NCBI GenBank assembly: GCA_964531785.1
Contig: CAZHFF010000001.1
Location: forward strand, 84,338-148,337
Source of the DNA: an uncultured Candidatus Saccharibacteria bacterium
Lineage (GTDB): Bacteria; Patescibacteriota; Minisyncoccia; Phycocordibacterales; UBA12088
Direction of reading: 5' to 3'
DNA length: 64,000 bases
Shown here: in pieces, positions 1 through 64,000 of the stretch
Position numbering within the stretch: the first letter of the stretch is position 1
Layout: every line of letters starts with the position of its first letter
Position numbers and translations under genes: made by a program
The notes under the pieces: generated by a model
What the model saw: the letters and a program-made list of their open reading frames with translations, nothing else
Told to the model about the DNA's origin: nothing
Databases searched by the model: none

Positions 1-3000
1 GGCACAGACCCGCTCGGCCTCGCGCTCTGGGGCAGTACCACGGTAACGACGCTTAGTGACGGCTTCTTCGAGCTCGCGGCGGAAGGTGGCAGCATGATGA
101 CCGTGTCATCAACGACCATCGACCACAACCCAGCGCTCCAGGTGTTCCGTCTTGGCTTCGCCACCTCATCAGGGATCGTTTCCGGTTACAACGTTACCGC
201 GACCGGCACGCCTATATCGTACTGGTGGTTCCGTGACCACTACGGCAACTATGACGGTGAGGCATACGACAATGATCCTGTGGCCGAGCCGGGCGCGCTT
301 CGTTGGGACGACTCCGGCTTCACGATCGCTATCTCGGGAAACGCGTATGCGGGAGAAGGTGTAGGCGGAGCAGCGAGCTCATGTGGTACGCACAATGTCC
401 GTCTTGTCGTGAACGGGACCACGCCGTACACAGCGGCCTGTGATAGTGGGACGGGTGCGTTCAGTTTCCCGGCGGTGTCGTTCGCAGGGGATGCGACCTT
501 TGTCGCATACCTCGACACGAACGGAGGCGCGCGCGGAGCTGTCGTGTCTCGCACCCCGCAGAGCACTATCGAGGACCTTGCTATCTACGAGCATCGGGTG
601 ATCGTGCGCCACGAGTACACCGAACCTCTCACGCTCACACAGATGGCCGCATACGACAGTGATCAGGATAGCGACATTCCGTACGACGCCGAGGTTGGAG
701 CGCTTACCGTTGCTCCGGAGACCGGCCTCTTTGTGTGGAGCGATAAGACCTTCGCGCCGGGCGGCAACGTCACCCTTGCGTCAGGGGGCAGTGGGGCAAC
801 CTACGATGGAACGCTTCGGCTCGGGACGAACGCCGTCTTTACCTCAGCAGGGACCGAGACCCACACGATAGGCGGCTCCTGGGTCGCGGACACGGATGCG
901 ACGTTCACTGCCGCGAGCTCGTCGGTCGTCTTTACCGCAACGACTTCGGGAAAGACCATTGCACCTTCCTCGCCCTTCTATGATGTCACGTTCTCGGGGA
1001 GTGGCGGTTGGACCATTGCGTCCTCGACGGTCGTAACGAACGCACTTGCGGTGAATGCGGGGTCCGTGGTGGGTACGGCGAACGTGACCGTCGAGAACGG
1101 GGCACTGAGCGGAAATGGCTCGGTCGCCCTCACCGGCGGCACGGTAACGCTCTACTCCGGGGGAATGTTCGGTGGTAGTACTGCCTGGAGTTTCAACAAC
1201 CTCACCCTAGGGAACGGCGGCATGGGAACCACGAGCAAGAGCGGTGCCGGGTCTGTTGCGATAGCAGGCGTGCTTACCGTTTCAGCGAACCATGTGCTCG
1301 AGGCAGGCAGCGTACCCTGGACACTGAGCGGGAGCGGTGCACCGCTCGTCGTCTCGGGCAGCTTCAGTGCGCAGACCTCGACGACGACCTGGACCGGAAC
1401 TGCAGCGACCGCAGTACCTGCGCTCTCATACCACAACCTCGTCTTTGCCCCGACCTCGGGCTCGCCCACGTTCACCTTGGCTGCGGGGACGCTCAACGCT
1501 CAGTCGCTTACGGTAGGCAATGGTACGAACGCGGTCACGGTCGAGGCGAACACCAATGACCCGCTCATCAATGTGTCGGGCACCGTGCGTATCCGTCCCA
1601 GCGCAACGTACTCGGCGGCGAGCGCGAACGATCTGCGTATCGGCGGTTCGTACCTCAATGAGGGCGTGTTCACCCATAACGGGGGTGGGGTGGTCATGCA
1701 AGGCAGCACGAGCGGTCTTTCGGTCACGCCCGGGAACTCGCCATTCCGCCACCTGACGTTCAACAACGCCTCCGGTGGCTGGACGATTAGTGGAAACGCT
1801 ACGACGACCGGCAATTTCACCCTTATGGCGGCGAACAGCTTCACCCAAGCGAACGGCACGACGCTCGAGGTGCAGGGCGTCTTCACGAATGAGGTAGGCG
1901 GCGGTGTGACCGAGTGGACGGGCAGCACGCTCTACCTGAACTCCGGCACGAGCTACACGATGAACTCCAAGACGTCGGGAGGCGACAGTTATGCGGCGCT
2001 GCGGCTTGGGGCCAGTACGCACGTGCGTGCCTGGGACTCTGCGGCCATGACGTACACCATACCGAGCAGCGCATCGTTCTACAGCCAGGACCACGCGAAC
2101 GTACCCGGCGAACTCTACATTTGGGGCAATTATACCCGCGCTTCCGGTGCCGACCATTGGAGCTATGCGACGGACTTCGATGGGACGGACATCACGAGCA
2201 CTCCGCGCCAGGCCAAGGTGTTCCTTGCAGATCAGGCGACCACGACCCTTTCAGGAGGATCGCTCTCGATCGTTGGAGGGGCTGGTGCAACGACGACCAT
2301 GCAGAATCAGGGGAGCGGGACGTACGGACTCGTCGTCTCGGGGGGCACGTTCACGGCGCAGTATTTCCGGATCCGAAACATACGGTCCCAAGGCCTCACG
2401 TTCTCCGGTGCGCCGACCGTGACCCAGCTTGCGGATGGTGATCTTGAGCTCTCGATTCAAGGCGGCAGTACCATGACCGTTGCCGGATCGGTCATCACCG
2501 CGAACCCGGCAAAAACGTGGCAGGGCATTTCGTTTGCGACCTCGAGCGGTGTGAGCGGTTTCAACGTGACCGCGACCGGTAGTACCGGCAGCTCGTGGCG
2601 GTTCACGCCCACGCTTGGAAACCTCTACGGTGAGTCCTATGACAATGACCCGAGCCCGGACCCTGATGGTAATCCCGGTTACCTCGTGTGGGAGGATAGC
2701 GTCCAAGCGATCAACGTTTCGGGGCGGGTGTACTCCGACGAGGGCACGACCGTTTCCGGTGTATGTAACGGCAGTACGCCGGTCGTGAAGCTCGTGGCAA
2801 AGAGTCTCGCGGCGACCACGGAAACGACCGTGCCCTGCGCAGCGGGTACCGGGCTCTATGAAGTGTCGAGCATCAATTTCTTCGGCGGTGGCACGGTCAC
2901 GGTCTATCTCACCGGCACTGCAGTGCCCGCCGCGCAGGTGGTCCATGACACCGTGTCGAGTCTGAGCGATGTCGACCTGTACGAGCGGCGTATCATGCTC

Positions 3001-6000
3001 AGGAGCGTTGGTCCGGACGCAATTCGTATCAGCGATCTTGCGGTCCATGACAGCGGGGAGGACCCCGACGTCCCGTTCATTGCCGCCACGGGCTCGCCTT
3101 CGAGCTTGACGTTGCCGGCGAACACCAAGCTCATTGTCATGCAGGACAGCGCATTCGCGCCACACGGGAACATAACGCTACAGAGCGGTGCCGGTACCGC
3201 GTGGGACGGGACGCTCGAGCTCAAACAGAATGCGACACTTGTCGCTTCGACGACCCAGGCGCACACGTACATCGTGGGTGGTGACTGGCTCGCGGGGAGC
3301 GGGTCGACGTTTACGGCCGGGCTTTCTACGGTGACCTTTACCGCGACCACATCCGGTAAGACGATCGAACAACGGAGCTCTGCCTTTAACACGGTGATCT
3401 TTAACGGGACAAGTGGTGCCTGGACGTTTACGGGAGCGAATGCGACCACGACAGATGATCTCATCGTCACCAACGGGTCCGTGACCGTCGGTACCTCGAC
3501 GCTCGCGGTCGGCGGGTCGCTCGTGAACGATGGCACCCTCGTGGCGGCGTCAACGACGATCACCCTGAGCAGCGCAGCCGCTGAGACCGTGAAGTTCGGC
3601 GGGGCGTCCGTGGGGAGCCTGCGGTTCACCGGATCCGGCACCTTCATGATGACCGATACGAACGCGACCTCGACCGGTTCGGTGCTTATTTCTGCCGGAG
3701 CGGTACATCTTCCGAGCGGGACCTTTGCCGTTGCCCATGGGTTCGAGAAGACCGGCGGGTCGTTCTCCCACAGCGGTACACTGCGCCTCTATGGCGATCT
3801 CGCCGGTCAGACCCTGCGCTTTGGTGGCAGTACGCTCCGGAACCTGACGATAGCTGGTACCGGCTCGTGGACCATAGCAGATACCGCCGCGACCTCGACC
3901 GGGTCCGTCACGATCCAATCGGGCGGCTTGACCGCGCCTTCGGCTAACTTTGGCGTTGGCGGTTCGTTCGTGAATAGCGGCACGTTCAATGCGAACGGTG
4001 GTCACCTCTACCTGTTCGCGACCTCGACCGGCCAGACCGTCGCTGTAGGCGGCGGGATCTTGTCGAACGTTACCTTTGCGGGAAGTGGCGGCGGATGGAC
4101 CGTTTCAGAAAGCGCTACCACGACCGGCGCACTGCGTTTGCGGCAGGGTACGAACTTCACCATGGCCTCGTCGACCGTCCTTGAGGTGCAGGGGGTCTTC
4201 GAGAACCTGATAGGCGGCAGTGCGACCGACTGGACGGATAGCAGGCTCTACCTTAATTCCGGCACGAGCTACACGATAAATACCAAAGCGGCGGGCGGCG
4301 ATGCATACGCATTCCTCACCCTTGGTGCTGATACTGACGTGCGCATGTGGAACAGTAGCGGAGCGACCACCACGGTACACGCGTCAAGTTCGCTCTACTC
4401 GATGAACCACGGAGGTTCACCGGGCCTGCTCCATGTCTACGGTGAGTACGTGCGTACCTCTGGTGCAGACTACTGGAGCCATGCGACCGACTTCGATGGC
4501 GTAGCACTCGGCGGCGGTGCGCGCCCCGTGTCGGTGAGGGTCGCCTCGAGCAGCTCGATCACGCTCACTGGCGGTACCCTGAGCATAGTAGGCACAGCTT
4601 CAGCGACCACCTCGATCGAGGTCCTGGGAACCGGCGCCTACTCCTGGAGCATACAGAACGGGACATTTGAGGCGACCTACTTCAGCGTCCGCAACTTGAC
4701 CGCCGCCGGCCTCATACTTGCCGGAACGACCAACGTGAACTCGCTGTCGTATGGTGATATGGAGCTATCTGCTGAAGGCGGTACACTGATTTCAGTCGCA
4801 TCATCGGTCATCGATCAGAATCCCACCAAGCTCATGAGCGGTAACCGGTTCGCGACCGGTACCGGGGCTACTATGGGGATCAACGTGAAGCGGACCGGCA
4901 ATACCTCGAACTATTGGTACTTCCAGGGTCACTACGGGGGGCTTTCGGGCGAGGCGTATGATGATGATGGTGGCGATGCGTGCGGCGCGATACGTTGGGC
5001 GGACAGCACCTGTCTTGAGGTAAGCCAGTCTGCCTATCGGTTCCGAGCGGATAATGGTGGAGGCGGTGCTCCCGATAGCGAATGGTTCAGTACCGATTGG
5101 GACAAGCGCATACGTGTCAATGTGCAGAACCAGAACGGACAGACGATCACGAACGGCGTGGTCCGAGTCGAGGTGCCGCTTCAGGACGGCATGCGGTCGG
5201 ATTTTGCGGACCTCCGGTTCACCGATACCTCCGGTACGAACCTGCTCTCGTATGTGATCGAGTCGTATACCGCAGCGACCGCAACAGTGTGGGTAAAGGT
5301 GCCGAGCGTAGCAGCAAACAGCATCAGTCCGATCTATGCGTACTACGATTACTATGATGTCACCGTGCCGAACGGCCAGAGCGCAACGAGCACGTTCTTG
5401 TTCCTTGATACGTTCGAGTCCACGAACCTAGCATCGCGCTACACCGGCAATACGAACTACTTCGCAGCGAGTGCGTCCTTCGCACGTCAAGGTTCGTACG
5501 GTCTTGGTGCTGCCGTGGGTTATGCTGAGGAGGAAACCACGGGCGGTATGTACGGCACGTCGACCTCTATCTCGCGAGGCAGCACCCTGCGCTGGTACCA
5601 GTATGTTGACACAGGCGCGTCTGAAGCAAGTGAACCCTGTACGCTCTTCGGTGTGCAGGGTTCGGGCCAGAACTATGCCGCATGTCTTGACCAATCGCCA
5701 GGGCGGGTCGTTATAGCACGGAACGTGTCATCACGCGATGAGTCGGGTACGATCCTTGCCTCGTCCACAGCGAGCTGGATGACCGGCTGGTATACGGTCG
5801 AGGTCGACTGGCTCTCCGGGGGCAATATGATACACATGACCGTCCATGATGTGAACGGAACGCTCGTTGCAAGCGCGAGCGCGTCGGACGGTACCTACTC
5901 CTCCGGTACGGTCGGGTACTCGTTCTGGTATCAGTATGGCGGCTGGGATTTCGTATCCGCCCGCCCCTACGCAGCGATCGACCTCACGGGCACGGTCGTT

Positions 6001-7299
6001 GGGTTGCCACAGGGCCGTGGCGGCGCCCCATGGCTTGCGGCACAGAACACATCGATAAGTCAGGAGCAGGAAGCCACGTTCCGTGTTCGTTTTGCGATCG
6101 AGAACTCAGGGCTCGAGATGACCGACCAGCAGATCCGGTTGCAGTATGCTGACAAGACCGGCTACGGTACCTGTAATGCGGTGCCATCGGTCGAGTATGA
6201 CGATGTACCGAACGCTGCGGGGTGCGGCGTCAATGCGATTTGCATGACGACCACGGCTCACTATAACGATGGTGACCCGACCGAACTATTGCTCAGCACT
6301 TCCGCGAACTACCGGGGTATTGCAGGAAAGCTCATTGAGAGCCCGAGCAATCAAACCACTGCGCTTACCATAGGTAATGAACGGGTCATTGAGGTCGAGT
6401 ATGCGATCGAGCTTACCCCGAACGCAACCTCCGACTCGTACTGTTTGCGCACGAGTGACGGCGGTGTGGAGTTCGACTCGTATCCGCAGATCGCCGAGGT
6501 GACCGCGAAGTACGGTCCACAGATCACGAACTGGCGGCTCAACTATGACGCCCCGATCGCGCTCGTCGAGGGGACGACGCGCGCGGTTGTGGCGACCGGC
6601 ACCGTGGCCGACCTCAACGGCTTTGAGGATCTCGTGTATGCGACGTCGACCATATACCGGAGCGGTGTAGGGAGCGATTGCGCTTCGGACCCGAACAACT
6701 GCTACCAGCTCACCTCGCTCCAGTGCCCGTTCGAGAACTGCTCCGGCACCACCTGCCAGGTCACCTGTACGGCCGATCTGCACTACTTCGCTGAGCCGAC
6801 CGACGATGGCAGCGCCTTCGAGGGAGAATCATGGCAGGCACGGCTCTTTATCCTTGACAGTACGGGCAATGAAGCAACCTCGACATCCGAAGGGGTCGAC
6901 CTCCTCACCCTGCGGGCGATGTCGGTCATCTCCGGTTCGATCAGCTATGGTACGCTCGGTCTTGCAGAGGATACCGGGAGCAGCAATGCGGTCGCGACGG
7001 TGCAGAATACCGGTAACGTTGGGATCGACCTGACCGTCGAAGGGACCGATATGACCGCGGGCTCGAGCGTGATCCCGGCAGGGAACCAGCTGTTCGCGAC
7101 CTCGACCTTCACGTATAGCTCGTGCGTGATCTGTTCCGCGCTCTCAGGTTCCCCGAGCCCCCTCGACCTCGACCTCGGCAAACCGACCTCGACCTCGAGT
7201 GCGGTAACGGACGACATCTACTGGGGTGTCTATATCCCGAGCGGTGTTGCGGGCACCGCGCACTACGGTGTGACCGAGTTCTATCCGATATCCACGTAA
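1..7299 (+). CDS. Giant secreted or surface protein, 5'-truncated at the window edge. Three ~800-aa tandem repeats (probable beta-helix/adhesin-like) followed by a unique C-terminal region with a DUF2341-like module.
   Basis: The frame is open from nt 1 with no upstream stop, and the listed 2401-aa ORF is at 94..7299. Three long internal repeats each end in a conserved F-A-T-S-S-G-x-S-G-[YF]-N-V-T-A-T-G ... Y-G-x-x-Y-D-N-D-P motif. Residues encoded at about nt 5090..5380 (DWDKRIRVNV...DLRFTD...TVWVKVP) resemble DUF2341. The protein is Thr/Ser/Gly-rich. Confidence 0.8.
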   Translation, partial: GTDPLGLALWGSTTVTTLSDGFFELAAEGGSMMTVSSTTIDHNPALQVFRLGFATSSGIVSGYNVTATGTPISYWWFRDHYGNYDGEAYDNDPVAEPGALRWDDSGFTIAISGNAYAGEGVGGAASSCGTHNVRLVVNGTTPYTAACDSGTGAFSFPAVSFAGDATFVAYLDTNGGARGAVVSRTPQSTIEDLAIYEHRVIVRHEYTEPLTLTQMAAYDSDQDSDIPYDAEVGALTVAPETGLFVWSDKTFAPGGNVTLASGGSGATYDGTLRLGTNAVFTSAGTETHTIGGSWVADTDATFTAASSSVVFTATTSGKTIAPSSPFYDVTFSGSGGWTIASSTVVTNALAVNAGSVVGTANVTVENGALSGNGSVALTGGTVTLYSGGMFGGSTAWSFNNLTLGNGGMGTTSKSGAGSVAIAGVLTVSANHVLEAGSVPWTLSGSGAPLVVSGSFSAQTSTTTWTGTAATAVPALSYHNLVFAPTSGSPTFTLAAGTLNAQSLTVGNGTNAVTVEANTNDPLINVSGTVRIRPSATYSAASANDLRIGGSYLNEGVFTHNGGGVVMQGSTSGLSVTPGNSPFRHLTFNNASGGWTISGNATTTGNFTLMAANSFTQANGTTLEVQGVFTNEVGGGVTEWTGSTLYLNSGTSYTMNSKTSGGDSYAALRLGASTHVRAWDSAAMTYTIPSSASFYSQDHANVPGELYIWGNYTRASGADHWSYATDFDGTDITSTPRQAKVFLADQATTTLSGGSLSIVGGAGATTTMQNQGSGTYGLVVSGGTFTAQYFRIRNIRSQGLTFSGAPTVTQLADGDLELSIQGGSTMTVAGSVITANPAKTWQGISFATSSGVSGFNVTATGSTGSSWRFTPTLGNLYGESYDNDPSPDPDGNPGYLVWEDSVQAINVSGRVYSDEGTTVSGVCNGSTPVVKLVAKSLAATTETTVPCAAGTGLYEVSSINFFGGGTVTVYLTGTAVPAAQVVHDTVSSLSDVDLYERRIMLRSVGPDAIRISDLAVHDSGEDPDVPFIAATGSPSSLTLPANTKLIVMQDSAFAPHGNITLQSGAGTAWDGTLELKQNATLVASTTQAHTYIVGGDWLAGSGSTFTAGLSTVTFTATTSGKTIEQRSSAFNTVIFNGTSGAWTFTGANATTTDDLIVTNGSVTVGTSTLAVGGSLVNDGTLVAASTTITLSSAAAETVKFGGASVGSLRFTGSGTFMMTDTNATSTGSVLISAGAVHLPSGTFAVAHGFEKTGGSFSHSGTLRLYGDLAGQTLRFGGSTLRNLTIAGTGSWTIADTAATSTGSVTIQSGGLTAPSANFGVGGSFVNSGTFNANGGHLYLFATSTGQTVAVGGGILSNVTFAGSGGGWTVSESATTTGALRLRQGTNFTMASSTVLEVQGVFENLIGGSATDWTDSRLYLNSGTSYTINTKAAGGDAYAFLTLGADTDVRMWNSSGATTTVHASSSLYSMNHGGSPGLLHVYGEYVRTSGADYWSHATDFDGVALGGGARPVSVRVASSSSITLTGGTLSIVGTASATTSIEVLGTGAYSWSIQNGTFEATYFSVRNLTAAGLILAGTTNVNSLSYGDMELSAEGGTLISVASSVIDQNPTKLMSGNRFATGTGATMGINVKRTGNTSNYWYFQGHYGGLSGEAYDDDGGDACGAIRWADSTCLEVSQSAYRFRADNGGGGAPDSEWFSTDWDKRIRVNVQNQNGQTITNGVVRVEVPLQDGMRSDFADLRFTDTSGTNLLSYVIESYTAATATVWVKVPSVAANSISPIYAYYDYYDVTVPNGQSATSTFLFLDTFESTNLASRYTGNTNYFAASASFARQGSYGLGAAVGYAEEETTGGMYGTSTSISRGSTLRWYQYVDTGASEASEPCTLFGVQGSGQNYAACLDQSPGRVVIARNVSSRDESGTILASSTASWMTGWYTVEVDWLSGGNMIHMTVHDVNGTLVASASASDGTYSSGTVGYSFWYQYGGWDFVSARPYAAIDLTGTVVGLPQGRGGAPWLAAQNTSISQEQEATFRVRFAIENSGLEMTDQQIRLQYADKTGYGTCNAVPSVEYDDVPNAAGCGVNAICMTTTAHYNDGDPTELLLSTSANYRGIAGKLIESPSNQTTALTIGNERVIEVEYAIELTPNATSDSYCLRTSDGGVEFDSYPQIAEVTAKYGPQITNWRLNYDAPIALVEGTTRAVVATGTVADLNGFEDLVYATSTIYRSGVGSDCASDPNNCYQLTSLQCPFENCSGTTCQVTCTADLHYFAEPTDDGSAFEGESWQARLFILDSTGNEATSTSEGVDLLTLRAMSVISGSISYGTLGLAEDTGSSNAVATVQNTGNVGIDLTVEGTDMTAGSSVIPAGNQLFATSTFTYSSCVICSALSGSPSPLDLDLGKPTSTSSAVTDDIYWGVYIPSGVAGTAHYGVTEFYPIST

Positions 7300-7407
7300 C
7301 AAAGTGTTAAACTATAGGGACCGAACGCGACGAGACACACGCATGCAGTATATATATTGTATAAGCGTACGCCGGTCGTCCGTGCGAAGCCGGTCCTAAA
7401 GCTCCTC

Positions 7408-8091
7408 ATGCGCTACCTCACCACCATTATCCTTGCGGCACTCATCGGCGGTTCGGGTGCCTATGCGTGGCTCTACTACGGGGGATTTGAGGGTGAGCGC
7501 GCTACCGCGGTCGCGTTCATCGACGTCTATGGCGACTATCGCGAGGTGGTGACACGGGTCGAGACGCTGACCCACATCCCCGGTGTCGAGAGCAACCCGG
7601 ACCGAGAGGAGCTCGAGCGGCTCCTCACCCGGATACTGACCGAGCAGGTAACCGATGAGGACCGCGAACGCCTGGCGCGTCTTGCCTTCTCCAACCTAGA
7701 TGTCCTCAAGCGCGAGGTCGATGCCGCGCAAGCCGCTCAGGCTGCGCTCTACGCGACCCTCCAGGACCTCGACAATGCGAGTCGTGCGTTCAGTGGTATC
7801 GAGGTGCGCAACCAGGCCCAAGAGCTCGTGCACCTGGCGCGCAAGCGCGCAGAGCTCACCGCGCGTATCACCTCGATCCAGGCAGAGACCCATGAGCATG
7901 CGTATGCCATAATCACGAAGGTCCTGGCTGATGGTGGGGCGCTCAGCGATAACCATAAGCGCGAGATCAATGCGGCGACGGCGGTCGCAGAAGCACGCCA
8001 CAGCACGCTGACCACGCTCCATCAGGAGCTCGGGGAACATACCGCTCGGTTCGACGCGCTCTTCAAGGTGTTCGTTGAGACAGCTGTGTAG
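7408..8091 (+). CDS. Hypothetical membrane-anchored coiled-coil protein.
   Basis: ATG at 7408 gives MRYLTTIILAALIGGSGAYAWLYYGG, an N-terminal TM segment, followed by a long helical region. The tool's start at 7357 is a TTG inside a TATATATTGTATAAG promoter-like box, so it was moved. Confidence 0.5.
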   Translation: MRYLTTIILAALIGGSGAYAWLYYGGFEGERATAVAFIDVYGDYREVVTRVETLTHIPGVESNPDREELERLLTRILTEQVTDEDRERLARLAFSNLDVLKREVDAAQAAQAALYATLQDLDNASRAFSGIEVRNQAQELVHLARKRAELTARITSIQAETHEHAYAIITKVLADGGALSDNHKREINAATAVAEARHSTLTTLHQELGEHTARFDALFKVFVETAV

Positions 8092-8145
8092 CCTGTCCAC
8101 AGGAGCGAACCACTGTTGTGACCGATCTGGTGCATACTAGAGAGC

Positions 8146-9633
8146 ATGGGAGGATACTTCGTGCGCACGGCTCTGGTGGCTGGTCTTACAGCATGGTTCG
8201 TGGTGATCGGCACCGTCCCGTCCGCTCACGTTGTGGACGAGCCGTTCGTAGGGTTCTCATTGCCGGTCGAGCAGAGCACACGTGCACCGTTTTCGCAGGG
8301 TGACGTGCGGCTTGCTGCCCGCGCACCGGCCCCTGCTCCCACGCTAGACACCCTGCTTGCCGCGGACGGTGTTTCTGAACTTGCCCCTCTGCCTGCGGCA
8401 GAAGCTCCGGCACGAGCTGCTTGGCTCGTACCGGACCGGGAACACACCCTCGGGTGTCCGTTCGTACCTGCGCCGGGACGTATCATCATAGACCTTACCG
8501 AAGGCAGTACGGCGCGGCTTGAGGACCGTCCGCTTGTTGCTCACAGGACCGCGTCGGAAGCACAGAGTTCGCAGGCTGTAACATTTGGACCAGGGCAGTA
8601 TGTGATCCGGGTCGCGACCTTAGATCACGATGACGGTGACCGCCGCATCGAGCTTGACGAGCGATGGTACGTGGCGTTCTTTGATCAAGCAGGGACCGAG
8701 ATCGTCCGGACCAAACCGACACGCGACCTGGAGCTCTCTGAGCGTGTCGTGCTCGAGCAGCTCGAACGATCGCTCACGATATCGAGACAAGTCAGCATGG
8801 TCCGTGTGGTGCATGACGCATTCCCCGGAAAGGAGCCGAACGCACTGCTTCCGCTCTGTGTTGCGCTAGATCAGGTACGTTCGCCGGTCCTTGCGCTGGC
8901 ATCCTCGCTCGTGCCGGCCCAAGAGCCATCGGTCACGTGTCCTATCCCGAAACGGGAGAACCGAACGATCGTCGATCTTACGAAAGGCGGGACCGTGCCG
9001 CTTGCCGAACTGTTTATCCGTTCCGATGGCGCCGAGCAAGATGCCATGCTGCCCGCGGCCCCGCTCTACCTGCAGCCAGGCAGCTACGAGGTGCGGTTCG
9101 CGGCACATGCGGCCGAGGGGGTTCGCACAGATGGTGAGCGTTGGCGTGCGGTGCTCTACGACCTGAGCGGTCAGCGGCAAGAGCTCGAAGTGACCCGAGA
9201 CATACCGGACTGGGAACAGACATTTGTCACGAAAGGATCGGACGAGGTCCTCATCGCACAGCCGATCGTACGATTCGCCCCGGTACACGCACGCTACCCG
9301 GACGCGGATGCGCATGCACTTGCGGTGCTCTGTGCGAGTTTTGATCGTCTGGGCATCGAAACGCGTCCCACAGTGGCAGCAGATGACGGGGCCATGAGCG
9401 CTGTGTTGCCCGAAACACACCAGGACGCTGATAGCACCGCTCTCGCGCAGACTGACGAGTCCTCGATGAACGGGACCGATTTGTCGACTTTGGAACCTGC
9501 GCAGGATGGAGACGAACAGCCTCAGGAAAGCGGCCCCCGGACACCGCTCGCGGTCGTTGCGATGACGTTCCTTGCACTGGTCATTCTTGGACTCCTGTGG
9601 CTCGGCGGCCTAGGCAGCCCAAGATCTACATGA
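8146..9633 (+). CDS. Hypothetical exported protein with an internally duplicated ~100-aa domain and a C-terminal TM anchor.
   Basis: N-terminal hydrophobic segment, two tandem related domains (LGCPFVPAPGRIIIDLTEGS... and VTCPIPKRENRTIVDLTKGG...), C-terminal TM PLAVVAMTFLALVILGLLWLGG. TGCATACT sits 7 nt before the ATG. Confidence 0.55.
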   Translation: MGGYFVRTALVAGLTAWFVVIGTVPSAHVVDEPFVGFSLPVEQSTRAPFSQGDVRLAARAPAPAPTLDTLLAADGVSELAPLPAAEAPARAAWLVPDREHTLGCPFVPAPGRIIIDLTEGSTARLEDRPLVAHRTASEAQSSQAVTFGPGQYVIRVATLDHDDGDRRIELDERWYVAFFDQAGTEIVRTKPTRDLELSERVVLEQLERSLTISRQVSMVRVVHDAFPGKEPNALLPLCVALDQVRSPVLALASSLVPAQEPSVTCPIPKRENRTIVDLTKGGTVPLAELFIRSDGAEQDAMLPAAPLYLQPGSYEVRFAAHAAEGVRTDGERWRAVLYDLSGQRQELEVTRDIPDWEQTFVTKGSDEVLIAQPIVRFAPVHARYPDADAHALAVLCASFDRLGIETRPTVAADDGAMSAVLPETHQDADSTALAQTDESSMNGTDLSTLEPAQDGDEQPQESGPRTPLAVVAMTFLALVILGLLWLGGLGSPRST

Positions 9634-9665
9634 ACCGGAAGCACGAGAAAGCGGAACCGATTCGC

Positions 9666-10313
9666 ATGTTCAGCAAGAAGTGCCGGGCACGGCTCTTGTT
9701 GTTCGGTGTTGCTGCAGCTGTGCTCACTTGTCTGTGCTGGCTTAGCTTCATGGACGCGGTAGGCAGGGTACAGGAGGAGCTTAACCGAGCACGCGTTCTC
9801 ACGATCATCGACAGTGCGGCGCTCTTCGTGCCAAGTCTCTTGGATGAACCCGATGTCCTGCGGGACGCGATGCGGTCGCTCGTTTTAGAGTACGCTGCAG
9901 TGCAGGCGGTGAGGATCGTAGCACCCCACGGGCCCGACTGGCGTGTCTACCTGACCGACACGGGCGATGGGGAAGGGGCGATCGAACGGGCCGTGCCAGA
10001 GCACTATGCTCGCGCATACGCTGACCCGTCCCGAACGTTCAGAGCAGGCGAGGGACAGAACTCCACATCGGTACGCGCACTCGCGAACGGGGGCTCGGTG
10101 CAGTCGCTCATCGTCGTTACCCATCGTCTGTCAGCGGCGGACCGTACGGCCGCGTATACGACGCTCACGTACCTTGGAGGGCTTGCGCTTCTGTTACTCG
10201 TGCTCGTTCTGGTCCTCGGGGGTTTGTTGCTCTGTGCTCGCGCCCTGGGTCACTCTGGTCTAAGGCAGTACGTACAGCAGCAAACAGGACCCGAGGCTGG
10301 TGTGCGTGCGTAG
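9666..10313 (+). CDS. Hypothetical two-TM protein with sensor-like topology.
   Basis: Start moved to the internal Met (MFSKKCRARLLLFGVAAAVLTCLCWL) to avoid overlapping the upstream gene. TM segments at both ends flank a soluble domain. Confidence 0.45.
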   Translation: MFSKKCRARLLLFGVAAAVLTCLCWLSFMDAVGRVQEELNRARVLTIIDSAALFVPSLLDEPDVLRDAMRSLVLEYAAVQAVRIVAPHGPDWRVYLTDTGDGEGAIERAVPEHYARAYADPSRTFRAGEGQNSTSVRALANGGSVQSLIVVTHRLSAADRTAAYTTLTYLGGLALLLLVLVLVLGGLLLCARALGHSGLRQYVQQQTGPEAGVRA

Positions 10314-10347
10314 CTACGTGTGGGGATAACTGCTACACATTCCCTTC

Positions 10348-10372
10348 ATGATGTTGCTATCATAGCAACATT
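10348..10372. promoter_or_regulatory. Perfect 21-bp palindrome immediately upstream of the 10381 gene; candidate operator.
   Basis: ATGTTGCTATCATAGCAACAT ends about 10 nt before the ATG at 10381. Confidence 0.35.
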
Positions 10373-10380
10373 CGTTCGTA

Positions 10381-11276
10381 TGCGTCCGTTCATCCTAGCT
10401 CTTGTTCTTGCTTTCGTTGTGTTCGGTAGTCTCTACACCACCGCAGAGGCGTGCGAGAACATCTATCCCTCGGGCAGTACCGTGCCGACCGGCTATGCGC
10501 CGCCATGGAACCAGTTCACGAGCGCGAAAGAGCTCTTGGTCCGGGTCACTACATGTACCGGCAGTACCGCGACGGTCGAGGTAGGTTCGACCGCGACCGC
10601 ATACACCCAATACACCTATAACAGCGGATACTACTGGGATGGTACCCAGTGGCGAGCCTACTCGCTCACGGGTACGACCGTCGCCACCGGGTGGCTCTCG
10701 CGCGGGACAGGTGTCGTTCCGCTCACCACAGGACAAGGTTATGTCGTAGGGTACACCTGTCAGCTTGTCGGTACCGACTGGAAGTGTGGCTGTCGCAACA
10801 CCTCGTGTACGCAACCCGCGTGGCAGCTCCAAGGCTACAAGGTTGCGACCGCATCGACCGGTGGTACGACCGGGGGCACGACGAACACCGCGACCTGGAA
10901 GGACGCGAACCTTACCTGGTACACCTCCTACCCTGACCCAGGGAGCGAAGAATGTATCGCATACAACGGGTGTACCTGGGCGGGGCAGTTTGCTGCGCTC
11001 TCAGGAAAGCAGCCCGAGAGCTGGGTCAAGGCGAATAACATTGCAGCGGTCCACGAGAAGTTTTTCAACCAGTATAAGCTCAAGACGCTTCGCCTTACTT
11101 CGGGATCGAACCAGATCGATGTGAAGGTGTATGACATGTGCGCGGATTCGGACTGTAATGGATGCTGTACGCGTAACCTGGGCAGTGCAGGCTTCCTTAT
11201 CGACATCGAAAAATACACCGCCGACCGATTCGGCGTACGAAGTGGTACGGTCAAGTGGACGTGCCTTGACTGCTAA
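10381..11276 (+). CDS. Secreted Cys-rich protein with a probable RlpA/expansin-like double-psi beta-barrel at the C-terminus.
   Basis: Signal peptide MRPFILALVLAFVVFGSLYTTAEA. C-terminal motif DMCADSDCNGCCTRN...FLIDIEKYTADRFG resembles the D.C...C...hFDLS...AF pattern of DPBB proteins. Assigned by pattern only. Confidence 0.45.
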
Positions 11277-11337
11277 GATAGGTCAAACTATGCCTGATCG
11301 CCGTGTTCGTCGGGCACGGTTCTGCTAGCATACACGC

Positions 11338-11733
11338 ATGGAAGATCTGCCTTGGGAGCGCTATATCGAGGATGGTGTACGTGCACTGCCGGAAAGCTTT
11401 CGCGCACGTATCGTGAACGTTGCTCTGCTGCTCGAGGACGAACCGAGCGATGAGGTACGCATCCGTGAGGGCCTGAGTGAGTACGAGACCCTGCTCGGCC
11501 TCTACCAAGGCGTGCCGCTCCCGGAGCGTGGCGACGGGTATGGGATAGGTCCAACCGTCCCAGACACCATTACGCTCTACAAGAACCCGATCCTTGAGGA
11601 GGCGGCACATGATCCCGAACAGGTCGCTCGGGTGGTCAAGGAGACCATTTGGCACGAGTTCGGGCACTACTTCGGCCTTGACGAGCACGAGGTACGTGCT
11701 CGCGAGGCAGGGCGGGGAAGTACCGAGGTGTAG
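11338..11733 (+). CDS. Zincin-like small metallopeptidase family protein (Zincin_1/DUF1025-like).
   Basis: 131 aa with an HExxH motif (IWHEFGHYFGLDEHE) in the typical C-terminal position of this family. Confidence 0.7.
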   Translation: MEDLPWERYIEDGVRALPESFRARIVNVALLLEDEPSDEVRIREGLSEYETLLGLYQGVPLPERGDGYGIGPTVPDTITLYKNPILEEAAHDPEQVARVVKETIWHEFGHYFGLDEHEVRAREAGRGSTEV

Positions 11734-11835
11734 TCTGGGTGGAGTGTGTGGATAGGGCAGCAAGGACGAGCCGGTCCGGATGCTATAGTGGAGCTACGAC
11801 CCGAACGGGGTCTTCTCGCGTAGCTTGCCTGTTGC

Positions 11836-14589
11836 ATGACAAAAAAAGGCCAACCTCAGGAACCGGTGCATGCGTACCATGCGTATAGTGTTGAGCAAAC
11901 GCTCGAACAGCTCGGCACCACAGGCTCCGGGCTGAGCCACGAAGAAGCGCTTGCTCGCCTCACCGTGCACGGCGCTAACGAGCTCACCGGCAAAGACAAG
12001 AACACGCCGCTCCTCGTATTCCTGAAGCAGTTCAATAGCGTACTCATTTACATTCTGCTCGCCGCTGCCGGCATCTCCTACCTGTTCGACCACATGGTCG
12101 ACGTGTACGTGATACTGGGTATCGTGCTCGTGAACGCGACACTCGGCTTCGTGCAAGAGTACCGCGCGCAACGCTCGATCGCTGCGCTCAAGCAGTCGCT
12201 TGTTCTCATGGCTCAGGTGTATCGTGATAATGAGCGGACCGAGATCCCCGCGCGTGAGCTCGTGCCCGGCGACATCATAGCGCTCGAGGCGGGCATGCTC
12301 GTTCCTGCCGATGTGCGGCTTGTCGAGGTGACCGACCTTGAGTGTAACGAATCGTCCCTCACCGGTGAGTCGCTCCCGGTCCATAAGACCCACGGGACCG
12401 TGCGTGCTGAGGCCGCACTGGCCGATCGGGTGAACTGCGCGTATATGGGTACGGTCGTGACGAAGGGCATTGCGCGCGCGGTCGTGATGGCGACCGGCGC
12501 ACGGACCGCGATCGGCACCGTTGCCACCCTTCTCGAGGAGGTGGAAGAACTGAGTACTCACTTCCACGCGCGCACCCGCGTGCTCGCGCTCCAGATGGGG
12601 GGCATAGCGATCGTCAGTACCCTTATCGTGTTCAGTGTCGGTTTCTTCATTCGTGATATTCCGTTCGATGAGATATTCCTCTTTGCGATAGCTACTCTGG
12701 TCTCTGGTATCCCTGAAGGTTTGCCGGCGATACTCTCGGTCGTCCTTGCGGCAGGCGCGTATCGGATGAGCAAGAAGAAAGCGCTCATGCGCACCCTGCC
12801 GGCGAGCGAGACCTTGGGCGTGGTGACGACGATCGTGACCGATAAGACCGGAACGCTCACCCAGAACGTGATGATGGTCGAGACGCTCGTCTACGGTGGT
12901 GCTGAAAAGCGTCTTACGGTGACGGGCGCCGGATGGGAACCGAAAGGAGAGTTTCTCGCGTCCGATCAGCCTGTGGCGCCGCTCGAGGAGCGGCCGCTCG
13001 CCAAACTGTTGCATATTGCTGGAAAGTGCTCGAGCGCACAGGTGTCCCGGCGGGGCGAACAGGGTGAGTACCAGATCCTCGGCGACCCTACGGAAGCAGC
13101 GCTCTCCGTCCTTGCGCACAAAGCGGGCCTCGTGGAGCCGATACTCTTTGCACACGAGAAGGTACTCAAGGACCTGCCGTTCTCCTCTGAGACGAAGATG
13201 CACGCGGTCCTCGTGGAACTCCGCGAGCATGGGGAGGGGTACGACAATTTTCGCGAAGTCTACGTGACCGGTGCGCCGGAAGAGGTCCTGAAGCGATCGA
13301 ATCGGTACTACGTTGAAGGTGCGGTGCATGCCCTTACCGACCAGACTCGTGAGAAGCACCTGCAAGAGATCGAGAAGCTTTCAAAAAAGGCATTGCGGGT
13401 GCTCGCGCTCGCGTATCGTACGCTCGAGCCCGATGCGAGCGATATTGGCGACCATGACCTTGCCGACTTGGTGTTCGTCGGTGTCGTCGGCATGAAGGAT
13501 CCTGTGCGTCCTGATGTACCGGAGGCGCTCGCTCGTGCCCGTACCGCAGGTATACGGGTCATTATGGCGACCGGGGACCATAAGGCCACCGCGGTCGCGA
13601 TCGCGAAGGAGATCGGGCTGGTCGACCAGCATGCACATACGGCCGAGGTCGCGATGACCGGGGTCGAGCTTGAGGCGCTTTCGGAGCCCGAGTTCCTGAA
13701 GGTGCTCAAGACAATGCAGGTATTCGCTCGCCTCGAGCCAAAGACCAAGCTCCGGATAGCACAGGCGCTCCAGAAGGACGGGCAGGTGGTCGCCATGACC
13801 GGGGACGGGGTGAACGATGCGCTGGCGCTCAAGCAGGCCGATATCGGCATAGCGATGGGGAAAGCCGGTACGGATGTTGCACGGCAGTCCTCCGACCTCG
13901 TGCTGACGGACGATAACTTTGCGACGATCATCAATGCGGTCGAAGAAGGGCGAACCGTGTTCACGAACACCCGTCAGTCGGCCATGTTCCTCACGAGTAC
14001 GAATTTCGGCGAACATGCGACCATCCTGACCACCATGGCCCTCGGCTTGCCGCTTCCGCTCCTGCCGACCCAGATCCTCTGGCTCAACTTGGTGACGGAC
14101 GGGACGGTAGGAATACCGCTTGCACTTGAGAAATCGCATCGCAACGTCCTTAAAGAGAAGCCCAAGAAGAAGAACGAGAACATACTGTCGCTCGAGATCA
14201 TACCGTTCATCGCGGTCGTGGTGTCCGTCATGACCGTTGGTACCGTGCTCGTCTTTTCGCTCTTCCTGCCTGAGGGTGTCGACAAGGCCCGCACGGGTGC
14301 CTTTGCGGTCATGTCGTTCACCCAGCTCTTCAACATGCTCAATCTGCGCGCGATGCATGATTCGCTGTTCAGTATCGGTTTGTTCAGCAACAAAAAAGCG
14401 CTCGTGGCGCTCGGCGTGGCCTTTTTGCTCATGGGTATGGTCATGTATATGCCGTTCTTCCAAAAGGTGTTCAATTTTGTGAGCCTTTCCGTGATCGAGA
14501 TGCTTGGCATCTTCATCCTTTCGTCGTTCGTGCTCTGGTTCGGGGAGCTCTACAAGCTCGTACGGAAGCGGGTCGTGAGGGAGGCATGA
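11836..14589 (+). CDS. P-type cation-transporting ATPase (P2-type, Ca2+/Mg2+-ATPase-like).
   Basis: DKTGTLT phosphorylation motif, MATGDHKATA, TGDGVNDALALKQADIGIAMG hinge motif, 10-TM architecture, 917 aa. Confidence 0.9.
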   Translation: MTKKGQPQEPVHAYHAYSVEQTLEQLGTTGSGLSHEEALARLTVHGANELTGKDKNTPLLVFLKQFNSVLIYILLAAAGISYLFDHMVDVYVILGIVLVNATLGFVQEYRAQRSIAALKQSLVLMAQVYRDNERTEIPARELVPGDIIALEAGMLVPADVRLVEVTDLECNESSLTGESLPVHKTHGTVRAEAALADRVNCAYMGTVVTKGIARAVVMATGARTAIGTVATLLEEVEELSTHFHARTRVLALQMGGIAIVSTLIVFSVGFFIRDIPFDEIFLFAIATLVSGIPEGLPAILSVVLAAGAYRMSKKKALMRTLPASETLGVVTTIVTDKTGTLTQNVMMVETLVYGGAEKRLTVTGAGWEPKGEFLASDQPVAPLEERPLAKLLHIAGKCSSAQVSRRGEQGEYQILGDPTEAALSVLAHKAGLVEPILFAHEKVLKDLPFSSETKMHAVLVELREHGEGYDNFREVYVTGAPEEVLKRSNRYYVEGAVHALTDQTREKHLQEIEKLSKKALRVLALAYRTLEPDASDIGDHDLADLVFVGVVGMKDPVRPDVPEALARARTAGIRVIMATGDHKATAVAIAKEIGLVDQHAHTAEVAMTGVELEALSEPEFLKVLKTMQVFARLEPKTKLRIAQALQKDGQVVAMTGDGVNDALALKQADIGIAMGKAGTDVARQSSDLVLTDDNFATIINAVEEGRTVFTNTRQSAMFLTSTNFGEHATILTTMALGLPLPLLPTQILWLNLVTDGTVGIPLALEKSHRNVLKEKPKKKNENILSLEIIPFIAVVVSVMTVGTVLVFSLFLPEGVDKARTGAFAVMSFTQLFNMLNLRAMHDSLFSIGLFSNKKALVALGVAFLLMGMVMYMPFFQKVFNFVSLSVIEMLGIFILSSFVLWFGELYKLVRKRVVREA

Positions 14590-14654
14590 TCGGTGCGCAG
14601 AAGGTAGAAAGGAGAATGAAAAGTGGCGACCAGGTATGGGGAACTACATAAGAG

Positions 14655-14812
14655 AAGATCAAAGGTCAAAAGGCAAAAATACAGTGCAAAGATAAAAAGT
14701 GAACGAGCACGTGTCACGAACATGCTCCCGGGAAAATGATCAGGCCGGGTGTACAGTGTAGTTGAATTTTGACCTGCACTTATGTATTTTGATCTTCGCC
14801 ATTTTGAATGGT
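14655..14812. repeat. AT-rich palindromic intergenic element (copy A) between convergent ATPase and trehalase genes.
   Basis: Left arm GATCAAAGGTCAAAAGGCAAAAATACAGTGCAAAGATAAAAAGTGAAC. Right arm is an inverted, related copy built of CAAAAG/TCAAAGG words. Sharp AT island in a GC-rich genome. Confidence 0.5.
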
Positions 14813-14818
14813 GTTCGT

Positions 14819-16435
14819 CTAGTCCTCGAACACCACCTCGCTCGATATCTCGTACCGATCGAGGAAATCGAGCGTCACCGCATTGGTCCAGCCAAAGCCG
14901 TCCTGGATACCATACTCACCACCGCCGGCGAGCTCGTGGGGATCGTCGACATTATACTTCTCCAGCATCGCACCGAAGCGCTTGTACATGCGCTTCACCG
15001 CTTCGACCCATCGCTCCGCGATATCCCGTGCCAGGTCGGTCCTTCCGTACCGTTCAAGGCCCTCGACAGCAACATACTGGAGCGGTGCCCAGCCATTTGG
15101 CGCATCCCACTGCTCGCCCGAGGTGACGAGCGTGGTGACCAGGCCACCCGGCCGCAGGAAGCGCTCCCTGAGAACCGTCTCCATGCGGTCCGCTTGCTCG
15201 GAGGTCGCGATGTTCGCAAAGAGGGCATAGGTCCCTGCCAGGGTGAGGGCAGGGCTCCGCACCCCGGTCTCCCAACTGAGGTCTACATAGAAACCCCGCA
15301 CCTCGTCAAAAAAGTGCGTACGAAGTGCTTCAGTGCGGCGTTCCGCGCGAGCCCGGAAGGTCGCACTGCGCGCTGCATGATCCGCTCTGTCGTGCGCTCG
15401 AGCGAGCACCATTTCATAGAGTGCGAGGAGGCAGTTGAGATCGACCGGCGCAAGGCGGGTCGTTCTGGACGTCGCTCGTTCAAGTGGCTGGTCGCACCAC
15501 CTGCTCGAAAAGTCCCACCCGCTCTCTGCTGCGGCACGAAGGTCGCGATAGAGTACCGACCGCGGCGGGCTGCTCGGTGCCGTCCTGAGGTCATCCGCGA
15601 GCATCTCTTCGCGGGGTCGGTCGGACACGTCGTAGTACCGGTTGAGTATCTCGCCACTTGGCAGTCGTACCACATGCCGGTACGCGCTTGCGCCGCTCGT
15701 TTTGGGTGCGAGCTTATCCTCTCCGCGCATCCAATAGGCATACTCGCGCTCCATCTCGCCGAGGTAGCGTACCAGTATGTCCGGTCCGAGCTCGCGGGCG
15801 AGGAGTTCGACCATGAGCGCAAAGAACGGCTGATTGCTCCGGGTGAGGTAGTAGGTCCGGTTGCCGTTCGGTATATGGCCGTACCTGCGTATCAAGTGGG
15901 CGAAGTTCTCCACCATATGCTCGACCAGGCCATGTCGGCCGCTGTGTGCAAGACCCACCATCGTGAAGTACGAATCCCAGTAGTAGGTCTCACGGAACCG
16001 ACCGCCCGGAACGATGTAGGGTCGGGGAAGCGGCAAGAGCGACGACCCCGGGGTATAGGTGTCTTTCGTGCGGGTAAGCGTCGTCCAGGTACGTTCGATG
16101 TAGTCTCTGATGTCGTCGCGTTCGCCCGCCCGTTCGCGGGGTGTACGGGGGGTCATATCCTCGGGAAGCGTAAAGTACGTCTCCACGAACTGACTGTAGG
16201 AGAACTGCTTGGTCCGTGATTCCCGGGCATATGCGCGCAGGATCGCCCGGGTCGACATGCGGGGCACTGCGTCGGCGAACGATTTGTTATCGAGCGTCGC
16301 ATGGTGCCGCTGTGCCTGCTCGAAGAGCTCCCCATAGAGTTCCCACGGGGAGAGCGGGTGGCTCCGTCTGATCGGTAAGCGTATCCCGGCGTTTTTCAGC
16401 AGTTCGGTGACCATGCAGTTCTGACGTGCGGACAC
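14819..16435 (-). CDS. treA: Trehalase (glycoside hydrolase family 37).
   Basis: PGGRFRETYYWDSYFTMVGL signature and GH37 C-terminal region, 538 aa. Upstream on the minus strand is TGGTATAGT with a ~57-nt leader. Confidence 0.88.
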   Translation of the reverse strand: MSARQNCMVTELLKNAGIRLPIRRSHPLSPWELYGELFEQAQRHHATLDNKSFADAVPRMSTRAILRAYARESRTKQFSYSQFVETYFTLPEDMTPRTPRERAGERDDIRDYIERTWTTLTRTKDTYTPGSSLLPLPRPYIVPGGRFRETYYWDSYFTMVGLAHSGRHGLVEHMVENFAHLIRRYGHIPNGNRTYYLTRSNQPFFALMVELLARELGPDILVRYLGEMEREYAYWMRGEDKLAPKTSGASAYRHVVRLPSGEILNRYYDVSDRPREEMLADDLRTAPSSPPRSVLYRDLRAAAESGWDFSSRWCDQPLERATSRTTRLAPVDLNCLLALYEMVLARAHDRADHAARSATFRARAERRTEALRTHFFDEVRGFYVDLSWETGVRSPALTLAGTYALFANIATSEQADRMETVLRERFLRPGGLVTTLVTSGEQWDAPNGWAPLQYVAVEGLERYGRTDLARDIAERWVEAVKRMYKRFGAMLEKYNVDDPHELAGGGEYGIQDGFGWTNAVTLDFLDRYEISSEVVFED

Positions 16436-16549
16436 GCCTATACTTACGTTCTGTGGCTCAAGATATACCTATTTCACTATACCACGGGTGGGGCCGTTTT
16501 ATGCACCGAACGGCTATAATAAGGTGGGTCGCTCTGGTATACTGCACTC

Positions 16550-16891
16550 ATGCAGCGACCGGAGCCTTTTTCCGACCGGAGACGTCGACCTGGCGTGGCT
16601 CGTCGTGTGCTCCGTATCCTCTCGGCGCTCGGTCAGTTCCTCGCAGATCGCGTTGCTCGCGATGTGGCGGTCGTGGTCAGCGAGGTGCGCCTGTTCCTCG
16701 GTCTCACCCTGGTGTTAGGTGGAATACTTTCGTTCCGGACGAACCGATACTGCGATGGTAACGTGATCGATATGAGCGCGTGCACCCGGCCTGCTACCTA
16801 CTACTACTATCCGTTCTGGGCGATCGTGTTCGTGGTGCTCGGCGGTTTTCTCATCTGCCTCTGGTACCTGCGTCGCACCAGACAACCCTAG
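16550..16891 (+). CDS. Hypothetical small membrane protein.
   Basis: 113-aa ORF with two hydrophobic segments. TGGTATACT sits 6 nt upstream of the ATG, the same promoter-like arrangement seen at many other starts. Lies in the divergent region next to treA. Confidence 0.35.
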   Translation: MQRPEPFSDRRRRPGVARRVLRILSALGQFLADRVARDVAVVVSEVRLFLGLTLVLGGILSFRTNRYCDGNVIDMSACTRPATYYYYPFWAIVFVVLGGFLICLWYLRRTRQP

Positions 16892-16972
16892 CGAACGCAC
16901 GGTGTCATTGCAGTGATCCGCTGTCCACTGCAGTACTCACACCTACGTGCTGAGGTAGGGTATACTTGGAGT

Positions 16973-18430
16973 ATGCGCGCGTCATACCTGGTGGTAGCTC
17001 TTGTGTTCACGAGCTCTTTGGTCGGCGCTGCGTCGACCCTGCTTGCGAATAACCCGCCGATCATATCGAACGTCCGCATCGCTTCGACGACCAAGGATAC
17101 CGCAATTATCACCTGGAGCACCGATAAACCCGGCGATTCGCTCGTGAATTTCGGCAAGCAGCCGCACTACGGGATGATCCGCACGCCCGGGAACGACAAG
17201 ACCGAGCACTCGGTCAAGCTTGAGGATCTCGATTCTTCGACGATTTACCATTTTCGCGTGTCGACCGCTGACACGCTCGGGAATCAAGCGGTTTCCGGCG
17301 ATTTCGTGTTCATCACCGAGGGGTTTAAGGACATCGAGGATATCGAAGAGGTTTCGAGCACCGAGCAGAAGACGCTGGTCGGCCAGGCGAAGGCAGCGAT
17401 CGAGCGGATCACCGACCCCGATGCGCTCAAGCTCGTGCAGCAGGAGCTTACCGAGCAAGCGGCGGATCTCCTGCGACCGCCCGAGGTCATCGGCAACCCC
17501 CGAGCGATCGACATCACCTCGACCGAAGCGAAGATCGTGTGGGCGACGAGCCGCGAGAGCAGCTCGGTCGTGTATTACTCGACCGAGGCACAGTTTTCGG
17601 GCGGGGACTATGCGCAAAGCTCAGCGGACCTCGAGAACATGACCAAGGACCACGAGGTACTGCTCTCGGGCCTCCGGCCGGCCACCACATACCATTTCAA
17701 GGTGTACTCGGAGGACGAGTTCGGCCTGTCGGGCGAGAGCGGTGATGTCACCTTTACCACCAAATCACCGCTTCCAACGATCGAGGATGTCCAGATAATC
17801 AAGATCGAGGAGGATAGCGCCACGTTCGCTTGGTCGACCGATATCCCCGCCGCTGGAGCGGTCATCTACGAGAACACGGTCACTGGTGAGATACGGTCCG
17901 AGGGAAGTCCCGAATTTCTGACGACCCAGACCGTGCGGTTGACCGACCTGACGTTCGGTGCGACCTATGTCGCTACGGTGCGTGCGGAGAACGAGCAAGG
18001 TGAGCCTTCTGAGAGCGAACCGATCACGTTCACGACCGTCCGCGACGAGGAACCGCCTCTGATAAGTCGGGTGAACAACGAATCGACCCTCTATCCAGGG
18101 GCCGAGACGCGTATTCAGACCATTGTCAGTTGGGGTACTGATGAACCCAGCTTCTGTAATCTGGCGTATAGCGAGGGTCTGGCGCCTGCCGAGAATGCTG
18201 TAGAGCTGGCGAGGAATGCCGATCCGGCGATCGACCACGTGCGGGTCATTACTGAGTTCCTGCCATCGACCGTGTACAAGTTCTGGGTCACCTGTGAGGA
18301 TAGGTCAGGCAACAGCGAGCGCTCAGAGGATTTCGTGCTCTTCACCCCGGAAAAAGAGAAGAGCATTATCGACATCATCCTTGAGAACTTTGAAGGTACC
18401 TTCGGCTGGGTGAAGAACATCGGGAAGTAG
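16973..18430 (+). CDS. Secreted protein with four fibronectin type III-like (purple-acid-phosphatase N-terminal-like) repeats.
   Basis: Start moved to the signal-peptide Met (MRASYLVVALVFTSSLVGAAS), with GGGTATACT 6 nt upstream. Four repeats of the form I.W.T..P....V.Y.........YHF[RK]V. Confidence 0.65.
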   Translation: MRASYLVVALVFTSSLVGAASTLLANNPPIISNVRIASTTKDTAIITWSTDKPGDSLVNFGKQPHYGMIRTPGNDKTEHSVKLEDLDSSTIYHFRVSTADTLGNQAVSGDFVFITEGFKDIEDIEEVSSTEQKTLVGQAKAAIERITDPDALKLVQQELTEQAADLLRPPEVIGNPRAIDITSTEAKIVWATSRESSSVVYYSTEAQFSGGDYAQSSADLENMTKDHEVLLSGLRPATTYHFKVYSEDEFGLSGESGDVTFTTKSPLPTIEDVQIIKIEEDSATFAWSTDIPAAGAVIYENTVTGEIRSEGSPEFLTTQTVRLTDLTFGATYVATVRAENEQGEPSESEPITFTTVRDEEPPLISRVNNESTLYPGAETRIQTIVSWGTDEPSFCNLAYSEGLAPAENAVELARNADPAIDHVRVITEFLPSTVYKFWVTCEDRSGNSERSEDFVLFTPEKEKSIIDIILENFEGTFGWVKNIGK

Positions 18431-18569
18431 TTCAAAATGCAAAAGTTAAAGATCAAAAGTACAAGGCAAAATCTAGAAGTGCATCATAGTGCACCGTGTG
18501 GTTCGCTCAGTACTTTTAACTTTTTACATACACTTTTGCATCTTGCCCTCTGATTCTTGACATTTCATT
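18431..18569. repeat. AT-rich palindromic intergenic element (copy B).
   Basis: TTCAAAATGCAAAAGTTAAAGATCAAAAGTACAAGGCAAAAT ... inverted partner GTACTTTTAACTTTTTACATACACTTTTGCATCTTG. Confidence 0.5.
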
Positions 18570-20006
18570 ATGCGCGCTATCATCACCACAGAGAACGTCG
18601 ACGTGACCTATAACGCAGGTAAGTCGAACGAATTCAAGGCACTGGTCAATGTCTCGGTCGAGATCGCCGCGCGCGAGTACATCATTTTCTTCGGCCCCTC
18701 CGGTTGCGGTAAGTCGACCTTGCTCTACTCGATCTTTGGGGTTCTGGCACCAACCTCGGGCAAGGTCGTGGTGAAGGGAGACTCGATCTATGACTATGAG
18801 CCGATGGACCTGGTGATGTACCAGCGGAAGACGATGGGCATCATGTACCAGTCGTTCAACCTTATCCCCTCGCTCACCGTGCTCGATAACGTCCAGCTAC
18901 CGCTCATTTTCGCGGGGTTTCCTCCGTCCGTACGGGAGGGCAGGGCGATGGACCTGCTCGATCGGTTCGGTATCGCACACGTTGCCCACAAGCGCCCTGC
19001 ACTCCTCTCCGGAGGTCAGCAGCAGCGCGTTTCCGTGGCTCGCAGCCTAGTGAACGATCCGGAGATCCTTATCGCAGACGAGCCGGTCGGTAACCTCGAC
19101 GCGGTCTCCGCAGAAGCCGTTATGAACACGCTCGAGGAGATCAACCGTCACGACAAGAAGACGGTGCTTCTCGTGACGCACGATGCGAAGTACCTCCCGT
19201 ACGCGCACCGCGTGTTCTACCTTGACTACGGGAAGGTCGACCGCATCGTGCCGAACCCGGAAAAGCGCCAGATCATCAAGGTTCGTCCCGGCGAGACGAT
19301 CGTCACTGAGATCGAGCAGCTTGCCCGCATCTATCCGTACGACACGCCCGAGCAGCTGCGCGTCAAGAGCCTGATCAATTACCTCACCCAGAACCTCTCG
19401 TTCGATCAGATCGTACGGCTCGAACATATGACCCAAAAGGTGATCGAAGGCGTGCTCGGCGAGGAGCACTTCAGGACCATGCTGGTGACCGACTACGAGC
19501 AGGGCGGGTGCGGTATCAAGCCGGAGCAGGCGACACTGATGACCCAGCGCATGTACCAGATACTCTCACAATCGGGCGATGTGGTGCGTTTCCGACGCGT
19601 CACGCGTGATCAGAACACGATAGACTTAGAACGTACCGAGCTTGTGAAGCACATTCACGGGTACATGGTCGAAGAATGTAAGATCGCCGCAGATTCGCGC
19701 CTGCTCGAGCGTTTGACCAAAATGGTGACCGCACGCGTGTATGGCTACATAACGCGCGAGGAATTCCATCGTCAGCTTCGCCTGTCAGCAGACGAAGGTG
19801 GTGGCGGGTTCGACATCTACCTTGCTGCGGACCTCTCGCGATACCTCGAAAAGCTCATCGCTCAAGGGGTGTCGCACTTCTCGCAGCACCAAGAGGCGAA
19901 ACCGTCGTCAACGAACCTACATGCCGCACAGGCCAAGAAGTTCGAAGAGATGGATAAGGGTATACTGAGTAAACTGACGGGGATGCTGCATCGGCACAAG
20001 AAGTAA
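18570..20006 (+). CDS. ABC transporter ATP-binding protein (MacB/LolD/FtsE-like) with a ~250-aa C-terminal extension of unknown function.
   Basis: Walker A GPSGCGKST, signature LSGGQQQRV, Walker B ILIADEP. About 250 extra C-terminal residues with no recognisable motif. Confidence 0.85.
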   Translation: MRAIITTENVDVTYNAGKSNEFKALVNVSVEIAAREYIIFFGPSGCGKSTLLYSIFGVLAPTSGKVVVKGDSIYDYEPMDLVMYQRKTMGIMYQSFNLIPSLTVLDNVQLPLIFAGFPPSVREGRAMDLLDRFGIAHVAHKRPALLSGGQQQRVSVARSLVNDPEILIADEPVGNLDAVSAEAVMNTLEEINRHDKKTVLLVTHDAKYLPYAHRVFYLDYGKVDRIVPNPEKRQIIKVRPGETIVTEIEQLARIYPYDTPEQLRVKSLINYLTQNLSFDQIVRLEHMTQKVIEGVLGEEHFRTMLVTDYEQGGCGIKPEQATLMTQRMYQILSQSGDVVRFRRVTRDQNTIDLERTELVKHIHGYMVEECKIAADSRLLERLTKMVTARVYGYITREEFHRQLRLSADEGGGGFDIYLAADLSRYLEKLIAQGVSHFSQHQEAKPSSTNLHAAQAKKFEEMDKGILSKLTGMLHRHKK

Positions 20007-20148
20007 GTCCAAAGTTCAAATCTCAAAATCCAAAATGACAGTCCAAATTGAAAAAAACATGAAAACAAGCAAACATTGTCACGTGCAGTCTTTACTTTTG
20101 AACTTTACATTGTAATTTTGGACCTTGGACTTTAATTTTTAAACTTCT
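20007..20148. repeat. AT-rich palindromic intergenic element (copy C), between the ABC ATPase and permease genes.
   Basis: GTCCAAAGTTCAAATCTCAAAATCCAAAATGACAGTCCAAATTG ... inverted partner ...TTTTGAACTTTACATTGTAATTTTGGACCTTGGACTTT. Confidence 0.5.
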
Positions 20149-21357
20149 ATGAGGATCCAAGACATTGCAAAGCTCTCGACGCGTATGTTCAAGACGAACC
20201 CTGCGCGTACCTGGCTTACGATCCTCGGCATGGGCGTCGGTACCGGAGCGGTCGTGACGCTCGTGGGCTTGGGTTTCGGCCTTCAGAACATCATCCTCGA
20301 GCAGATCGTCTTCGGTGAGACGCTCCTGTCGCTCAATGTGACACCTCCGCCGTCCCGTTCCGTCGACCTGAACCCGCAAACGGTACAAGAATTCTTTGAG
20401 ATCGAACGGGTGAACGATGTGGCTCCGATGGCAAGCTTTGCAGCGCTCATCACCTACGAGGGACTGACGGGCAATACCTTTCTCCAGGGGGCAAACCCGG
20501 CGTTTTTGCGGTTCACAGGCGCAAAAGAGGTGGCGGGGAGGCTCTTTGACGACAAGACCCTTGCCGAGGATACAGGGAGCGTGCTCCTCTCGAGCGCCAT
20601 GCTCAAGCTCTTCGAGGTGGAAGACCCCGAGGAGGCTATTGGGAAGCAGGTCTCGTTCAGGGTCTTTGTGCCGGTCGCGGGGACGAACGACACAAAGGAA
20701 GCAGAGCTGCGTAAGCGCTACACTATCGTTGGTGTTACGAACGAGGAGAGTCGACCTACCGCGATGGTGCTCCTTGATGAACTCTCGACCCAGCTCCAGG
20801 TTTCGAGCTATGAGCGTGTCCAGGTGCGTGTCGAAGCAAGCGAGTACCTCGACCAGGTCTCAGAAGCCATCGTCGAGCGTGGGTATGGTGTGACCGCACT
20901 CTCGAAGACCGTTGAACAGGCGAACAAGATCTTCCAGGGCATCCAGGCGGTGCTGGCGGTCTTTGGTGGTATCGCACTCGTCGTTTCTGCGATAGGTATG
21001 TTCAACACTATGACCGTCACCCTCCTCGAACGTACGGGAGAGATCGGTATCATGCGTACCCTCGGCGCATCATCGAACGATATTCAGATATTGTTCGTTT
21101 CCGAGGCCGTGATCGTGGGTTTTTTGGGAGGCATCGTCGGCATTTCGATCGGAGTCGGTATCGGTTTTGCGCTCAATACGATGGTCAATGTGGCAGCATC
21201 CAATTTCGGCGGTAAGGCGGTAGCGCTGTTCGCCTACCCGATCCCGTTCATCCTGTTCATCGCCGCGTTCTCAGCAATAGTCGGGTTTCTCACGGGAGTG
21301 TTCCCGGCACGGCGCGCGGCAGGGCTCAATCCGCTCGATGCTATCAGGTACAAGTAA
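20149..21357 (+). CDS. ABC transporter permease, MacB/FtsX family.
   Basis: N-terminal TM, large periplasmic domain, C-terminal FtsX-like 3-TM region (RTLGASSNDIQILFVSEAVIVGFLGGIVGI). Directly downstream of the ABC ATPase. Confidence 0.85.
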   Translation: MRIQDIAKLSTRMFKTNPARTWLTILGMGVGTGAVVTLVGLGFGLQNIILEQIVFGETLLSLNVTPPPSRSVDLNPQTVQEFFEIERVNDVAPMASFAALITYEGLTGNTFLQGANPAFLRFTGAKEVAGRLFDDKTLAEDTGSVLLSSAMLKLFEVEDPEEAIGKQVSFRVFVPVAGTNDTKEAELRKRYTIVGVTNEESRPTAMVLLDELSTQLQVSSYERVQVRVEASEYLDQVSEAIVERGYGVTALSKTVEQANKIFQGIQAVLAVFGGIALVVSAIGMFNTMTVTLLERTGEIGIMRTLGASSNDIQILFVSEAVIVGFLGGIVGISIGVGIGFALNTMVNVAASNFGGKAVALFAYPIPFILFIAAFSAIVGFLTGVFPARRAAGLNPLDAIRYK

Positions 21358-21420
21358 CGTGGTGAAAAGTCAGAACGTAAAGAGCAACGTCAAAAGTGCA
21401 GGTCAATATTCACTAGAACC
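21358..21420. repeat. AT-rich element, half copy (copy D), downstream of the permease gene.
   Basis: GAAAAGTCAGAACGTAAAGAGCAACGTCAAAAGTGCAGGTCAATATTCAC shares the word structure. The inverted partner is weak. Confidence 0.35.
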
Positions 21421-21686
21421 GCGCACCAACCGCTCGACGGTTCCAAGAGCATAACGGTGACGCGCAATCGTCTCCTCTCATCCTTCACCTCGCACTGCTG
21501 CACGTTGCCTCTTGACCTATGCATGTCTTCTGATTATTTCGCAATACCCACGTGCCCCGCCCACGCCCTTTGATGCAGGATACCGTGCCCTGCTGCCTGC
21601 CAGCACGTTATCCACACATACTAGGTGAGTTTCCCCCCTTGTTTTCCACTTTACGGTATACTTTCATAAAGCCCCGTACGGAGCGT

Positions 21687-23567
21687 ATGCAGCACCACAA
21701 CGCGATAGCAACTGATGCAGGAAAAGCGAGCATCGCGATGCTCGTTTCGTTCTGTGCGGTTCTCGTGCTTGCCGTACTCTTCGGTGTGGGAGACCGTGGC
21801 GCGGTGTCGAACGTTCAGGCGACCACGACCGCGACCACGACCGTTACCGTCCTGAACCAGCCTCCGCAGTGGACCGAGACCGCCCGTGAGTACTACCCCT
21901 CCTCGACCTCGACCCCGACCAATTCCGGCACCTCGACGGTCTGGACCGCAATAGGTACCGATAGCAACAGCGAGAACTACTACCTCCTGATCTGTAAATC
22001 GAGTTCGACCCCTACCGCGCAGTCGCTTGCCGCTCCCGCTTGCGGCGGCGGCACGACCGACCTGTGGGGCGTATCGACCTCGACCATAAGCGGGCAACGC
22101 GCGTTCGTCAGTACGACGACCACGAATGATTGGGCAGAGAAGAACGATTGGTACGCGTACATCTGCGACTACAATGAGGGCAGTCCGCGCTGTAATGCAG
22201 CCATGTACAACGGCCTGCATGAACCGGGCGAAGCGTCGGCAACGAGCTCGCCATTCATGGTGAACCGGCGCCCGATCCTCACCTCCGCCACCGACGATTC
22301 ACCGACCTTGCCGGGCGCTACGACGACGTGGAACGCGGTAGCAGACGACCCTGACAGTGTTGGAGGTGATGACACCATCAAGCTCCATGTCTGCAAGGCT
22401 CAAGATTTCAACGTGACGCTCGGAGTTTGTGGAGGCGGCGGCTTCTGGGCAAGTTCGACGTTCGTTACCTCGAACCCGAGCGCAGAGGGGTATATCACCA
22501 TACCAATGCAGGACACCAATTATGGAGCGTACGTCTACCTCATTGACGAACATGGTCATGTGTCGGATAGCCTTTGGCACGGGTCGAGTACGGTCTTGAC
22601 CGTGGCGAACGCAGCCCCGTACGTTTCATCGTCGAGCATACAGCTCTACAATACGTTCGGCACCACGACTACGAACCAGAACCTAACGTTGACGGTACCT
22701 GAAGGGGTGACTAACAATTTTGTGCTTCAGTTCGAGGTGAACGACGATAATAGCTGCGAGGCGTTCGGAGGCGGTAACGAGATCACCGCGACACAGATCA
22801 ACGTCTTCAGGTCCGCAGTGGGAGGGGCGCTCGGTGCCGGCTGCGACGCTTCGGGTGAGTTCAATGCGAACAACTGCTATACCCACACTACTAATGCAAC
22901 GAACTGGGCGCCGACCTGCTACCAGGTGCCGGGCTCATGCGCTGGCCCGGCGGATAGCACTGCGGTATGGGAGTGTACGTTCCCGCTCTGGTACGTGGCC
23001 GACGCGACGGATGTTGGTAGCGAGTATGCAGGTGAGGATTGGCGGGGTTCTGCGCGCGCGATCGACGAAGCGTTGACCGGTCCGTATTCGACTTATGATG
23101 GTGGTATCGATGTTGCGGGGTCTGCGAATGTGCAGCAGTTCCTCTCGTTCCGCGCCACGGGGTCGCCCATCGCGTATGGCGCGTGGGAGCCAGGGGAGAA
23201 CACGGGTACCCTGAGCGCGTCGACCACGCTGTATGTGACGGGAAACACGGGTGTTGATGAGGCACTCTCGGGGGACCCTATGTGTATCAACTACCCGACC
23301 TGCTCGAACCTTGCAACTTCGACGATCTTTGTCGGGTACCAGCGATATGCGTCAACGAGCGTCGCGTATGGTTCGGGTATCGAGCTATCGACGAGCACCC
23401 TTGCAACGCGTTTCAACCTGCGTATCCCTAAAACGACCGCTACCTCAAGCCCAACGAATGCAAAGACCTACTGGGGTATAGCGGTGCCTTCGAGCATCAC
23501 CGTCGCGGGCGACTACATAGGCAGGAACTACATCGACGCGCTCGTTTCGCCCTCGGCTGAGTGGTAG
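21687..23567 (+). CDS. Hypothetical secreted or surface protein, Cys- and Thr-rich.
   Basis: Start moved to MQHHNAIATDAGKASIAMLVSFCAVLVLAV, a signal anchor. Thr-rich linker, many paired Cys. GGTATACT lies upstream. A stem plus T-run at about 23617..23642 follows the stop. Confidence 0.55.
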   Translation: MQHHNAIATDAGKASIAMLVSFCAVLVLAVLFGVGDRGAVSNVQATTTATTTVTVLNQPPQWTETAREYYPSSTSTPTNSGTSTVWTAIGTDSNSENYYLLICKSSSTPTAQSLAAPACGGGTTDLWGVSTSTISGQRAFVSTTTTNDWAEKNDWYAYICDYNEGSPRCNAAMYNGLHEPGEASATSSPFMVNRRPILTSATDDSPTLPGATTTWNAVADDPDSVGGDDTIKLHVCKAQDFNVTLGVCGGGGFWASSTFVTSNPSAEGYITIPMQDTNYGAYVYLIDEHGHVSDSLWHGSSTVLTVANAAPYVSSSSIQLYNTFGTTTTNQNLTLTVPEGVTNNFVLQFEVNDDNSCEAFGGGNEITATQINVFRSAVGGALGAGCDASGEFNANNCYTHTTNATNWAPTCYQVPGSCAGPADSTAVWECTFPLWYVADATDVGSEYAGEDWRGSARAIDEALTGPYSTYDGGIDVAGSANVQQFLSFRATGSPIAYGAWEPGENTGTLSASTTLYVTGNTGVDEALSGDPMCINYPTCSNLATSTIFVGYQRYASTSVAYGSGIELSTSTLATRFNLRIPKTTATSSPTNAKTYWGIAVPSSITVAGDYIGRNYIDALVSPSAEW

Positions 23568-23616
23568 GGGGTGTTGTGATCGAATCGTGCTGCTTTGGTG
23601 CATGGTAGCGGGAGGT

Positions 23617-23642
23617 AGAGCGGGCAACCGCTTTTTCTTTTG
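23617..23642 (+). terminator. Candidate Rho-independent terminator after the 21687..23567 gene.
   Basis: AGCGG-gcaa-CCGCT stem followed by TTTTTCTTTTG. Confidence 0.45.
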
Positions 23643-23784
23643 CATAAATCTCCGTGACAGAGGTGAGGTTGCTGCCCACAAGTTGTCTACAGGCGCAAGG
23701 TAGGCGTGGTGTTGTTTTAGGGCTACAATCAAGGAACGAAGCCTTGGCTTCGGTTGGCGTATCGATAAGGTACAATATCACATA

Positions 23785-24831
23785 ATGAGCCGGCTCACGT
23801 TCCTGGCTGCGCTGTTCGTAGTGGCGTTCGTAGGCGCTGAGTGTGCATACGCAGGTTTTGGTATCACGCCGCCCTACGTGCGGAACGATCGTCTGACCCA
23901 GGGGTCTCAGTACACCCAGGAGATCATCATCGTACGCGGTGATCCGGTCGACGACCTCAAGGCGGAGATCGCAGTCAACGTTCCCGGTATCGAAGGCTGG
24001 ATCTCGATAGACCGGGGGAACGAGTTTTTGCTTCCCGCAGGCGTGAAGCAGATTCCCATCCAGGTCACCATACGCGTGCCACAATCCGCGGCATACGAGC
24101 GTCATCAGGGGAATATTCGGATCCGGACCACGTCACCTGACCCGGCTTCCGGTGTGTCGATCGCGCTTGGTGCGCAGATCGACGTCGACATACGTGTGGT
24201 CGATGAGATCCGTGATTTCGAGGTCAAACGGGTACAGATCAGCGAGACCGAGGAGCCCCGCCGCTTCTGGTGGCTCGAGTATCCCGGCAAGATCACGTTC
24301 ACCATGGGTATCGAGAATACGGGAAATGCGCCCACCGCGCCTGCCCGGGTACAGTTCGACATCTACGACAAGCGCGGGAACGTCGTGCTCGAGAGCACCC
24401 AGAACACGAACAGCATCGAGTCCGTGCTGCCGTTCGAGACCCGTGATGTGGTGGCATACCTGCCGACCCGACTTCCCCCAGGAGCATACCTGGTGAAGTA
24501 CTCCGTGTTCCGTTTTGAGGATGAGGTCAAGCGTTCGGGCGAACTCACGTTGTCGGTATTGCCGCAGGGTACCCTGTCAGCCTATGCCGGGTACGGGCTC
24601 GATGGCTTGTCGCTCAAGGACAAGCTCACGCTGATCATACCGGTGGGGCTTCTCGTATTCTTGCTCCTGGTAACGGTCCTTGTTTTGAATCTCCGGAGAC
24701 ACCGAAAGCGCAGGCAACCGGCGCGTAGACGGCAGCAGGTTGATGATGACCCCCCACCTCCCGCTCATCCGCGCCCTCGTGCGGCCACATCGGGCCACGG
24801 CGTTGTCGACCTCTCGAGAAGGAACCGTTAG
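23785..24831 (+). CDS. Cell-surface protein: signal peptide, beta-sandwich domains, C-terminal TM anchor and basic/Pro-rich tail.
   Basis: MSRLTFLAALFVVAFVGAECAYA signal peptide. C-terminal TM LTLIIPVGLLVFLLLVTVLVL followed by RRHRKRRQ. AGGTACAAT sits 8 nt before the ATG. First gene of the cohesin/dockerin cluster. Confidence 0.55.
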   Translation: MSRLTFLAALFVVAFVGAECAYAGFGITPPYVRNDRLTQGSQYTQEIIIVRGDPVDDLKAEIAVNVPGIEGWISIDRGNEFLLPAGVKQIPIQVTIRVPQSAAYERHQGNIRIRTTSPDPASGVSIALGAQIDVDIRVVDEIRDFEVKRVQISETEEPRRFWWLEYPGKITFTMGIENTGNAPTAPARVQFDIYDKRGNVVLESTQNTNSIESVLPFETRDVVAYLPTRLPPGAYLVKYSVFRFEDEVKRSGELTLSVLPQGTLSAYAGYGLDGLSLKDKLTLIIPVGLLVFLLLVTVLVLNLRRHRKRRQPARRRQQVDDDPPPPAHPRPRAATSGHGVVDLSRRNR

Positions 24832-24834
24832 AGT

Positions 24835-26031
24835 ATGTGGGGCCGCTTCTCTCTGTGTGCACGTGAGGTATGCCTCTTGGCGGTGGTGCTTGGCGCACTG
24901 CTCGTGTCCCTTGCGTCGGGTGTGCCGCGCGACGTAGGAGCACAGGTGTATGTTGCAACGACCACCGTGTCGCTCACCGTTTGCGGTGACGGTGTCGTGA
25001 GCGGTGCGGAGTTCTGTGACGACGGCACGAATACCGGGGCGTACGCTGGCTCTATTGCTGGACGGAACTGCGACCCGCTCTGCCGATCCTACGGCCCCTA
25101 TTGTGGTGACAGCATTATCCAGGTGTTCTATGGCGAGGAGTGTGATGATGGGAATAACAGCTCAGGAGATCTGTGCAACAATATTTGCCAGAACGAGACA
25201 CCGCCGGTCACCGTGGGTGGCGGTGGAGGCGGTACGACGGGTGGCGGTGGCGGAAAGAGCAGCGGTACCGGTCAGACGGGGATACCGGGCGCCTCGACGC
25301 AAGGTAACATCGATTTCGTCGGGGAAACGACCGTGCTGGTACGCGGTATGGCGTACCCCGGCGCCACGGTGAGCATTCTGCGTGACGGTGAGCTCGAGCG
25401 CGTCGTCGAGGCGGATTCGAGCGGCATGTTCAACTATGCGCTCAGTGGCCAGACCGCAGGCATCACGACGTTCGGTTTTTGGGCGCTCGATCGAGCGAAC
25501 CGGAGCTCGATCACCTACTCGGCAACGTTCCAGATCGTTGAGAACGCCGCTACCACGCTCTCAGGCATTCTCATACCGCCGACGATCGCGGCAGTACCTG
25601 AAAAGGTACCACCCGGCAGTTCCGTGCAGTTCGAAGGCACCGCGGCCGCGAACAGCTCGGTCCGTGTGTTCGTGGATGCGGCCGATACCCCCGAGGAGAC
25701 CAAGGCAGCTCAATCCGGTGCATATGTCCTTGCGTATGATACGAAAGACCTCGCGGCAGAGCAGTTCCATACGGTGAAAGCCCACTATGTTGACGCGTCG
25801 AACAGCGAGCTTAAGAGCGGTTTCAGTGCACTGCTCAACTTCTACGTGGGCACGCGTGACGTAGCGTCGACCGTGACCGCCGACCTCAATGGCGACCGTG
25901 CGGTGAACCTGACCGATTTCTCGATACTGCTCTTCAATTGGAACTCGAACAACCCGGTGGCTGATATCAACAAGGATGGGGTCGTGTCGCTGCCGGACTT
26001 TTCCATTCTCCTCTTCTACTGGACCGGCTAG
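24835..26031 (+). CDS. Secreted dockerin-containing protein with two Myxococcus-type cysteine-rich repeats and a Gly-rich linker.
   Basis: Two CGDG....E.CDDGN...C repeats. GGGGGGTTGGGGGKSSGTG linker. C-terminal dockerin type-I duplicated Ca-binding repeats DLNGDRAVNLTDFSILLFNW and DINKDGVVSLPDFSILLFYW. Confidence 0.6.
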   Translation: MWGRFSLCAREVCLLAVVLGALLVSLASGVPRDVGAQVYVATTTVSLTVCGDGVVSGAEFCDDGTNTGAYAGSIAGRNCDPLCRSYGPYCGDSIIQVFYGEECDDGNNSSGDLCNNICQNETPPVTVGGGGGGTTGGGGGKSSGTGQTGIPGASTQGNIDFVGETTVLVRGMAYPGATVSILRDGELERVVEADSSGMFNYALSGQTAGITTFGFWALDRANRSSITYSATFQIVENAATTLSGILIPPTIAAVPEKVPPGSSVQFEGTAAANSSVRVFVDAADTPEETKAAQSGAYVLAYDTKDLAAEQFHTVKAHYVDASNSELKSGFSALLNFYVGTRDVASTVTADLNGDRAVNLTDFSILLFNWNSNNPVADINKDGVVSLPDFSILLFYWTG

Positions 26032-26123
26032 CCGCTATGGTGAGGAAACACCCTTGCCCGAGTACCAGCGCTGTCCACCGCGCCAGTATCTTCTTGCTTG
26101 CTGGCTTGGGGTATACTGTATGC

Positions 26124-27170
26124 ATGCGTGCGCTCAGAGCACCTCTGTTTCTGCTACTTGCCGTGTATATGCTGCCGTTTCCGGTACAAGCGGCGCGGGT
26201 GTACCTTGACCCTGGTGCGACCGAACAAGGCAGGCTCGATACGTGGTACCTTCCGGTACGGATCGACACCGAAGGAGCCTGTATCAATGCGGTCACGGTG
26301 AAGGTGAACTATGACCCTGCGCTCGTGAGCGTGATCGATACCTCGCGTGGCAACTCGATCATACCGCTCTGGGTAGATCACCCGAGCGTCGCCCGTGAAG
26401 AAGCGGACCAAGAGGTCGGCGTCGTTTCTTTCACCGGGGGTATTCCTGGCGGCTATTGTGGCCGTGTCCTCGGTGATCCGGGCCAGACCAATACGCTTCT
26501 CACGCTTGTGGTGACAGGCGCGTCGGGCGGGCGGCCGCTCGAAGTCCCGGTCAAGACGCTCTTTACGCTCGATCCGACCACGACCGCATACCTGCACGAT
26601 GGGACCGGCATGGCAGCTGCCATGACGCTCCTCGGGACCGAGGTCACGCTCTATGAGGGCACCAGCACTCCGGCGAACGTCTGGCTCGATGAGGTGCGGA
26701 GCGATACGATCGCGCCTGAGCTGTTCGACATCACCCTCGTACGCGGTCCTTCTGAGGGAAATGTTCGCCACTACATCGTCTTCTCGACGACCGATAAGCA
26801 GAGCGGGATCGATCACTATGAGGTCCGTGAGACCGATCCGCTGCGTTTTGGCTTCCTGACGCTCTTTCCGGACAAGAGCAGCTATTGGATCGAGGCATCA
26901 AGCCCCTACATTCTGCGCGACCAGACACTGCGATCGAAGATCCTGGTCAAAGCCGTCGACAAGAACGGCAATGAGCGGATCGTGACGCTCATGCCAGAAC
27001 TCGATCCACTGGAGCGCGTGCTCCACCCGACCATACTCGCCCTCCTTGCGGTGATCATCGGAGTCCTGGCGTTGATCATCGTCCTGTATACGCGAAGGCG
27101 ACGCACGACGAAACGTCCCGAAACCTTAGGCGGCGAACCCCATGACCATGAAACACAAGATCGTCCTTAG
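26124..27170 (+). CDS. Cohesin-like domain surface protein with C-terminal TM anchor.
   Basis: Start at MRALRAPLFLLLAVYMLPFPVQAA, a signal peptide, with GGGGTATACT 6 nt upstream. Cohesin-like pattern VYLDPGATEQGRLDTWYLPVRIDTEGACINAVTVKVNYDPALVSVIDTSRG. C-terminal TM ILALLAVIIGVLALIIVLY followed by RRRR. Confidence 0.6.
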   Translation: MRALRAPLFLLLAVYMLPFPVQAARVYLDPGATEQGRLDTWYLPVRIDTEGACINAVTVKVNYDPALVSVIDTSRGNSIIPLWVDHPSVAREEADQEVGVVSFTGGIPGGYCGRVLGDPGQTNTLLTLVVTGASGGRPLEVPVKTLFTLDPTTTAYLHDGTGMAAAMTLLGTEVTLYEGTSTPANVWLDEVRSDTIAPELFDITLVRGPSEGNVRHYIVFSTTDKQSGIDHYEVRETDPLRFGFLTLFPDKSSYWIEASSPYILRDQTLRSKILVKAVDKNGNERIVTLMPELDPLERVLHPTILALLAVIIGVLALIIVLYTRRRRTTKRPETLGGEPHDHETQDRP

Positions 27171-28980
27171 TTTCTTGTTCGCGCTTGGTGCGGTCGCGAA
27201 TGCGCCTCATGCAGCGCAGGCAGCGCAGGACGCGGGGCTCTACCTCACGCCGGCGACCGCCGTATTCCCGGTGGGCGAGCCTTTTACGGTCGAGGTTCGT
27301 ATCAGGAATACCGGTGGATCGATAGGTACGGCGGACGCTACGGTGGGATATGAGCCGTCGGATCTCGAGTTCGTTTCGTTCTCGTCGGACGGCTCGATCT
27401 TTGCGTCTATCATCGTCCCCGAAACGAACGAACGAGGTCGGGTCAAGGTCCAGGGCGTGGTCTCGCACGGGAGGTCTTGGAGCGGAGAAGACGGCCTGTT
27501 CGCGACCTTGACGTTCCGTCCGCTGCGGAGCACAGCGACCGAGCTGCGTTTTATGCAGGGTGCCGCGACACCGCTCATGGCGGCGGTCGGCGCATCGAAT
27601 GTCCTGTCACGGCTGGGAGCTGCGACCTACACGCTCGTGCCGAAGGAGATGGTACCTGCGCCAGCTGCGGTCATTGCGGCAACACCTGCTCAGGAGGGTT
27701 CGATCGAGATCACGCCACTTCCTTTGCCGGACGATGGCTGGTTCGGAACAACGTCCGTAAAACTCGCATGGTCCTTGCCTCAGTCGGTCACTGAGATGCG
27801 CACGATCCTCTCCGACAAGCCAGTCGACACGCCTTCAAAGCTGTACCCGGTCCCGGTCTCGTCGGTACTACTCGACGGTCTCGCTGAGGGGACCAACTAC
27901 TTCCATATGCAATGGAAACAGGAGGGGGTCTGGGGGCCCGTTACCCGCTATCCGATCAAGGTCGACCTGACGCCACCTGAACATGTGATCGTGACCGAAG
28001 CCGATCGAACCGACCCGACCGACCCGCGCGCAGCGTTCGTGATCGACAGTGCGGACCTGCTCTCTGGCATCAGTAGCTATTTGATCTCGATCGACAACGA
28101 TGAGCCCGAGGTCTGGGAAAAGAGCAAGGACGAGCTCTATCGTCCGCAGGGTCTTACACCGGGGAGTCACTTGATCACGGTCACTGCACGCGATCGCGCA
28201 GGGAACACGAAGACCGCAGAGCTCGAGTTCCTCGTGCGGTCGCTCGACCCACCTACCATGACCCGCTCTCCTGACCACGTCCTTGCCGGCAACCAGATCA
28301 CCATCGAGGGAACGACCTACCCGAACGCTGAGGTCACGACGTACATCAGTTTCAAGGATGGGGAAGCGACCGAAAAGAAGGTGCGGAGCGATGCGTCGGG
28401 CGCGTTCATCGTCACACTGACCGAGGAGGCACGTCCGGGCAAGTATACCATCTGGTTCTCCGTTGCTGATGAGCGCGGCGCGGTGAGCCCGCCCTCGATC
28501 AAACGGTCGGTCACGGTGACGCAGCCGTATATCATGCTGTTCGGGTCGACCGCGGTCACGTACATGTCGGTGATCGTGCCGCTCGTCGGCCTCATCCTGC
28601 TCCTTGGTTTGATCCTTTGGCTGCTCTACACCTATGTGCGCGGCTACCGAGCCCGCGTTCGGCGTGAGACCGACCAAGCGTACCGTGCGGTCCAAGACGA
28701 GTTCAGCAACCTCGAACAGGACATGGTCAAGCAGATCGGCGTGCTCGAGCAGGCGAACCATGCACGTAAGCTGACCCGCGAAGAGCTCCGCATCCTGACC
28801 GAGCTACGCGAGAAGCTGAACAAGATACAGGAGCACATCTCATCAGAGATCGATGATATCGAGCCGGTCGCACACGAACTCCGGGTACCACCAAAGCGAC
28901 AACGTGAAGAAAGCGCTCTCGCTCGAGTGCGCGAAACGCAGCCGTCGAAACGGACGATAACGATCGAACGAGTGAGGTAA
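27142..28980 (+). CDS. Cohesin-like domain surface protein with Ig-like domains, a TM anchor and a cytoplasmic coiled-coil tail.
   Basis: Signal peptide. LYLTPATAVFPVGEPFTVEVRIRNTGGSIGTADATVGYEPSDLEFVSF resembles a cohesin. TM VIVPLVGLILLLGLILWLLY, then a charged helical tail. Confidence 0.6.
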   Translation: MTMKHKIVLSFLFALGAVANAPHAAQAAQDAGLYLTPATAVFPVGEPFTVEVRIRNTGGSIGTADATVGYEPSDLEFVSFSSDGSIFASIIVPETNERGRVKVQGVVSHGRSWSGEDGLFATLTFRPLRSTATELRFMQGAATPLMAAVGASNVLSRLGAATYTLVPKEMVPAPAAVIAATPAQEGSIEITPLPLPDDGWFGTTSVKLAWSLPQSVTEMRTILSDKPVDTPSKLYPVPVSSVLLDGLAEGTNYFHMQWKQEGVWGPVTRYPIKVDLTPPEHVIVTEADRTDPTDPRAAFVIDSADLLSGISSYLISIDNDEPEVWEKSKDELYRPQGLTPGSHLITVTARDRAGNTKTAELEFLVRSLDPPTMTRSPDHVLAGNQITIEGTTYPNAEVTTYISFKDGEATEKKVRSDASGAFIVTLTEEARPGKYTIWFSVADERGAVSPPSIKRSVTVTQPYIMLFGSTAVTYMSVIVPLVGLILLLGLILWLLYTYVRGYRARVRRETDQAYRAVQDEFSNLEQDMVKQIGVLEQANHARKLTREELRILTELREKLNKIQEHISSEIDDIEPVAHELRVPPKRQREESALARVRETQPSKRTITIERVR

Positions 28981-29025
28981 ACGGTAGACCCGGCGCCCTA
29001 TTGTGTTGCTTGCGTCAATCGGGCC

Positions 29026-29754
29026 CTAGGACCAAAAGAGTACGAGGCCGCCGAGCCGGGTTGAGTCAGCCATGTTCGAGATGATGATCGCAAGGTCGGC
29101 GAGCGTTATCTTGCCGTCCTGATCAAGGTCGTACTGCGCCTCGTAGGCGAGGAACAGCCTTGACGAAACGATGCCAAAGTCGATCAGGTTGACCTGCGCA
29201 TCACCGTTTATATCGGGTGAGGGTGCCGACGCTTCCCGTACCGAGAGGATGATCGGACTTTTTTTGCTGGTGAGCTCTGTGCCCTGTCCGTCGTGGGCGA
29301 GTACGTGCGCCTCCCCCCAGAGCACGCTCGCCTTACCCTGTTCGAGCGGACGGAGCGTGAGCGTGAAGAGCGTCCCGGACCCGGTAAAACCGGTCGGAGA
29401 GACGACGCCGCCTGCAAATCGTAGCTCGCCGTCCTTCAGCACCGGTTCCTCTGCCCAGAGGTCAATGATCGAGCCGTCGTAGGCGATCCGCTCGACCACG
29501 AACTTGTCCATAGGCACAGCGATCGTGCCGCTCACCACGTTGATCGGCTGCTTGCTCGCTAGGTTGACCTGGAGCGTAACCTGCTCACCGACCGCAACGA
29601 AGCGCCCATCTTCGGGTACCAGGTACACGTCATACGGGCTTCGTATGAAGGAGAGCGATGTTGCCAATAGAACGATGACCGGCAGGCCTACTGCCAGGGT
29701 GTACCTATGGCGCAACAGCTGGTGTGTTACCATCCGGAACATCAGTACCTCCAT
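29026..29754 (-). CDS. Signal-anchored protein carrying both a cohesin-like domain and a C-terminal dockerin; possible adaptor.
   Basis: Start moved to MEVLMFRMVTHQLL...LAVGLPVIVLLATSL, a TM segment. Cohesin-like YLVPEDGRFVAVGEQVTLQVNLASKQPINVVSGTIAVPMDKFVVERIAYDGS. Dockerin repeats DINGDAQVNLIDFGIV and DLDQDGKITLADLAIIISNM. Confidence 0.55.
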   Translation of the reverse strand: MEVLMFRMVTHQLLRHRYTLAVGLPVIVLLATSLSFIRSPYDVYLVPEDGRFVAVGEQVTLQVNLASKQPINVVSGTIAVPMDKFVVERIAYDGSIIDLWAEEPVLKDGELRFAGGVVSPTGFTGSGTLFTLTLRPLEQGKASVLWGEAHVLAHDGQGTELTSKKSPIILSVREASAPSPDINGDAQVNLIDFGIVSSRLFLAYEAQYDLDQDGKITLADLAIIISNMADSTRLGGLVLFWS

Positions 29755-29835
29755 AGTACCAGGAACAGGATCCCTGTGGAGCCTGTGCTGGTGATAACTC
29801 GGTCCGCATGCTCGCGACGCGCGTATACTGGAGGT

Positions 29836-30351
29836 ATGAAGAGCGTCCTGGTGGTCGGTCTGTTCTGCTTGGTGTGCCTGCTCGGTTTTGGTATCTGGTA
29901 CTACAGCGACCCGAGTCCGGAACCAGCAAGCGACGAGTCCAGTGTTCCTCCCGATGGGATCCCGGTGCCGATCTACTTTTACCAGCAAGCGACCGATGTC
30001 GATCAGAACGGTAACCTGCTGTGCTCCCGCAAGGGTGTCGTGTCCGTGCGACGCTACCTGCCACCGAGCCACACCTTGGCTGATCGTATCGAGCTCGTGC
30101 TTGGCGGCAAGCTTACGGCGAACGAGCGCGCGCAGGGCATCGCGACCGAGTATCCGCTCGCCGGCGTGCGGCTCGTGAGTGCGGTCATTGAGAACCGTAA
30201 GGCGATACTCACGTTCGAGGATGTGCTCGGCAAGACGAGAGGTGGAGCGTGTCGTTCGGCCATCCTTTGGTACCAGCTCGAGCAGACCGCGCTCTCGTTC
30301 GGAGAGGTGCGCGATGTCGAGTTCCGGCCTTCCAGTCTGTTCCAGCCCTAA
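29836..30351 (+). CDS. GerMN domain protein, signal-anchored.
   Basis: Start at MKSVLVVGLFCLVCLLGFGIWYY. CGTATACT then GGAGGT precede the ATG. GerMN-like pattern (IPVPIYFY...LVLGG.LTANERAQGIATEYP...ILTFEDV...VEFRP). Confidence 0.55.
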   Translation: MKSVLVVGLFCLVCLLGFGIWYYSDPSPEPASDESSVPPDGIPVPIYFYQQATDVDQNGNLLCSRKGVVSVRRYLPPSHTLADRIELVLGGKLTANERAQGIATEYPLAGVRLVSAVIENRKAILTFEDVLGKTRGGACRSAILWYQLEQTALSFGEVRDVEFRPSSLFQP

Positions 30352-30390
30352 GGGCTAGCGCCTTGTCTCACGCAGCCAGCCTACCTTGCC

Positions 30391-30915
30391 ATGCACCGCT
30401 CACGCCTACTTGCACAAGCCTCGACGTACCTTGATGAGGCGATATACGGCGCGAATGACGGGATCATCACCACGTTCGCGGTCGTTTCAGGTGCGACCGG
30501 CGCCTCCCTCGGGTTCGAGTCGATCATCATTCTTGGTTTTGCGAATCTAGTGGCTGATGGGTTCTCGATGGGGGTCTCGAGCTTTCTCTCGATACGTACG
30601 GAGGTTGACGTAAAACGTGCGCACGGCCAGCGCGTGTCCGGCGACCTTAAACGGGCGAGGAGCAGGTCGCTCGTCACCTTTGGCGGGTTCGTGTTCGCCG
30701 GGCTCTTACCGCTCTTGCCGTTCTTCTTTGTCGTCGGGCATGAGTTCCTCGTGTCCTGCATCGCGACCGCGACCGCGTTCTTTGTGGTTGGCGGTCTCAG
30801 AAGTCTCGTCACCAACAGGTCGTTCGTTGTATCAGGACTTGAGATGCTCGCGGTAGGCGGGGTCGCCGCCGCGCTAGCCTATACGGTGGGGGTACTGCTA
30901 CGCACGCTCGTGTAG
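30391..30915 (+). CDS. VIT1/CCC1 family (vacuolar iron transporter-like) membrane protein.
   Basis: LDEAIYGANDGIITTFAVVSGATGA motif typical of the VIT family, several TM helices, 174 aa. Confidence 0.7.
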   Translation: MHRSRLLAQASTYLDEAIYGANDGIITTFAVVSGATGASLGFESIIILGFANLVADGFSMGVSSFLSIRTEVDVKRAHGQRVSGDLKRARSRSLVTFGGFVFAGLLPLLPFFFVVGHEFLVSCIATATAFFVVGGLRSLVTNRSFVVSGLEMLAVGGVAAALAYTVGVLLRTLV

Positions 30916-31287
30916 CTCTTGGCACAGGAAAACCCCGCACAGGGCGGGGCGTTCGGTTGAGCGAAGAGCTCAGAGGAGCAATCGCTGGCAATAGCTCGTG
31001 AGCCAGGTCGGCAGGACCGGTTCGATGAGGTGAACCTCTTTGAGTGTGCGCAAGAGGTGTCGCAGCTCGTCCGTCGATACCGTGTTCTCCGTTTCGTACC
31101 AAGCCTGCATCACTACGTCGGACACGTTAACGCGGAGGCGTTCCGCCGTTAGGGTGAGCAGTCCCATGGTGCTCGTCATGTTCGGTTTCCGTGCTGGTTG
31201 CCTCTTGGAACCATACGACAGCTTCAAGTCCGGTGCAACCTGCACGGTTTCCGTCCCGGTGCTACGCTACAAGGTCCGTCGCAGCCG

Positions 31288-32337
31288 CTAGGCTCGTGCC
31301 CGCGCGGCGTACGCAGCTGCTATTCCGCTGATGAGGCTCGGTCCTGTATAGATCATGCCGGTGATCATATGTATGAGCTTGGCGCCCCGTTCGAACTTCT
31401 CTATCGCATCGTCGACCGAGAGCACGCCCCCGCACCCGATGAGCGTGAAGCGATCACCGTATGATTCGTGTGCGAGGGACAGGAGGCGGTTGCTGTCGTC
31501 CCGACAAGGCGCGCCGGACAGGCCTCCTGTGTAGGACGCCGGTTTCTGGTCGCGCGGGTCGATGTGGCGATAGTCTTTTTGGAGGTTACCGATGATCAGT
31601 CCTTGGACCCTGTGGCGAGCGGCGGTCGTGCAGAGCGCGTGGAACTGTGCCTCCGACACCGAGATCGGCATTTTCAGATAGACCGGCTGCTTCGTCTTCG
31701 TTCGTTCGAGTGCAGATAGGAGCAGATCCAAGTTCTCGGGTTGGAGGAACAGCTCTCCGGTGCAGGTGTTGGGGCACGAAATGTTCACCGTGAGCCAGTC
31801 ACCGACCCGGTGTTCGACCAGGTGCGCGAAGCTTGACCGAAAATCCTCAATACCCGCCTCGAGGGACGCAGAATCCGTATCGTTCGTTCGAGCGATCGAG
31901 ACACCGACCGCAAACCCAGGTACTCGCCGAGCCTGTTTCAGGCGTGCGGTGACCTGCTGTACGCCCTCGTTTCGCAGACCCTTGTTGACCACGAGGCTTT
32001 TCGTGTACGGGAGACGGATCTGGTTCGGGGGAGGGTTGCCTGCGCACGGGCGCGCGGTCACCGAACCCACCTCCTCACCACCGAAGCCGATCGCGGGGAG
32101 TGTGTCCGTGAGGAGCCCGTTCGGGTCGAAGCCGGCAGAAAGCACGACCGGCGTATGGTACCGCACCCCATCGATCAGCACCTCAGCATCGTGCTTACGA
32201 TAACCGTAGATGGCGCTGAGTGCCGACCTGCCGGGCGGTAGCGTGCCTGCTATCTTGCCAAGCGGCAGGATGCTCTTGTGGACCAGTTCCGGGTCGATAC
32301 GGAAGAGCAACGGCCGAATGACGTTCTTGTAGAGCAT
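31288..32337 (-). CDS. pyrD: Dihydroorotate dehydrogenase (quinone), class 2.
   Basis: IGFGGEEVGSVTARPCAGNPPPNQIRLP and NKGLRNEG motifs, TIM-barrel FMN region, 349 aa. Confidence 0.8.
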   Translation of the reverse strand: MLYKNVIRPLLFRIDPELVHKSILPLGKIAGTLPPGRSALSAIYGYRKHDAEVLIDGVRYHTPVVLSAGFDPNGLLTDTLPAIGFGGEEVGSVTARPCAGNPPPNQIRLPYTKSLVVNKGLRNEGVQQVTARLKQARRVPGFAVGVSIARTNDTDSASLEAGIEDFRSSFAHLVEHRVGDWLTVNISCPNTCTGELFLQPENLDLLLSALERTKTKQPVYLKMPISVSEAQFHALCTTAARHRVQGLIIGNLQKDYRHIDPRDQKPASYTGGLSGAPCRDDSNRLLSLAHESYGDRFTLIGCGGVLSVDDAIEKFERGAKLIHMITGMIYTGPSLISGIAAAYAARARA

Positions 32338-32375
32338 GGTCGGAGGAAGGGTACCCGTAGTATACTATGGTAACC

Positions 32376-33539
32376 ATGTGGAGACTATGGAGCCTGTTTG
32401 GTGCGTTTGTGCTAGTCGGGTTCGCACTGCTCGGGCCGTCGATCGGGCTCGCAGGCAACACGGACCAGAAAGCCGAGCCCGAGCTTCACTTCTTCTACAG
32501 CGAGACCTGCCCACACTGTATCAAGCAGCAGTCGTTCCTTGATACTATCGAGGAGAAATACCCGGAGCTCACCGTGCATCGGTATCCCGTGAGCGATCCT
32601 GCTCATCACCCGCTCATGCAGCGCCTGCTCGAGGAGCACGGTGCGTTGCGCAACTTTGGTATGGTGCCGCTCACGTTCGTTGGCGAGTCCTTTTTTCCGG
32701 GTTTCGGCGGCGTCGAAACGACCGGTAAAGAGATCGAACGCGCGATCACGGTGCTGCTCGGCCATGCTCCCGAACCAGCCGGAACGTCGGCCCCACGCAC
32801 CTTTACGGTGCCGCTCGTGGGCACGATCGACCCGACCGGGTATCCGTTGTACGCGCTCGCGCTCCTCTTGGGGTTTCTTGACGGGTTCAATGTCTGCTCT
32901 TTGGGTGCACTTGTGATGATCATTGGCCTCACCCTGAAGCTTCAAAGGAGGCGCGCGATCATCCTGTTTGGCGGCACGTTCGTCGTCATTACGGCCCTCA
33001 CGTACGGTGCGCTCATCGTACTCTGGTATCAGCTCTTCGCGACGCTTGGCACGTACCTGGGTACCATGAAGGTCGCTATAATGCTGCTGTCGCTTGGAGG
33101 CGGGCTCTATTTCCTCAGGGAGTTCCTGAGGATGCAGAAAACAGGGGCCGTGTGCACCATGGCCGAGCTCCCGCTCCTCACGCGGCTCTCCGACCGCACC
33201 ATGCGTGCGTTCACTGACAAGACCGCGCTCCTAGGGCTGCTCGGCCTGGTCGTCGCGTTCGCCGCGGTCGTGGCGATGGTAGAGTTCCCATGCTCCGCAG
33301 CGGTGCCGGTCGCGTTCGCGGCGCTCCTTGCCGATGCAGGCCTTACAGGCCTTGGCTACCTGTCCCACATCGCGCTCTTCGTGTTCGCGTATATGCTTGA
33401 TGAACTCGTGATCTTCGGTATTGCGGCGTGGCGACTCAAGCTTTGGCTTTCGAGCGGGGCGTTCACCAAGTGGGCGGTGCTTGCAGAAGCGTTCATACTG
33501 CTTGGTATAGGGGTCTGGTACCTTCTAGCACTGCTATAA
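32376..33539 (+). CDS. Thioredoxin-like (CPHC) domain fused to a CcdA/DsbD-like polytopic membrane domain; putative thiol-disulfide transfer protein.
   Basis: FFYSETCPHCIKQQSFL thioredoxin-fold CxxC motif. Membrane domain with Cys in TM helices (GFNVCSLGALVMIIGL, EFPCSAAVPVAF). GTAGTATACT abuts the start. Confidence 0.55.
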   Translation: MWRLWSLFGAFVLVGFALLGPSIGLAGNTDQKAEPELHFFYSETCPHCIKQQSFLDTIEEKYPELTVHRYPVSDPAHHPLMQRLLEEHGALRNFGMVPLTFVGESFFPGFGGVETTGKEIERAITVLLGHAPEPAGTSAPRTFTVPLVGTIDPTGYPLYALALLLGFLDGFNVCSLGALVMIIGLTLKLQRRRAIILFGGTFVVITALTYGALIVLWYQLFATLGTYLGTMKVAIMLLSLGGGLYFLREFLRMQKTGAVCTMAELPLLTRLSDRTMRAFTDKTALLGLLGLVVAFAAVVAMVEFPCSAAVPVAFAALLADAGLTGLGYLSHIALFVFAYMLDELVIFGIAAWRLKLWLSSGAFTKWAVLAEAFILLGIGVWYLLALL

Positions 33540-33584
33540 AAAAGAGTGCAGTACTCAAGGAGAGTACCGCACAGGTCCGTTCAG

Positions 33585-34076
33585 TTACGGACGGTGAAAC
33601 ACAAGGTGCCCGTCCGGCTCTAGGACGGCACCGAATTTTCTATTGAAGCGCTGACTTGCGACATTCGCTGGATTGACCCAGGTCCTGACGTACTCGATCT
33701 TTGGATCGCGAAAGAGATGATCGAGCACGGCCCGCTTCACACTGCTGCCGATGCCGCGACCTGCGAGCTCATCGGGTCCAATGAGGGTTTCGCCCCAACG
33801 TACGTCTTTCGACCCGAACCAAACGGAAACAGAGCCGATCGGTGTGTTATCACGCCCGCGAAGCATCCACTGCCATGTTCGCTCCGGCCACGGGGAGAGT
33901 ATCAATGATGAGCCTTGGATGCTATCTAGTGGCACCTGAAGGGGTCCACCCATGAAGCGCGCCACACGCTCTTTACTGCGCCACGCATACCAGAGCGGCA
34001 GGTCCTCGTACTCGAAGGGAACGAGCACAAGGTCGCGCATCATCTGCAACACAGGTGTTTTTGGTGCAAGGATCAT
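33585..34076 (-). CDS. GNAT family N-acetyltransferase.
   Basis: 163 aa with a GNAT fold pattern (IGSVSVWF....GIGSSVKRAVLDHLFRDPKIEYVRTWVNPANVASQRFNRKFG). Confidence 0.7.
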   Translation of the reverse strand: MILAPKTPVLQMMRDLVLVPFEYEDLPLWYAWRSKERVARFMGGPLQVPLDSIQGSSLILSPWPERTWQWMLRGRDNTPIGSVSVWFGSKDVRWGETLIGPDELAGRGIGSSVKRAVLDHLFRDPKIEYVRTWVNPANVASQRFNRKFGAVLEPDGHLVFHRP

Positions 34077-34330
34077 TGTATTCCTCCCAGTACCATGAAT
34101 TGAAAGGGGCTTAACGCCACGACCACGCCCGACGTGATGAACGACCGAAGCGGAAAAAGGCTTGCGGTCCAGTCACGCTGCATAACAGGTCGGATTATGC
34201 CAACGAATGAGGCAAGAGTAATGAGCATCCATGCCTCGAGGCATTCGTTCGCTGCGTCCTCGGCAAGGCGTAGCCAGAGCGGTATGAATCCTATCGTGAT
34301 CGCCAGATTAATTATGAGCACCGAAAACAC
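34073..34330 (-). CDS. Small hydrophobic membrane protein, or the frameshifted continuation of the upstream gene.
   Basis: Only the C-terminal ~85 aa of the listed ORF 34073..34564 look protein-like (VFSVLIINLAITIGFIPLW...). A GTG at 34330 overlaps the upstream gene's stop. Alternatively, a +1 shift at a TTTT run would join it to 34312..34677. Confidence 0.3.
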   Translation of the reverse strand: MFSVLIINLAITIGFIPLWLRLAEDAANECLEAWMLITLASFVGIIRPVMQRDWTASLFPLRSFITSGVVVALSPFQFMVLGGIQ

Positions 34331-34677
34331 CGATGCTTTCGCTTGGTTACGATGAAGAGTGTGAATCCGAACGTTGACAGCGCAAGTACGAAGCCGTCGA
34401 GTAGTCGTAGCGTACCGTATGACTCCGTAATGATACAAGTCACGATGATGAAGACGGCACCACCAAGCCCGGTTACAAGATATGCGTTCGTTCGCAAATC
34501 GCGCTGTCCCTCCCACCACAGAATGGCAAGGTTCATGGCCGAGCTTGCGGTAAGGACGAGCCATGTCGTCAGTGCGGTATTAACCGCGCCTGTAGCCACG
34601 CCGGCAAGATAGAAGCCGAGCGAAGCTAACGTGAGTACCGCCGTAAGGTATGGCGCGATTCGATTGAACTGCCGCAT
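34312..34677 (-). CDS. Hypothetical integral membrane protein.
   Basis: Four predicted TM helices (MRQFNRIAPYLTAVLTLASLGFYLAGVATGAV...). Adjacent to and overlapping the next minus-strand ORF. Confidence 0.4.
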   Translation of the reverse strand: MRQFNRIAPYLTAVLTLASLGFYLAGVATGAVNTALTTWLVLTASSAMNLAILWWEGQRDLRTNAYLVTGLGGAVFIIVTCIITESYGTLRLLDGFVLALSTFGFTLFIVTKRKHRCFRCS

Positions 34678-34800
34678 GGCAGCCTCCTTCCTAATGCAAG
34701 GTCCAAGAAATAAAAAAGCACGAATATGTGCCTACTGTTTGCAATTATAACACAATACAGGTTGTTGAGCAAATTTCACGTATCTCCTTTCCGGTATCTC

Positions 34801-34870
34801 GTTGTGCACTTTTTACTTTTGAGCTGTACTTTTGCCTTTTGATCTTTGCATTTTAACCTGCTCTTGCATC
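34801..34870. repeat. AT-rich element (copy E, reverse orientation) overlapping the 3' end of the SET-domain gene.
   Basis: GTGCACTTTTTACTTTTGAGCTGTACTTTTGCCTTTTGATCTTTGCATTTTAACCTG is the reverse complement of a sequence closely related to copy A (GATCAAAAGGCAAAAGTACAGCTCAAAAGTAAAAAGTGCAC). Confidence 0.5.
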
Positions 34871-35310
34871 AAAGCTTTATCCCTACACCCTTTACACTTA
34901 CACCCATACGGCTTGATGAACTCATCGACATACTCTTTGCCGTAATCGTAGGTCAGCTCTTCGCCTGGCTGTATCACGCGTCGCGCTTTGATGAACACCC
35001 GCTTGCTGGCAAGCACAGATTCGCAGTTAGCCCGTGCGCATTGGTGGTTGATGTAGCGTGCGAGGTTCGTTCGGGCGCTTCCGTCTATCGTCCAGCGTGC
35101 ATTCACTTCGAACAGGTACTTGGTCTTCCAGCCAAGGATCGCCTCGTTCCGGTACAAGGTACCCGTGTACTCGAGGTACTGGCCGGGTTCGATGCGTGAG
35201 GTCGCGAACAGTCCCAGACCGGCGCTCGACCGACCGATGCGAACGTGGGTACGGGGTATGGTGCGCGTGCGTCGTACGTCCATATGGCGCTCTATCGTAG
35301 CACGGACCAC
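34813..35310 (-). CDS. SET domain protein (putative protein-lysine methyltransferase).
   Basis: RYINHQCARANCE (NHxC motif), ELTYDYG, post-SET CKCKGCRDK. The last ~15 codons lie inside an AT-rich repeat element. Confidence 0.75.
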   Translation of the reverse strand: MVRATIERHMDVRRTRTIPRTHVRIGRSSAGLGLFATSRIEPGQYLEYTGTLYRNEAILGWKTKYLFEVNARWTIDGSARTNLARYINHQCARANCESVLASKRVFIKARRVIQPGEELTYDYGKEYVDEFIKPYGCKCKGCRDKALMQEQVKMQRSKGKSTAQK

Positions 35311-35413
35311 CTCATATGCTCAAACCGGCGGCGGGAGGAGGTGCGCCGATTCAGTGCTCCGTGAATGCACAGCAGCAACTCGCGTCAGCATGTGCACGCG
35401 GTATACTGGATAC

Positions 35414-36724
35414 ATGGATGAGCTTCCGGCCCGCACGATACAGAACTTCGACGAACTAGCCACGACTCCAGCCCGCGCGAGCCTCCTAACGATCGCCGAG
35501 GCAGGGTATGAAGCGATACGTACACCTCATGTCATTGCCCGGGCGGTCACGCGCGATGGCACGCTCCTTACCGTGCAAGGGCGGTCGTACGATCTCGCGA
35601 GCTACGAGCACCTCTTTGTCATCTGTTTTGGCAAGTGCGCACAGGATGCGGCACACGAGCTTGAGGCGATCCTTGGCGACCGGATCGATGATGGTGTCGT
35701 GCTCGATGTGCGGGAGGGAGCGCCGCTTTCGCACCTGCGCGCCTATGCCGGCACCCACCCCTACCCATCGCCCGAGAACGTGCAGTACACCCGCGTGATC
35801 CTCGACCTGGCACAACAGGCAGGACCGCATGACCTGGTGCTTGTTGTGGTGTCAGGTGGTGGCTCAGCGCTTCTCTGTCAGCCGGAGAGCCATTCTGTTC
35901 ATGATGAGCTCGAGCTCGTGCGACACCTGTTCAAGAAAGGTGCCTCGATCCACGAATTGAACACGGTACGGAAGCATATCTCCCGCGCACGGGGCGGGGG
36001 GCTTGCCGCAGCGGTCTACCCGGCAGAGCTCGTAACCCTCATCTTTTCCGATGTGCCGGGGGATGATCTTGCAACGATCGCCTCGGGTCCCACGGTCCTT
36101 GATACGACGTCGCTCGACGACGCGCTCGAGCTGTTCCGGCGCTATGATGTCGCGGCGACCGGTTTTTCTGAACAGCACCTCTTCGAGACCCCGAAAGAGC
36201 CGGAGTATTTTGCCTCGGTCCGCAACGAACTGGTGCTCACCAATACGACCGCGCTCGACGCAATGCGGGACACGGCGGAACGTCTGGGGTATTCGGCGGA
36301 GGTTCGCGAGCGAACACTGCAGGGCGAGGCACGCGAAGTTGCTGAACGGATCGCTTCGGAGCTTCATGGTGCGCCGGCACGCACGGTCTGGCTCTATGGA
36401 GGAGAAACCACGGTGACCATCACCGGACCGGGCAAGGGCGGCAGGAACCAGGAGTTCGCACTCAGCGCGCTCCGGAGCGGCAAAGACGACGAGCTCTATC
36501 TCTCACTTGCGTCGGATGGTAGGGACAATACGGACCATGCAGGGGCTATAGCAGATCAGGTTACCCGCATGCAAGCGAACGAGCAGCGACTTGACCCGAC
36601 GCAGTACCTCTATACGAACGACTCGTTCGCTTTTTTCCACACCTTACATCAGGGGGTGTGTACGGGGTATACTGGAGCCAACGTTGCCGACCTTATCATT
36701 GTGATGAAGCACGACATCGATTAG
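35414..36724 (+). CDS. Glycerate kinase, MOFRL family (DUF4147 + MOFRL).
   Basis: Start moved to MDELPARTIQNF, with CGGTATACT 6 nt upstream. VVSGGGSALL and RGGGLAAAVYPAELVTLIFSDVPGDDLATIASGPT are characteristic of the GckA/TtuD family. Confidence 0.7.
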   Translation: MDELPARTIQNFDELATTPARASLLTIAEAGYEAIRTPHVIARAVTRDGTLLTVQGRSYDLASYEHLFVICFGKCAQDAAHELEAILGDRIDDGVVLDVREGAPLSHLRAYAGTHPYPSPENVQYTRVILDLAQQAGPHDLVLVVVSGGGSALLCQPESHSVHDELELVRHLFKKGASIHELNTVRKHISRARGGGLAAAVYPAELVTLIFSDVPGDDLATIASGPTVLDTTSLDDALELFRRYDVAATGFSEQHLFETPKEPEYFASVRNELVLTNTTALDAMRDTAERLGYSAEVRERTLQGEAREVAERIASELHGAPARTVWLYGGETTVTITGPGKGGRNQEFALSALRSGKDDELYLSLASDGRDNTDHAGAIADQVTRMQANEQRLDPTQYLYTNDSFAFFHTLHQGVCTGYTGANVADLIIVMKHDID

Positions 36725-36788
36725 CAGGAGTTTAACGGGCAATGCCTCGTGCACTGCTTACGACCCTCGGGTCTGCACTTTATACAAT

Positions 36789-39209
<2,421 letters not shown>

Positions 39210-39271
39210 AACATGTGGTGATACAACAGAACCGCCGCTTGGGTGCGGCGGTTCGTGGTACACTGGTCCCT

Positions 39272-40276
39272 ATGACGAGCGTGGGTTTCTACAGCACAGA
39301 AGGGTGGGAACGGGAACGCCTGGAGCGGGAGCTCGGCGCTGCCGCCTCGTTCACGTTCTACGAGCAGCCGCTCGGTGGGGTGAACGACGGAGCGCGTCAT
39401 GAGATCGTGGTCGTGCGGCCCGACAGTATCCTCGATGTCGAGCTCCTGAACGGGCTTCCCGACCTTCGATACATCGTCACACGATCCACGGGTTTCGATC
39501 ATATCGACCTTGCGACCGCTGCAACACGAGGTATACGTGTTCTCTACGTCCCTTCCTATGGGAGCGCGACCGTGGCTGAACATGCGTTCGCGCTCCTATT
39601 GTGTCTCTCGAAGCGAGTATTTGACGGGTATGAACAGGTGCGCGAACGTTCTGATTTCGACCCACGCCGACTGCGCGGCTTTGATCTCGCCGGGAGGACG
39701 ATCGGCATGATCGGGACGGGCAGCATCGGTCGACATGCGGTAGGTATCGCCCAGGGCTTCAGGATGAGCGTCGTGGCGCACGATGTGCGACCCGACGAAG
39801 CGTTCGCGGCAGAGCGTGGTATACGCTACCTCCCCCTGGAAGAACTCCTTTCCGTGAGCGACGTGGTCATGCTCCACGTCCCCGCGAATCCGCAGACGAG
39901 ACATTTGCTCAACCGCGGCAATCTACCGCTCATGAAACAAGGCTCGGTCCTCATTAACACCTCACGAGGTTCGGTCGTTGAGACCGAGGCTATTGTAAAG
40001 GCCCTTGCAGAGGGCCGGCTTCGTGGTGCCGGACTCGATGTGTTCGAGGAAGAAGCGGTCGTCCGTGATGAGCTGCACCTCTTGGCACGAGGCGACATCA
40101 AGGAAGAAGAGTACCGGCTGCTCGTCGCGAACCACGTGCTCGTCGATCATCCCGGCGTCATCGTGACGCCTCATAGCGCCTACAATACCGACGAAGCGCT
40201 TGCGCGCATCATGGACACGACCGTGCAGAATGTGCAGAGCATTCTTAGCGGAGCGCCTATCAATGTGGTAGGCTGA
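39272..40276 (+). CDS. D-isomer-specific 2-hydroxyacid dehydrogenase (NAD-binding; D-lactate or phosphoglycerate dehydrogenase family).
   Basis: Start moved to MTSVGFYS, with TGGTACACT 7 nt upstream. GMIGTGSIGRHAV Rossmann motif, catalytic His region VTPHSAYNT. Confidence 0.8.
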   Translation: MTSVGFYSTEGWERERLERELGAAASFTFYEQPLGGVNDGARHEIVVVRPDSILDVELLNGLPDLRYIVTRSTGFDHIDLATAATRGIRVLYVPSYGSATVAEHAFALLLCLSKRVFDGYEQVRERSDFDPRRLRGFDLAGRTIGMIGTGSIGRHAVGIAQGFRMSVVAHDVRPDEAFAAERGIRYLPLEELLSVSDVVMLHVPANPQTRHLLNRGNLPLMKQGSVLINTSRGSVVETEAIVKALAEGRLRGAGLDVFEEEAVVRDELHLLARGDIKEEEYRLLVANHVLVDHPGVIVTPHSAYNTDEALARIMDTTVQNVQSILSGAPINVVG

Positions 40277-40332
40277 TACCTCCGGCCAAGGTTACATACC
40301 GGTCGCCGGTTACTAACGTTATTCGTATACCT

Positions 40333-41622
40333 ATGGCACGTATCACAGAGCTGCGCGCGCGGCAAATACTAGATTCGCGAGGTAATCCGACCGTTGAAGC
40401 GGATGTTCTCCTTGACGATGGTACGATGGGCAGAGCGGCCATACCGTCGGGCGCATCGACCGGGTCGCTCGAGGCACATGAGCTCCGTGATGGTGATCCG
40501 AAAATGTTCGGGGGCAAGTCGGTCCGAGCGGTCGTTGCGAATATCGAGGGTGAGATCGCGGACGCGCTGCTCGGCGAAGATGCCGGCGAACAGTCTCGCA
40601 TCGATGCCCGCCTAGTCGAGCTTGACGGCACTGCGAACAAAGAGCGACTCGGCGCGAACGCGCTGCTCGCGGTCTCGCTCGCCATTGCGAAGGCGGAAGC
40701 GTTGTCTCGCGGGCAATTCCTCTTCGAGCACATCACCTCGCTCTCGCGCGTACGCCGCGCGCCCGTCCTCCCGGTCCCCCTTGCTAACCTCATCAATGGC
40801 GGTAAGCACGCCGCAGGTTCGACCGACTTCCAGGAGTTCATGGTGATGCCGATCGGAGCGCCCACGTTCTCAGAAGCGCTTCGGATGACGGGCGAGATCT
40901 TCCACGCGCTCCGATCGTTGCTTAATGAGGAAGGCTACGCGACCACCGTCGGTGACGAAGGCGGTTTTGCGCCAGCCGTGAAGGGTGGCAATCGAGAAGC
41001 ACTGGAACTCCTCATGCGTGCGGTCGCGAACGCGGGCTACACACCGGGGCGTGATACCATGTTCGCAATAGACGCTGCAGCCACCGAGTTCTATGATGGG
41101 GAGCAGTATACCCTTGCAAGCGAGGACCGCTCGCTCTCGCGGGACGAAATGGTGGACCTGTACGCTTCACTTTCGGGGGAGTTCCCGCTCGCGTCTATTG
41201 AGGACGGCCTTATGGAGAGCGATTGGGTAGGCTGGCACGAGCTGTACGAGCGACTCGGCGACCATGTTCAGTTGGTCGGTGACGACCTCTTGGTCACGAA
41301 CGTAGCACTGCTCACCCGGGCGATCGAGGACAAGAGTGCCAATGCCATCCTTGTCAAACCGAACCAGATCGGTACGCTCACCGAAACGATCGACGCGGTC
41401 GATACCGCTCACGAGGCGGGTTTTCGCGCCGTTATATCGCACCGCTCGGGTGAGACCGAAGATTCCACGATCTCACATCTTGCGGTCGGACTCGGCACAG
41501 GCCAGATCAAGTGCGGCAGCGTGTCGCGTGGCGAACGTACGGCGAAGTACAACGAGCTGCTGCGGATCGAAGAGCTCCTCGGAGAGCAGGCCCACTACGC
41601 CGGAGTGAACGCGCTCGCGTAG
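40333..41622 (+). CDS. eno: Enolase (phosphopyruvate hydratase).
   Basis: MARITELRARQILDSRGNPTVEADV N-terminus, SHRSGETEDSTISHLAVG, 429 aa. Confidence 0.95.
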   Translation: MARITELRARQILDSRGNPTVEADVLLDDGTMGRAAIPSGASTGSLEAHELRDGDPKMFGGKSVRAVVANIEGEIADALLGEDAGEQSRIDARLVELDGTANKERLGANALLAVSLAIAKAEALSRGQFLFEHITSLSRVRRAPVLPVPLANLINGGKHAAGSTDFQEFMVMPIGAPTFSEALRMTGEIFHALRSLLNEEGYATTVGDEGGFAPAVKGGNREALELLMRAVANAGYTPGRDTMFAIDAAATEFYDGEQYTLASEDRSLSRDEMVDLYASLSGEFPLASIEDGLMESDWVGWHELYERLGDHVQLVGDDLLVTNVALLTRAIEDKSANAILVKPNQIGTLTETIDAVDTAHEAGFRAVISHRSGETEDSTISHLAVGLGTGQIKCGSVSRGERTAKYNELLRIEELLGEQAHYAGVNALA

Positions 41623-41837
41623 TGAAGTGCACGGCCGCATACACCGTTCGGATGTTTGCCTGAACGGTGCTTTGTCACGCCCATGAACCGATTCGCCTGT
41701 ATTTGCGAAGCTTATTCGACCGCATGTTTTGCACTTAGGCAAACCTGTTTTGGGATAGGTAATGCACAGTACGAACGATAGGGGCTGGGGTACAATGACA
41801 AGCACCGACTCCCATTACATCATAACCATAGAACGAT

Positions 41838-44249
41838 ATGGCAAGTTCGTCGTCCCATACAGCAACAAAAAAGAAAGCGCATGCCCCCAAAGATGCGATC
41901 GAGGAGATATTCGAGCCTCGTGAAGATGTGGTCGAGCAGGGTGCGAGCAAAACTGACGGCGCTACTTACTATGCCAAGTTCGTTCCGGTGATACAGAAGC
42001 GCGACGGCTCGATCGTACCGTTCGATTTTTCGAAGATCGTGCGTGCGGTCAGTATGGGAATGACCGCAGCAGGCGAAGGTTCTCCTGAAGAAGCTGAAAT
42101 GGTGTCGCACCGAGTTGTGGCTGATGTTGTGCGCATCACGAAAAAGTACAAGAACTTCCTCCCGACCGTCGAGGGCATCCAGGACGAGGTCGAACGACAG
42201 CTCATCTACTCCGATTATGTAAAAACGGCCAAACACTATATCCTTTACCGTGAAGAGCGCACCCGATTGCGTAAGCACACCGTCGCGATCCCGGCACATG
42301 TCCGGCAACTTGCCGAGGAGAGTGCCAAGTATTTTGAGGGTAATCCGCTCGGCGAGTTCGTCTACCTCAGGACGTATGCGCGTTGGATCGATGCTGAGAG
42401 CAGGCGAGAGACCTGGATCGAGACCGTCGATAGGTATATGGCGTTCATGCGCGAGAACCTCGGGGACAAGCTTACTGAGGAGGAGTATGCCGAGGTGCGT
42501 GAGGCGATCCTGAAGCAGGAGGCGATGCCCTCGATGCGTCTCTTACAGTTTGCGGGCGGCCCGGCGCGTCGTTGCAATGCGACCGCATACAACTGTTCGT
42601 TCATAGCCCCGTCCACGCTGGAGGATTTCGGCGAGGTGCTCTACCTCTCGGCCTGTGGTTGTGGGGTCGGATTCTCTGCCGAGAGCAAGAACATCGAACA
42701 ACTGCCTCAGATCAAGGCACAGACCGGCATTATGCTGAAGACGCACGTGGTCGAGGATTCTAAAGAGGGCTGGGCGCGAGCCTTGGTTCACGGTCTTGAG
42801 ACGTGGTACGGCGGCAAGGACGTCCAGTTCGACTACAGCCAGGTCCGTCCCGCAGGGACACGTCTGAAGACCATGGGTGGCAAAGCTTCCGGGCCGGAGC
42901 CGCTCCGTTCACTTTTGGACTTCGCCCGCGCAAAGATCCTTTCGCGCCAGAACCGTCGCTTGCGCAACATCGATGCGCACGACATCCTATGTAAGATAGG
43001 CGAAGCTATCGTTTCAGGAGGAGTCCGGCGGAGCGCCATGATCTCGCTCTCCGACCTCGACGATGATGACATACGTCATGCAAAGGATGGGGCGTTCTAC
43101 AACACCGATCCGCACCGCATGCTCGCTAATAACAGCGCGGTCTATGAACAGAAACCGACGAGCGAAGAATTCATGGAGGAATGGATGGCGCTCATGAAGG
43201 GAAAGAGCGGAGAGCGGGGCATTTTCAATCGGGGCGGTCTCATGGCACAGCTTCCCAAGCGACGCCTCGATCAGTGGCGCAAGGAGGGTCTCATCGAGAA
43301 CGATCGGATCGTGGGGCCGGTCGGTACCAACCCCTGTGGCGAGATCATCCTCAAGTCAAAGCAGTTCTGTAATCTCTCCGAGGTGATAGCGCGAAGGAAC
43401 GATACGCTCGCTTCGCTCAAGCGAAAGATCCGTATCGCTGCTATCCTGGGCACCTACCAATCTTCGCTCACGAACTTCAACTACCTGTCAAAGACCTGGA
43501 AGGAAAACTGCGAGAGCGAGCGGCTGCTTGGCGTTTCAGTGACCGGACAGTGGGACTCGCCTGAATCGCGAAAGCCGGAGGTCTTGCGCGAGCTTCGGGA
43601 CGAGGCGATTGCGGTCAATCGGAAGTACGCAAAGCGATTCGGCATCAATCCCTCGACCGCGGTGACCGCGGTAAAGCCTTCCGGTACGGTGAGTCAGACC
43701 GTGAACTGTGCGTCCGGCATGCATCCGCGCCACAGCGAGTACTATATTCGGCGTATCCGTATCACCGCGACCGATGCGCTCTTCAAGATGCTCAAGGACC
43801 AGAACGTCCCGTTCCATCCGGAGATAGGCCAAACGATGGAGAATGCGAACACGTTCGTTATTGATTTTCCAGTGAAAAGTCCGAAGTCTTCCGTGTATAA
43901 CGATGACCTCTCGGCGATCGAACAGCTCGAGTACTGGAAGGTCGTCAAGGAGAACTACACCGAACATAACCCGTCAGTGACCATTACGATCGGTGACAAT
44001 GAGTGGGTCGGTGTTGCGAACTGGCTTTACGAGAACTGGGACATGATCGGCGGACTCTCGTTCTTGCCGCGCATGAACCACGCCTACCGTTTAGCCCCCT
44101 ATGAAACCATCACCAAAGAACAGTACGAGGAGCTCGCAAAACGGTTCGAGCATATCGATTACAGCAAGCTCGTGACCTATGAGTTCAAGGACGAGACCGA
44201 ACAAGCCAAGGAGCTCGCATGTGCTGGTGGCACTTGCGAGATAAACTAA
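41838..44249 (+). CDS. nrdJ: Ribonucleoside-diphosphate/triphosphate reductase, class II (adenosylcobalamin-dependent) with N-terminal ATP-cone.
   Basis: ATP-cone (VIQKRDGSIVPFDFSKIVRAV), active-site GTNPCGEIIL, C-terminal redox Cys pair CAGGTCEIN, 803 aa. No adjacent small-subunit gene. Confidence 0.8.
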   Translation: MASSSSHTATKKKAHAPKDAIEEIFEPREDVVEQGASKTDGATYYAKFVPVIQKRDGSIVPFDFSKIVRAVSMGMTAAGEGSPEEAEMVSHRVVADVVRITKKYKNFLPTVEGIQDEVERQLIYSDYVKTAKHYILYREERTRLRKHTVAIPAHVRQLAEESAKYFEGNPLGEFVYLRTYARWIDAESRRETWIETVDRYMAFMRENLGDKLTEEEYAEVREAILKQEAMPSMRLLQFAGGPARRCNATAYNCSFIAPSTLEDFGEVLYLSACGCGVGFSAESKNIEQLPQIKAQTGIMLKTHVVEDSKEGWARALVHGLETWYGGKDVQFDYSQVRPAGTRLKTMGGKASGPEPLRSLLDFARAKILSRQNRRLRNIDAHDILCKIGEAIVSGGVRRSAMISLSDLDDDDIRHAKDGAFYNTDPHRMLANNSAVYEQKPTSEEFMEEWMALMKGKSGERGIFNRGGLMAQLPKRRLDQWRKEGLIENDRIVGPVGTNPCGEIILKSKQFCNLSEVIARRNDTLASLKRKIRIAAILGTYQSSLTNFNYLSKTWKENCESERLLGVSVTGQWDSPESRKPEVLRELRDEAIAVNRKYAKRFGINPSTAVTAVKPSGTVSQTVNCASGMHPRHSEYYIRRIRITATDALFKMLKDQNVPFHPEIGQTMENANTFVIDFPVKSPKSSVYNDDLSAIEQLEYWKVVKENYTEHNPSVTITIGDNEWVGVANWLYENWDMIGGLSFLPRMNHAYRLAPYETITKEQYEELAKRFEHIDYSKLVTYEFKDETEQAKELACAGGTCEIN

Positions 44250-44252
44250 TTT

Positions 44253-44367
44253 CAGCTCGTCCAGAATTGGCGGATACCATTGTCGCCTGCGTTGTCGACC
44301 CCTTCACCGTATGCGTGTACGGCTGAGGGGTACGACTTCCTGGGCTTCTCGATCTTCATCCAATTCT
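44253..44367 (+). other. Large hairpin immediately 3' of nrdJ: 18-bp perfect stem around a structured ~79-nt loop. Possible terminator or small structured RNA.
   Basis: CAGCTCGTCCAGAATTGG at 44253..44270 pairs with CCAATTCTGGACGAGCTG at 44350..44367. The loop contains further GC-rich stems. Confidence 0.4.
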
Positions 44368-44426
44368 GGACGAGCTGGTCGCTTCTGTAATTGCACGTCG
44401 GTGCAGGTGACCTTGTCGGCGTGACT

Positions 44427-44712
44427 AAGTTCAAAGGTCAAAACCAACGGCAATAGTACAGGTCAAAATGTAAAAGTGATCACGCAATAGGGCGATGTCT
44501 ACCCCACACCTTCCGGCAAGTAAGGATGGTCGTCGTAACGATAGGGGAAAAAGTAAGTTCAATTTAGACGACACCAGGAGAGCTGTGACAAAAATACGCT
44601 CTATGGTTATGCAGCTGTGCATAATGCAAAGAACCGCGGCCAACTTTTTGAGCTTCGATCAGGCCCTTTGATTTTGGCTCGCACTTTTGTCTTTTGACCT
44701 TTGAATTCAGTT
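44427..44712. repeat. AT-rich element pair (copy F) with ~190-bp spacing, in the nrdJ-smc intergenic region.
   Basis: Left arm AAGTTCAAAGGTCAAAACCAACGGCAATAGTACAGGTCAAAATGTAAAAGTGATCAC. Right arm CACTTTTGTCTTTTGACCTTTGAATTCAG. Confidence 0.5.
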
Positions 44713-44762
44713 CCCCATACCCGTACTTATTCCCCATACAAGTTTGCTGGTATACTTAACCC

Positions 44763-47021
44763 ATGTACCTCCGTTCACTCGAGCTCAACGGCTTTAAATC
44801 GTTCGGTAAGAAGAGTGCCCTCGAGTTCTCTGCACAGGTGACGGCGATCGTAGGACCGAACGGGAGCGGCAAGAGCAACTGCGCCGAAGGATTTCGGTTC
44901 GTGCTCGGTGAGCAATCGATGAAGAGCCTGCGCGGGAAACGCGGTGAAGACCTCATCTGGGGCGGGTCACAGCTCGTGCCGAGGAGCAATCGCGCGTCGG
45001 TCGTGCTCAGTTTTGACAACAGCCAGCGCCTGCTTGATATCGATTTCGACGAAGTGGTCATTGAGCGCGTGGTATATCGCGACGGCACGAACGAATACTC
45101 GATCAATGGCAGCAAGGTGCGCCTGAAGGACGTGACCGAGCTCCTGGCGGGCGCGAACATCGGCAGTTCGGGTCACCATATCATTTCACAAGGGGAAGCA
45201 GATCGCGTACTTGCGGCAAGTCCACGAGAGCGACGACACATGATCGAGGACGCGCTCGGTCTGCGCGTGTACCAGTACAAGAAAGAGGAAAGCAGGAAGA
45301 AGCTCGAACGAACCGAGGAGAACAAGTCCCAAGTCGAAGCGTTGCGCCGGGAGAACGCACCGCATCTGAAGTTCTTGGAACGCCAGATGCGTAAGCTCGA
45401 GAAAGCACGCGAGCTCCGCGAGGAGCTTCAGGAGGAGTACCAGCGATATCTCGCGATCGAAGATGGCTACCTCGCGGTTACCGCCGAGGAGCTGAGCGGC
45501 CTCCGGGCAGCGCCTGAACAAGAGCTGAAACACGCGCTAGCCCGGATAACGACACTCCGCTCGGAGCTCGAGCAGCAAAAGCAGGGCGATCGTGAGAGCG
45601 ACGCACTGCTTGGGCTCGAACGCAGGATAGGCGAGAAGCGCTCGGTGCTGGCCCAGGCAACGCGCGAGCTCGGCCGTATCGAGGGGCAGATCACGTTCGA
45701 GGAGCGCCGGCTTGCGGACGAGGCGCGTAAGATGCATGAAGAAGAGGGTAAGCCGATACCGTACCGGGATGCTAAGGATTTTTGGGAAGAACTGATACAG
45801 GTCCTTGCCGAGGGGCATGATAAGAACGGTGATATCGGGCCGGTGCACAAAGCGCTCAAGCGTGCCCAGGAGCTGGTACACCGCTTCGTGGAGCGGTTCA
45901 AGGCAGCACATGAAGCGTACGAGCCAGACCGACGACCGCTCGAAGCGCTCATTGCTGAGAAACGTACCGTCGAGAGCCACATGAGCGATGCGGAGCTCGC
46001 GATCGCCGATCTCACCAAGGAAGTGGCGGAGCTCAAGGCGACGATCGAGGCCGGGAAAGACCAGAACCGTGAACTTGAGCGCGAGCTGTTCACGCTCATG
46101 GCCCGGGAGAGTGCGCTCAGGAGCGACCTTGCCTCGGTCCGCCAGCGCGAGGAGGCGCTCCGAAGGGACCAAGAGGAGTTCAAGCGCGAGATCGCCGAGG
46201 GTATCGCGCTCGTTGGTCGTGCCATAACCGCGTATAAGGACCGTGTGGGGGATGCTGGCACAGTTGAGCTCAGTGAGGACCGGAGCGTTCAGCTCGACCG
46301 AAAGCGCGAGCTCGAACGATTGAAGATCAGGCTCGAAGAGATGGGTGGAGCTTCGGCAGACGAGATAACCAAAGAGTACGAAGAGGTCCAGGGCAGGGAC
46401 GCGTTCCTCGAGCGTGAGCTTGCTGATCTTGAGGCGTCCGCCGCGTCGCTTCGGTCGCTCATTGCCGACCTTGAAAAAGAGCTGGGCGACAAGTTCGCGG
46501 CCGGCGTTGCGCAGGTTTCGAGCCAGTTCAATGAGTTCTTTGCGCTCATGTTCGGAGGAGGCTCCGCAAAGTTGGTCGTCACCGAGCAGAGGAAGCGCAC
46601 GCTGGCCGAACAGCTCTTTGGTGAAGGGCAGGAGGCCGGGGAAGATGAGGATTCGGAGGCGATCGAGCATGGGCTCGAGGTTGAGGTCTCGCTGCCGAAG
46701 AAGCGGATACAGTCGCTCATGCAGCTCTCCGGAGGCGAACGAGCGCTTACCTCGATCGCGCTCATCTTTGCAATGAGCCAGGTCAATCCCCCACCGTTCC
46801 TGATCCTCGACGAGACCGATGCTGCCCTTGACGAAGCAAACTCGCGACGATACGGGGATATGATCGAGAACCTTTCGAGGAAGAGTCAGCTGATCCTCAT
46901 CACGCACAACCGTGAGACCATGAGTCGCGCAGGCATTCTGTACGGTATTACCATGGGTCTTGATGGCGTATCGAAGCTCCTATCCGTGAAGTTCGAAGAG
47001 GCCGTTACCAATGCGAAGTGA
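44763..47021 (+). CDS. SMC-family ATPase; short, with no recognisable hinge domain.
   Basis: N-terminal LELNGFKSFGKKSALEFSAQVTAIVGPNGSGKSN Walker A. C-terminal LSGGERALTSIALIFAMSQVNPPPFLILDETDAALDE signature and Walker B. About 500 aa of coiled coil with no Gly-rich hinge; 752 aa total. TGGTATACT sits 6 nt upstream. Confidence 0.7.
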   Translation: MYLRSLELNGFKSFGKKSALEFSAQVTAIVGPNGSGKSNCAEGFRFVLGEQSMKSLRGKRGEDLIWGGSQLVPRSNRASVVLSFDNSQRLLDIDFDEVVIERVVYRDGTNEYSINGSKVRLKDVTELLAGANIGSSGHHIISQGEADRVLAASPRERRHMIEDALGLRVYQYKKEESRKKLERTEENKSQVEALRRENAPHLKFLERQMRKLEKARELREELQEEYQRYLAIEDGYLAVTAEELSGLRAAPEQELKHALARITTLRSELEQQKQGDRESDALLGLERRIGEKRSVLAQATRELGRIEGQITFEERRLADEARKMHEEEGKPIPYRDAKDFWEELIQVLAEGHDKNGDIGPVHKALKRAQELVHRFVERFKAAHEAYEPDRRPLEALIAEKRTVESHMSDAELAIADLTKEVAELKATIEAGKDQNRELERELFTLMARESALRSDLASVRQREEALRRDQEEFKREIAEGIALVGRAITAYKDRVGDAGTVELSEDRSVQLDRKRELERLKIRLEEMGGASADEITKEYEEVQGRDAFLERELADLEASAASLRSLIADLEKELGDKFAAGVAQVSSQFNEFFALMFGGGSAKLVVTEQRKRTLAEQLFGEGQEAGEDEDSEAIEHGLEVEVSLPKKRIQSLMQLSGGERALTSIALIFAMSQVNPPPFLILDETDAALDEANSRRYGDMIENLSRKSQLILITHNRETMSRAGILYGITMGLDGVSKLLSVKFEEAVTNAK

Positions 47022-47082
47022 GTGGTGCCGTGCATGGGCATGAGGTGTGGTATACTACTCCAATTAAACAGCTTTACTGTAT

Positions 47083-47805
47083 ATGAAAACACCCTACTTA
47101 GTTCTTACGCTCGTTGTGGTCGTCATCGTTGCGTTCGGTATCATGCGCCTCATCGCTCCGCCAGGAGAGAACGATCCGTTACCCACCGTGAGTGACGCCG
47201 CGATCGAGGACGCACTTCGAACGATGGAGGAGGGGTATACTGGTATTGATCAAGAACAACAGAGCACTATGCAAGACAACAACACACAACAGAACGCCGA
47301 AACTGCGCCACAGGACGCGAGTAGCGACGCGACGGTCGTCCTGCGAACGAACAAAGGTGACATCGAGGTGCAGCTCTATCTGCGCGACCTTCCGGTGACC
47401 GCTGGCAACTTCTTGAAGCTGGCACAGGATAATTTCTATGACGGGGTCAAGTTCCACCGAGTGATCGACGGTTTTATGATACAAGGCGGTGACCCGCTCA
47501 CAAAGGACGATACACAGAAAGCGCGCTGGGGTACGGGCGGGCCCGGGTATGCGATACCGGACGAGTTCGGACCGAGGCATAGCAATGCGCGCGGCACACT
47601 GTCCATGGCGAACGCGGGGCCGAACACCGGCGGGAGCCAGTTCTTCGTGAACACGACCGATAATACGTTCCTCGACGGCAAGCATCCCGTATTTGGCAAG
47701 GTCATTTCCGGTATGGAGGTCGTCGATCTGATATCGAGCGTCGAAACGGGGCCAGGTGATGTTCCGGTCGAAGCGGTCGTCATTACCGATGTGGTCATCA
47801 AGTAA
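47083..47805 (+). CDS. ppiB: Peptidyl-prolyl cis-trans isomerase, cyclophilin type, with an N-terminal membrane anchor.
   Basis: N-terminal TM, low-complexity linker, then cyclophilin motifs FHRVIDGFMIQGGDP, GTLSMANAGPNTGGSQFFV, HPVFGKV. Confidence 0.9.
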   Translation: MKTPYLVLTLVVVVIVAFGIMRLIAPPGENDPLPTVSDAAIEDALRTMEEGYTGIDQEQQSTMQDNNTQQNAETAPQDASSDATVVLRTNKGDIEVQLYLRDLPVTAGNFLKLAQDNFYDGVKFHRVIDGFMIQGGDPLTKDDTQKARWGTGGPGYAIPDEFGPRHSNARGTLSMANAGPNTGGSQFFVNTTDNTFLDGKHPVFGKVISGMEVVDLISSVETGPGDVPVEAVVITDVVIK

Positions 47806-47810
47806 GGATC

Positions 47811-48101
47811 ATGGATTTCTTTCGTACACGTAAAGCAGGGGTGTCCGAGAACGAATGGCAGAATGCACGCAGCCGTGTGCGTGGGATATTCGGGTGGAGC
47901 GGGCCCGGAAAGAAAAAGGCTGATGACGTTGAACGATTGATCAAAGCGCACCTCGATCCGGAGCATGGTTCGAAGGATCATCGGGTGATGACGCGCGAAG
48001 AGCTCGACGAGGCGCTCCATGACCTCGAAAAGGACAAGCGGATCACGGTCAATGAAGCTCGAAAGATACGTAATGTGCTCGACCGCGACCTGCGCGATTA
48101 G
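47811..48101 (+). CDS. Hypothetical small protein.
   Basis: 96-aa ORF with an AAGGA Shine-Dalgarno before the ATG. Charged and helical. Confidence 0.4.
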   Translation: MDFFRTRKAGVSENEWQNARSRVRGIFGWSGPGKKKADDVERLIKAHLDPEHGSKDHRVMTREELDEALHDLEKDKRITVNEARKIRNVLDRDLRD

Positions 48102-48115
48102 TAGAGACAAGAAAC

Positions 48116-48135
48116 GCCCCCGGACAGTACCGGGG
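48116..48135. terminator. GC-rich hairpin between convergent small ORFs; possible bidirectional terminator.
   Basis: CCCCCGG-acagta-CCGGGGG. On the minus strand it is followed by a U-rich GCGUUUCUUGUCUC. Confidence 0.4.
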
Positions 48136-48151
48136 GCAATGCAGGAGAGCC

Positions 48152-48472
48152 TTACTTTTTCTGCGACTTGTGCTTTTTCTTCAGAAGCTCATCCTGCTTC
48201 TGAAGCTCTTTGAACCTTGTTTCAGTTTTCCTGATCTGCGCGATCAGATGGTCGAAGCTGTTTGCGACATCAGACATCGCTTGTCTCAGTTCGATCAGCT
48301 GAGAGAGCAACAATGCCGCGTGTACGTGAAATATCAAGAGGTCCTGCAAGTTCGCCTCGAACTCGCGCGCGTTCTCGTCGGTATGTTTGTTGCCCATGGC
48401 AACCCCCGTGTGATAGACCTGAATGTACGGGGAAAATCGTACCACGTGCGCTAAATATTGACAAGCTCCCAA
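48152..48472 (-). CDS. Hypothetical small coiled-coil protein downstream of rnr.
   Basis: 106-aa ORF overlapping the RNase R stop, which is consistent with co-transcription. Basic C-terminal tail. Confidence 0.35.
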   Translation of the reverse strand: MGACQYLAHVVRFSPYIQVYHTGVAMGNKHTDENAREFEANLQDLLIFHVHAALLLSQLIELRQAMSDVANSFDHLIAQIRKTETRFKELQKQDELLKKKHKSQKK

Positions 48473-50400
48473 TCGATGGTCTTCCGCTCGATGTCCACAC
48501 CTCTAAGCTTCATCCGCACCTTGCTGCCAAGGGAAAGTGTTCTTCCGGTCTGTTGACCTACCAGGCGGAAGCCGCGATCTTGGAGCTCATAGCGATCGTC
48601 TCGCATGGTACGGATGTGCGCAAGACCCTCGGCCATGGTCCCGACCTCCTCGATGAAAACGCCCCAGTCGTTCACGCCGGTGATCACACCCTCGAACTCC
48701 TCGCCAACATGGCTCGAGAGGTACTCGACCTGCTTGAGCTTGATCGAGTCCCGCTCGGCCTCCATAGCGGCTATCTCACGCTCCGTCGAGTCCGCGCACA
48801 GGCGCTCATAGTACGGGAAGTCCCGGGTCGTCGGTGGCTTGCCACGCAGGATATCCTTCAGGATGCGGTGCACCATGAGGTCGGGGTAGCGTCGTATGGG
48901 TGAGGTGAAGTGGGTGTAGAATTCGAACGCAAGGCCGAAATGTCCGATGTTCTTGGTCGAGTATATGGCCTTAGACATAGAACGTATGGTTGCGGTCTCG
49001 ATCATGTCTTGCTCTGGAGAACCTGCGATCTCGTCAAAGAGCTTATTGAGGCTGCCTGCGCGCACGAACCCGTCCTTGTGGGGCAGCTCATAGCCGAGCG
49101 CCTTGAGGAAAAGGGCCAATTCTTCGATGCGCTCTGGTTTCGGGCTGTCGTGCACGCGCCACACGAAGACGCAGGTGCTCGCGTCACGTTTGCTTCGCTC
49201 CCAGGCGTAGGTAGCAACTTCGCGGTTCGCGAGGAGCATGAGGTCCTCAATGAGCAGCATGGTGTCGAGCCGCTCTTTGCGGAACGCACGGATCGGCTTA
49301 CCGGCGGCATCCAGTTCGAACTTGATCTCATCGGTCTCGAACCCGATCGATCCGTTCGCAAAGCGGATCTTACGGAGCGCGCGGGCGATCATGTCCGCGG
49401 TCGTAAGCTCCGCGTAGAGGTCCCCGGTGCCTTTGCTGAGCACATCCTGCGCTTCCTGGTAGCTGAAGCGCCGAATGCTGCGTATGAGCGTTTCCCCGAA
49501 CCAGCGTTCATGCACGGTGCCGGAGCGATCCATCGTAAAGAGCGCAGAGAACGCCAACCGGTCCTCATTGGGGCGGAGCGAACAAAGGTCGTTCGATAGG
49601 ACCTCGGGGAGCATGGGTATCGTGCGGTCCACCAGGTAGATCGATGTGCCGCGCTTCTGTGCCTCCAGGTCGATGGGGTCACCTTTTGCAACGAACGCTG
49701 AGACGTCGGCGATATGCACGCCAACTTCAACGAGTCCATCAGGCAGGGTTCGAATGCTGATCGCGTCATCAAAATCCTTCGCGTCAGCAGGATCGATCGT
49801 GAACGTGGGTACGGTCCTCAGGTCGCGTCTTACCCCTTTTGGATCCGAGAGCAGGTCGGTTCGCTCGTTCTCGAGCCGGTGCGCGAGCGTCATCACCTCG
49901 GCGGGGAAGTTCCAGTCGAATCCTTGAGCTGCCACGACGCTGCGCAGCTCCGTTTCGTGTTCGCCCGCTTCGCCAAGCACTTCGACGATGCGCGCGAGCG
50001 GGTTCTTCTGCGGGCTGGTCCAGCGCGTGAGCTCGACGAGTGCTTTTTGTCCCGGTCTGCCCTTATGCATGTCGTCGCGTTCAATGATGAAATCAAGGTA
50101 GACGCGATGGTCATCCGGTTTGAGGAACAAGAAACCGCTCTCCTCTTCGAGCGTTCCAACGAAGCGGGTGCGCGCGCGCTCGAGGACCTCGAGTACCTCG
50201 CCTCGAATACGACCTTCACGTAGTTTGGGGCGCACGAGCACCCGCACCGAATCACGATCAAGGGCGGTGTTGAGGAGCTCTGGCGGCACCTCGATATCCT
50301 CGGTCTCCGATGCTACGTTGACATAGCCAAAACCGCGCGCGGTGACGCGCACTGTTCCAGTGACCTCGGCCCCTCCTCGTACCTTTCCCCTGTGTGCCAT
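48451..50400 (-). CDS. rnr: Ribonuclease R (RNB family 3'-5' exoribonuclease).
   Basis: OB/cold-shock N-terminus, RNB catalytic domain (DPADAKDFDDAISI), S1 C-terminus, 649 aa. TTGTCA-17-TATAGT promoter-like sequence upstream. Confidence 0.9.
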   Translation of the reverse strand: MAHRGKVRGGAEVTGTVRVTARGFGYVNVASETEDIEVPPELLNTALDRDSVRVLVRPKLREGRIRGEVLEVLERARTRFVGTLEEESGFLFLKPDDHRVYLDFIIERDDMHKGRPGQKALVELTRWTSPQKNPLARIVEVLGEAGEHETELRSVVAAQGFDWNFPAEVMTLAHRLENERTDLLSDPKGVRRDLRTVPTFTIDPADAKDFDDAISIRTLPDGLVEVGVHIADVSAFVAKGDPIDLEAQKRGTSIYLVDRTIPMLPEVLSNDLCSLRPNEDRLAFSALFTMDRSGTVHERWFGETLIRSIRRFSYQEAQDVLSKGTGDLYAELTTADMIARALRKIRFANGSIGFETDEIKFELDAAGKPIRAFRKERLDTMLLIEDLMLLANREVATYAWERSKRDASTCVFVWRVHDSPKPERIEELALFLKALGYELPHKDGFVRAGSLNKLFDEIAGSPEQDMIETATIRSMSKAIYSTKNIGHFGLAFEFYTHFTSPIRRYPDLMVHRILKDILRGKPPTTRDFPYYERLCADSTEREIAAMEAERDSIKLKQVEYLSSHVGEEFEGVITGVNDWGVFIEEVGTMAEGLAHIRTMRDDRYELQDRGFRLVGQQTGRTLSLGSKVRMKLRGVDIERKTIDWELVNI

Positions 50401-50595
50401 AACGTATGCTCAACACTATACCAGAAGTTCTTGACAATGTCACCGGACCGCGCTAAAGTATTTTCGTCCTCGCATTCTCCCGCGTGCACCCGCACACAGC
50501 GAGGACCGGGTGCTTACGCACCCCTCCTATCCAACTTGGCTCGTCGACACCTGTCGATGGGCCTCTTTTTTACAGGCGATCCGGAAGCTGACCCG

Positions 50596-51186
50596 CTATA
50601 TCTTTCCGACAATGTCGAGACCAGGCTTGAGCGTATCCTTGCCCGGTTCCCATGCAGCAGGGCAGACCTGGCCACCGTGGTCCGCGACGAACTTGGCCGC
50701 TTGGAACTTGCGGAAGAGCTCCTTAGCGCTCCTCCCCACACCATCAGCATGGACCTCCATCGCCTGTATGACACCCTTCGGGTCAATGATGAAGCTCCCA
50801 CGGAGCGCAACCCCCTCGTCCTCCAGATAGACTCCGAACGCGCGCGACAGGGCTCCTGTCGGGTCCGCAAGCATAGGGAAGGTGATCTTCTTCACCGCCT
50901 CCGACTGATCGTGCCAAGCCTTGTGTACCCAGTGGGTATCGGTCGATACCGAGAGCACCTCCGCTCCCTGCTTCTTGAACTCAGGATAGAGACCTGCCAT
51001 TTCCTCGAGTTCGGTAGGACAAACGAAGGTAAAGTCAGCAGGGTAAAAGAAGAGTATCAACCACCCTCCTTCATAGCTTTTGAGGGCGATATCCTTGATA
51101 TCCTCGTTATGGAAGGCTTTGAGCGTGAAATCCGGTACCTTCTCGCCCACTTTTACCGCGCAGGTGAATTGGCGTGTTTCAGACAT
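50596..51186 (-). CDS. Peroxiredoxin (typical 2-Cys, AhpC/Prx1 family).
   Basis: FTFVCPTELEEM peroxidatic Cys motif, resolving-Cys region GQVCPAAW, 196 aa. Confidence 0.95.
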   Translation of the reverse strand: MSETRQFTCAVKVGEKVPDFTLKAFHNEDIKDIALKSYEGGWLILFFYPADFTFVCPTELEEMAGLYPEFKKQGAEVLSVSTDTHWVHKAWHDQSEAVKKITFPMLADPTGALSRAFGVYLEDEGVALRGSFIIDPKGVIQAMEVHADGVGRSAKELFRKFQAAKFVADHGGQVCPAAWEPGKDTLKPGLDIVGKI

Positions 51187-51240
51187 GGTTCGTACTTCGT
51201 ACTTAGGCTGGTATGCTGCCAGTATACCACAGGCTTGTAC

Positions 51241-51858
51241 CTACTCGACCGAGATCCCTTCGTCCGTGATGAGCGGAACAAAGACGAACCCGTCATGTCG
51301 TTCGATCAGATGATCGGTCGTCCGGCGAGTCACTTTTACGATCATGTGTCGCACGGGCATGACCAGGATCCCGCCGACCTTGAGCTGCTCCACGAGCGTT
51401 GCCGGTAGGTTGCGTGCGGCCGCAGATACGAGAATGCGGTCGAACGGGGCTTCCTCGGGTGCGCCAAGCGCGCGTGCCTCACGGATGGTCGCGTGTTCGC
51501 TACCTGCGGCACGCAGGTTCCCTTGGCCCAGTGTTACAAGCTCTGGTATGCGTTCGATACCCAGAACCGTCCCGTCGGGCGAAACCGCGTGTGCCATGAG
51601 CGCGGTCGTCCAGCCGGAACCGGTGCCGATATCAAGCACCTGCTGCCCGGATGCAAGTTCCAAGAGCTCGAGCATGAACGCCACTGTGCTCGGCTGACTG
51701 ATCGTTTGGCCTTCACCAATGGGGAGCGGGACATCCTCATAGGCGCGGGCGTGATACTGCGCAGGTACGAACCATGCACGGTCGACCGCGCTGAACGCTG
51801 CCTTGAGCTGTGGTGAGTATAAAATACGTTGCGTTACAAGATAGTCGAGCCCTGTCAT
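51241..51858 (-). CDS. pcm: Protein-L-isoaspartate O-methyltransferase.
   Basis: QTISQPSTVAFMLELL and VLDIGTGSGWTTALMA SAM-binding motifs, 205 aa. Confidence 0.9.
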   Translation of the reverse strand: MTGLDYLVTQRILYSPQLKAAFSAVDRAWFVPAQYHARAYEDVPLPIGEGQTISQPSTVAFMLELLELASGQQVLDIGTGSGWTTALMAHAVSPDGTVLGIERIPELVTLGQGNLRAAGSEHATIREARALGAPEEAPFDRILVSAAARNLPATLVEQLKVGGILVMPVRHMIVKVTRRTTDHLIERHDGFVFVPLITDEGISVE

Positions 51859-51917
51859 AGAGCCATAGTACCAGAACCTGCGACCGGTGCTTGGCCGCTG
51901 CGTGGTATACTAGACAC

Positions 51918-52661
51918 ATGCGATTGTTTGTTCATGCAATGCTCGTCATGCTGGTGCTCATGGGTGGTGTGGTACCCGTACGCGCCGTTGCAGCCCTTAC
52001 GGTAGATGGCGTGCTCGCGCACACCAATGCAGCGCGGTATCGGGACGGCGCGGGGTTCCTCGTGCGGAGTCCGGAGCTCAGCAAGGCAGCAGAAACCAAG
52101 CTCAATGATCTGTTCGCTCGTCAGTACTTTGCTCATGACTCACCCACGGGCGAATCTATCGCGGACCTCGCAAAACAGGCAGGGTATCGCTACATAACCG
52201 TGGGCGAGAACTTGGCGCTTGGCACGTTCGGTTCGAGCAAAGCGGTCGTTGATGCGTGGATGGGAAGCCCCGGACACCGGGCGAACATCCTCAAGCGCTC
52301 GTACCAAGAGATAGGCATTGCGGTTGCAGAGGGTACATATGAGGGGAGACGGGTGTGGATAGCGGTACAGGCGTTCGGACTGCCACAGGCAGCGTGTCCG
52401 CCCCCTTCCGAGACAGAGCGTGAGCTTGTTCGGCACGTCGAGGCGCGCCTGAAGGTGCTACTTACGGTCGCGGAGCTTCGCAAAGCGGTGTTCGAGAGCA
52501 CACGTCAGAGCTCGCCGCTCTACCTCGATCGGTACGACAGTTTTAAGAAGGCCGCACTGCTGTACAACGACGAACTTGAGCAGCAGAAAAAGGTGGTTGC
52601 GAAGTACAACCGCGCGGTAGAATCTTTCAACTCGTGCGTCAAGCGGGCTACGAGCTCGTAG
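51918..52661 (+). CDS. Secreted CAP (SCP/PR-1-like) domain protein.
   Basis: Start at MRLFVHAMLVMLVLMGGVVPVRA, with TGGTATACT 6 nt upstream. CAP motifs GENLALG...GHRANIL....IGIAV. Confidence 0.7.
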   Translation: MRLFVHAMLVMLVLMGGVVPVRAVAALTVDGVLAHTNAARYRDGAGFLVRSPELSKAAETKLNDLFARQYFAHDSPTGESIADLAKQAGYRYITVGENLALGTFGSSKAVVDAWMGSPGHRANILKRSYQEIGIAVAEGTYEGRRVWIAVQAFGLPQAACPPPSETERELVRHVEARLKVLLTVAELRKAVFESTRQSSPLYLDRYDSFKKAALLYNDELEQQKKVVAKYNRAVESFNSCVKRATSS

Positions 52662-53454
52662 CGGTCTCGCTTGGCTCCGGATCTAGCAACGCTTCCGTCT
52701 CATCGAGCATGTCTTCGTCGAAGCCGTCTTCCGTTGATACCTCTTCCTCGGCTCGCTCGGTTTCAAGCGTATCCGCAGGGGGGAGCGGTTCCGTTTCATG
52801 TGTTTCGCCTAGGTACTGGTTCGGGCGGTAGTTCTGTCGCATGCTTCCGTCCTCGCTCATTCCATAGAGGGAGTTCTCCGTGATCGTTCCGCCGCGAAGG
52901 AGTACCCATCCGTTCGCATCATGCTCGACGACCGCACCACTACGTGCCTCAACATGCATGACCGGTCGGTAGAGGTAGGTTCCGTCCTCATCAATGAGCG
53001 TCCTTTCCAGGCGCACCAGGAGCGCCGTGACAGCTCCGGCTCGCGCCTCGAACGACACAGGAACACGCACCAGATCGTGGGGAAGTGAGACCGCGCCGGG
53101 AGCGGGGGGTGTGGCTGCCGGATCGCGCAGCCTGAATGATAGCCCAGTATACGAGCCGGTCGGGATAGGGACTTCGAGGACAAGCGTAAGCCCGGCCTGC
53201 TGTTCGAGCGACACACGGCGCGTGCGCAGGGTAGCGCGCACCGGGCGGCCGACTGCCCGTTCAAGCACCAGGTCGTCGAGGCCGATAGCGGCGACCCATA
53301 ACTCCGCATGATCGAACGCTGGGCCGAGCACGATCACGAGCGTGCCGGTCGGCTTCCAGGGCGGAGCATGTCGCACCAAGGTGCTTGCGAACAGTCCCAA
53401 GCTGATCAAGAGCATAACAATAACGACGAACACTGTTAAGCGCTTCGCGTCCAT
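52648..53454 (-). CDS. Hypothetical signal-anchored protein with an acidic C-terminal tail.
   Basis: Start moved to MDAKRLTVFVVIVMLLISLGLF, with GGTATACT 6 nt upstream on the minus strand. Its 3' end overlaps the convergent CAP-domain gene by 14 nt. Confidence 0.5.
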   Translation of the reverse strand: MDAKRLTVFVVIVMLLISLGLFASTLVRHAPPWKPTGTLVIVLGPAFDHAELWVAAIGLDDLVLERAVGRPVRATLRTRRVSLEQQAGLTLVLEVPIPTGSYTGLSFRLRDPAATPPAPGAVSLPHDLVRVPVSFEARAGAVTALLVRLERTLIDEDGTYLYRPVMHVEARSGAVVEHDANGWVLLRGGTITENSLYGMSEDGSMRQNYRPNQYLGETHETEPLPPADTLETERAEEEVSTEDGFDEDMLDETEALLDPEPSETATSS

Positions 53455-53544
53455 GGCCTCAGTATACCGCAGGGCCAAGAAAAGGGTGATGTCGTGGCGC
53501 TTCCGTCTTGTGTGGTTCGGGGGCTACGGTATACTAGTATCTGT

Positions 53545-53913
53545 ATGGAGGCGGCTTTCTTGAAAATGGACATATTCTTTTTTGTAACGACGGTTGCTGT
53601 TGTGCTGTTCTCGACCGTGTTCCTTATCGCGCTTATTTTTATTGTGCGCATTCTCCAGGACATTCGTGAGATCACCAAGATCGCGCGTCGTGAGACCGCT
53701 GAACTTGCGGAAGATTTCGATGCCGTACGGGCTGACATCAAGGAGGGTGTTGCGGATGCGCGGGAGGCCGTATCGGTCGGCCTGCGCACGGCACAGGCCG
53801 CTTCGGGTGTTGCGGGCGCCGCGGGCATCATGCGCGCGCTCGTGGGCATTTTCGATTCGTTCGGGGAAACAAAGCGCAGGACGCGTCGGCGGCATAAGCG
53901 TAGTGGAGAGTAA
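53545..53913 (+). CDS. Small membrane-anchored helical protein (DUF948/YtxG-like).
   Basis: CGGTATACT lies 9 nt upstream. N-terminal TM DIFFFVTTVAVVLFSTVFLIALIFIV then a helical region with a basic tail. Confidence 0.45.
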   Translation: MEAAFLKMDIFFFVTTVAVVLFSTVFLIALIFIVRILQDIREITKIARRETAELAEDFDAVRADIKEGVADAREAVSVGLRTAQAASGVAGAAGIMRALVGIFDSFGETKRRTRRRHKRSGE

Positions 53914-53941
53914 ATTACCAGGAGTAAGTAACATAAGACGT

Positions 53942-54304
53942 ATGGCGGAGAAGAAGCAGAAGGAGGAAAAGGCAGGTGGACTTGGTTTTGCGGCGGCACT
54001 CGTGGCAGCGGCCGCGGCGGGGATGTACCTCTATGGTAAAAATGGCACAGAAAGACGCCAGAAGATCCAGGCGTGGAGCCTGAAGGCCAAAGCTGATGTG
54101 CTCGAGCAATTCGAAAAGCGGAAAGAGGTCGGAAAGGCTCAGTACGAAGAGGTCATCGATAAGGTGACCGCCAAGTATGCGAGGCTCAAGAACGTCGGTG
54201 ACGAAGAGGCGACCAAGCTCAATAAGGAGCTCAAAAAGCACTGGAAGGCGATCAGCGACGCTGCGCAGGTCGAACCTAAAAAAGGTCGCAAGAGCACAAA
54301 GTAG
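53942..54304 (+). CDS. Small membrane-anchored coiled-coil protein (YtxH-like).
   Basis: AGGAGT Shine-Dalgarno. N-terminal hydrophobic segment GLGFAAALVAAAAAGMYLY then a Lys/Glu-rich helix. A stem plus T-run at about 54331..54356 follows the stop. Confidence 0.45.
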   Translation: MAEKKQKEEKAGGLGFAAALVAAAAAGMYLYGKNGTERRQKIQAWSLKAKADVLEQFEKRKEVGKAQYEEVIDKVTAKYARLKNVGDEEATKLNKELKKHWKAISDAAQVEPKKGRKSTK

Positions 54305-54414
54305 CGTACCCGCCAACAACGTAGAGAGAAGGGCCGCAGAGCGGCTCTTTTCTGTCCCCAGTCTCAGTATCTTGTATCCTACACGGCACGGCGTAAGCGT
54401 GCGACAATATCCGT

Positions 54415-55491
54415 GTGGTCGGAACCAAGCTAGAGGGATACTTCTTCACCGCGATCCTCATAGGTGCGCTCGTTATCGTGGCGTACCTTTTTTTGCCGTA
54501 CCTGGGGGCGCTTGCAGTGGCGCTCGTGACCGCGGTACTCCTGTATCCATTACATTGCCGCATCCAGAGGTTGGTGCGGCATGAGGCGATCTCTGCGTTC
54601 CTGTCGGTACTGCTCGCCTCGGTACTGCTCATTGTCCCGGCAACGCTCCTCGTATACCTCATCGTGCAGGAGGTGCGGGCACTGACGGCCATGTTCGCAA
54701 GCGCCGACATGAACGGTGTCTTCACCCTGCTCGCGCCGTTCGAGTCGGTCCTACAAGACGCTTTTCCTGCACTGTTCGATCTCAATATTCGTACGGTCAT
54801 GGTCGAAGCGCTTGGCATTGTCTCGCGCAATCTCGGGGGCGCGTTCGCTTCGACTGCTCATCTCTTGCTGGGACTGTTCGTGTCCCTGATCGCGCTGTAC
54901 TATTTCCTCAAGGATGGCAGGCGGTTCGTGCGGCTCATCATTATGTACTCGCCGCTTGCTGACCGCGACGATCACGCCGTACTCCAAAAATTGGACATGG
55001 TCATGCACTCGCTTATCCGCGGAGGTCTGGTGATCGCGGTGCTCCAGGGGCTCTTGACGGGCATTGGTTTCTACCTCTTCGGATTGCCGAGTCCGATCCT
55101 CTGGGGTTCGGTCGCCGGTATTGCTGCTATTCTGCCGACCATCGGCACTGCGTTCGTAACATTGCCTGCATTCCTCTGGCTCTTGGTGAGCGCTTCGCTT
55201 CCGGAAGCCTTCCTCTTCGCCGCGTACGGGCTCATGATCATCGGGCTGGTCGACAACATCCTCGGCCCTCGTATCATCGGTCGGGGGAAGGGAGTCGAGA
55301 TCCATCCATTGCCGGTCCTCCTCTCCGTCCTCGGCGGCCTCGGCGTCTTCGGCGCCCCGGGCTTTTTGATCGGACCTATGGTACTCGCGTTCCTCATTGC
55401 GCTCATGCATATCTATGCGCAAAAGATACCGCTCATCGAGGAGGTGACCGTACTTGCACCTGAGGATGTGGACCCGCATGAGGTGCGGTAG
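54415..55491 (+). CDS. AI-2E family transporter (PerM/YhhT-like).
   Basis: GTG start. 8 TM helices with the LKDGRRFVRLIIMYSP...LIRGGLVIAVLQGLLTGIGFYLFGLPSPILWGSVAGI pattern of PF01594. Confidence 0.8.
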   Translation: MVGTKLEGYFFTAILIGALVIVAYLFLPYLGALAVALVTAVLLYPLHCRIQRLVRHEAISAFLSVLLASVLLIVPATLLVYLIVQEVRALTAMFASADMNGVFTLLAPFESVLQDAFPALFDLNIRTVMVEALGIVSRNLGGAFASTAHLLLGLFVSLIALYYFLKDGRRFVRLIIMYSPLADRDDHAVLQKLDMVMHSLIRGGLVIAVLQGLLTGIGFYLFGLPSPILWGSVAGIAAILPTIGTAFVTLPAFLWLLVSASLPEAFLFAAYGLMIIGLVDNILGPRIIGRGKGVEIHPLPVLLSVLGGLGVFGAPGFLIGPMVLAFLIALMHIYAQKIPLIEEVTVLAPEDVDPHEVR

Positions 55492-55560
55492 GTGCTTTTG
55501 TGAAACGCTCCTCGCGCGTATCTTCATGATGACGCCATGCGGTGCGGGTAGACTGTTTGC

Positions 55561-55929
55561 ATGAGGCTGCATCCTTTCGTCAGGCTCTGGCTCTTAAGGC
55601 GCGAGGTGTTCGCGCTCCTTGTGGCAGCGGGTGACCCGAGGACTCCGCCGCTCGCACGGCTCATGACCGTCGCATCGGTCCTGTACCTGTTACTGCCGTT
55701 CGACCTCGTACCTGAGTTCATACCAATTCTCGGCTTGTTAGACGATCTCGTGCTCGTGCCGCTTGGGCTCAGTATCGCTCATACCCGGGTGCCGGCCAGT
55801 ATCCTCGCACACGCACGCGTGCGTGCGAAACGCTTTGACCGGATCTTCACGGGAGCGCTCATCCTGGCTTTTATCTTCATCCTCGGATCTGTTGCGGTCG
55901 GATTGTCACTGCTCTGGCGTTTCCTGTAG
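55561..55929 (+). CDS. DUF1232/YkvA family membrane protein.
   Basis: Signature LLPFDLVPEFIPILGLLDDLVLVPLGL, 122 aa. Confidence 0.75.
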   Translation: MRLHPFVRLWLLRREVFALLVAAGDPRTPPLARLMTVASVLYLLLPFDLVPEFIPILGLLDDLVLVPLGLSIAHTRVPASILAHARVRAKRFDRIFTGALILAFIFILGSVAVGLSLLWRFL

Positions 55930-55980
55930 GGGATATGGGTAACAATAAGAGACCCGCGTCCTTCGTGGACGCGGGATCGT

Positions 55981-57423
55981 TTACGCTTCTGTTTGCGCAA
56001 GCACTGCCCGAACGACATCGGCCGCCTGCATCGGCCGGCCGGGTGTGCCAGTGCCGGTCACCTGCCACACGTACCGTGTGTCACGTGCGAGGAACGTGCC
56101 CCCGGTCTGGATCGGAGGTATGTGCTTCGCTTCCTCCTCGTCGAGTACGTCACTGGTCGCAGCAAGGCCATTGCATAGGCACGCTTTGTCCGTGTCATCC
56201 TTGGTGCCACCCCGCTGCTTATAGAGCGGGTCTCCAGTGCACTCGTAGCGGACCACGTAACTACCTTCCTCCAGAACGAGCACGGGGGTCCTGAGGTAGC
56301 ACTTCGTGCACCCGGGTTTCTTGAGCGCATTCGGATCGGACATCGTGTTCTCATGCTGCACGACCTGGAATCGATAATTGGTCGGGGACATGTTCGTTGA
56401 CTCGACCACGAGCGTATCGTTCCTTATCTTCTCGAGCGTAGCGTCGCGAAGCCGTGCAAGTGTCCCTGACTCAGGGGTAAGCGAGAACGGGCCGCCCACC
56501 TGTATGCCGACAGCGCCGAGCTCACGCGCTTCCTGAAAGCGGGGTAACCATCCGCCCGCCAACCAGTAGGGGAGCGAGGTGAGCCTACGAAGCTTATCAA
56601 AGTCCATCTCATCCTTTGGACCGTACTCCGTCTTGTTCCTCGGGTTCGCATTATGGCCGCCCGCGTCTTTGTTCTCGACGATGAAACCGTCAATGCCCTC
56701 AAATCCGGACGTCATGCGTCGAAGCCCTTCGACCGCGCTCTGCATGGTCACGATCGGGAGGAACAGCGGAATACGGAACAGTGCCGGGTCGCGTGTGCTC
56801 GCTTTCGCCACCTCTCCCATCTTGCTCGTCAGCACCTCGAGATCGAGTACCATATACTGACCGACCTTTGAGTTTTCCACGTCATGGAGGAACGTTGTGC
56901 GACGCTCGGTAACAAGTTCCTGCATCATGTGCGGGAAGTCGCCAGGTAGACCGGCACCCACGATGAGGTATGAGATCGCCGTAGGTTTACGCAGAGCAAC
57001 GGCCATCATGAGCCCAACGAGCGTGTCGAGGTGGGGGTACCCGACCTTGTAGAGCACGTTGGCACCCACCGGGTGATCGTGCCCTTCGCTTGCGAGGTAG
57101 AACTCGGCGAATGACCCGAACAGGGTCATCCAGCGCAGGAGTACCGGCGGATCGAGGTTGTATGCCGGCAAGACCTTGCGATTTTCCACGAACGCGTGGC
57201 GTATGAGCTGCGCCACTTCGGGAAAGAAACTCCCAAAGAGGTCGAGCGCACGGAGCTGGTCGATATCGTTCTTAACGAGGCGCGAACGCGCGACGTGTGC
57301 GATCATGGTGAGCGATACGGTGCCTCCCGCGCGGCCGTTCCCGGTCTTGGCGACGGTGCGCGCAAGCGTGTATTGGGATATTTTGACACCCATCCCTCCT
57401 TGGATGAGCTTCATGTTTTGCAT
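55981..57423 (-). CDS. Nitronate monooxygenase (NMO, 2-nitropropane dioxygenase-like) family FMN oxidoreductase, long form.
   Basis: N-terminal IQGGMGV, internal IVENKDAGGH, 480 aa. AAGGAGG Shine-Dalgarno 5 nt before the ATG. Confidence 0.65.
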   Translation of the reverse strand: MQNMKLIQGGMGVKISQYTLARTVAKTGNGRAGGTVSLTMIAHVARSRLVKNDIDQLRALDLFGSFFPEVAQLIRHAFVENRKVLPAYNLDPPVLLRWMTLFGSFAEFYLASEGHDHPVGANVLYKVGYPHLDTLVGLMMAVALRKPTAISYLIVGAGLPGDFPHMMQELVTERRTTFLHDVENSKVGQYMVLDLEVLTSKMGEVAKASTRDPALFRIPLFLPIVTMQSAVEGLRRMTSGFEGIDGFIVENKDAGGHNANPRNKTEYGPKDEMDFDKLRRLTSLPYWLAGGWLPRFQEARELGAVGIQVGGPFSLTPESGTLARLRDATLEKIRNDTLVVESTNMSPTNYRFQVVQHENTMSDPNALKKPGCTKCYLRTPVLVLEEGSYVVRYECTGDPLYKQRGGTKDDTDKACLCNGLAATSDVLDEEEAKHIPPIQTGGTFLARDTRYVWQVTGTGTPGRPMQAADVVRAVLAQTEA

Positions 57424-57539
57424 CTTAGCCTCCTTGCTATGTTCTGCGCGCAGTATACGTGAGTGTATGCCTGCTGGCCAATACCGCCCAGTAGCTCTGC
57501 AGCAGGTGTTTCCTCTGGTGATCGGTGCGCGCTACTGCT

Positions 57540-58268
57540 TCAGGCAGAGATACCCAGTGTCTCAAGCAGCGTGGTGTGCTCGCTCGGGGTAAGGGCACGG
57601 TAGCGGCCTGGTTGCAGGTCGTCGAGGTTGATGTGCCCGATGCGTACCCGCAGAAGACCTGTGACCGAGTATCCAAGAGTCGCGCACATGCGTCGGATCT
57701 GTCGGTGCTTTCCCTCAGTGAGCATGATCGAAAAGGTGTGCCGGTCGTGCACGACGACCTGACACGGCTTGGTCCGGTAATCCGAAAGCTTGACTCCGCT
57801 TTCCATACGCTGTTCGAAGTCCCGCCTGATCGGCTCTTGCACCGTGACCCGGTACTCTTTTTCATGGCGTGTCTGGGGAGAAAGGAGCGGCCCGACGATA
57901 CGGGTGTCGTTCGTGATCAGGATAAGGCCGCTCGAGTCCTTGTCGAGGCGACCGACAGGCTGTAGGTTCTCGTGCGGATCGAGTCTTGCTGCGGTTGCAA
58001 TATCAGTTTCTCCCTCTGCAGGGGCGTTCGTAACGATACCAACGGGTTTGTGGTACGCGAGATAGGTATAAGACGAAAGCGGGGCCTGGCCGAGGACAGT
58101 GACCGTGTCACCCTCCGTAACCTGGTCGCCGATCTTCGCGATACGGCCATTGATCCGTACCTGCCTGCTTTCTATGAGCAGGTCGGCACCGCGCCTCGAC
58201 GCATAGCCCTTCTGGGCAAGGTATCGGTTTATGCGGATCGGGTATTGGGTGTTGGTCATGGTTCTCAA
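57540..58268 (-). CDS. rsuA: Pseudouridine synthase, RsuA/RluB/RluF family (S4 domain plus catalytic domain).
   Basis: S4 domain (IRINRYLAQKGYASRRGADLLIESRQVRINGR) and catalytic motif VGRLDKDSSGLILITND. Confidence 0.85.
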   Translation of the reverse strand: MRTMTNTQYPIRINRYLAQKGYASRRGADLLIESRQVRINGRIAKIGDQVTEGDTVTVLGQAPLSSYTYLAYHKPVGIVTNAPAEGETDIATAARLDPHENLQPVGRLDKDSSGLILITNDTRIVGPLLSPQTRHEKEYRVTVQEPIRRDFEQRMESGVKLSDYRTKPCQVVVHDRHTFSIMLTEGKHRQIRRMCATLGYSVTGLLRVRIGHINLDDLQPGRYRALTPSEHTTLLETLGISA

Positions 58269-58344
58269 CTCTCTATTGAGCCGTGCTGTAACAGGTTAGG
58301 CTGGCGCGACGACAGCATGTCGTTATCGCACCAGCCCATTACTA

Positions 58345-58644
58345 CTACCGCTTTTTCCTTCGCTTACGTTTTTGCGTCACAAAAACTATGCTCTGCAAGA
58401 GGTGGGGCACGGAATGGTTAGTGATGCCCATTGCAAGGAGCAGCAGCGCAGCTTGTGCTTCACGTTTATCCTGCTTGGCGAGCTCGAGCTTGTTGGACAA
58501 GAGGACATTCCGCGCCCGTGTCTGCCCAAGTAGAGCCAGGAGCTCGGAGATCTTGTCATGCAGCACCTCACGATCCTCCAGCACCAGTCGAATATCATGT
58601 TCCAGCTCCTCGACCGTTGGCGAGGTTCTTTTCCGCTTTGCCAT
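58345..58644 (-). CDS. Hypothetical small helical protein with a basic tail.
   Basis: 99-aa ORF with no recognisable motifs, directly flanking the islet's distal direct repeat. Confidence 0.3.
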   Translation of the reverse strand: MAKRKRTSPTVEELEHDIRLVLEDREVLHDKISELLALLGQTRARNVLLSNKLELAKQDKREAQAALLLLAMGITNHSVPHLLQSIVFVTQKRKRRKKR

Positions 58645-58972
58645 TGCGTCCTCCCGCGCGACTCAACTGTTCACCATAAAACCATCTACCAACTTCACTG
58701 TCAATAGTAGGCACAGAACATGCCTTCGCGTTTCGATACCCGCACGCGAGCAAAGAAGTTTGCTCGCTCCTCTTCACCTCAACGAAAAACGGCACGCTGA
58801 TCGCGTGCACGTTTTCGTAATCGGTGGAGATTGCTGAAGGAAGTTAGAGCCTGTTTGATTGAATGCAGGGTTACACATTTCCTACGTCTGGTGGATGAAT
58901 GGGTACCCCCAATACCGTTTTAAACTATGAAAAGGGAATGGGGATAGCTGGCGATTAGAACCTTGGCATGCA

Positions 58973-60277
58973 TTATTTCTTCCGATATACAATCGCAGAT
59001 GGTACACGCCTGCCGTTTGATGGTGACCATAGGAAAGGATGCTCCTCTTTCTTTGGCCAACGTACGTAGTGTTGATTGCCAAATGTTTTGACTTTGCCAT
59101 TTAGCTCTTTAACAGCAAGTCGTGAAGATTGGCCTGGATCAAGATGATATGCCCATTGCACGGCTTCTTTTGGAAGCAACAATGCGGTCTCTTGCGGCGT
59201 AATACCTTGAAAATGTTCTGTCTGGGGTGCGCCATCAAATACTCGCGTATGAATGTTTCCGTCAGTATCCTTATAAATTACCGATCGTGCCATCCTACGT
59301 TCTCCAAATGGCGGATGTTCACCAAGAGAAAGATCATGATTGATCTCGTGATCTTTCTTATCTATAAAATGATGTACATTTGGACCGATACTGACTGCAG
59401 ATTCAATGTCTGTAAGACTCAGTGTGTCGAGGGTAAGGGGTTGTACTGGATCCCCAACTTTGAAATGACTAGCATCAACACCTTTCAACTGGAAAATAAA
59501 ATTTCCCGCAAAGAGATTGGTATGACCCCCCGCGATAACTTGTTTGATACGCAATACGCCATCATTATCTGCCAGTACAACTACATCAAACGAGTCGTTG
59601 TCTTGTGGTGTAAAATTTACTGCCTCATCCAGAACCCGTTTTGTGCCAGTGTTTTGAGCTTGTACATGCCGCACCACACAGCACGCGGAATTATACAAAA
59701 CCATATGGTTTTCATTCGTTTCATTGCGATGTTGAGACCGTGCGCCTACCCACTCGTATTCATCTGAACCAAAGCCGATGGTTCCTTTCGCTCGTACTTC
59801 TTTTACATCAAACCCACTCTCTGTTGAGAACACTGCCGGGCGATCCGCTGCTGGCAATCCCACAACATAACGTCCCCGTATGCAAAGATTGTACGTCGGG
59901 TCAGTAGGCACATATGCACCCTCGTCAACGAGATGGAAAAATCCGGCGTTCATGGCACCGATTGCATGTTCGTCGTTTATGAGCAATCGTTTGAGCGAGA
60001 CAGCATGGCTTGCAGTAAATACCTCCGGTGTTGTGGAAGGATTTTCATCCGGTAATGACAAATCGTAAATGTTTGTGAACGCCTGGTCGCCTAACTCAAC
60101 CGTATTCTGCGAAAATACAGCACCTCCCATAGCCTCTCTCGTTTCTGCGTTTGCCCGCACTTCAAAAGGGGACTGGTCGGTACGCAGCGATTCAACACTA
60201 GGAATTTCAAGTCCAGTTTCTTCCCCATATGTCTCTATCTGTTTCTGGTTAAATGATTCAAAAAATTGCTTCGCCAT
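58973..60277 (-). CDS. Phosphodiester glycosidase family (NAGPA/DUF2233-like) protein, no signal peptide. Islet cargo.
   Basis: AIGAMNAGFFHL and C-terminal SVIYKDTDGNIHTRVFDG....AYHLDPGQSSRLAV match the NAGPA-domain pattern (aiNGGFF ... vvvDGR ... NLDGGGS). Low-GC codon usage. Confidence 0.45.
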   Translation of the reverse strand: MAKQFFESFNQKQIETYGEETGLEIPSVESLRTDQSPFEVRANAETREAMGGAVFSQNTVELGDQAFTNIYDLSLPDENPSTTPEVFTASHAVSLKRLLINDEHAIGAMNAGFFHLVDEGAYVPTDPTYNLCIRGRYVVGLPAADRPAVFSTESGFDVKEVRAKGTIGFGSDEYEWVGARSQHRNETNENHMVLYNSACCVVRHVQAQNTGTKRVLDEAVNFTPQDNDSFDVVVLADNDGVLRIKQVIAGGHTNLFAGNFIFQLKGVDASHFKVGDPVQPLTLDTLSLTDIESAVSIGPNVHHFIDKKDHEINHDLSLGEHPPFGERRMARSVIYKDTDGNIHTRVFDGAPQTEHFQGITPQETALLLPKEAVQWAYHLDPGQSSRLAVKELNGKVKTFGNQHYVRWPKKEEHPFLWSPSNGRRVPSAIVYRKK

Positions 60278-60286
60278 GATTTTGTA

Positions 60287-60922
60287 CTACGTAAGTCGCT
60301 TGCGAATATCTTCTCGCTGTAAGAAAAATTGTACAGGATAAGTTATTTCTTTGGGGATGTGGTCAACTGTAAACCAATCATATCTTGCTCCTTCCTCATC
60401 AAGCTTTACATCTTTTATGGTTGTGTGTGCAAGATACAAATACCAGTAATGAATGTCAGCTCCGCCGACGCATTCGTCTCCGGCAATCTCGCTTTCAAAT
60501 ACGAGTTCAGCATCAGGCACAATGATACCTACTTCTTCTTCGGTCTCGCGCAGAGCAGCTACCTTCGGATCTTCGCCGTTTGAAATATGTCCCGCGGGAA
60601 TGGTGTAGAGAAATGGATACTTCGTACGCAAAAAAAGCAGGAGTTCCTTTTTTTCATTTACCAGCAAAGTCCCTGCGCTGTAGTGTACCAATTCGTTCGC
60701 TTTGTTGAATGTCTGCATCATGCCTGGATCGTAGATTAACACCCGCGCATTGAGCTTTCCGCATACGCGACAGTGATACATGTTTCGCCCACTTTCTTTT
60801 GCTTTTTCCACATCAGTTGAACCACATACAAAACAATACTGTGTTTTTTGAGCAGGAAGTATTGGAGGAAATTGTGAGCGGTGAGTCATATGCTCACTAT
60901 ACAGCGTCTTAAACAATATCAT
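60287..60922 (-). CDS. NUDIX hydrolase with an N-terminal CxxC...CxxC zinc ribbon. Islet cargo.
   Basis: Nudix box GHISNGEDPKVAALRETEEEVGI. N-terminal CFVCGS...CRVCGK. Low-GC. Confidence 0.8.
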   Translation of the reverse strand: MILFKTLYSEHMTHRSQFPPILPAQKTQYCFVCGSTDVEKAKESGRNMYHCRVCGKLNARVLIYDPGMMQTFNKANELVHYSAGTLLVNEKKELLLFLRTKYPFLYTIPAGHISNGEDPKVAALRETEEEVGIIVPDAELVFESEIAGDECVGGADIHYWYLYLAHTTIKDVKLDEEGARYDWFTVDHIPKEITYPVQFFLQREDIRKRLT

Positions 60923-60958
60923 AGGGGTTCCAATTTCCTCACATCTCTCCCAAAATAC

Positions 60959-60988
60959 GCAAAAACGAGCCTTATGAAAAAAGGCTCG
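60959..60988 (-). terminator. Rho-independent terminator on the minus strand between the TIR element and the NUDIX gene.
   Basis: Stem CGAGCCTT/AAGGCTCG with a 7-nt loop, followed on the minus strand by UUUUUG. Confidence 0.55.
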
Positions 60989-60993
60989 TACAT

Positions 60994-61357
60994 GTGGACT
61001 TTTAGTAGCCTTTGCCCGAACCTATTTCGAGTCAAAGACCGACTAGAATCGCGCTTGCCCGTCCGTAGCCTTGGCGAAGGCGGGCGCCTCCACGGCTCCG
61101 CTGCGCTCCGCCGTCCCGCAAAACGTCCCCGTCCTTCTCCACTACGACGTAAACGACGGCGACGGGTGGGGCAGCAAAAACGAGCGAAGAACGGGGACGT
61201 TTCGCGAAAGAGCGGAGGACGAACGGAGGCGGTGCCAAGTGTGCCCGTAGGGCGCACTTGGCAACGGCGGAGTGAGGACGGAGCGACGGAGGCTCGAGAT
61301 CATGCGGCGGTCTTTGACCCGAAGTAGGTTCGGGCAAAGGCTGCTAAAAGTCCACCG
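60994..61357. repeat. MITE-like element of about 364 bp with ~48-bp imperfect terminal inverted repeats and a GC-rich, highly self-complementary interior.
   Basis: Left TIR GTGGACTTTTAGTAGCCTTTGCCCGAACCTATTTCGAGTCAAAGACCG at 60994..61041. Its reverse complement, with 3 mismatches, is at 61308..61357. The only interior ORF is an Arg-rich low-complexity frame. Confidence 0.5.
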
Positions 61358-61402
61358 ATTACGAAAACGTGCACGCGATCAGCGTGCACGTTTTCGTAAT
61401 CG
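61354..61402 (-). terminator. Perfect 24-bp inverted repeat that includes the tmRNA 3' terminus; hairpin, terminator or att core.
   Basis: CCACCGATTACGAAAACGTGCACG-cgatcag-CGTGCACGTTTTCGTAATCGGTGG. The right arm overlaps the 29-bp direct repeat. Confidence 0.5.
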
Positions 61403-61811
61403 GTGGAGATGGCGGGTATCGAACCCGCGTCCAACGAGAATTCTGAGAAATGCTCTACAGGTTTAGACTGTTTTTTCCGCGCAAGGCGGATCCAAGAAGG
61501 GTAGGGCGAAACAGACAAAATCTACCCGTCCGGCCATGCTTGGTCTCGATGTCTGTGGTGATGGTAACCGGTCGACGTCAGAGCCGAATGGTATTACACC
61601 GAGTTCCGCGTATCGGCGTCAAACGGAACCGATGGCAAGGCGTAACTGTTTAGGTTAGGCCATTGCGAAGCCAAGGTCTTTCATCTGGAAAGGTGAAAGG
61701 ATGGCCCGTGCGGTTTTTTCTGCACGTATCTTTTTCCAGAGTTTTACGACTTCCTGGAGGTCGACCTGCACATTTCAAAGAACGATCCCGCTGTCTAAGC
61801 CGGTCATCCCC
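61403..61811 (-). ncRNA. ssrA: tmRNA (ssrA).
   Basis: 5' GGGGAUGACCGGCUUAGACAGCGGG. The 3' end is ...GACGCGGGUUCGAUACCCGCCAUCUCCACC. The GGGGAUG/CAUCUCC acceptor stem has a G3:U70 pair. T-loop UUCGAUA. The resume codon GCA is at nt 89, and the candidate tag AEKTARAILSPFQMKDLGFAMA ends at a UAA. The terminal A of CCA is not encoded. Confidence 0.85.
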
Positions 61812-62073
61812 CTGGAAGATATGAATTTCTGTACTGTATCGTGCGGTGCAGTACGTATTCACATGCTCTAGGGAGCTGGCCAAACCTACATCACAAACAC
61901 AAAATTTCAAGCTCCAAACACATCAGGTCTCGTGTTCAGCGTTCTGGTGTGCGTATTGGGTCCAGAACACCAGTATTATACACGAAAGGGCCTTGTATCT
62001 CTTACATTCGGTCCTGTGAGTGGGGCGGGAGCGTAGCGCTCCCGCACGCTATTCTTTGGAGAGGCGCGGCGTA

Positions 62074-62520
62074 TTAGCCTTCTTCCTCCTCATCTTCATC
62101 GCATGTACACGGCAGCACGTGTTTGCCGCAGAGGCATGCGAACCAGGCCTCCGCCGGTTCGATGACGCCGCGGAGCATAGCGTACTCATCATCGTCAAGG
62201 ATCCGCGGTTCCTCGGCATCATAGCGGTCATCCGCGAATACTGCTCGCAGGAGCTGGTCCTGCACAACGTCGGGGTCCTCTGCAGAACCACGCGGTGGTC
62301 GGAGGAGCCCCTTGAGTTTCCTCGTGGCGTTCTTGACCTTTTTTAAGCGGGTCAAGCTGATGCCGACCTCGGCACCGCACGCGTGCGCGTACGCGACCGG
62401 ACGCTCTGCTGTGCCTTCAAAAACAGCAGTCGCAAGATACTGAAGCGCACGCTCGCGCGCTTCACCGTGCAGGGCGAGTTCGTCCACAGCACGGTCGCAA
62501 TTGGTGACGCAACAGTCCAT
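62074..62520 (-). CDS. Hypothetical Cys-rich acidic protein encoded between smpB and ssrA.
   Basis: AAGGAGG sits 8 nt before the ATG of MDCCVTNCDRAVDEL. Cys clusters CCVTNC and CLCGKHVLPCTC. Acidic C-terminus DEDEEEEG. The tool's longer ORF begins at a GTG. Confidence 0.45.
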   Translation of the reverse strand: MDCCVTNCDRAVDELALHGEARERALQYLATAVFEGTAERPVAYAHACGAEVGISLTRLKKVKNATRKLKGLLRPPRGSAEDPDVVQDQLLRAVFADDRYDAEEPRILDDDEYAMLRGVIEPAEAWFACLCGKHVLPCTCDEDEEEEG

Positions 62521-62617
62521 AGAGACATTCCTCCTTTCTGGTACGGCCATTCCGTACCCTCTCACAAGATCGAATATGTAGCTGTAAAGGTTCAGTTCAA
62601 GTTCCCTCCGTACCTAC

Positions 62618-63073
62618 CTATCGCAGCCGTTGCTTGTGCTCGCGGCGCACCTCGCGTTCGACATCGCGGCGTTTGATATCCTCACGCTTGTCGTACTTCT
62701 TCTTACCGCGTGCTATCGCGAACTCGAGCTTGAGCCTGTTACTCCCACTATTGTACACCATAATAGGCACGTATGTCAACCCTTTCTGCGATTCCGCGCC
62801 GAGGAGCCGACTGAGCTCCTTCTTGGTAAGCAAAAGCCGCCTGGGGCGCTCGGCATCATATGCTTTCGCTGTATTGGCCGGCTGATAGGGCTCGATCGAG
62901 GCGTTCACGAGGTACGCTTCACCGCCGCGCACGATAACATGTGCACCCTCAAGCTTGCCGCGTCCCCTACGGAGACTCTTCACCTCGTGGCCCATGAGCT
63001 CGAGCCCTGCGCTGAACTTCTCGAGGAGCTCATAGTCCACTCCGGCCTTCTTGTTCCTTATCAACATGCTCAT
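62618..63073 (-). CDS. smpB: SsrA-binding protein SmpB.
   Basis: MSMLIRNKKAGVDYELLEKFSAGLELMGHEVKSLR N-terminus typical of SmpB, basic C-terminal tail, AAGGAG Shine-Dalgarno. The listed 439-aa ORF is antisense to the antiporter gene except for this 3' part. Confidence 0.9.
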   Translation of the reverse strand: MSMLIRNKKAGVDYELLEKFSAGLELMGHEVKSLRRGRGKLEGAHVIVRGGEAYLVNASIEPYQPANTAKAYDAERPRRLLLTKKELSRLLGAESQKGLTYVPIMVYNSGSNRLKLEFAIARGKKKYDKREDIKRRDVEREVRREHKQRLR

Positions 63074-63118
63074 GGCTCCTTGAATATACCAGAAAACGTG
63101 GCGTGCTACGATAGACCT

Positions 63119-64000
63119 ATGGAGCAGCTCTGGGCCTTCTTTCTCGTTCTGTTTGTCGGCGTGTTCGCGAGCACGCTCCTGCGCCGGTTCCACGTCCCCT
63201 GGGTCGTTGCGCTCTTGGTTGCCGGCTCGCTCGTCGGCGGGCACGGGCTCGGGCTTGTGCCAAGGTCCGAGGTCATCACCGTCATCGCCGAGATCGGTCT
63301 CGTATTTCTCATGTTCATGGCGGGTCTCGAGACCCGACTCTCTTCGTTTGCGGCCTACACGCGGGATATCGCCACCCACGCGCTCTTTCATGCCGCTGTG
63401 CCGTTCTCGGTAGGTGTCGGACTTGCGTACCTGCTGTCGTTCACGTTCATCGAGGCGATCATTCTTGGCATCGTGCTTATGTCGAGTTCGGTCGCGGTGA
63501 TCGTGCCCGCGCTCGAGTCGGAAGGGATCATCGCGAGCAAGCTCGGCCGCATCATTGTTGCGTCGGCGATCCTCGTCGACGCGTTGTCGCTCATCGCACT
63601 TGCGGCGCTGCTCGATGTGCGCGCGGGCGGCATGCTCCTGCCTGCATACCTCTTCTACCCGCTCCTCGTCGGTGTCCTCGTGACGCTTCGGTGGACACTG
63701 CCGCGCGTTGAAACCTTGCTCGCAGGGAATAGCGGGCTGGTGGACGATCAGCCGGTGCGCGCCACGATAGCGATATCGCTCGGAACCGCGGTGCTGTTCA
63801 GCATACTGGGTCTCAACCCGATCCTCGGCGGGTTTTTCGCCGGTCTGGTCCTTTCTGACACCATCCGGGACCCCATCATCGTGGGTAAGCTCCATGCTGT
63901 GGCCTACGGCGTATTCATTCCGGCGTTCTTTGTTCACGTCGGGATGGAGACCGATCTTTTTGCGCTCACCGACCTCAACGCCGGACTCTGGTTCGCGCTC
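63119..64000 (+). CDS. Monovalent cation:proton antiporter (CPA1/CPA2, Kef/Nha-type), 3'-truncated by the window end.
   Basis: Hand-translated open frame from the ATG at 63119 to the window end. Polytopic, with VVALLVAGSLVGGHGLGLV, VIAEIGLVFLMFMAGLETRL and GGFFAGLVLSD motifs. Not in the ORF table because no stop occurs in the window. Confidence 0.75.
   Translation, partial: MEQLWAFFLVLFVGVFASTLLRRFHVPWVVALLVAGSLVGGHGLGLVPRSEVITVIAEIGLVFLMFMAGLETRLSSFAAYTRDIATHALFHAAVPFSVGVGLAYLLSFTFIEAIILGIVLMSSSVAVIVPALESEGIIASKLGRIIVASAILVDALSLIALAALLDVRAGGMLLPAYLFYPLLVGVLVTLRWTLPRVETLLAGNSGLVDDQPVRATIAISLGTAVLFSILGLNPILGGFFAGLVLSDTIRDPIIVGKLHAVAYGVFIPAFFVHVGMETDLFALTDLNAGLWFAL

Follow-up and report, generated by a model that had tools for sequence, protein, structure and literature searches.

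In the 64-kb window (the whole stretch of DNA that was analysed), which comes from a tiny bacterium of the CPR/Paceibacteria, the tmRNA gene (ssrA) is adjoined by a self-complementary foldback element, which forms the ssrA-proximal end of a small integrated islet (Table 1). The coding capacity of the islet is confined to a NUDIX hydrolase and a NAGPA-like protein, and no recombinase or integrase gene was found within it. Direct repeats of the ssrA 3' end lie at both of its ends: the islet-flanking repeat extends over 53 nt with 83% identity, and its 29-nt exact core includes ATCTCCACC. The gene-bearing part of the islet (58832-60993) has a GC content of 44.5%, versus 58.7% for the window outside the islet. 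Genomic islands at the 3' ends of ssrA and tRNA genes have recombinase-less derivatives, the cis-mobilisable elements (CIMEs), and the islet shares with such islands and derivatives the direct repeat of the gene 3' end, the restored 3' end with its supplied terminator, the displaced native 3' flank at the far end and the deviant GC content. It differs from them in that it measures just 2.55 kb and lacks an integrase, its attachment site is a long perfect palindrome, and the arm that adjoins this site consists of the 364-bp foldback, in place of an integrase gene or arm-type sites.

Table 1. Features of the ssrA locus, the islet and the foldback element, with the hairpin units found at the ssrA flank of relatives
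Feature	Position	Strand	Remarks
tmRNA gene (ssrA)	61402..61811	-	ARAGORN; Rfam RF00023, 129 bits
Perfect palindrome, 26-nt arms and 5-nt spacer	61351..61407	.	Right arm, tmRNA 3' end (TCCACC) plus 20 nt of trailer; left arm, islet-borne inverted copy
Integrated islet	58832..61381	.	2.55 kb, 47% GC overall; element, terminator, NUDIX gene and NAGPA-like gene
ssrA-proximal 29-nt exact direct repeat, GCGTGCACGTTTTCGTAATCGGTGGAGAT, attL-like	61382..61410	.	tmRNA 3' end plus trailer
Distal 29-nt direct repeat, attR-like	58803..58831	.	To its left, displaced native terminator half, 58782-58802
Native degenerate inverted copy of last ~28 nt of ssrA	58727..58778	+	CGCGTTTCGATACCCGC...CTCTTCACC; broken by 25-nt hairpin
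Foldback element	60994..61357		364 bp, 62.4% GC, self-complementary
Left terminal inverted repeat	60994..61041	.	48 nt; outer tip GTGGAC; pairs 45/48 with 61308-61355
Right terminal inverted repeat	61308..61355	.	48 nt; tip GTCCAC; outer TCCAC (61351-61355) common to the islet-borne inverted tmRNA 3'-end copy
Inner long stem	61106..61217	.	32-nt arms 61106-61137 and 61186-61217, 81% complementary; encloses apical region
Side hairpin, 14 bp	61233..61263	.	Minus strand TGCCAAGTGCGCCC-TAC-GGGCACACTTGGCA; holds AAGTGCGCCCT (61249-61259), MOBQ oriT consensus core
Small GC-rich side hairpin, left half	61057..61085	.	From the fold
Intrinsic terminator	60965..60989	-	9-bp stem and T run; just past element, between element and NUDIX promoter
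NUDIX hydrolase gene	60287..60922	-	N-terminal zinc ribbon; likely start ATG 60889
NAGPA-like (phosphodiester glycosidase-like) gene, 434 aa	58973..60277	-	ORF and domain searches
ssrA-flank hairpin units of relatives, ~147-190 nt	L053:4746-5033; L024:3506-3699		No Rfam family

The perfect palindrome that spans the junction between the islet and ssrA is the present ssrA terminator, and its U tract is short (CUUUUAG). The tip of the element, GTCCAC, overlaps the islet-borne inverted copy of the tmRNA 3' end by 5 nt. Moreover, the outer flanks of the two tips mirror one another, with TCGTA-CAT-GTGGAC outside the left tip and TCGTA-ATCG-GTGGAC as its counterpart. Inverted repeats of 47 nt would allow the islet to be inverted. 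A minus-strand terminator stands on either side of the element, and the preliminary description, made from the letters alone, had been correct in placing it inside an islet, with the tmRNA terminator palindrome on one side and an intrinsic minus-strand terminator on the other. The minus-strand 3' ends of the element and of ssrA are also alike: the former reads ...GUCCAC-A, followed after 4 nt by a terminator, and the latter ...CUCCAC-C, followed after 5 nt.

Between the second of these terminators and the NUDIX start codon lies a -10-like TATAGT, which is conserved in L043-45, the closest relative of the NUDIX/434-aa gene pair (73% identity). In L043-45, only ~70 nt precede the terminator of the pair before the contig starts, whereas in the window that position is occupied by the 364-bp element. 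The pair thus occurs in L043-45 without the element there, which argues that the element is not a conserved part of the gene cassette. A role as a riboswitch or leader of the NUDIX gene was likewise rejected, as the terminator and the conserved TATAGT intervene. A search for viral relatives of the islet genes returned the generic NUDIX box only.

The terminal inverted repeats (TIRs) of the element are 94% complementary and separated by 266 nt in an inverted-repeat search, and all three of their mismatches are transitions. They constitute the longest inverted repeat of the window, the next best elsewhere being 33 nt at 73%. The 364-bp segment with TIRs of ~48 bp beside ssrA had been recognized in the preliminary description, but its right arm was drawn to 61357, 2 nt too far: the CG at 61356-61357 lies outside the repeat, which ends at 61355. 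The match between the two arms is uneven, being close over the outer 48 bp and poor in the interior, where indels intervene, and the two halves carry different side hairpins. The interior is made up of reiterated short CTCCG/CGGAG-type motifs and has a GC content of 66%, against 48-54% for the TIRs; it has no similarity to the rest of the 64-kb window, where no local template for its derivation was found. Three ORFs cross the element (148, 112 and 101 aa), with no Pfam match and no relatives except the element's own translation. The earlier account of a GC-rich interior with nested inverted repeats and no credible ORF is therefore borne out.

RNA folding, which had been proposed as a check, draws the whole 364-nt element into a single branched hairpin or rod, and the predicted fold is extreme on both strands: -226 kcal/mol for the + strand (z = -16.2) and -216.5 kcal/mol for the - strand (z = -14.5). 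Taken by itself, the 266-nt interior is still structured (z of -5.3 and -3.9 with DNA parameters). The fold contains 10 G·U pairs on the + strand and 10 on the - strand, and so has no strand bias. An Rfam scan, also suggested at the outset, matched the element to no family, either at the gathering threshold or at E<=10 (best scores <=16 bits, E>=0.8), the tmRNA alone passing. The equal numbers of G·U pairs, together with the lack of an Rfam match, suggest a symmetry at the DNA level. A tRNA- or tmRNA-like fold in the element was rejected: ARAGORN finds nothing there, and the match to tmRNA_permuted is weak (16 bits, E 0.8).

The window contains one copy of the element, and a 17-mer from the TIRs is present at the two arms only. 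Additionally, no target-site duplication (TSD) could be recognized at any register: the left flank ends in ...GTACAT (wider, ...GGCTCGTACAT) and the right flank begins with CGATTA (wider, CGATTACGAA), and the repeat in the outermost flanking bases is inverted rather than direct. An exact scan with an 18-mer from the TIRs yielded 14 matches in GTDB genomes, one in IMG/VR and 12 in JGI metagenomes, all to a single arm; none extends past 18-25 nt, and all are attributable to chance. In blastn searches against plasmids and phages, nothing significant was found (all E>=0.4), nor any IS with such ends. When the translations of the element-crossing ORFs were used as probes for further copies, they returned their own translation and one low-complexity match only. 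The sole match to an inner-hairpin query came from Rhizobium, where it falls within an ORF of 159 aa in unannotated sequence, with no annotated relaxase beside it, and was discounted as oriT evidence.

Related Paceibacteria provide several views of the same ssrA flank, and they show it to be a recombination hot-spot. The tmRNA of L022 borders, immediately after ...CTCCAC, on the gene of a large serine recombinase, and the contigs of L018 and L051 stop exactly at the tmRNA 3' end. In L053, an inverted copy of the tmRNA 3' end (32 nt, 94%) is followed by two tandem hairpin units of ~147 nt, set between three copies of a 19-nt repeat. Within the units of L053 and L024, 11/36 pairs are compensatory, G·U pairs are conserved on the ssrA strand, and a second terminator follows. 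These units resemble the element in lying beyond the ssrA terminator and an inverted ssrA 3'-end copy, in being GC-rich and strongly structured, in the ssrA-3'-end-like sequence at their boundaries and in the second terminator beyond. They are unlike it in being shorter and tandem, with 19-nt direct repeats in place of the 48-nt inverted repeats of the element, and in having no detectable sequence or covariance-model homology to it. Indeed, nhmmer with the profile of the relatives' units gave no match to the element at E<=10, and the covariance model of the L053/L024 units gave only a weak match, confined to one inner hairpin (7.9 bits, E about 0.06). Homology was consequently rejected and, as judged from these comparisons, the analogy is positional.

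The preliminary description had proposed either a MITE or a structured non-coding RNA (ncRNA); its account of the anatomy and location stands, whereas the evidence tells against the first identity and is divided over the second. Many bacterial MITEs fold into long hairpins, and the long TIRs around a small, ORF-less sequence whose ends are better conserved than its interior are what would be expected of a classical MITE, that is, a deletion derivative of an IS whose transposase recognizes the 48-bp TIRs, represented here by one copy alone that may have hitch-hiked. With the Correia/CREE, ERIC and RUP elements, it shares TIRs, a length of a few hundred bp, the lack of an ORF, a hairpin stable on both strands and an intergenic position by terminators. 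It departs from them in lacking a TSD and a parent IS, in being single-copy, in the unusual length of its TIRs and in having tips that coincide with a recombination core. Within the collections searched and the 64-kb window, the single copy, the missing TSD and the lack of TIR conservation beyond chance matches (in GTDB representatives, JGI metagenomes and IMG/VR) are the very observations that had been named beforehand as telling against a MITE. In addition, L016, a contig of the same sample assembled with k=31, crosses the islet-side boundary of the element unbranched, no transposase is encoded in the window, no parent IS or transposase with matching ends was found among its approximately 40 ORFs or among plasmids and phages, and the tip overlaps the ssrA core, which speaks for a site-specific insertion and against a random one; a MITE is, accordingly, quite improbable. 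A structured ncRNA is a better candidate, yet still on the unlikely side. It would be transcribed from the minus strand, through read-through from the highly expressed ssrA or from an unrecognized promoter, and would end at the terminator at 60965-60989; RNase III or enzymes of the RNase P type would process its long terminal stem, and it might have a role in tmRNA maturation or in the islet. Such an RNA would be consistent with the two bracketing terminators (the first with its short CUUUUAG tract), the extreme fold, an interior of 66% GC within an islet of 44.5% GC, which recalls structured RNAs in AT-richer DNA, the parallel between the minus-strand 3' ends of the element and ssrA, and the structured units with compensatory pairs, ssrA-strand G·U pairs and a second terminator at the same position in L053 and L024. 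Against it, the element lies outside the family of those units and has no Rfam match; since no homologue of the element was found, there is no covariation to examine. Furthermore, G·U pairs are equally frequent on the two strands, the + strand folds slightly better, a promoter scan revealed no sigma-70-like promoter, and a near-perfect 48-bp duplex would be unusual in a functional bacterial RNA. Template switching is known to act on perfect palindromes, and the element might be a functionless palindrome built beside that of ssrA by inverted duplication or intrastrand template switching, its outer arms being kept alike by repeated template-switch conversion. The adjoining of two large palindromes with 5 nt in common, the equal folding of both strands and the reiterated motifs of the interior speak for this, but the very uneven identity, with outer 48 bp at 94% and a poor, indel-bearing interior, is not what would be expected of a single neutral inverted duplication. 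Moreover, the interior resembles no possible local template, its GC content exceeds that of both host and islet, and the side hairpins differ between the two halves, leaving a neutral origin unlikely. Least probable by far is an artefact of assembly or amplification (a fold-back chimera). Short-read assemblies do break at palindromes, three Logan contigs end at the repeats, and both available assemblies derive from one run (SRR9016294). Nonetheless, L016, a Logan contig from the other assembly of this run, reproduces the element at 100% identity, so that it is not specific to one assembler; every junction k-mer is found in contigs; and the imperfect arms, with their three transitions, the asymmetric halves and the different side hairpins are unlike chimeric fold-backs.

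The element was also compared with DNA sites that act in folded or single-stranded form. If the islet is a decayed integrative mobilisable one, the element could be its oriT-like site, or one active as a single strand; a MOBQ-type relaxase or an HUH enzyme, provided in trans, would then nick between AAGTGCGCC and CT, atop the minus-strand 14-bp hairpin, the extensive hairpin being active in its single-stranded form. Minus-strand positions 61249-61259 are the exact 11-nt core of the MOBQ oriT consensus, NWACCNNTAAGTGCGCCCTYNN, as taken from the literature. This is the only exact occurrence of the 11-mer in the 64-kb window, and it amounts to 11/12 of the consensus core TAAGTGCGCCCT; the same 11 nt are found in the MOBQ oriTs of RSF1010/R1162 and pSK41/pC221. 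There is also a 16/17 match to the pSK41 nick region AAGTGCGCCCTTACGGG, itself located 79 bp upstream of a MobA/MobL relaxase gene. Shuffles equal the match in 0.2-0.3% of cases (0.19% for the nick-region core), and the position at the edge of an integrated islet would be appropriate. In oligonucleotide form, the MOBQ-like nick candidate reads TGCCAAGTGCGCCCTACGGGCACACTTGGCA. However, the choice of this motif was made post hoc among about 6-10 that had been considered, for a corrected p of about 0.02-0.03, and the flanking consensus (ACC..T, Y) is unmatched. About 8 nt 5' of nic, where an inverted repeat should end, none is present: upstream lies CTCACTCCGCCGTTGCC, which forms no local hairpin and departs from NWACCNN, and the core is instead buried in a stem, in the 5' arm of the hairpin. 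Neither the islet nor the window encodes a cognate relaxase, no plasmid oriT showed extended similarity, a minus-strand nick would transfer the sense strand of the islet genes, and MOBQ relaxases are very rare in this lineage, making up 2/109 of the relaxases in Patescibacteria (PMC12102498). On balance, an oriT is improbable, slightly more so than a MITE. The Frpo/ssi single-strand promoters of plasmid leading regions, in which -35 and -10 elements are reconstituted in a hairpin stem, are likewise noncoding, long imperfect hairpins of a few hundred nt, carried by mobile elements ahead of genes that run in the same direction (PMC11541004). The element differs from these in that no -35/-10 pair was found in its stem by a promoter scan of 60990-61360 (by eye, TTGACT and TTGACC occur with poor -10 candidates at 22-23 nt), in the terminator that precedes the genes, in the genes having their own promoter and in the absence of a conjugative context, and the missing Frpo/ssi-type elements also weigh against an oriT. 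An integron attC site (a 57-141-bp imperfect palindrome with RYYYAAC...GTTRRRY boxes) was rejected, as the element is 364 bp long and neither its GCCCGAAC nor its GTTCGGG conforms to the boxes. On inspection, none of the dif, CRESS/geminivirus nonanucleotide or ssoA CS-6 motifs fits the element, and for a pMV158-type nick there is a weak 8-mer match only, to CACTACGAC at the apex. A retron msr-msd was rejected, there being no reverse transcriptase in the islet or the window. Of the features of an inverton, the inverted repeats are present; the window encodes no invertase, the interior is itself quasi-palindromic, and a terminator lies between the element and the genes.

The element fits neither a classical mini-transposon nor a known RNA family, and most likely it arrived through recombination at the tmRNA insertion hot-spot. 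Our preferred reading, put forward tentatively, is that of a non-coding, DNA-level, non-autonomous foldback mini-element that was placed by site-specific recombination at the palindromic site formed by the tmRNA end and terminator. The tmRNA 3' end (…TCCACC) with its terminator would represent a dyad-symmetric site used by the site-specific recombinases of the lineage, and the islet bears a perfected palindromic version of it. Both ends of the element would then correspond to the crossover core (GTGGAC…GTCCAC), suggesting that a site-specific recombinase acting in trans, and not a transposase, placed or last rearranged it; this would also account for the single copy and the lack of a TSD. We infer that a site-specific recombinase moved the element, that the element is non-autonomous and that its arms are protein-binding sites: the 48-bp arms could be two inverted recombinase-binding or arm-type regions, with the GC-rich interior as a passenger structure. 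Today, the element is probably inert, save for the large hairpin that it would present between ssrA and the islet genes.

Several observations run counter to the placement by site-specific recombination that we favour. No recombinase, transposase, relaxase or reverse transcriptase is encoded among the approximately 40 ORFs of the window. The resemblance to the tmRNA 3' end is limited to the 5-nt core overlap and the 5-nt mirrored flank, the arms being otherwise unlike it. Within the window and the collections searched, no second example of the element was found, so that its mobility is only presumed, and the units of the relatives match it weakly or not at all. Moreover, a pure att-arm model leaves the independently structured interior of 66% GC unexplained, and this interior hints at selection on a folded nucleic acid. 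A bolder proposal, which we consider doubtful and well below our preferred reading in likelihood, is that the element and the tandem units of the relatives belong to an undescribed class of miniature, recombinase-less hairpin elements that home to the tmRNA-end dyad, carry the crossover core at their inverted tips and move in trans, possibly as folded single strands. Movement in the latter form would account for the MOBQ-like nick core.

If the element is an orphan relic only, the finding is an ordinary one, namely one more insertion scar at a tmRNA gene. In practical terms, the palindromes explain the assembly breaks at the tmRNA gene in such organisms. The genomes of CPR/Patescibacteria are small and are regarded as poor in mobile elements. 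Were the ssrA 3' flank of Paceibacteria indeed a dyad hot-spot for recombinase-less hairpin elements and small cargo islets, it would provide a way for these reduced genomes to acquire genes, with a concrete site, immediately after …TCCAC, and a candidate enzyme, the large serine recombinase of L022.

The islet that carries the foldback element lies between two copies of a 29-nt exact direct repeat that is made up, in reverse complement, of the final 9 nt of the tmRNA and 20 nt of its trailer; both copies are embedded in a 53-nt direct repeat of 83% identity (regions 58782-58834 and 61351-61413). This 2.55-kb segment, the gene-bearing part of which has a GC content of 44.5%, contains the element, a minus-strand terminator, a NUDIX hydrolase gene and a gene for a 434-aa NAGPA-like protein, and half of the native terminator is displaced to the left of the distal repeat copy. 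Such an arrangement is the signature of an island that has inserted at the ssrA 3' end. At the proximal junction, the island contributes an inverted copy of the tmRNA end and trailer, so that the terminator that ssrA now has is a perfect palindrome (26+5+26 nt). Because the terminator site is palindromic, the islet is also bounded by a 47-nt inverted repeat (94%; 58782-58828 and 61351-61397, around 2522 nt), with the 5-nt loop flipped between the copies (TGATC versus GATCA), such that the islet could invert or could have been assembled in either orientation. The islet has no recombinase gene, and no transposase, integrase, relaxase or reverse transcriptase was found among the ~40 window ORFs scanned.

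Features of the element, the islet and the ssrA loci of related Paceibacteria (L022, L024 and L053 are contigs fetched for comparison, as is L025; positions without a handle are those of the window)
Feature	Position	Strand	Remarks
Left arm of element	60994-61041		48 nt; inverted-repeat search
Right arm of element	61308-61355		48 nt; inverted-repeat search
Intrinsic terminator	60965-60989	-	
tmRNA gene (ssrA)	61402-61811	-	smpB upstream
29-nt exact direct repeat GCGTGCACGTTTTCGTAATCGGTGGAGAT	61382-61410 and 58803-58831		same orientation twice
Inverted copies of tmRNA 3' end, partly degenerate	58727-58778 (+); L053:4726-4757; L024:3111-3165		just past ssrA terminator
ssrA-flank hairpin unit family, ~147-190 nt	L053:4746-5049; L024:3506-3699; L025:3506-3699		downstream of ssrA
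Large serine recombinase, 478 aa	L022:8841-10277	-	Resolvase/Recombinase/Zn_ribbon_recom domains

The preliminary description had placed a structure with a GC-rich interior and near-perfect terminal inverted repeats of ~48 bp between the tmRNA terminator palindrome and a minus-strand terminator, inside the islet, and the element is indeed found there. Its arms are complementary at 45 of 48 positions, with 266 nt between them; the right arm is present as described, but it ends two bases before the 61357 given for it, the CG at 61356-61357 lying outside the repeat. No other inverted repeat in the 64 kb is as long as that formed by the arms, and the top three such repeats are all at the element/ssrA locus. 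The outer 48 bp are matched far better than the interior, which aligns in patches, with indels; all three mismatches between the arms are transitions. Whichever strand is folded, the 364 nt form one branched rod (as RNA, plus strand -226 kcal/mol, z -16.2; minus strand -216.5 kcal/mol, z -14.5), and the 266-nt interior by itself is more structured than shuffled sequences (DNA-parameter z -5.3 and -3.9). The GC content of the interior is, as claimed, high (66%, versus 48-54% for the arms), above that of both the neighbouring islet genes and the host (58.7% in the window outside the islet). The absence of a credible ORF also holds: three ORFs cross the element (148, 112 and 101 aa), none with a Pfam match, and their relatives in two very large protein collections amount to the element's own translation. 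A fold-back artefact of assembly is extremely improbable, because Logan contig L016, assembled independently from the same run, has the identical element sequence, the arms do not match perfectly, and the halves differ in their side hairpins. As a structure, the element is genuine and non-random, but it is an orphan.

Other observations were made in the window. The intergenic region of ~510 nt between the ribonucleotide reductase and SMC genes holds an 18-nt perfect inverted repeat (44253-44270/44360-44377) and a second of 20 nt (90%; 44424-44443/44692-44711); its motif TCAAAGGTCAAAA (region 44253-44711) occurs again at 14654-14672, and no Rfam family matched the region at the gathering score. 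A giant ORF (94-7299, plus strand, 2401 aa), for which DUF2341 is the sole Pfam match, is followed by several ORFs that match no family; beyond these lie cohesin/dockerin- and Ig-domain proteins (24835-30072). Between smpB and ssrA lies a 163-aa ORF (62074-62565, minus strand) with no Pfam match; the same slot holds a 62-aa ORF in the related locus L018, and a 99-aa ORF, a 244-aa ORF and a 23S_rRNA_IVP-family gene in L024, and it appears to be variable in gene content. At the apex of the element, CACTACGAC (61141-61150, plus strand) resembles, as an 8-mer match only, the sequence nicked by Rep of the pMV158 family, TACTACGAC.

The names of SmpB relatives place the organism among the CPR bacteria, in the Paceibacteria/Parcubacteria group. 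The ssrA loci of relatives, obtained via SmpB homologues, contain no sequence similar to the element in those fetched. In L022, the tmRNA is directly adjoined, at ...CTCCAC, by the large serine recombinase gene, the call of which extends over the tmRNA 3' end; the junction is at 8959, where the tmRNA-derived sequence stops after CATCTCCAC and AAAAAG follows. In L053, the terminator is followed by a 32-nt inverted copy of the tmRNA 3' end (94%), two tandem, GC-rich hairpin units of ~147 nt lying between three copies of a 19-nt repeat (GGGGGTATCGAAGGCCGGA), and a second terminator; L024 and L025 have one homologous unit each. Compensatory changes affect 11 of 36 predicted pairs across the three unit sequences, and the family has no Rfam match. 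The element was considered as a further member and rejected: nhmmer with the unit family gave no match to it, and the covariance model scored weakly, on the inner hairpin (7.9 bits, E about 0.06 in 4.5 kb). The native flank in the window likewise holds an inverted, degenerate copy of the final ~28 nt of ssrA, and so the 3' flank is dyad-symmetric in the window, L053 and L024; this symmetry could mark a recombination site or serve another purpose. Given the copies in L053 and L024, the hairpin units and the window's native copy, an inverted tmRNA end recurs beside ssrA not only in the window but also at two or more related loci (L053 and, less strongly, L024), and this flank accumulates small structured insertions. 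Two further contigs, L018 (end 11076) and L051 (end 9276), stop exactly at the tmRNA 3' end. The NUDIX/434-aa pair is found elsewhere without the element; upstream of a 73%-identical pair there are ~70 nt beyond its terminator before the contig starts, at the same base in three samples (L043, L044 and L045, independent assemblies starting 154 nt upstream of NUDIX). These contig ends suggest repeats or palindromes there too.

The preliminary description had offered a non-autonomous, MITE-like element as one of two readings, beside a structured ncRNA; in the window and the collections scanned, the copy number, flanks and conservation of the arms all speak against a mobile MITE. The window holds one copy; L016 is unbroken from the palindrome across the full length of the element and on into NUDIX, and all three contigs of the element locus break exactly at repeated 31-mers, which argues against a near-identical second copy in that sample. 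The 18-nt core exactly common to both arms had 14 hits in GTDB species genomes, one in IMG/VR and 12 in JGI metagenomes, every one to a single arm (18-25 nt) and together about the number that we estimate by chance for an 18-mer, given the size of these collections; plasmid and phage collections yielded nothing below E = 0.4. At no register is the element flanked by a direct repeat. A classical MITE with siblings outside the searched sequence is quite unlikely. A structured RNA trailing ssrA is doubtful, though conceivable: two minus-strand terminators bracket the element, the first with a weak U tract, and the elevated interior GC would suit it, but the Rfam scan matched the tmRNA alone, with nothing meaningful within the element even at E<=10, and the minimum-free-energy folds have 10 G·U pairs on each strand, so that neither is marked out as transcribed. 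A role as leader of the NUDIX gene was rejected, as the two are separated by a terminator and by TATAGT, a -10-like sequence that is conserved in the NUDIX/434-aa pair's closest relative.

Also weighed was an oriT-like single-strand site. On the minus strand, the inner hairpin has the sequence TGCCAAGTGCGCCC-TAC-GGGCACACTTGGCA, and the exact AAGTGCGCCCT occurs once in the window, aligning at 16 of 17 positions with the pSK41 nick region, which was confirmed 79 bp upstream of a MobA/MobL gene; shuffles equal the match in 0.2-0.3% of cases. The published consensus for MOBQ oriT sites (PMC3832669, PMC10333310, PMC10378824) has AAGTGCGCCCT as its core. However, about 6-10 motif families had been considered, the flanking consensus and upstream inverted repeat are absent, the core is buried in a stem, the window lacks a relaxase and MOBQ relaxases are nearly absent from Patescibacteria, making this minor rival very unlikely. 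The element begins directly after the island-borne palindrome arm, and its right tip, GTCCAC, has TCCAC in common with that arm; TCGTA-CAT-GTGGAC outside the left tip is mirrored by TCGTA-ATCG-GTGGAC outside the right, and the left flank is another terminator hairpin, starting ACGA and ending TCGT. We tentatively favour a non-autonomous, DNA-level foldback mini-element that site-specific recombination would have placed at the palindromic attachment site of ssrA and that is probably inert today. An origin as a neutral palindrome, through template switching, is unlikely; the foldback mini-element is favoured because it accounts for most of the specific facts, namely, the att-proximal islet edge, tips coinciding with the ssrA core, mirrored outer flanks, lack of a target-site duplication, single copy, arms matched better than the interior, symmetry of both strands, and analogous events in relatives at the same nucleotide. 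The element itself is of modest interest; the more promising lead is the dyad-symmetric ssrA flanks that gather hairpin units in Paceibacteria.
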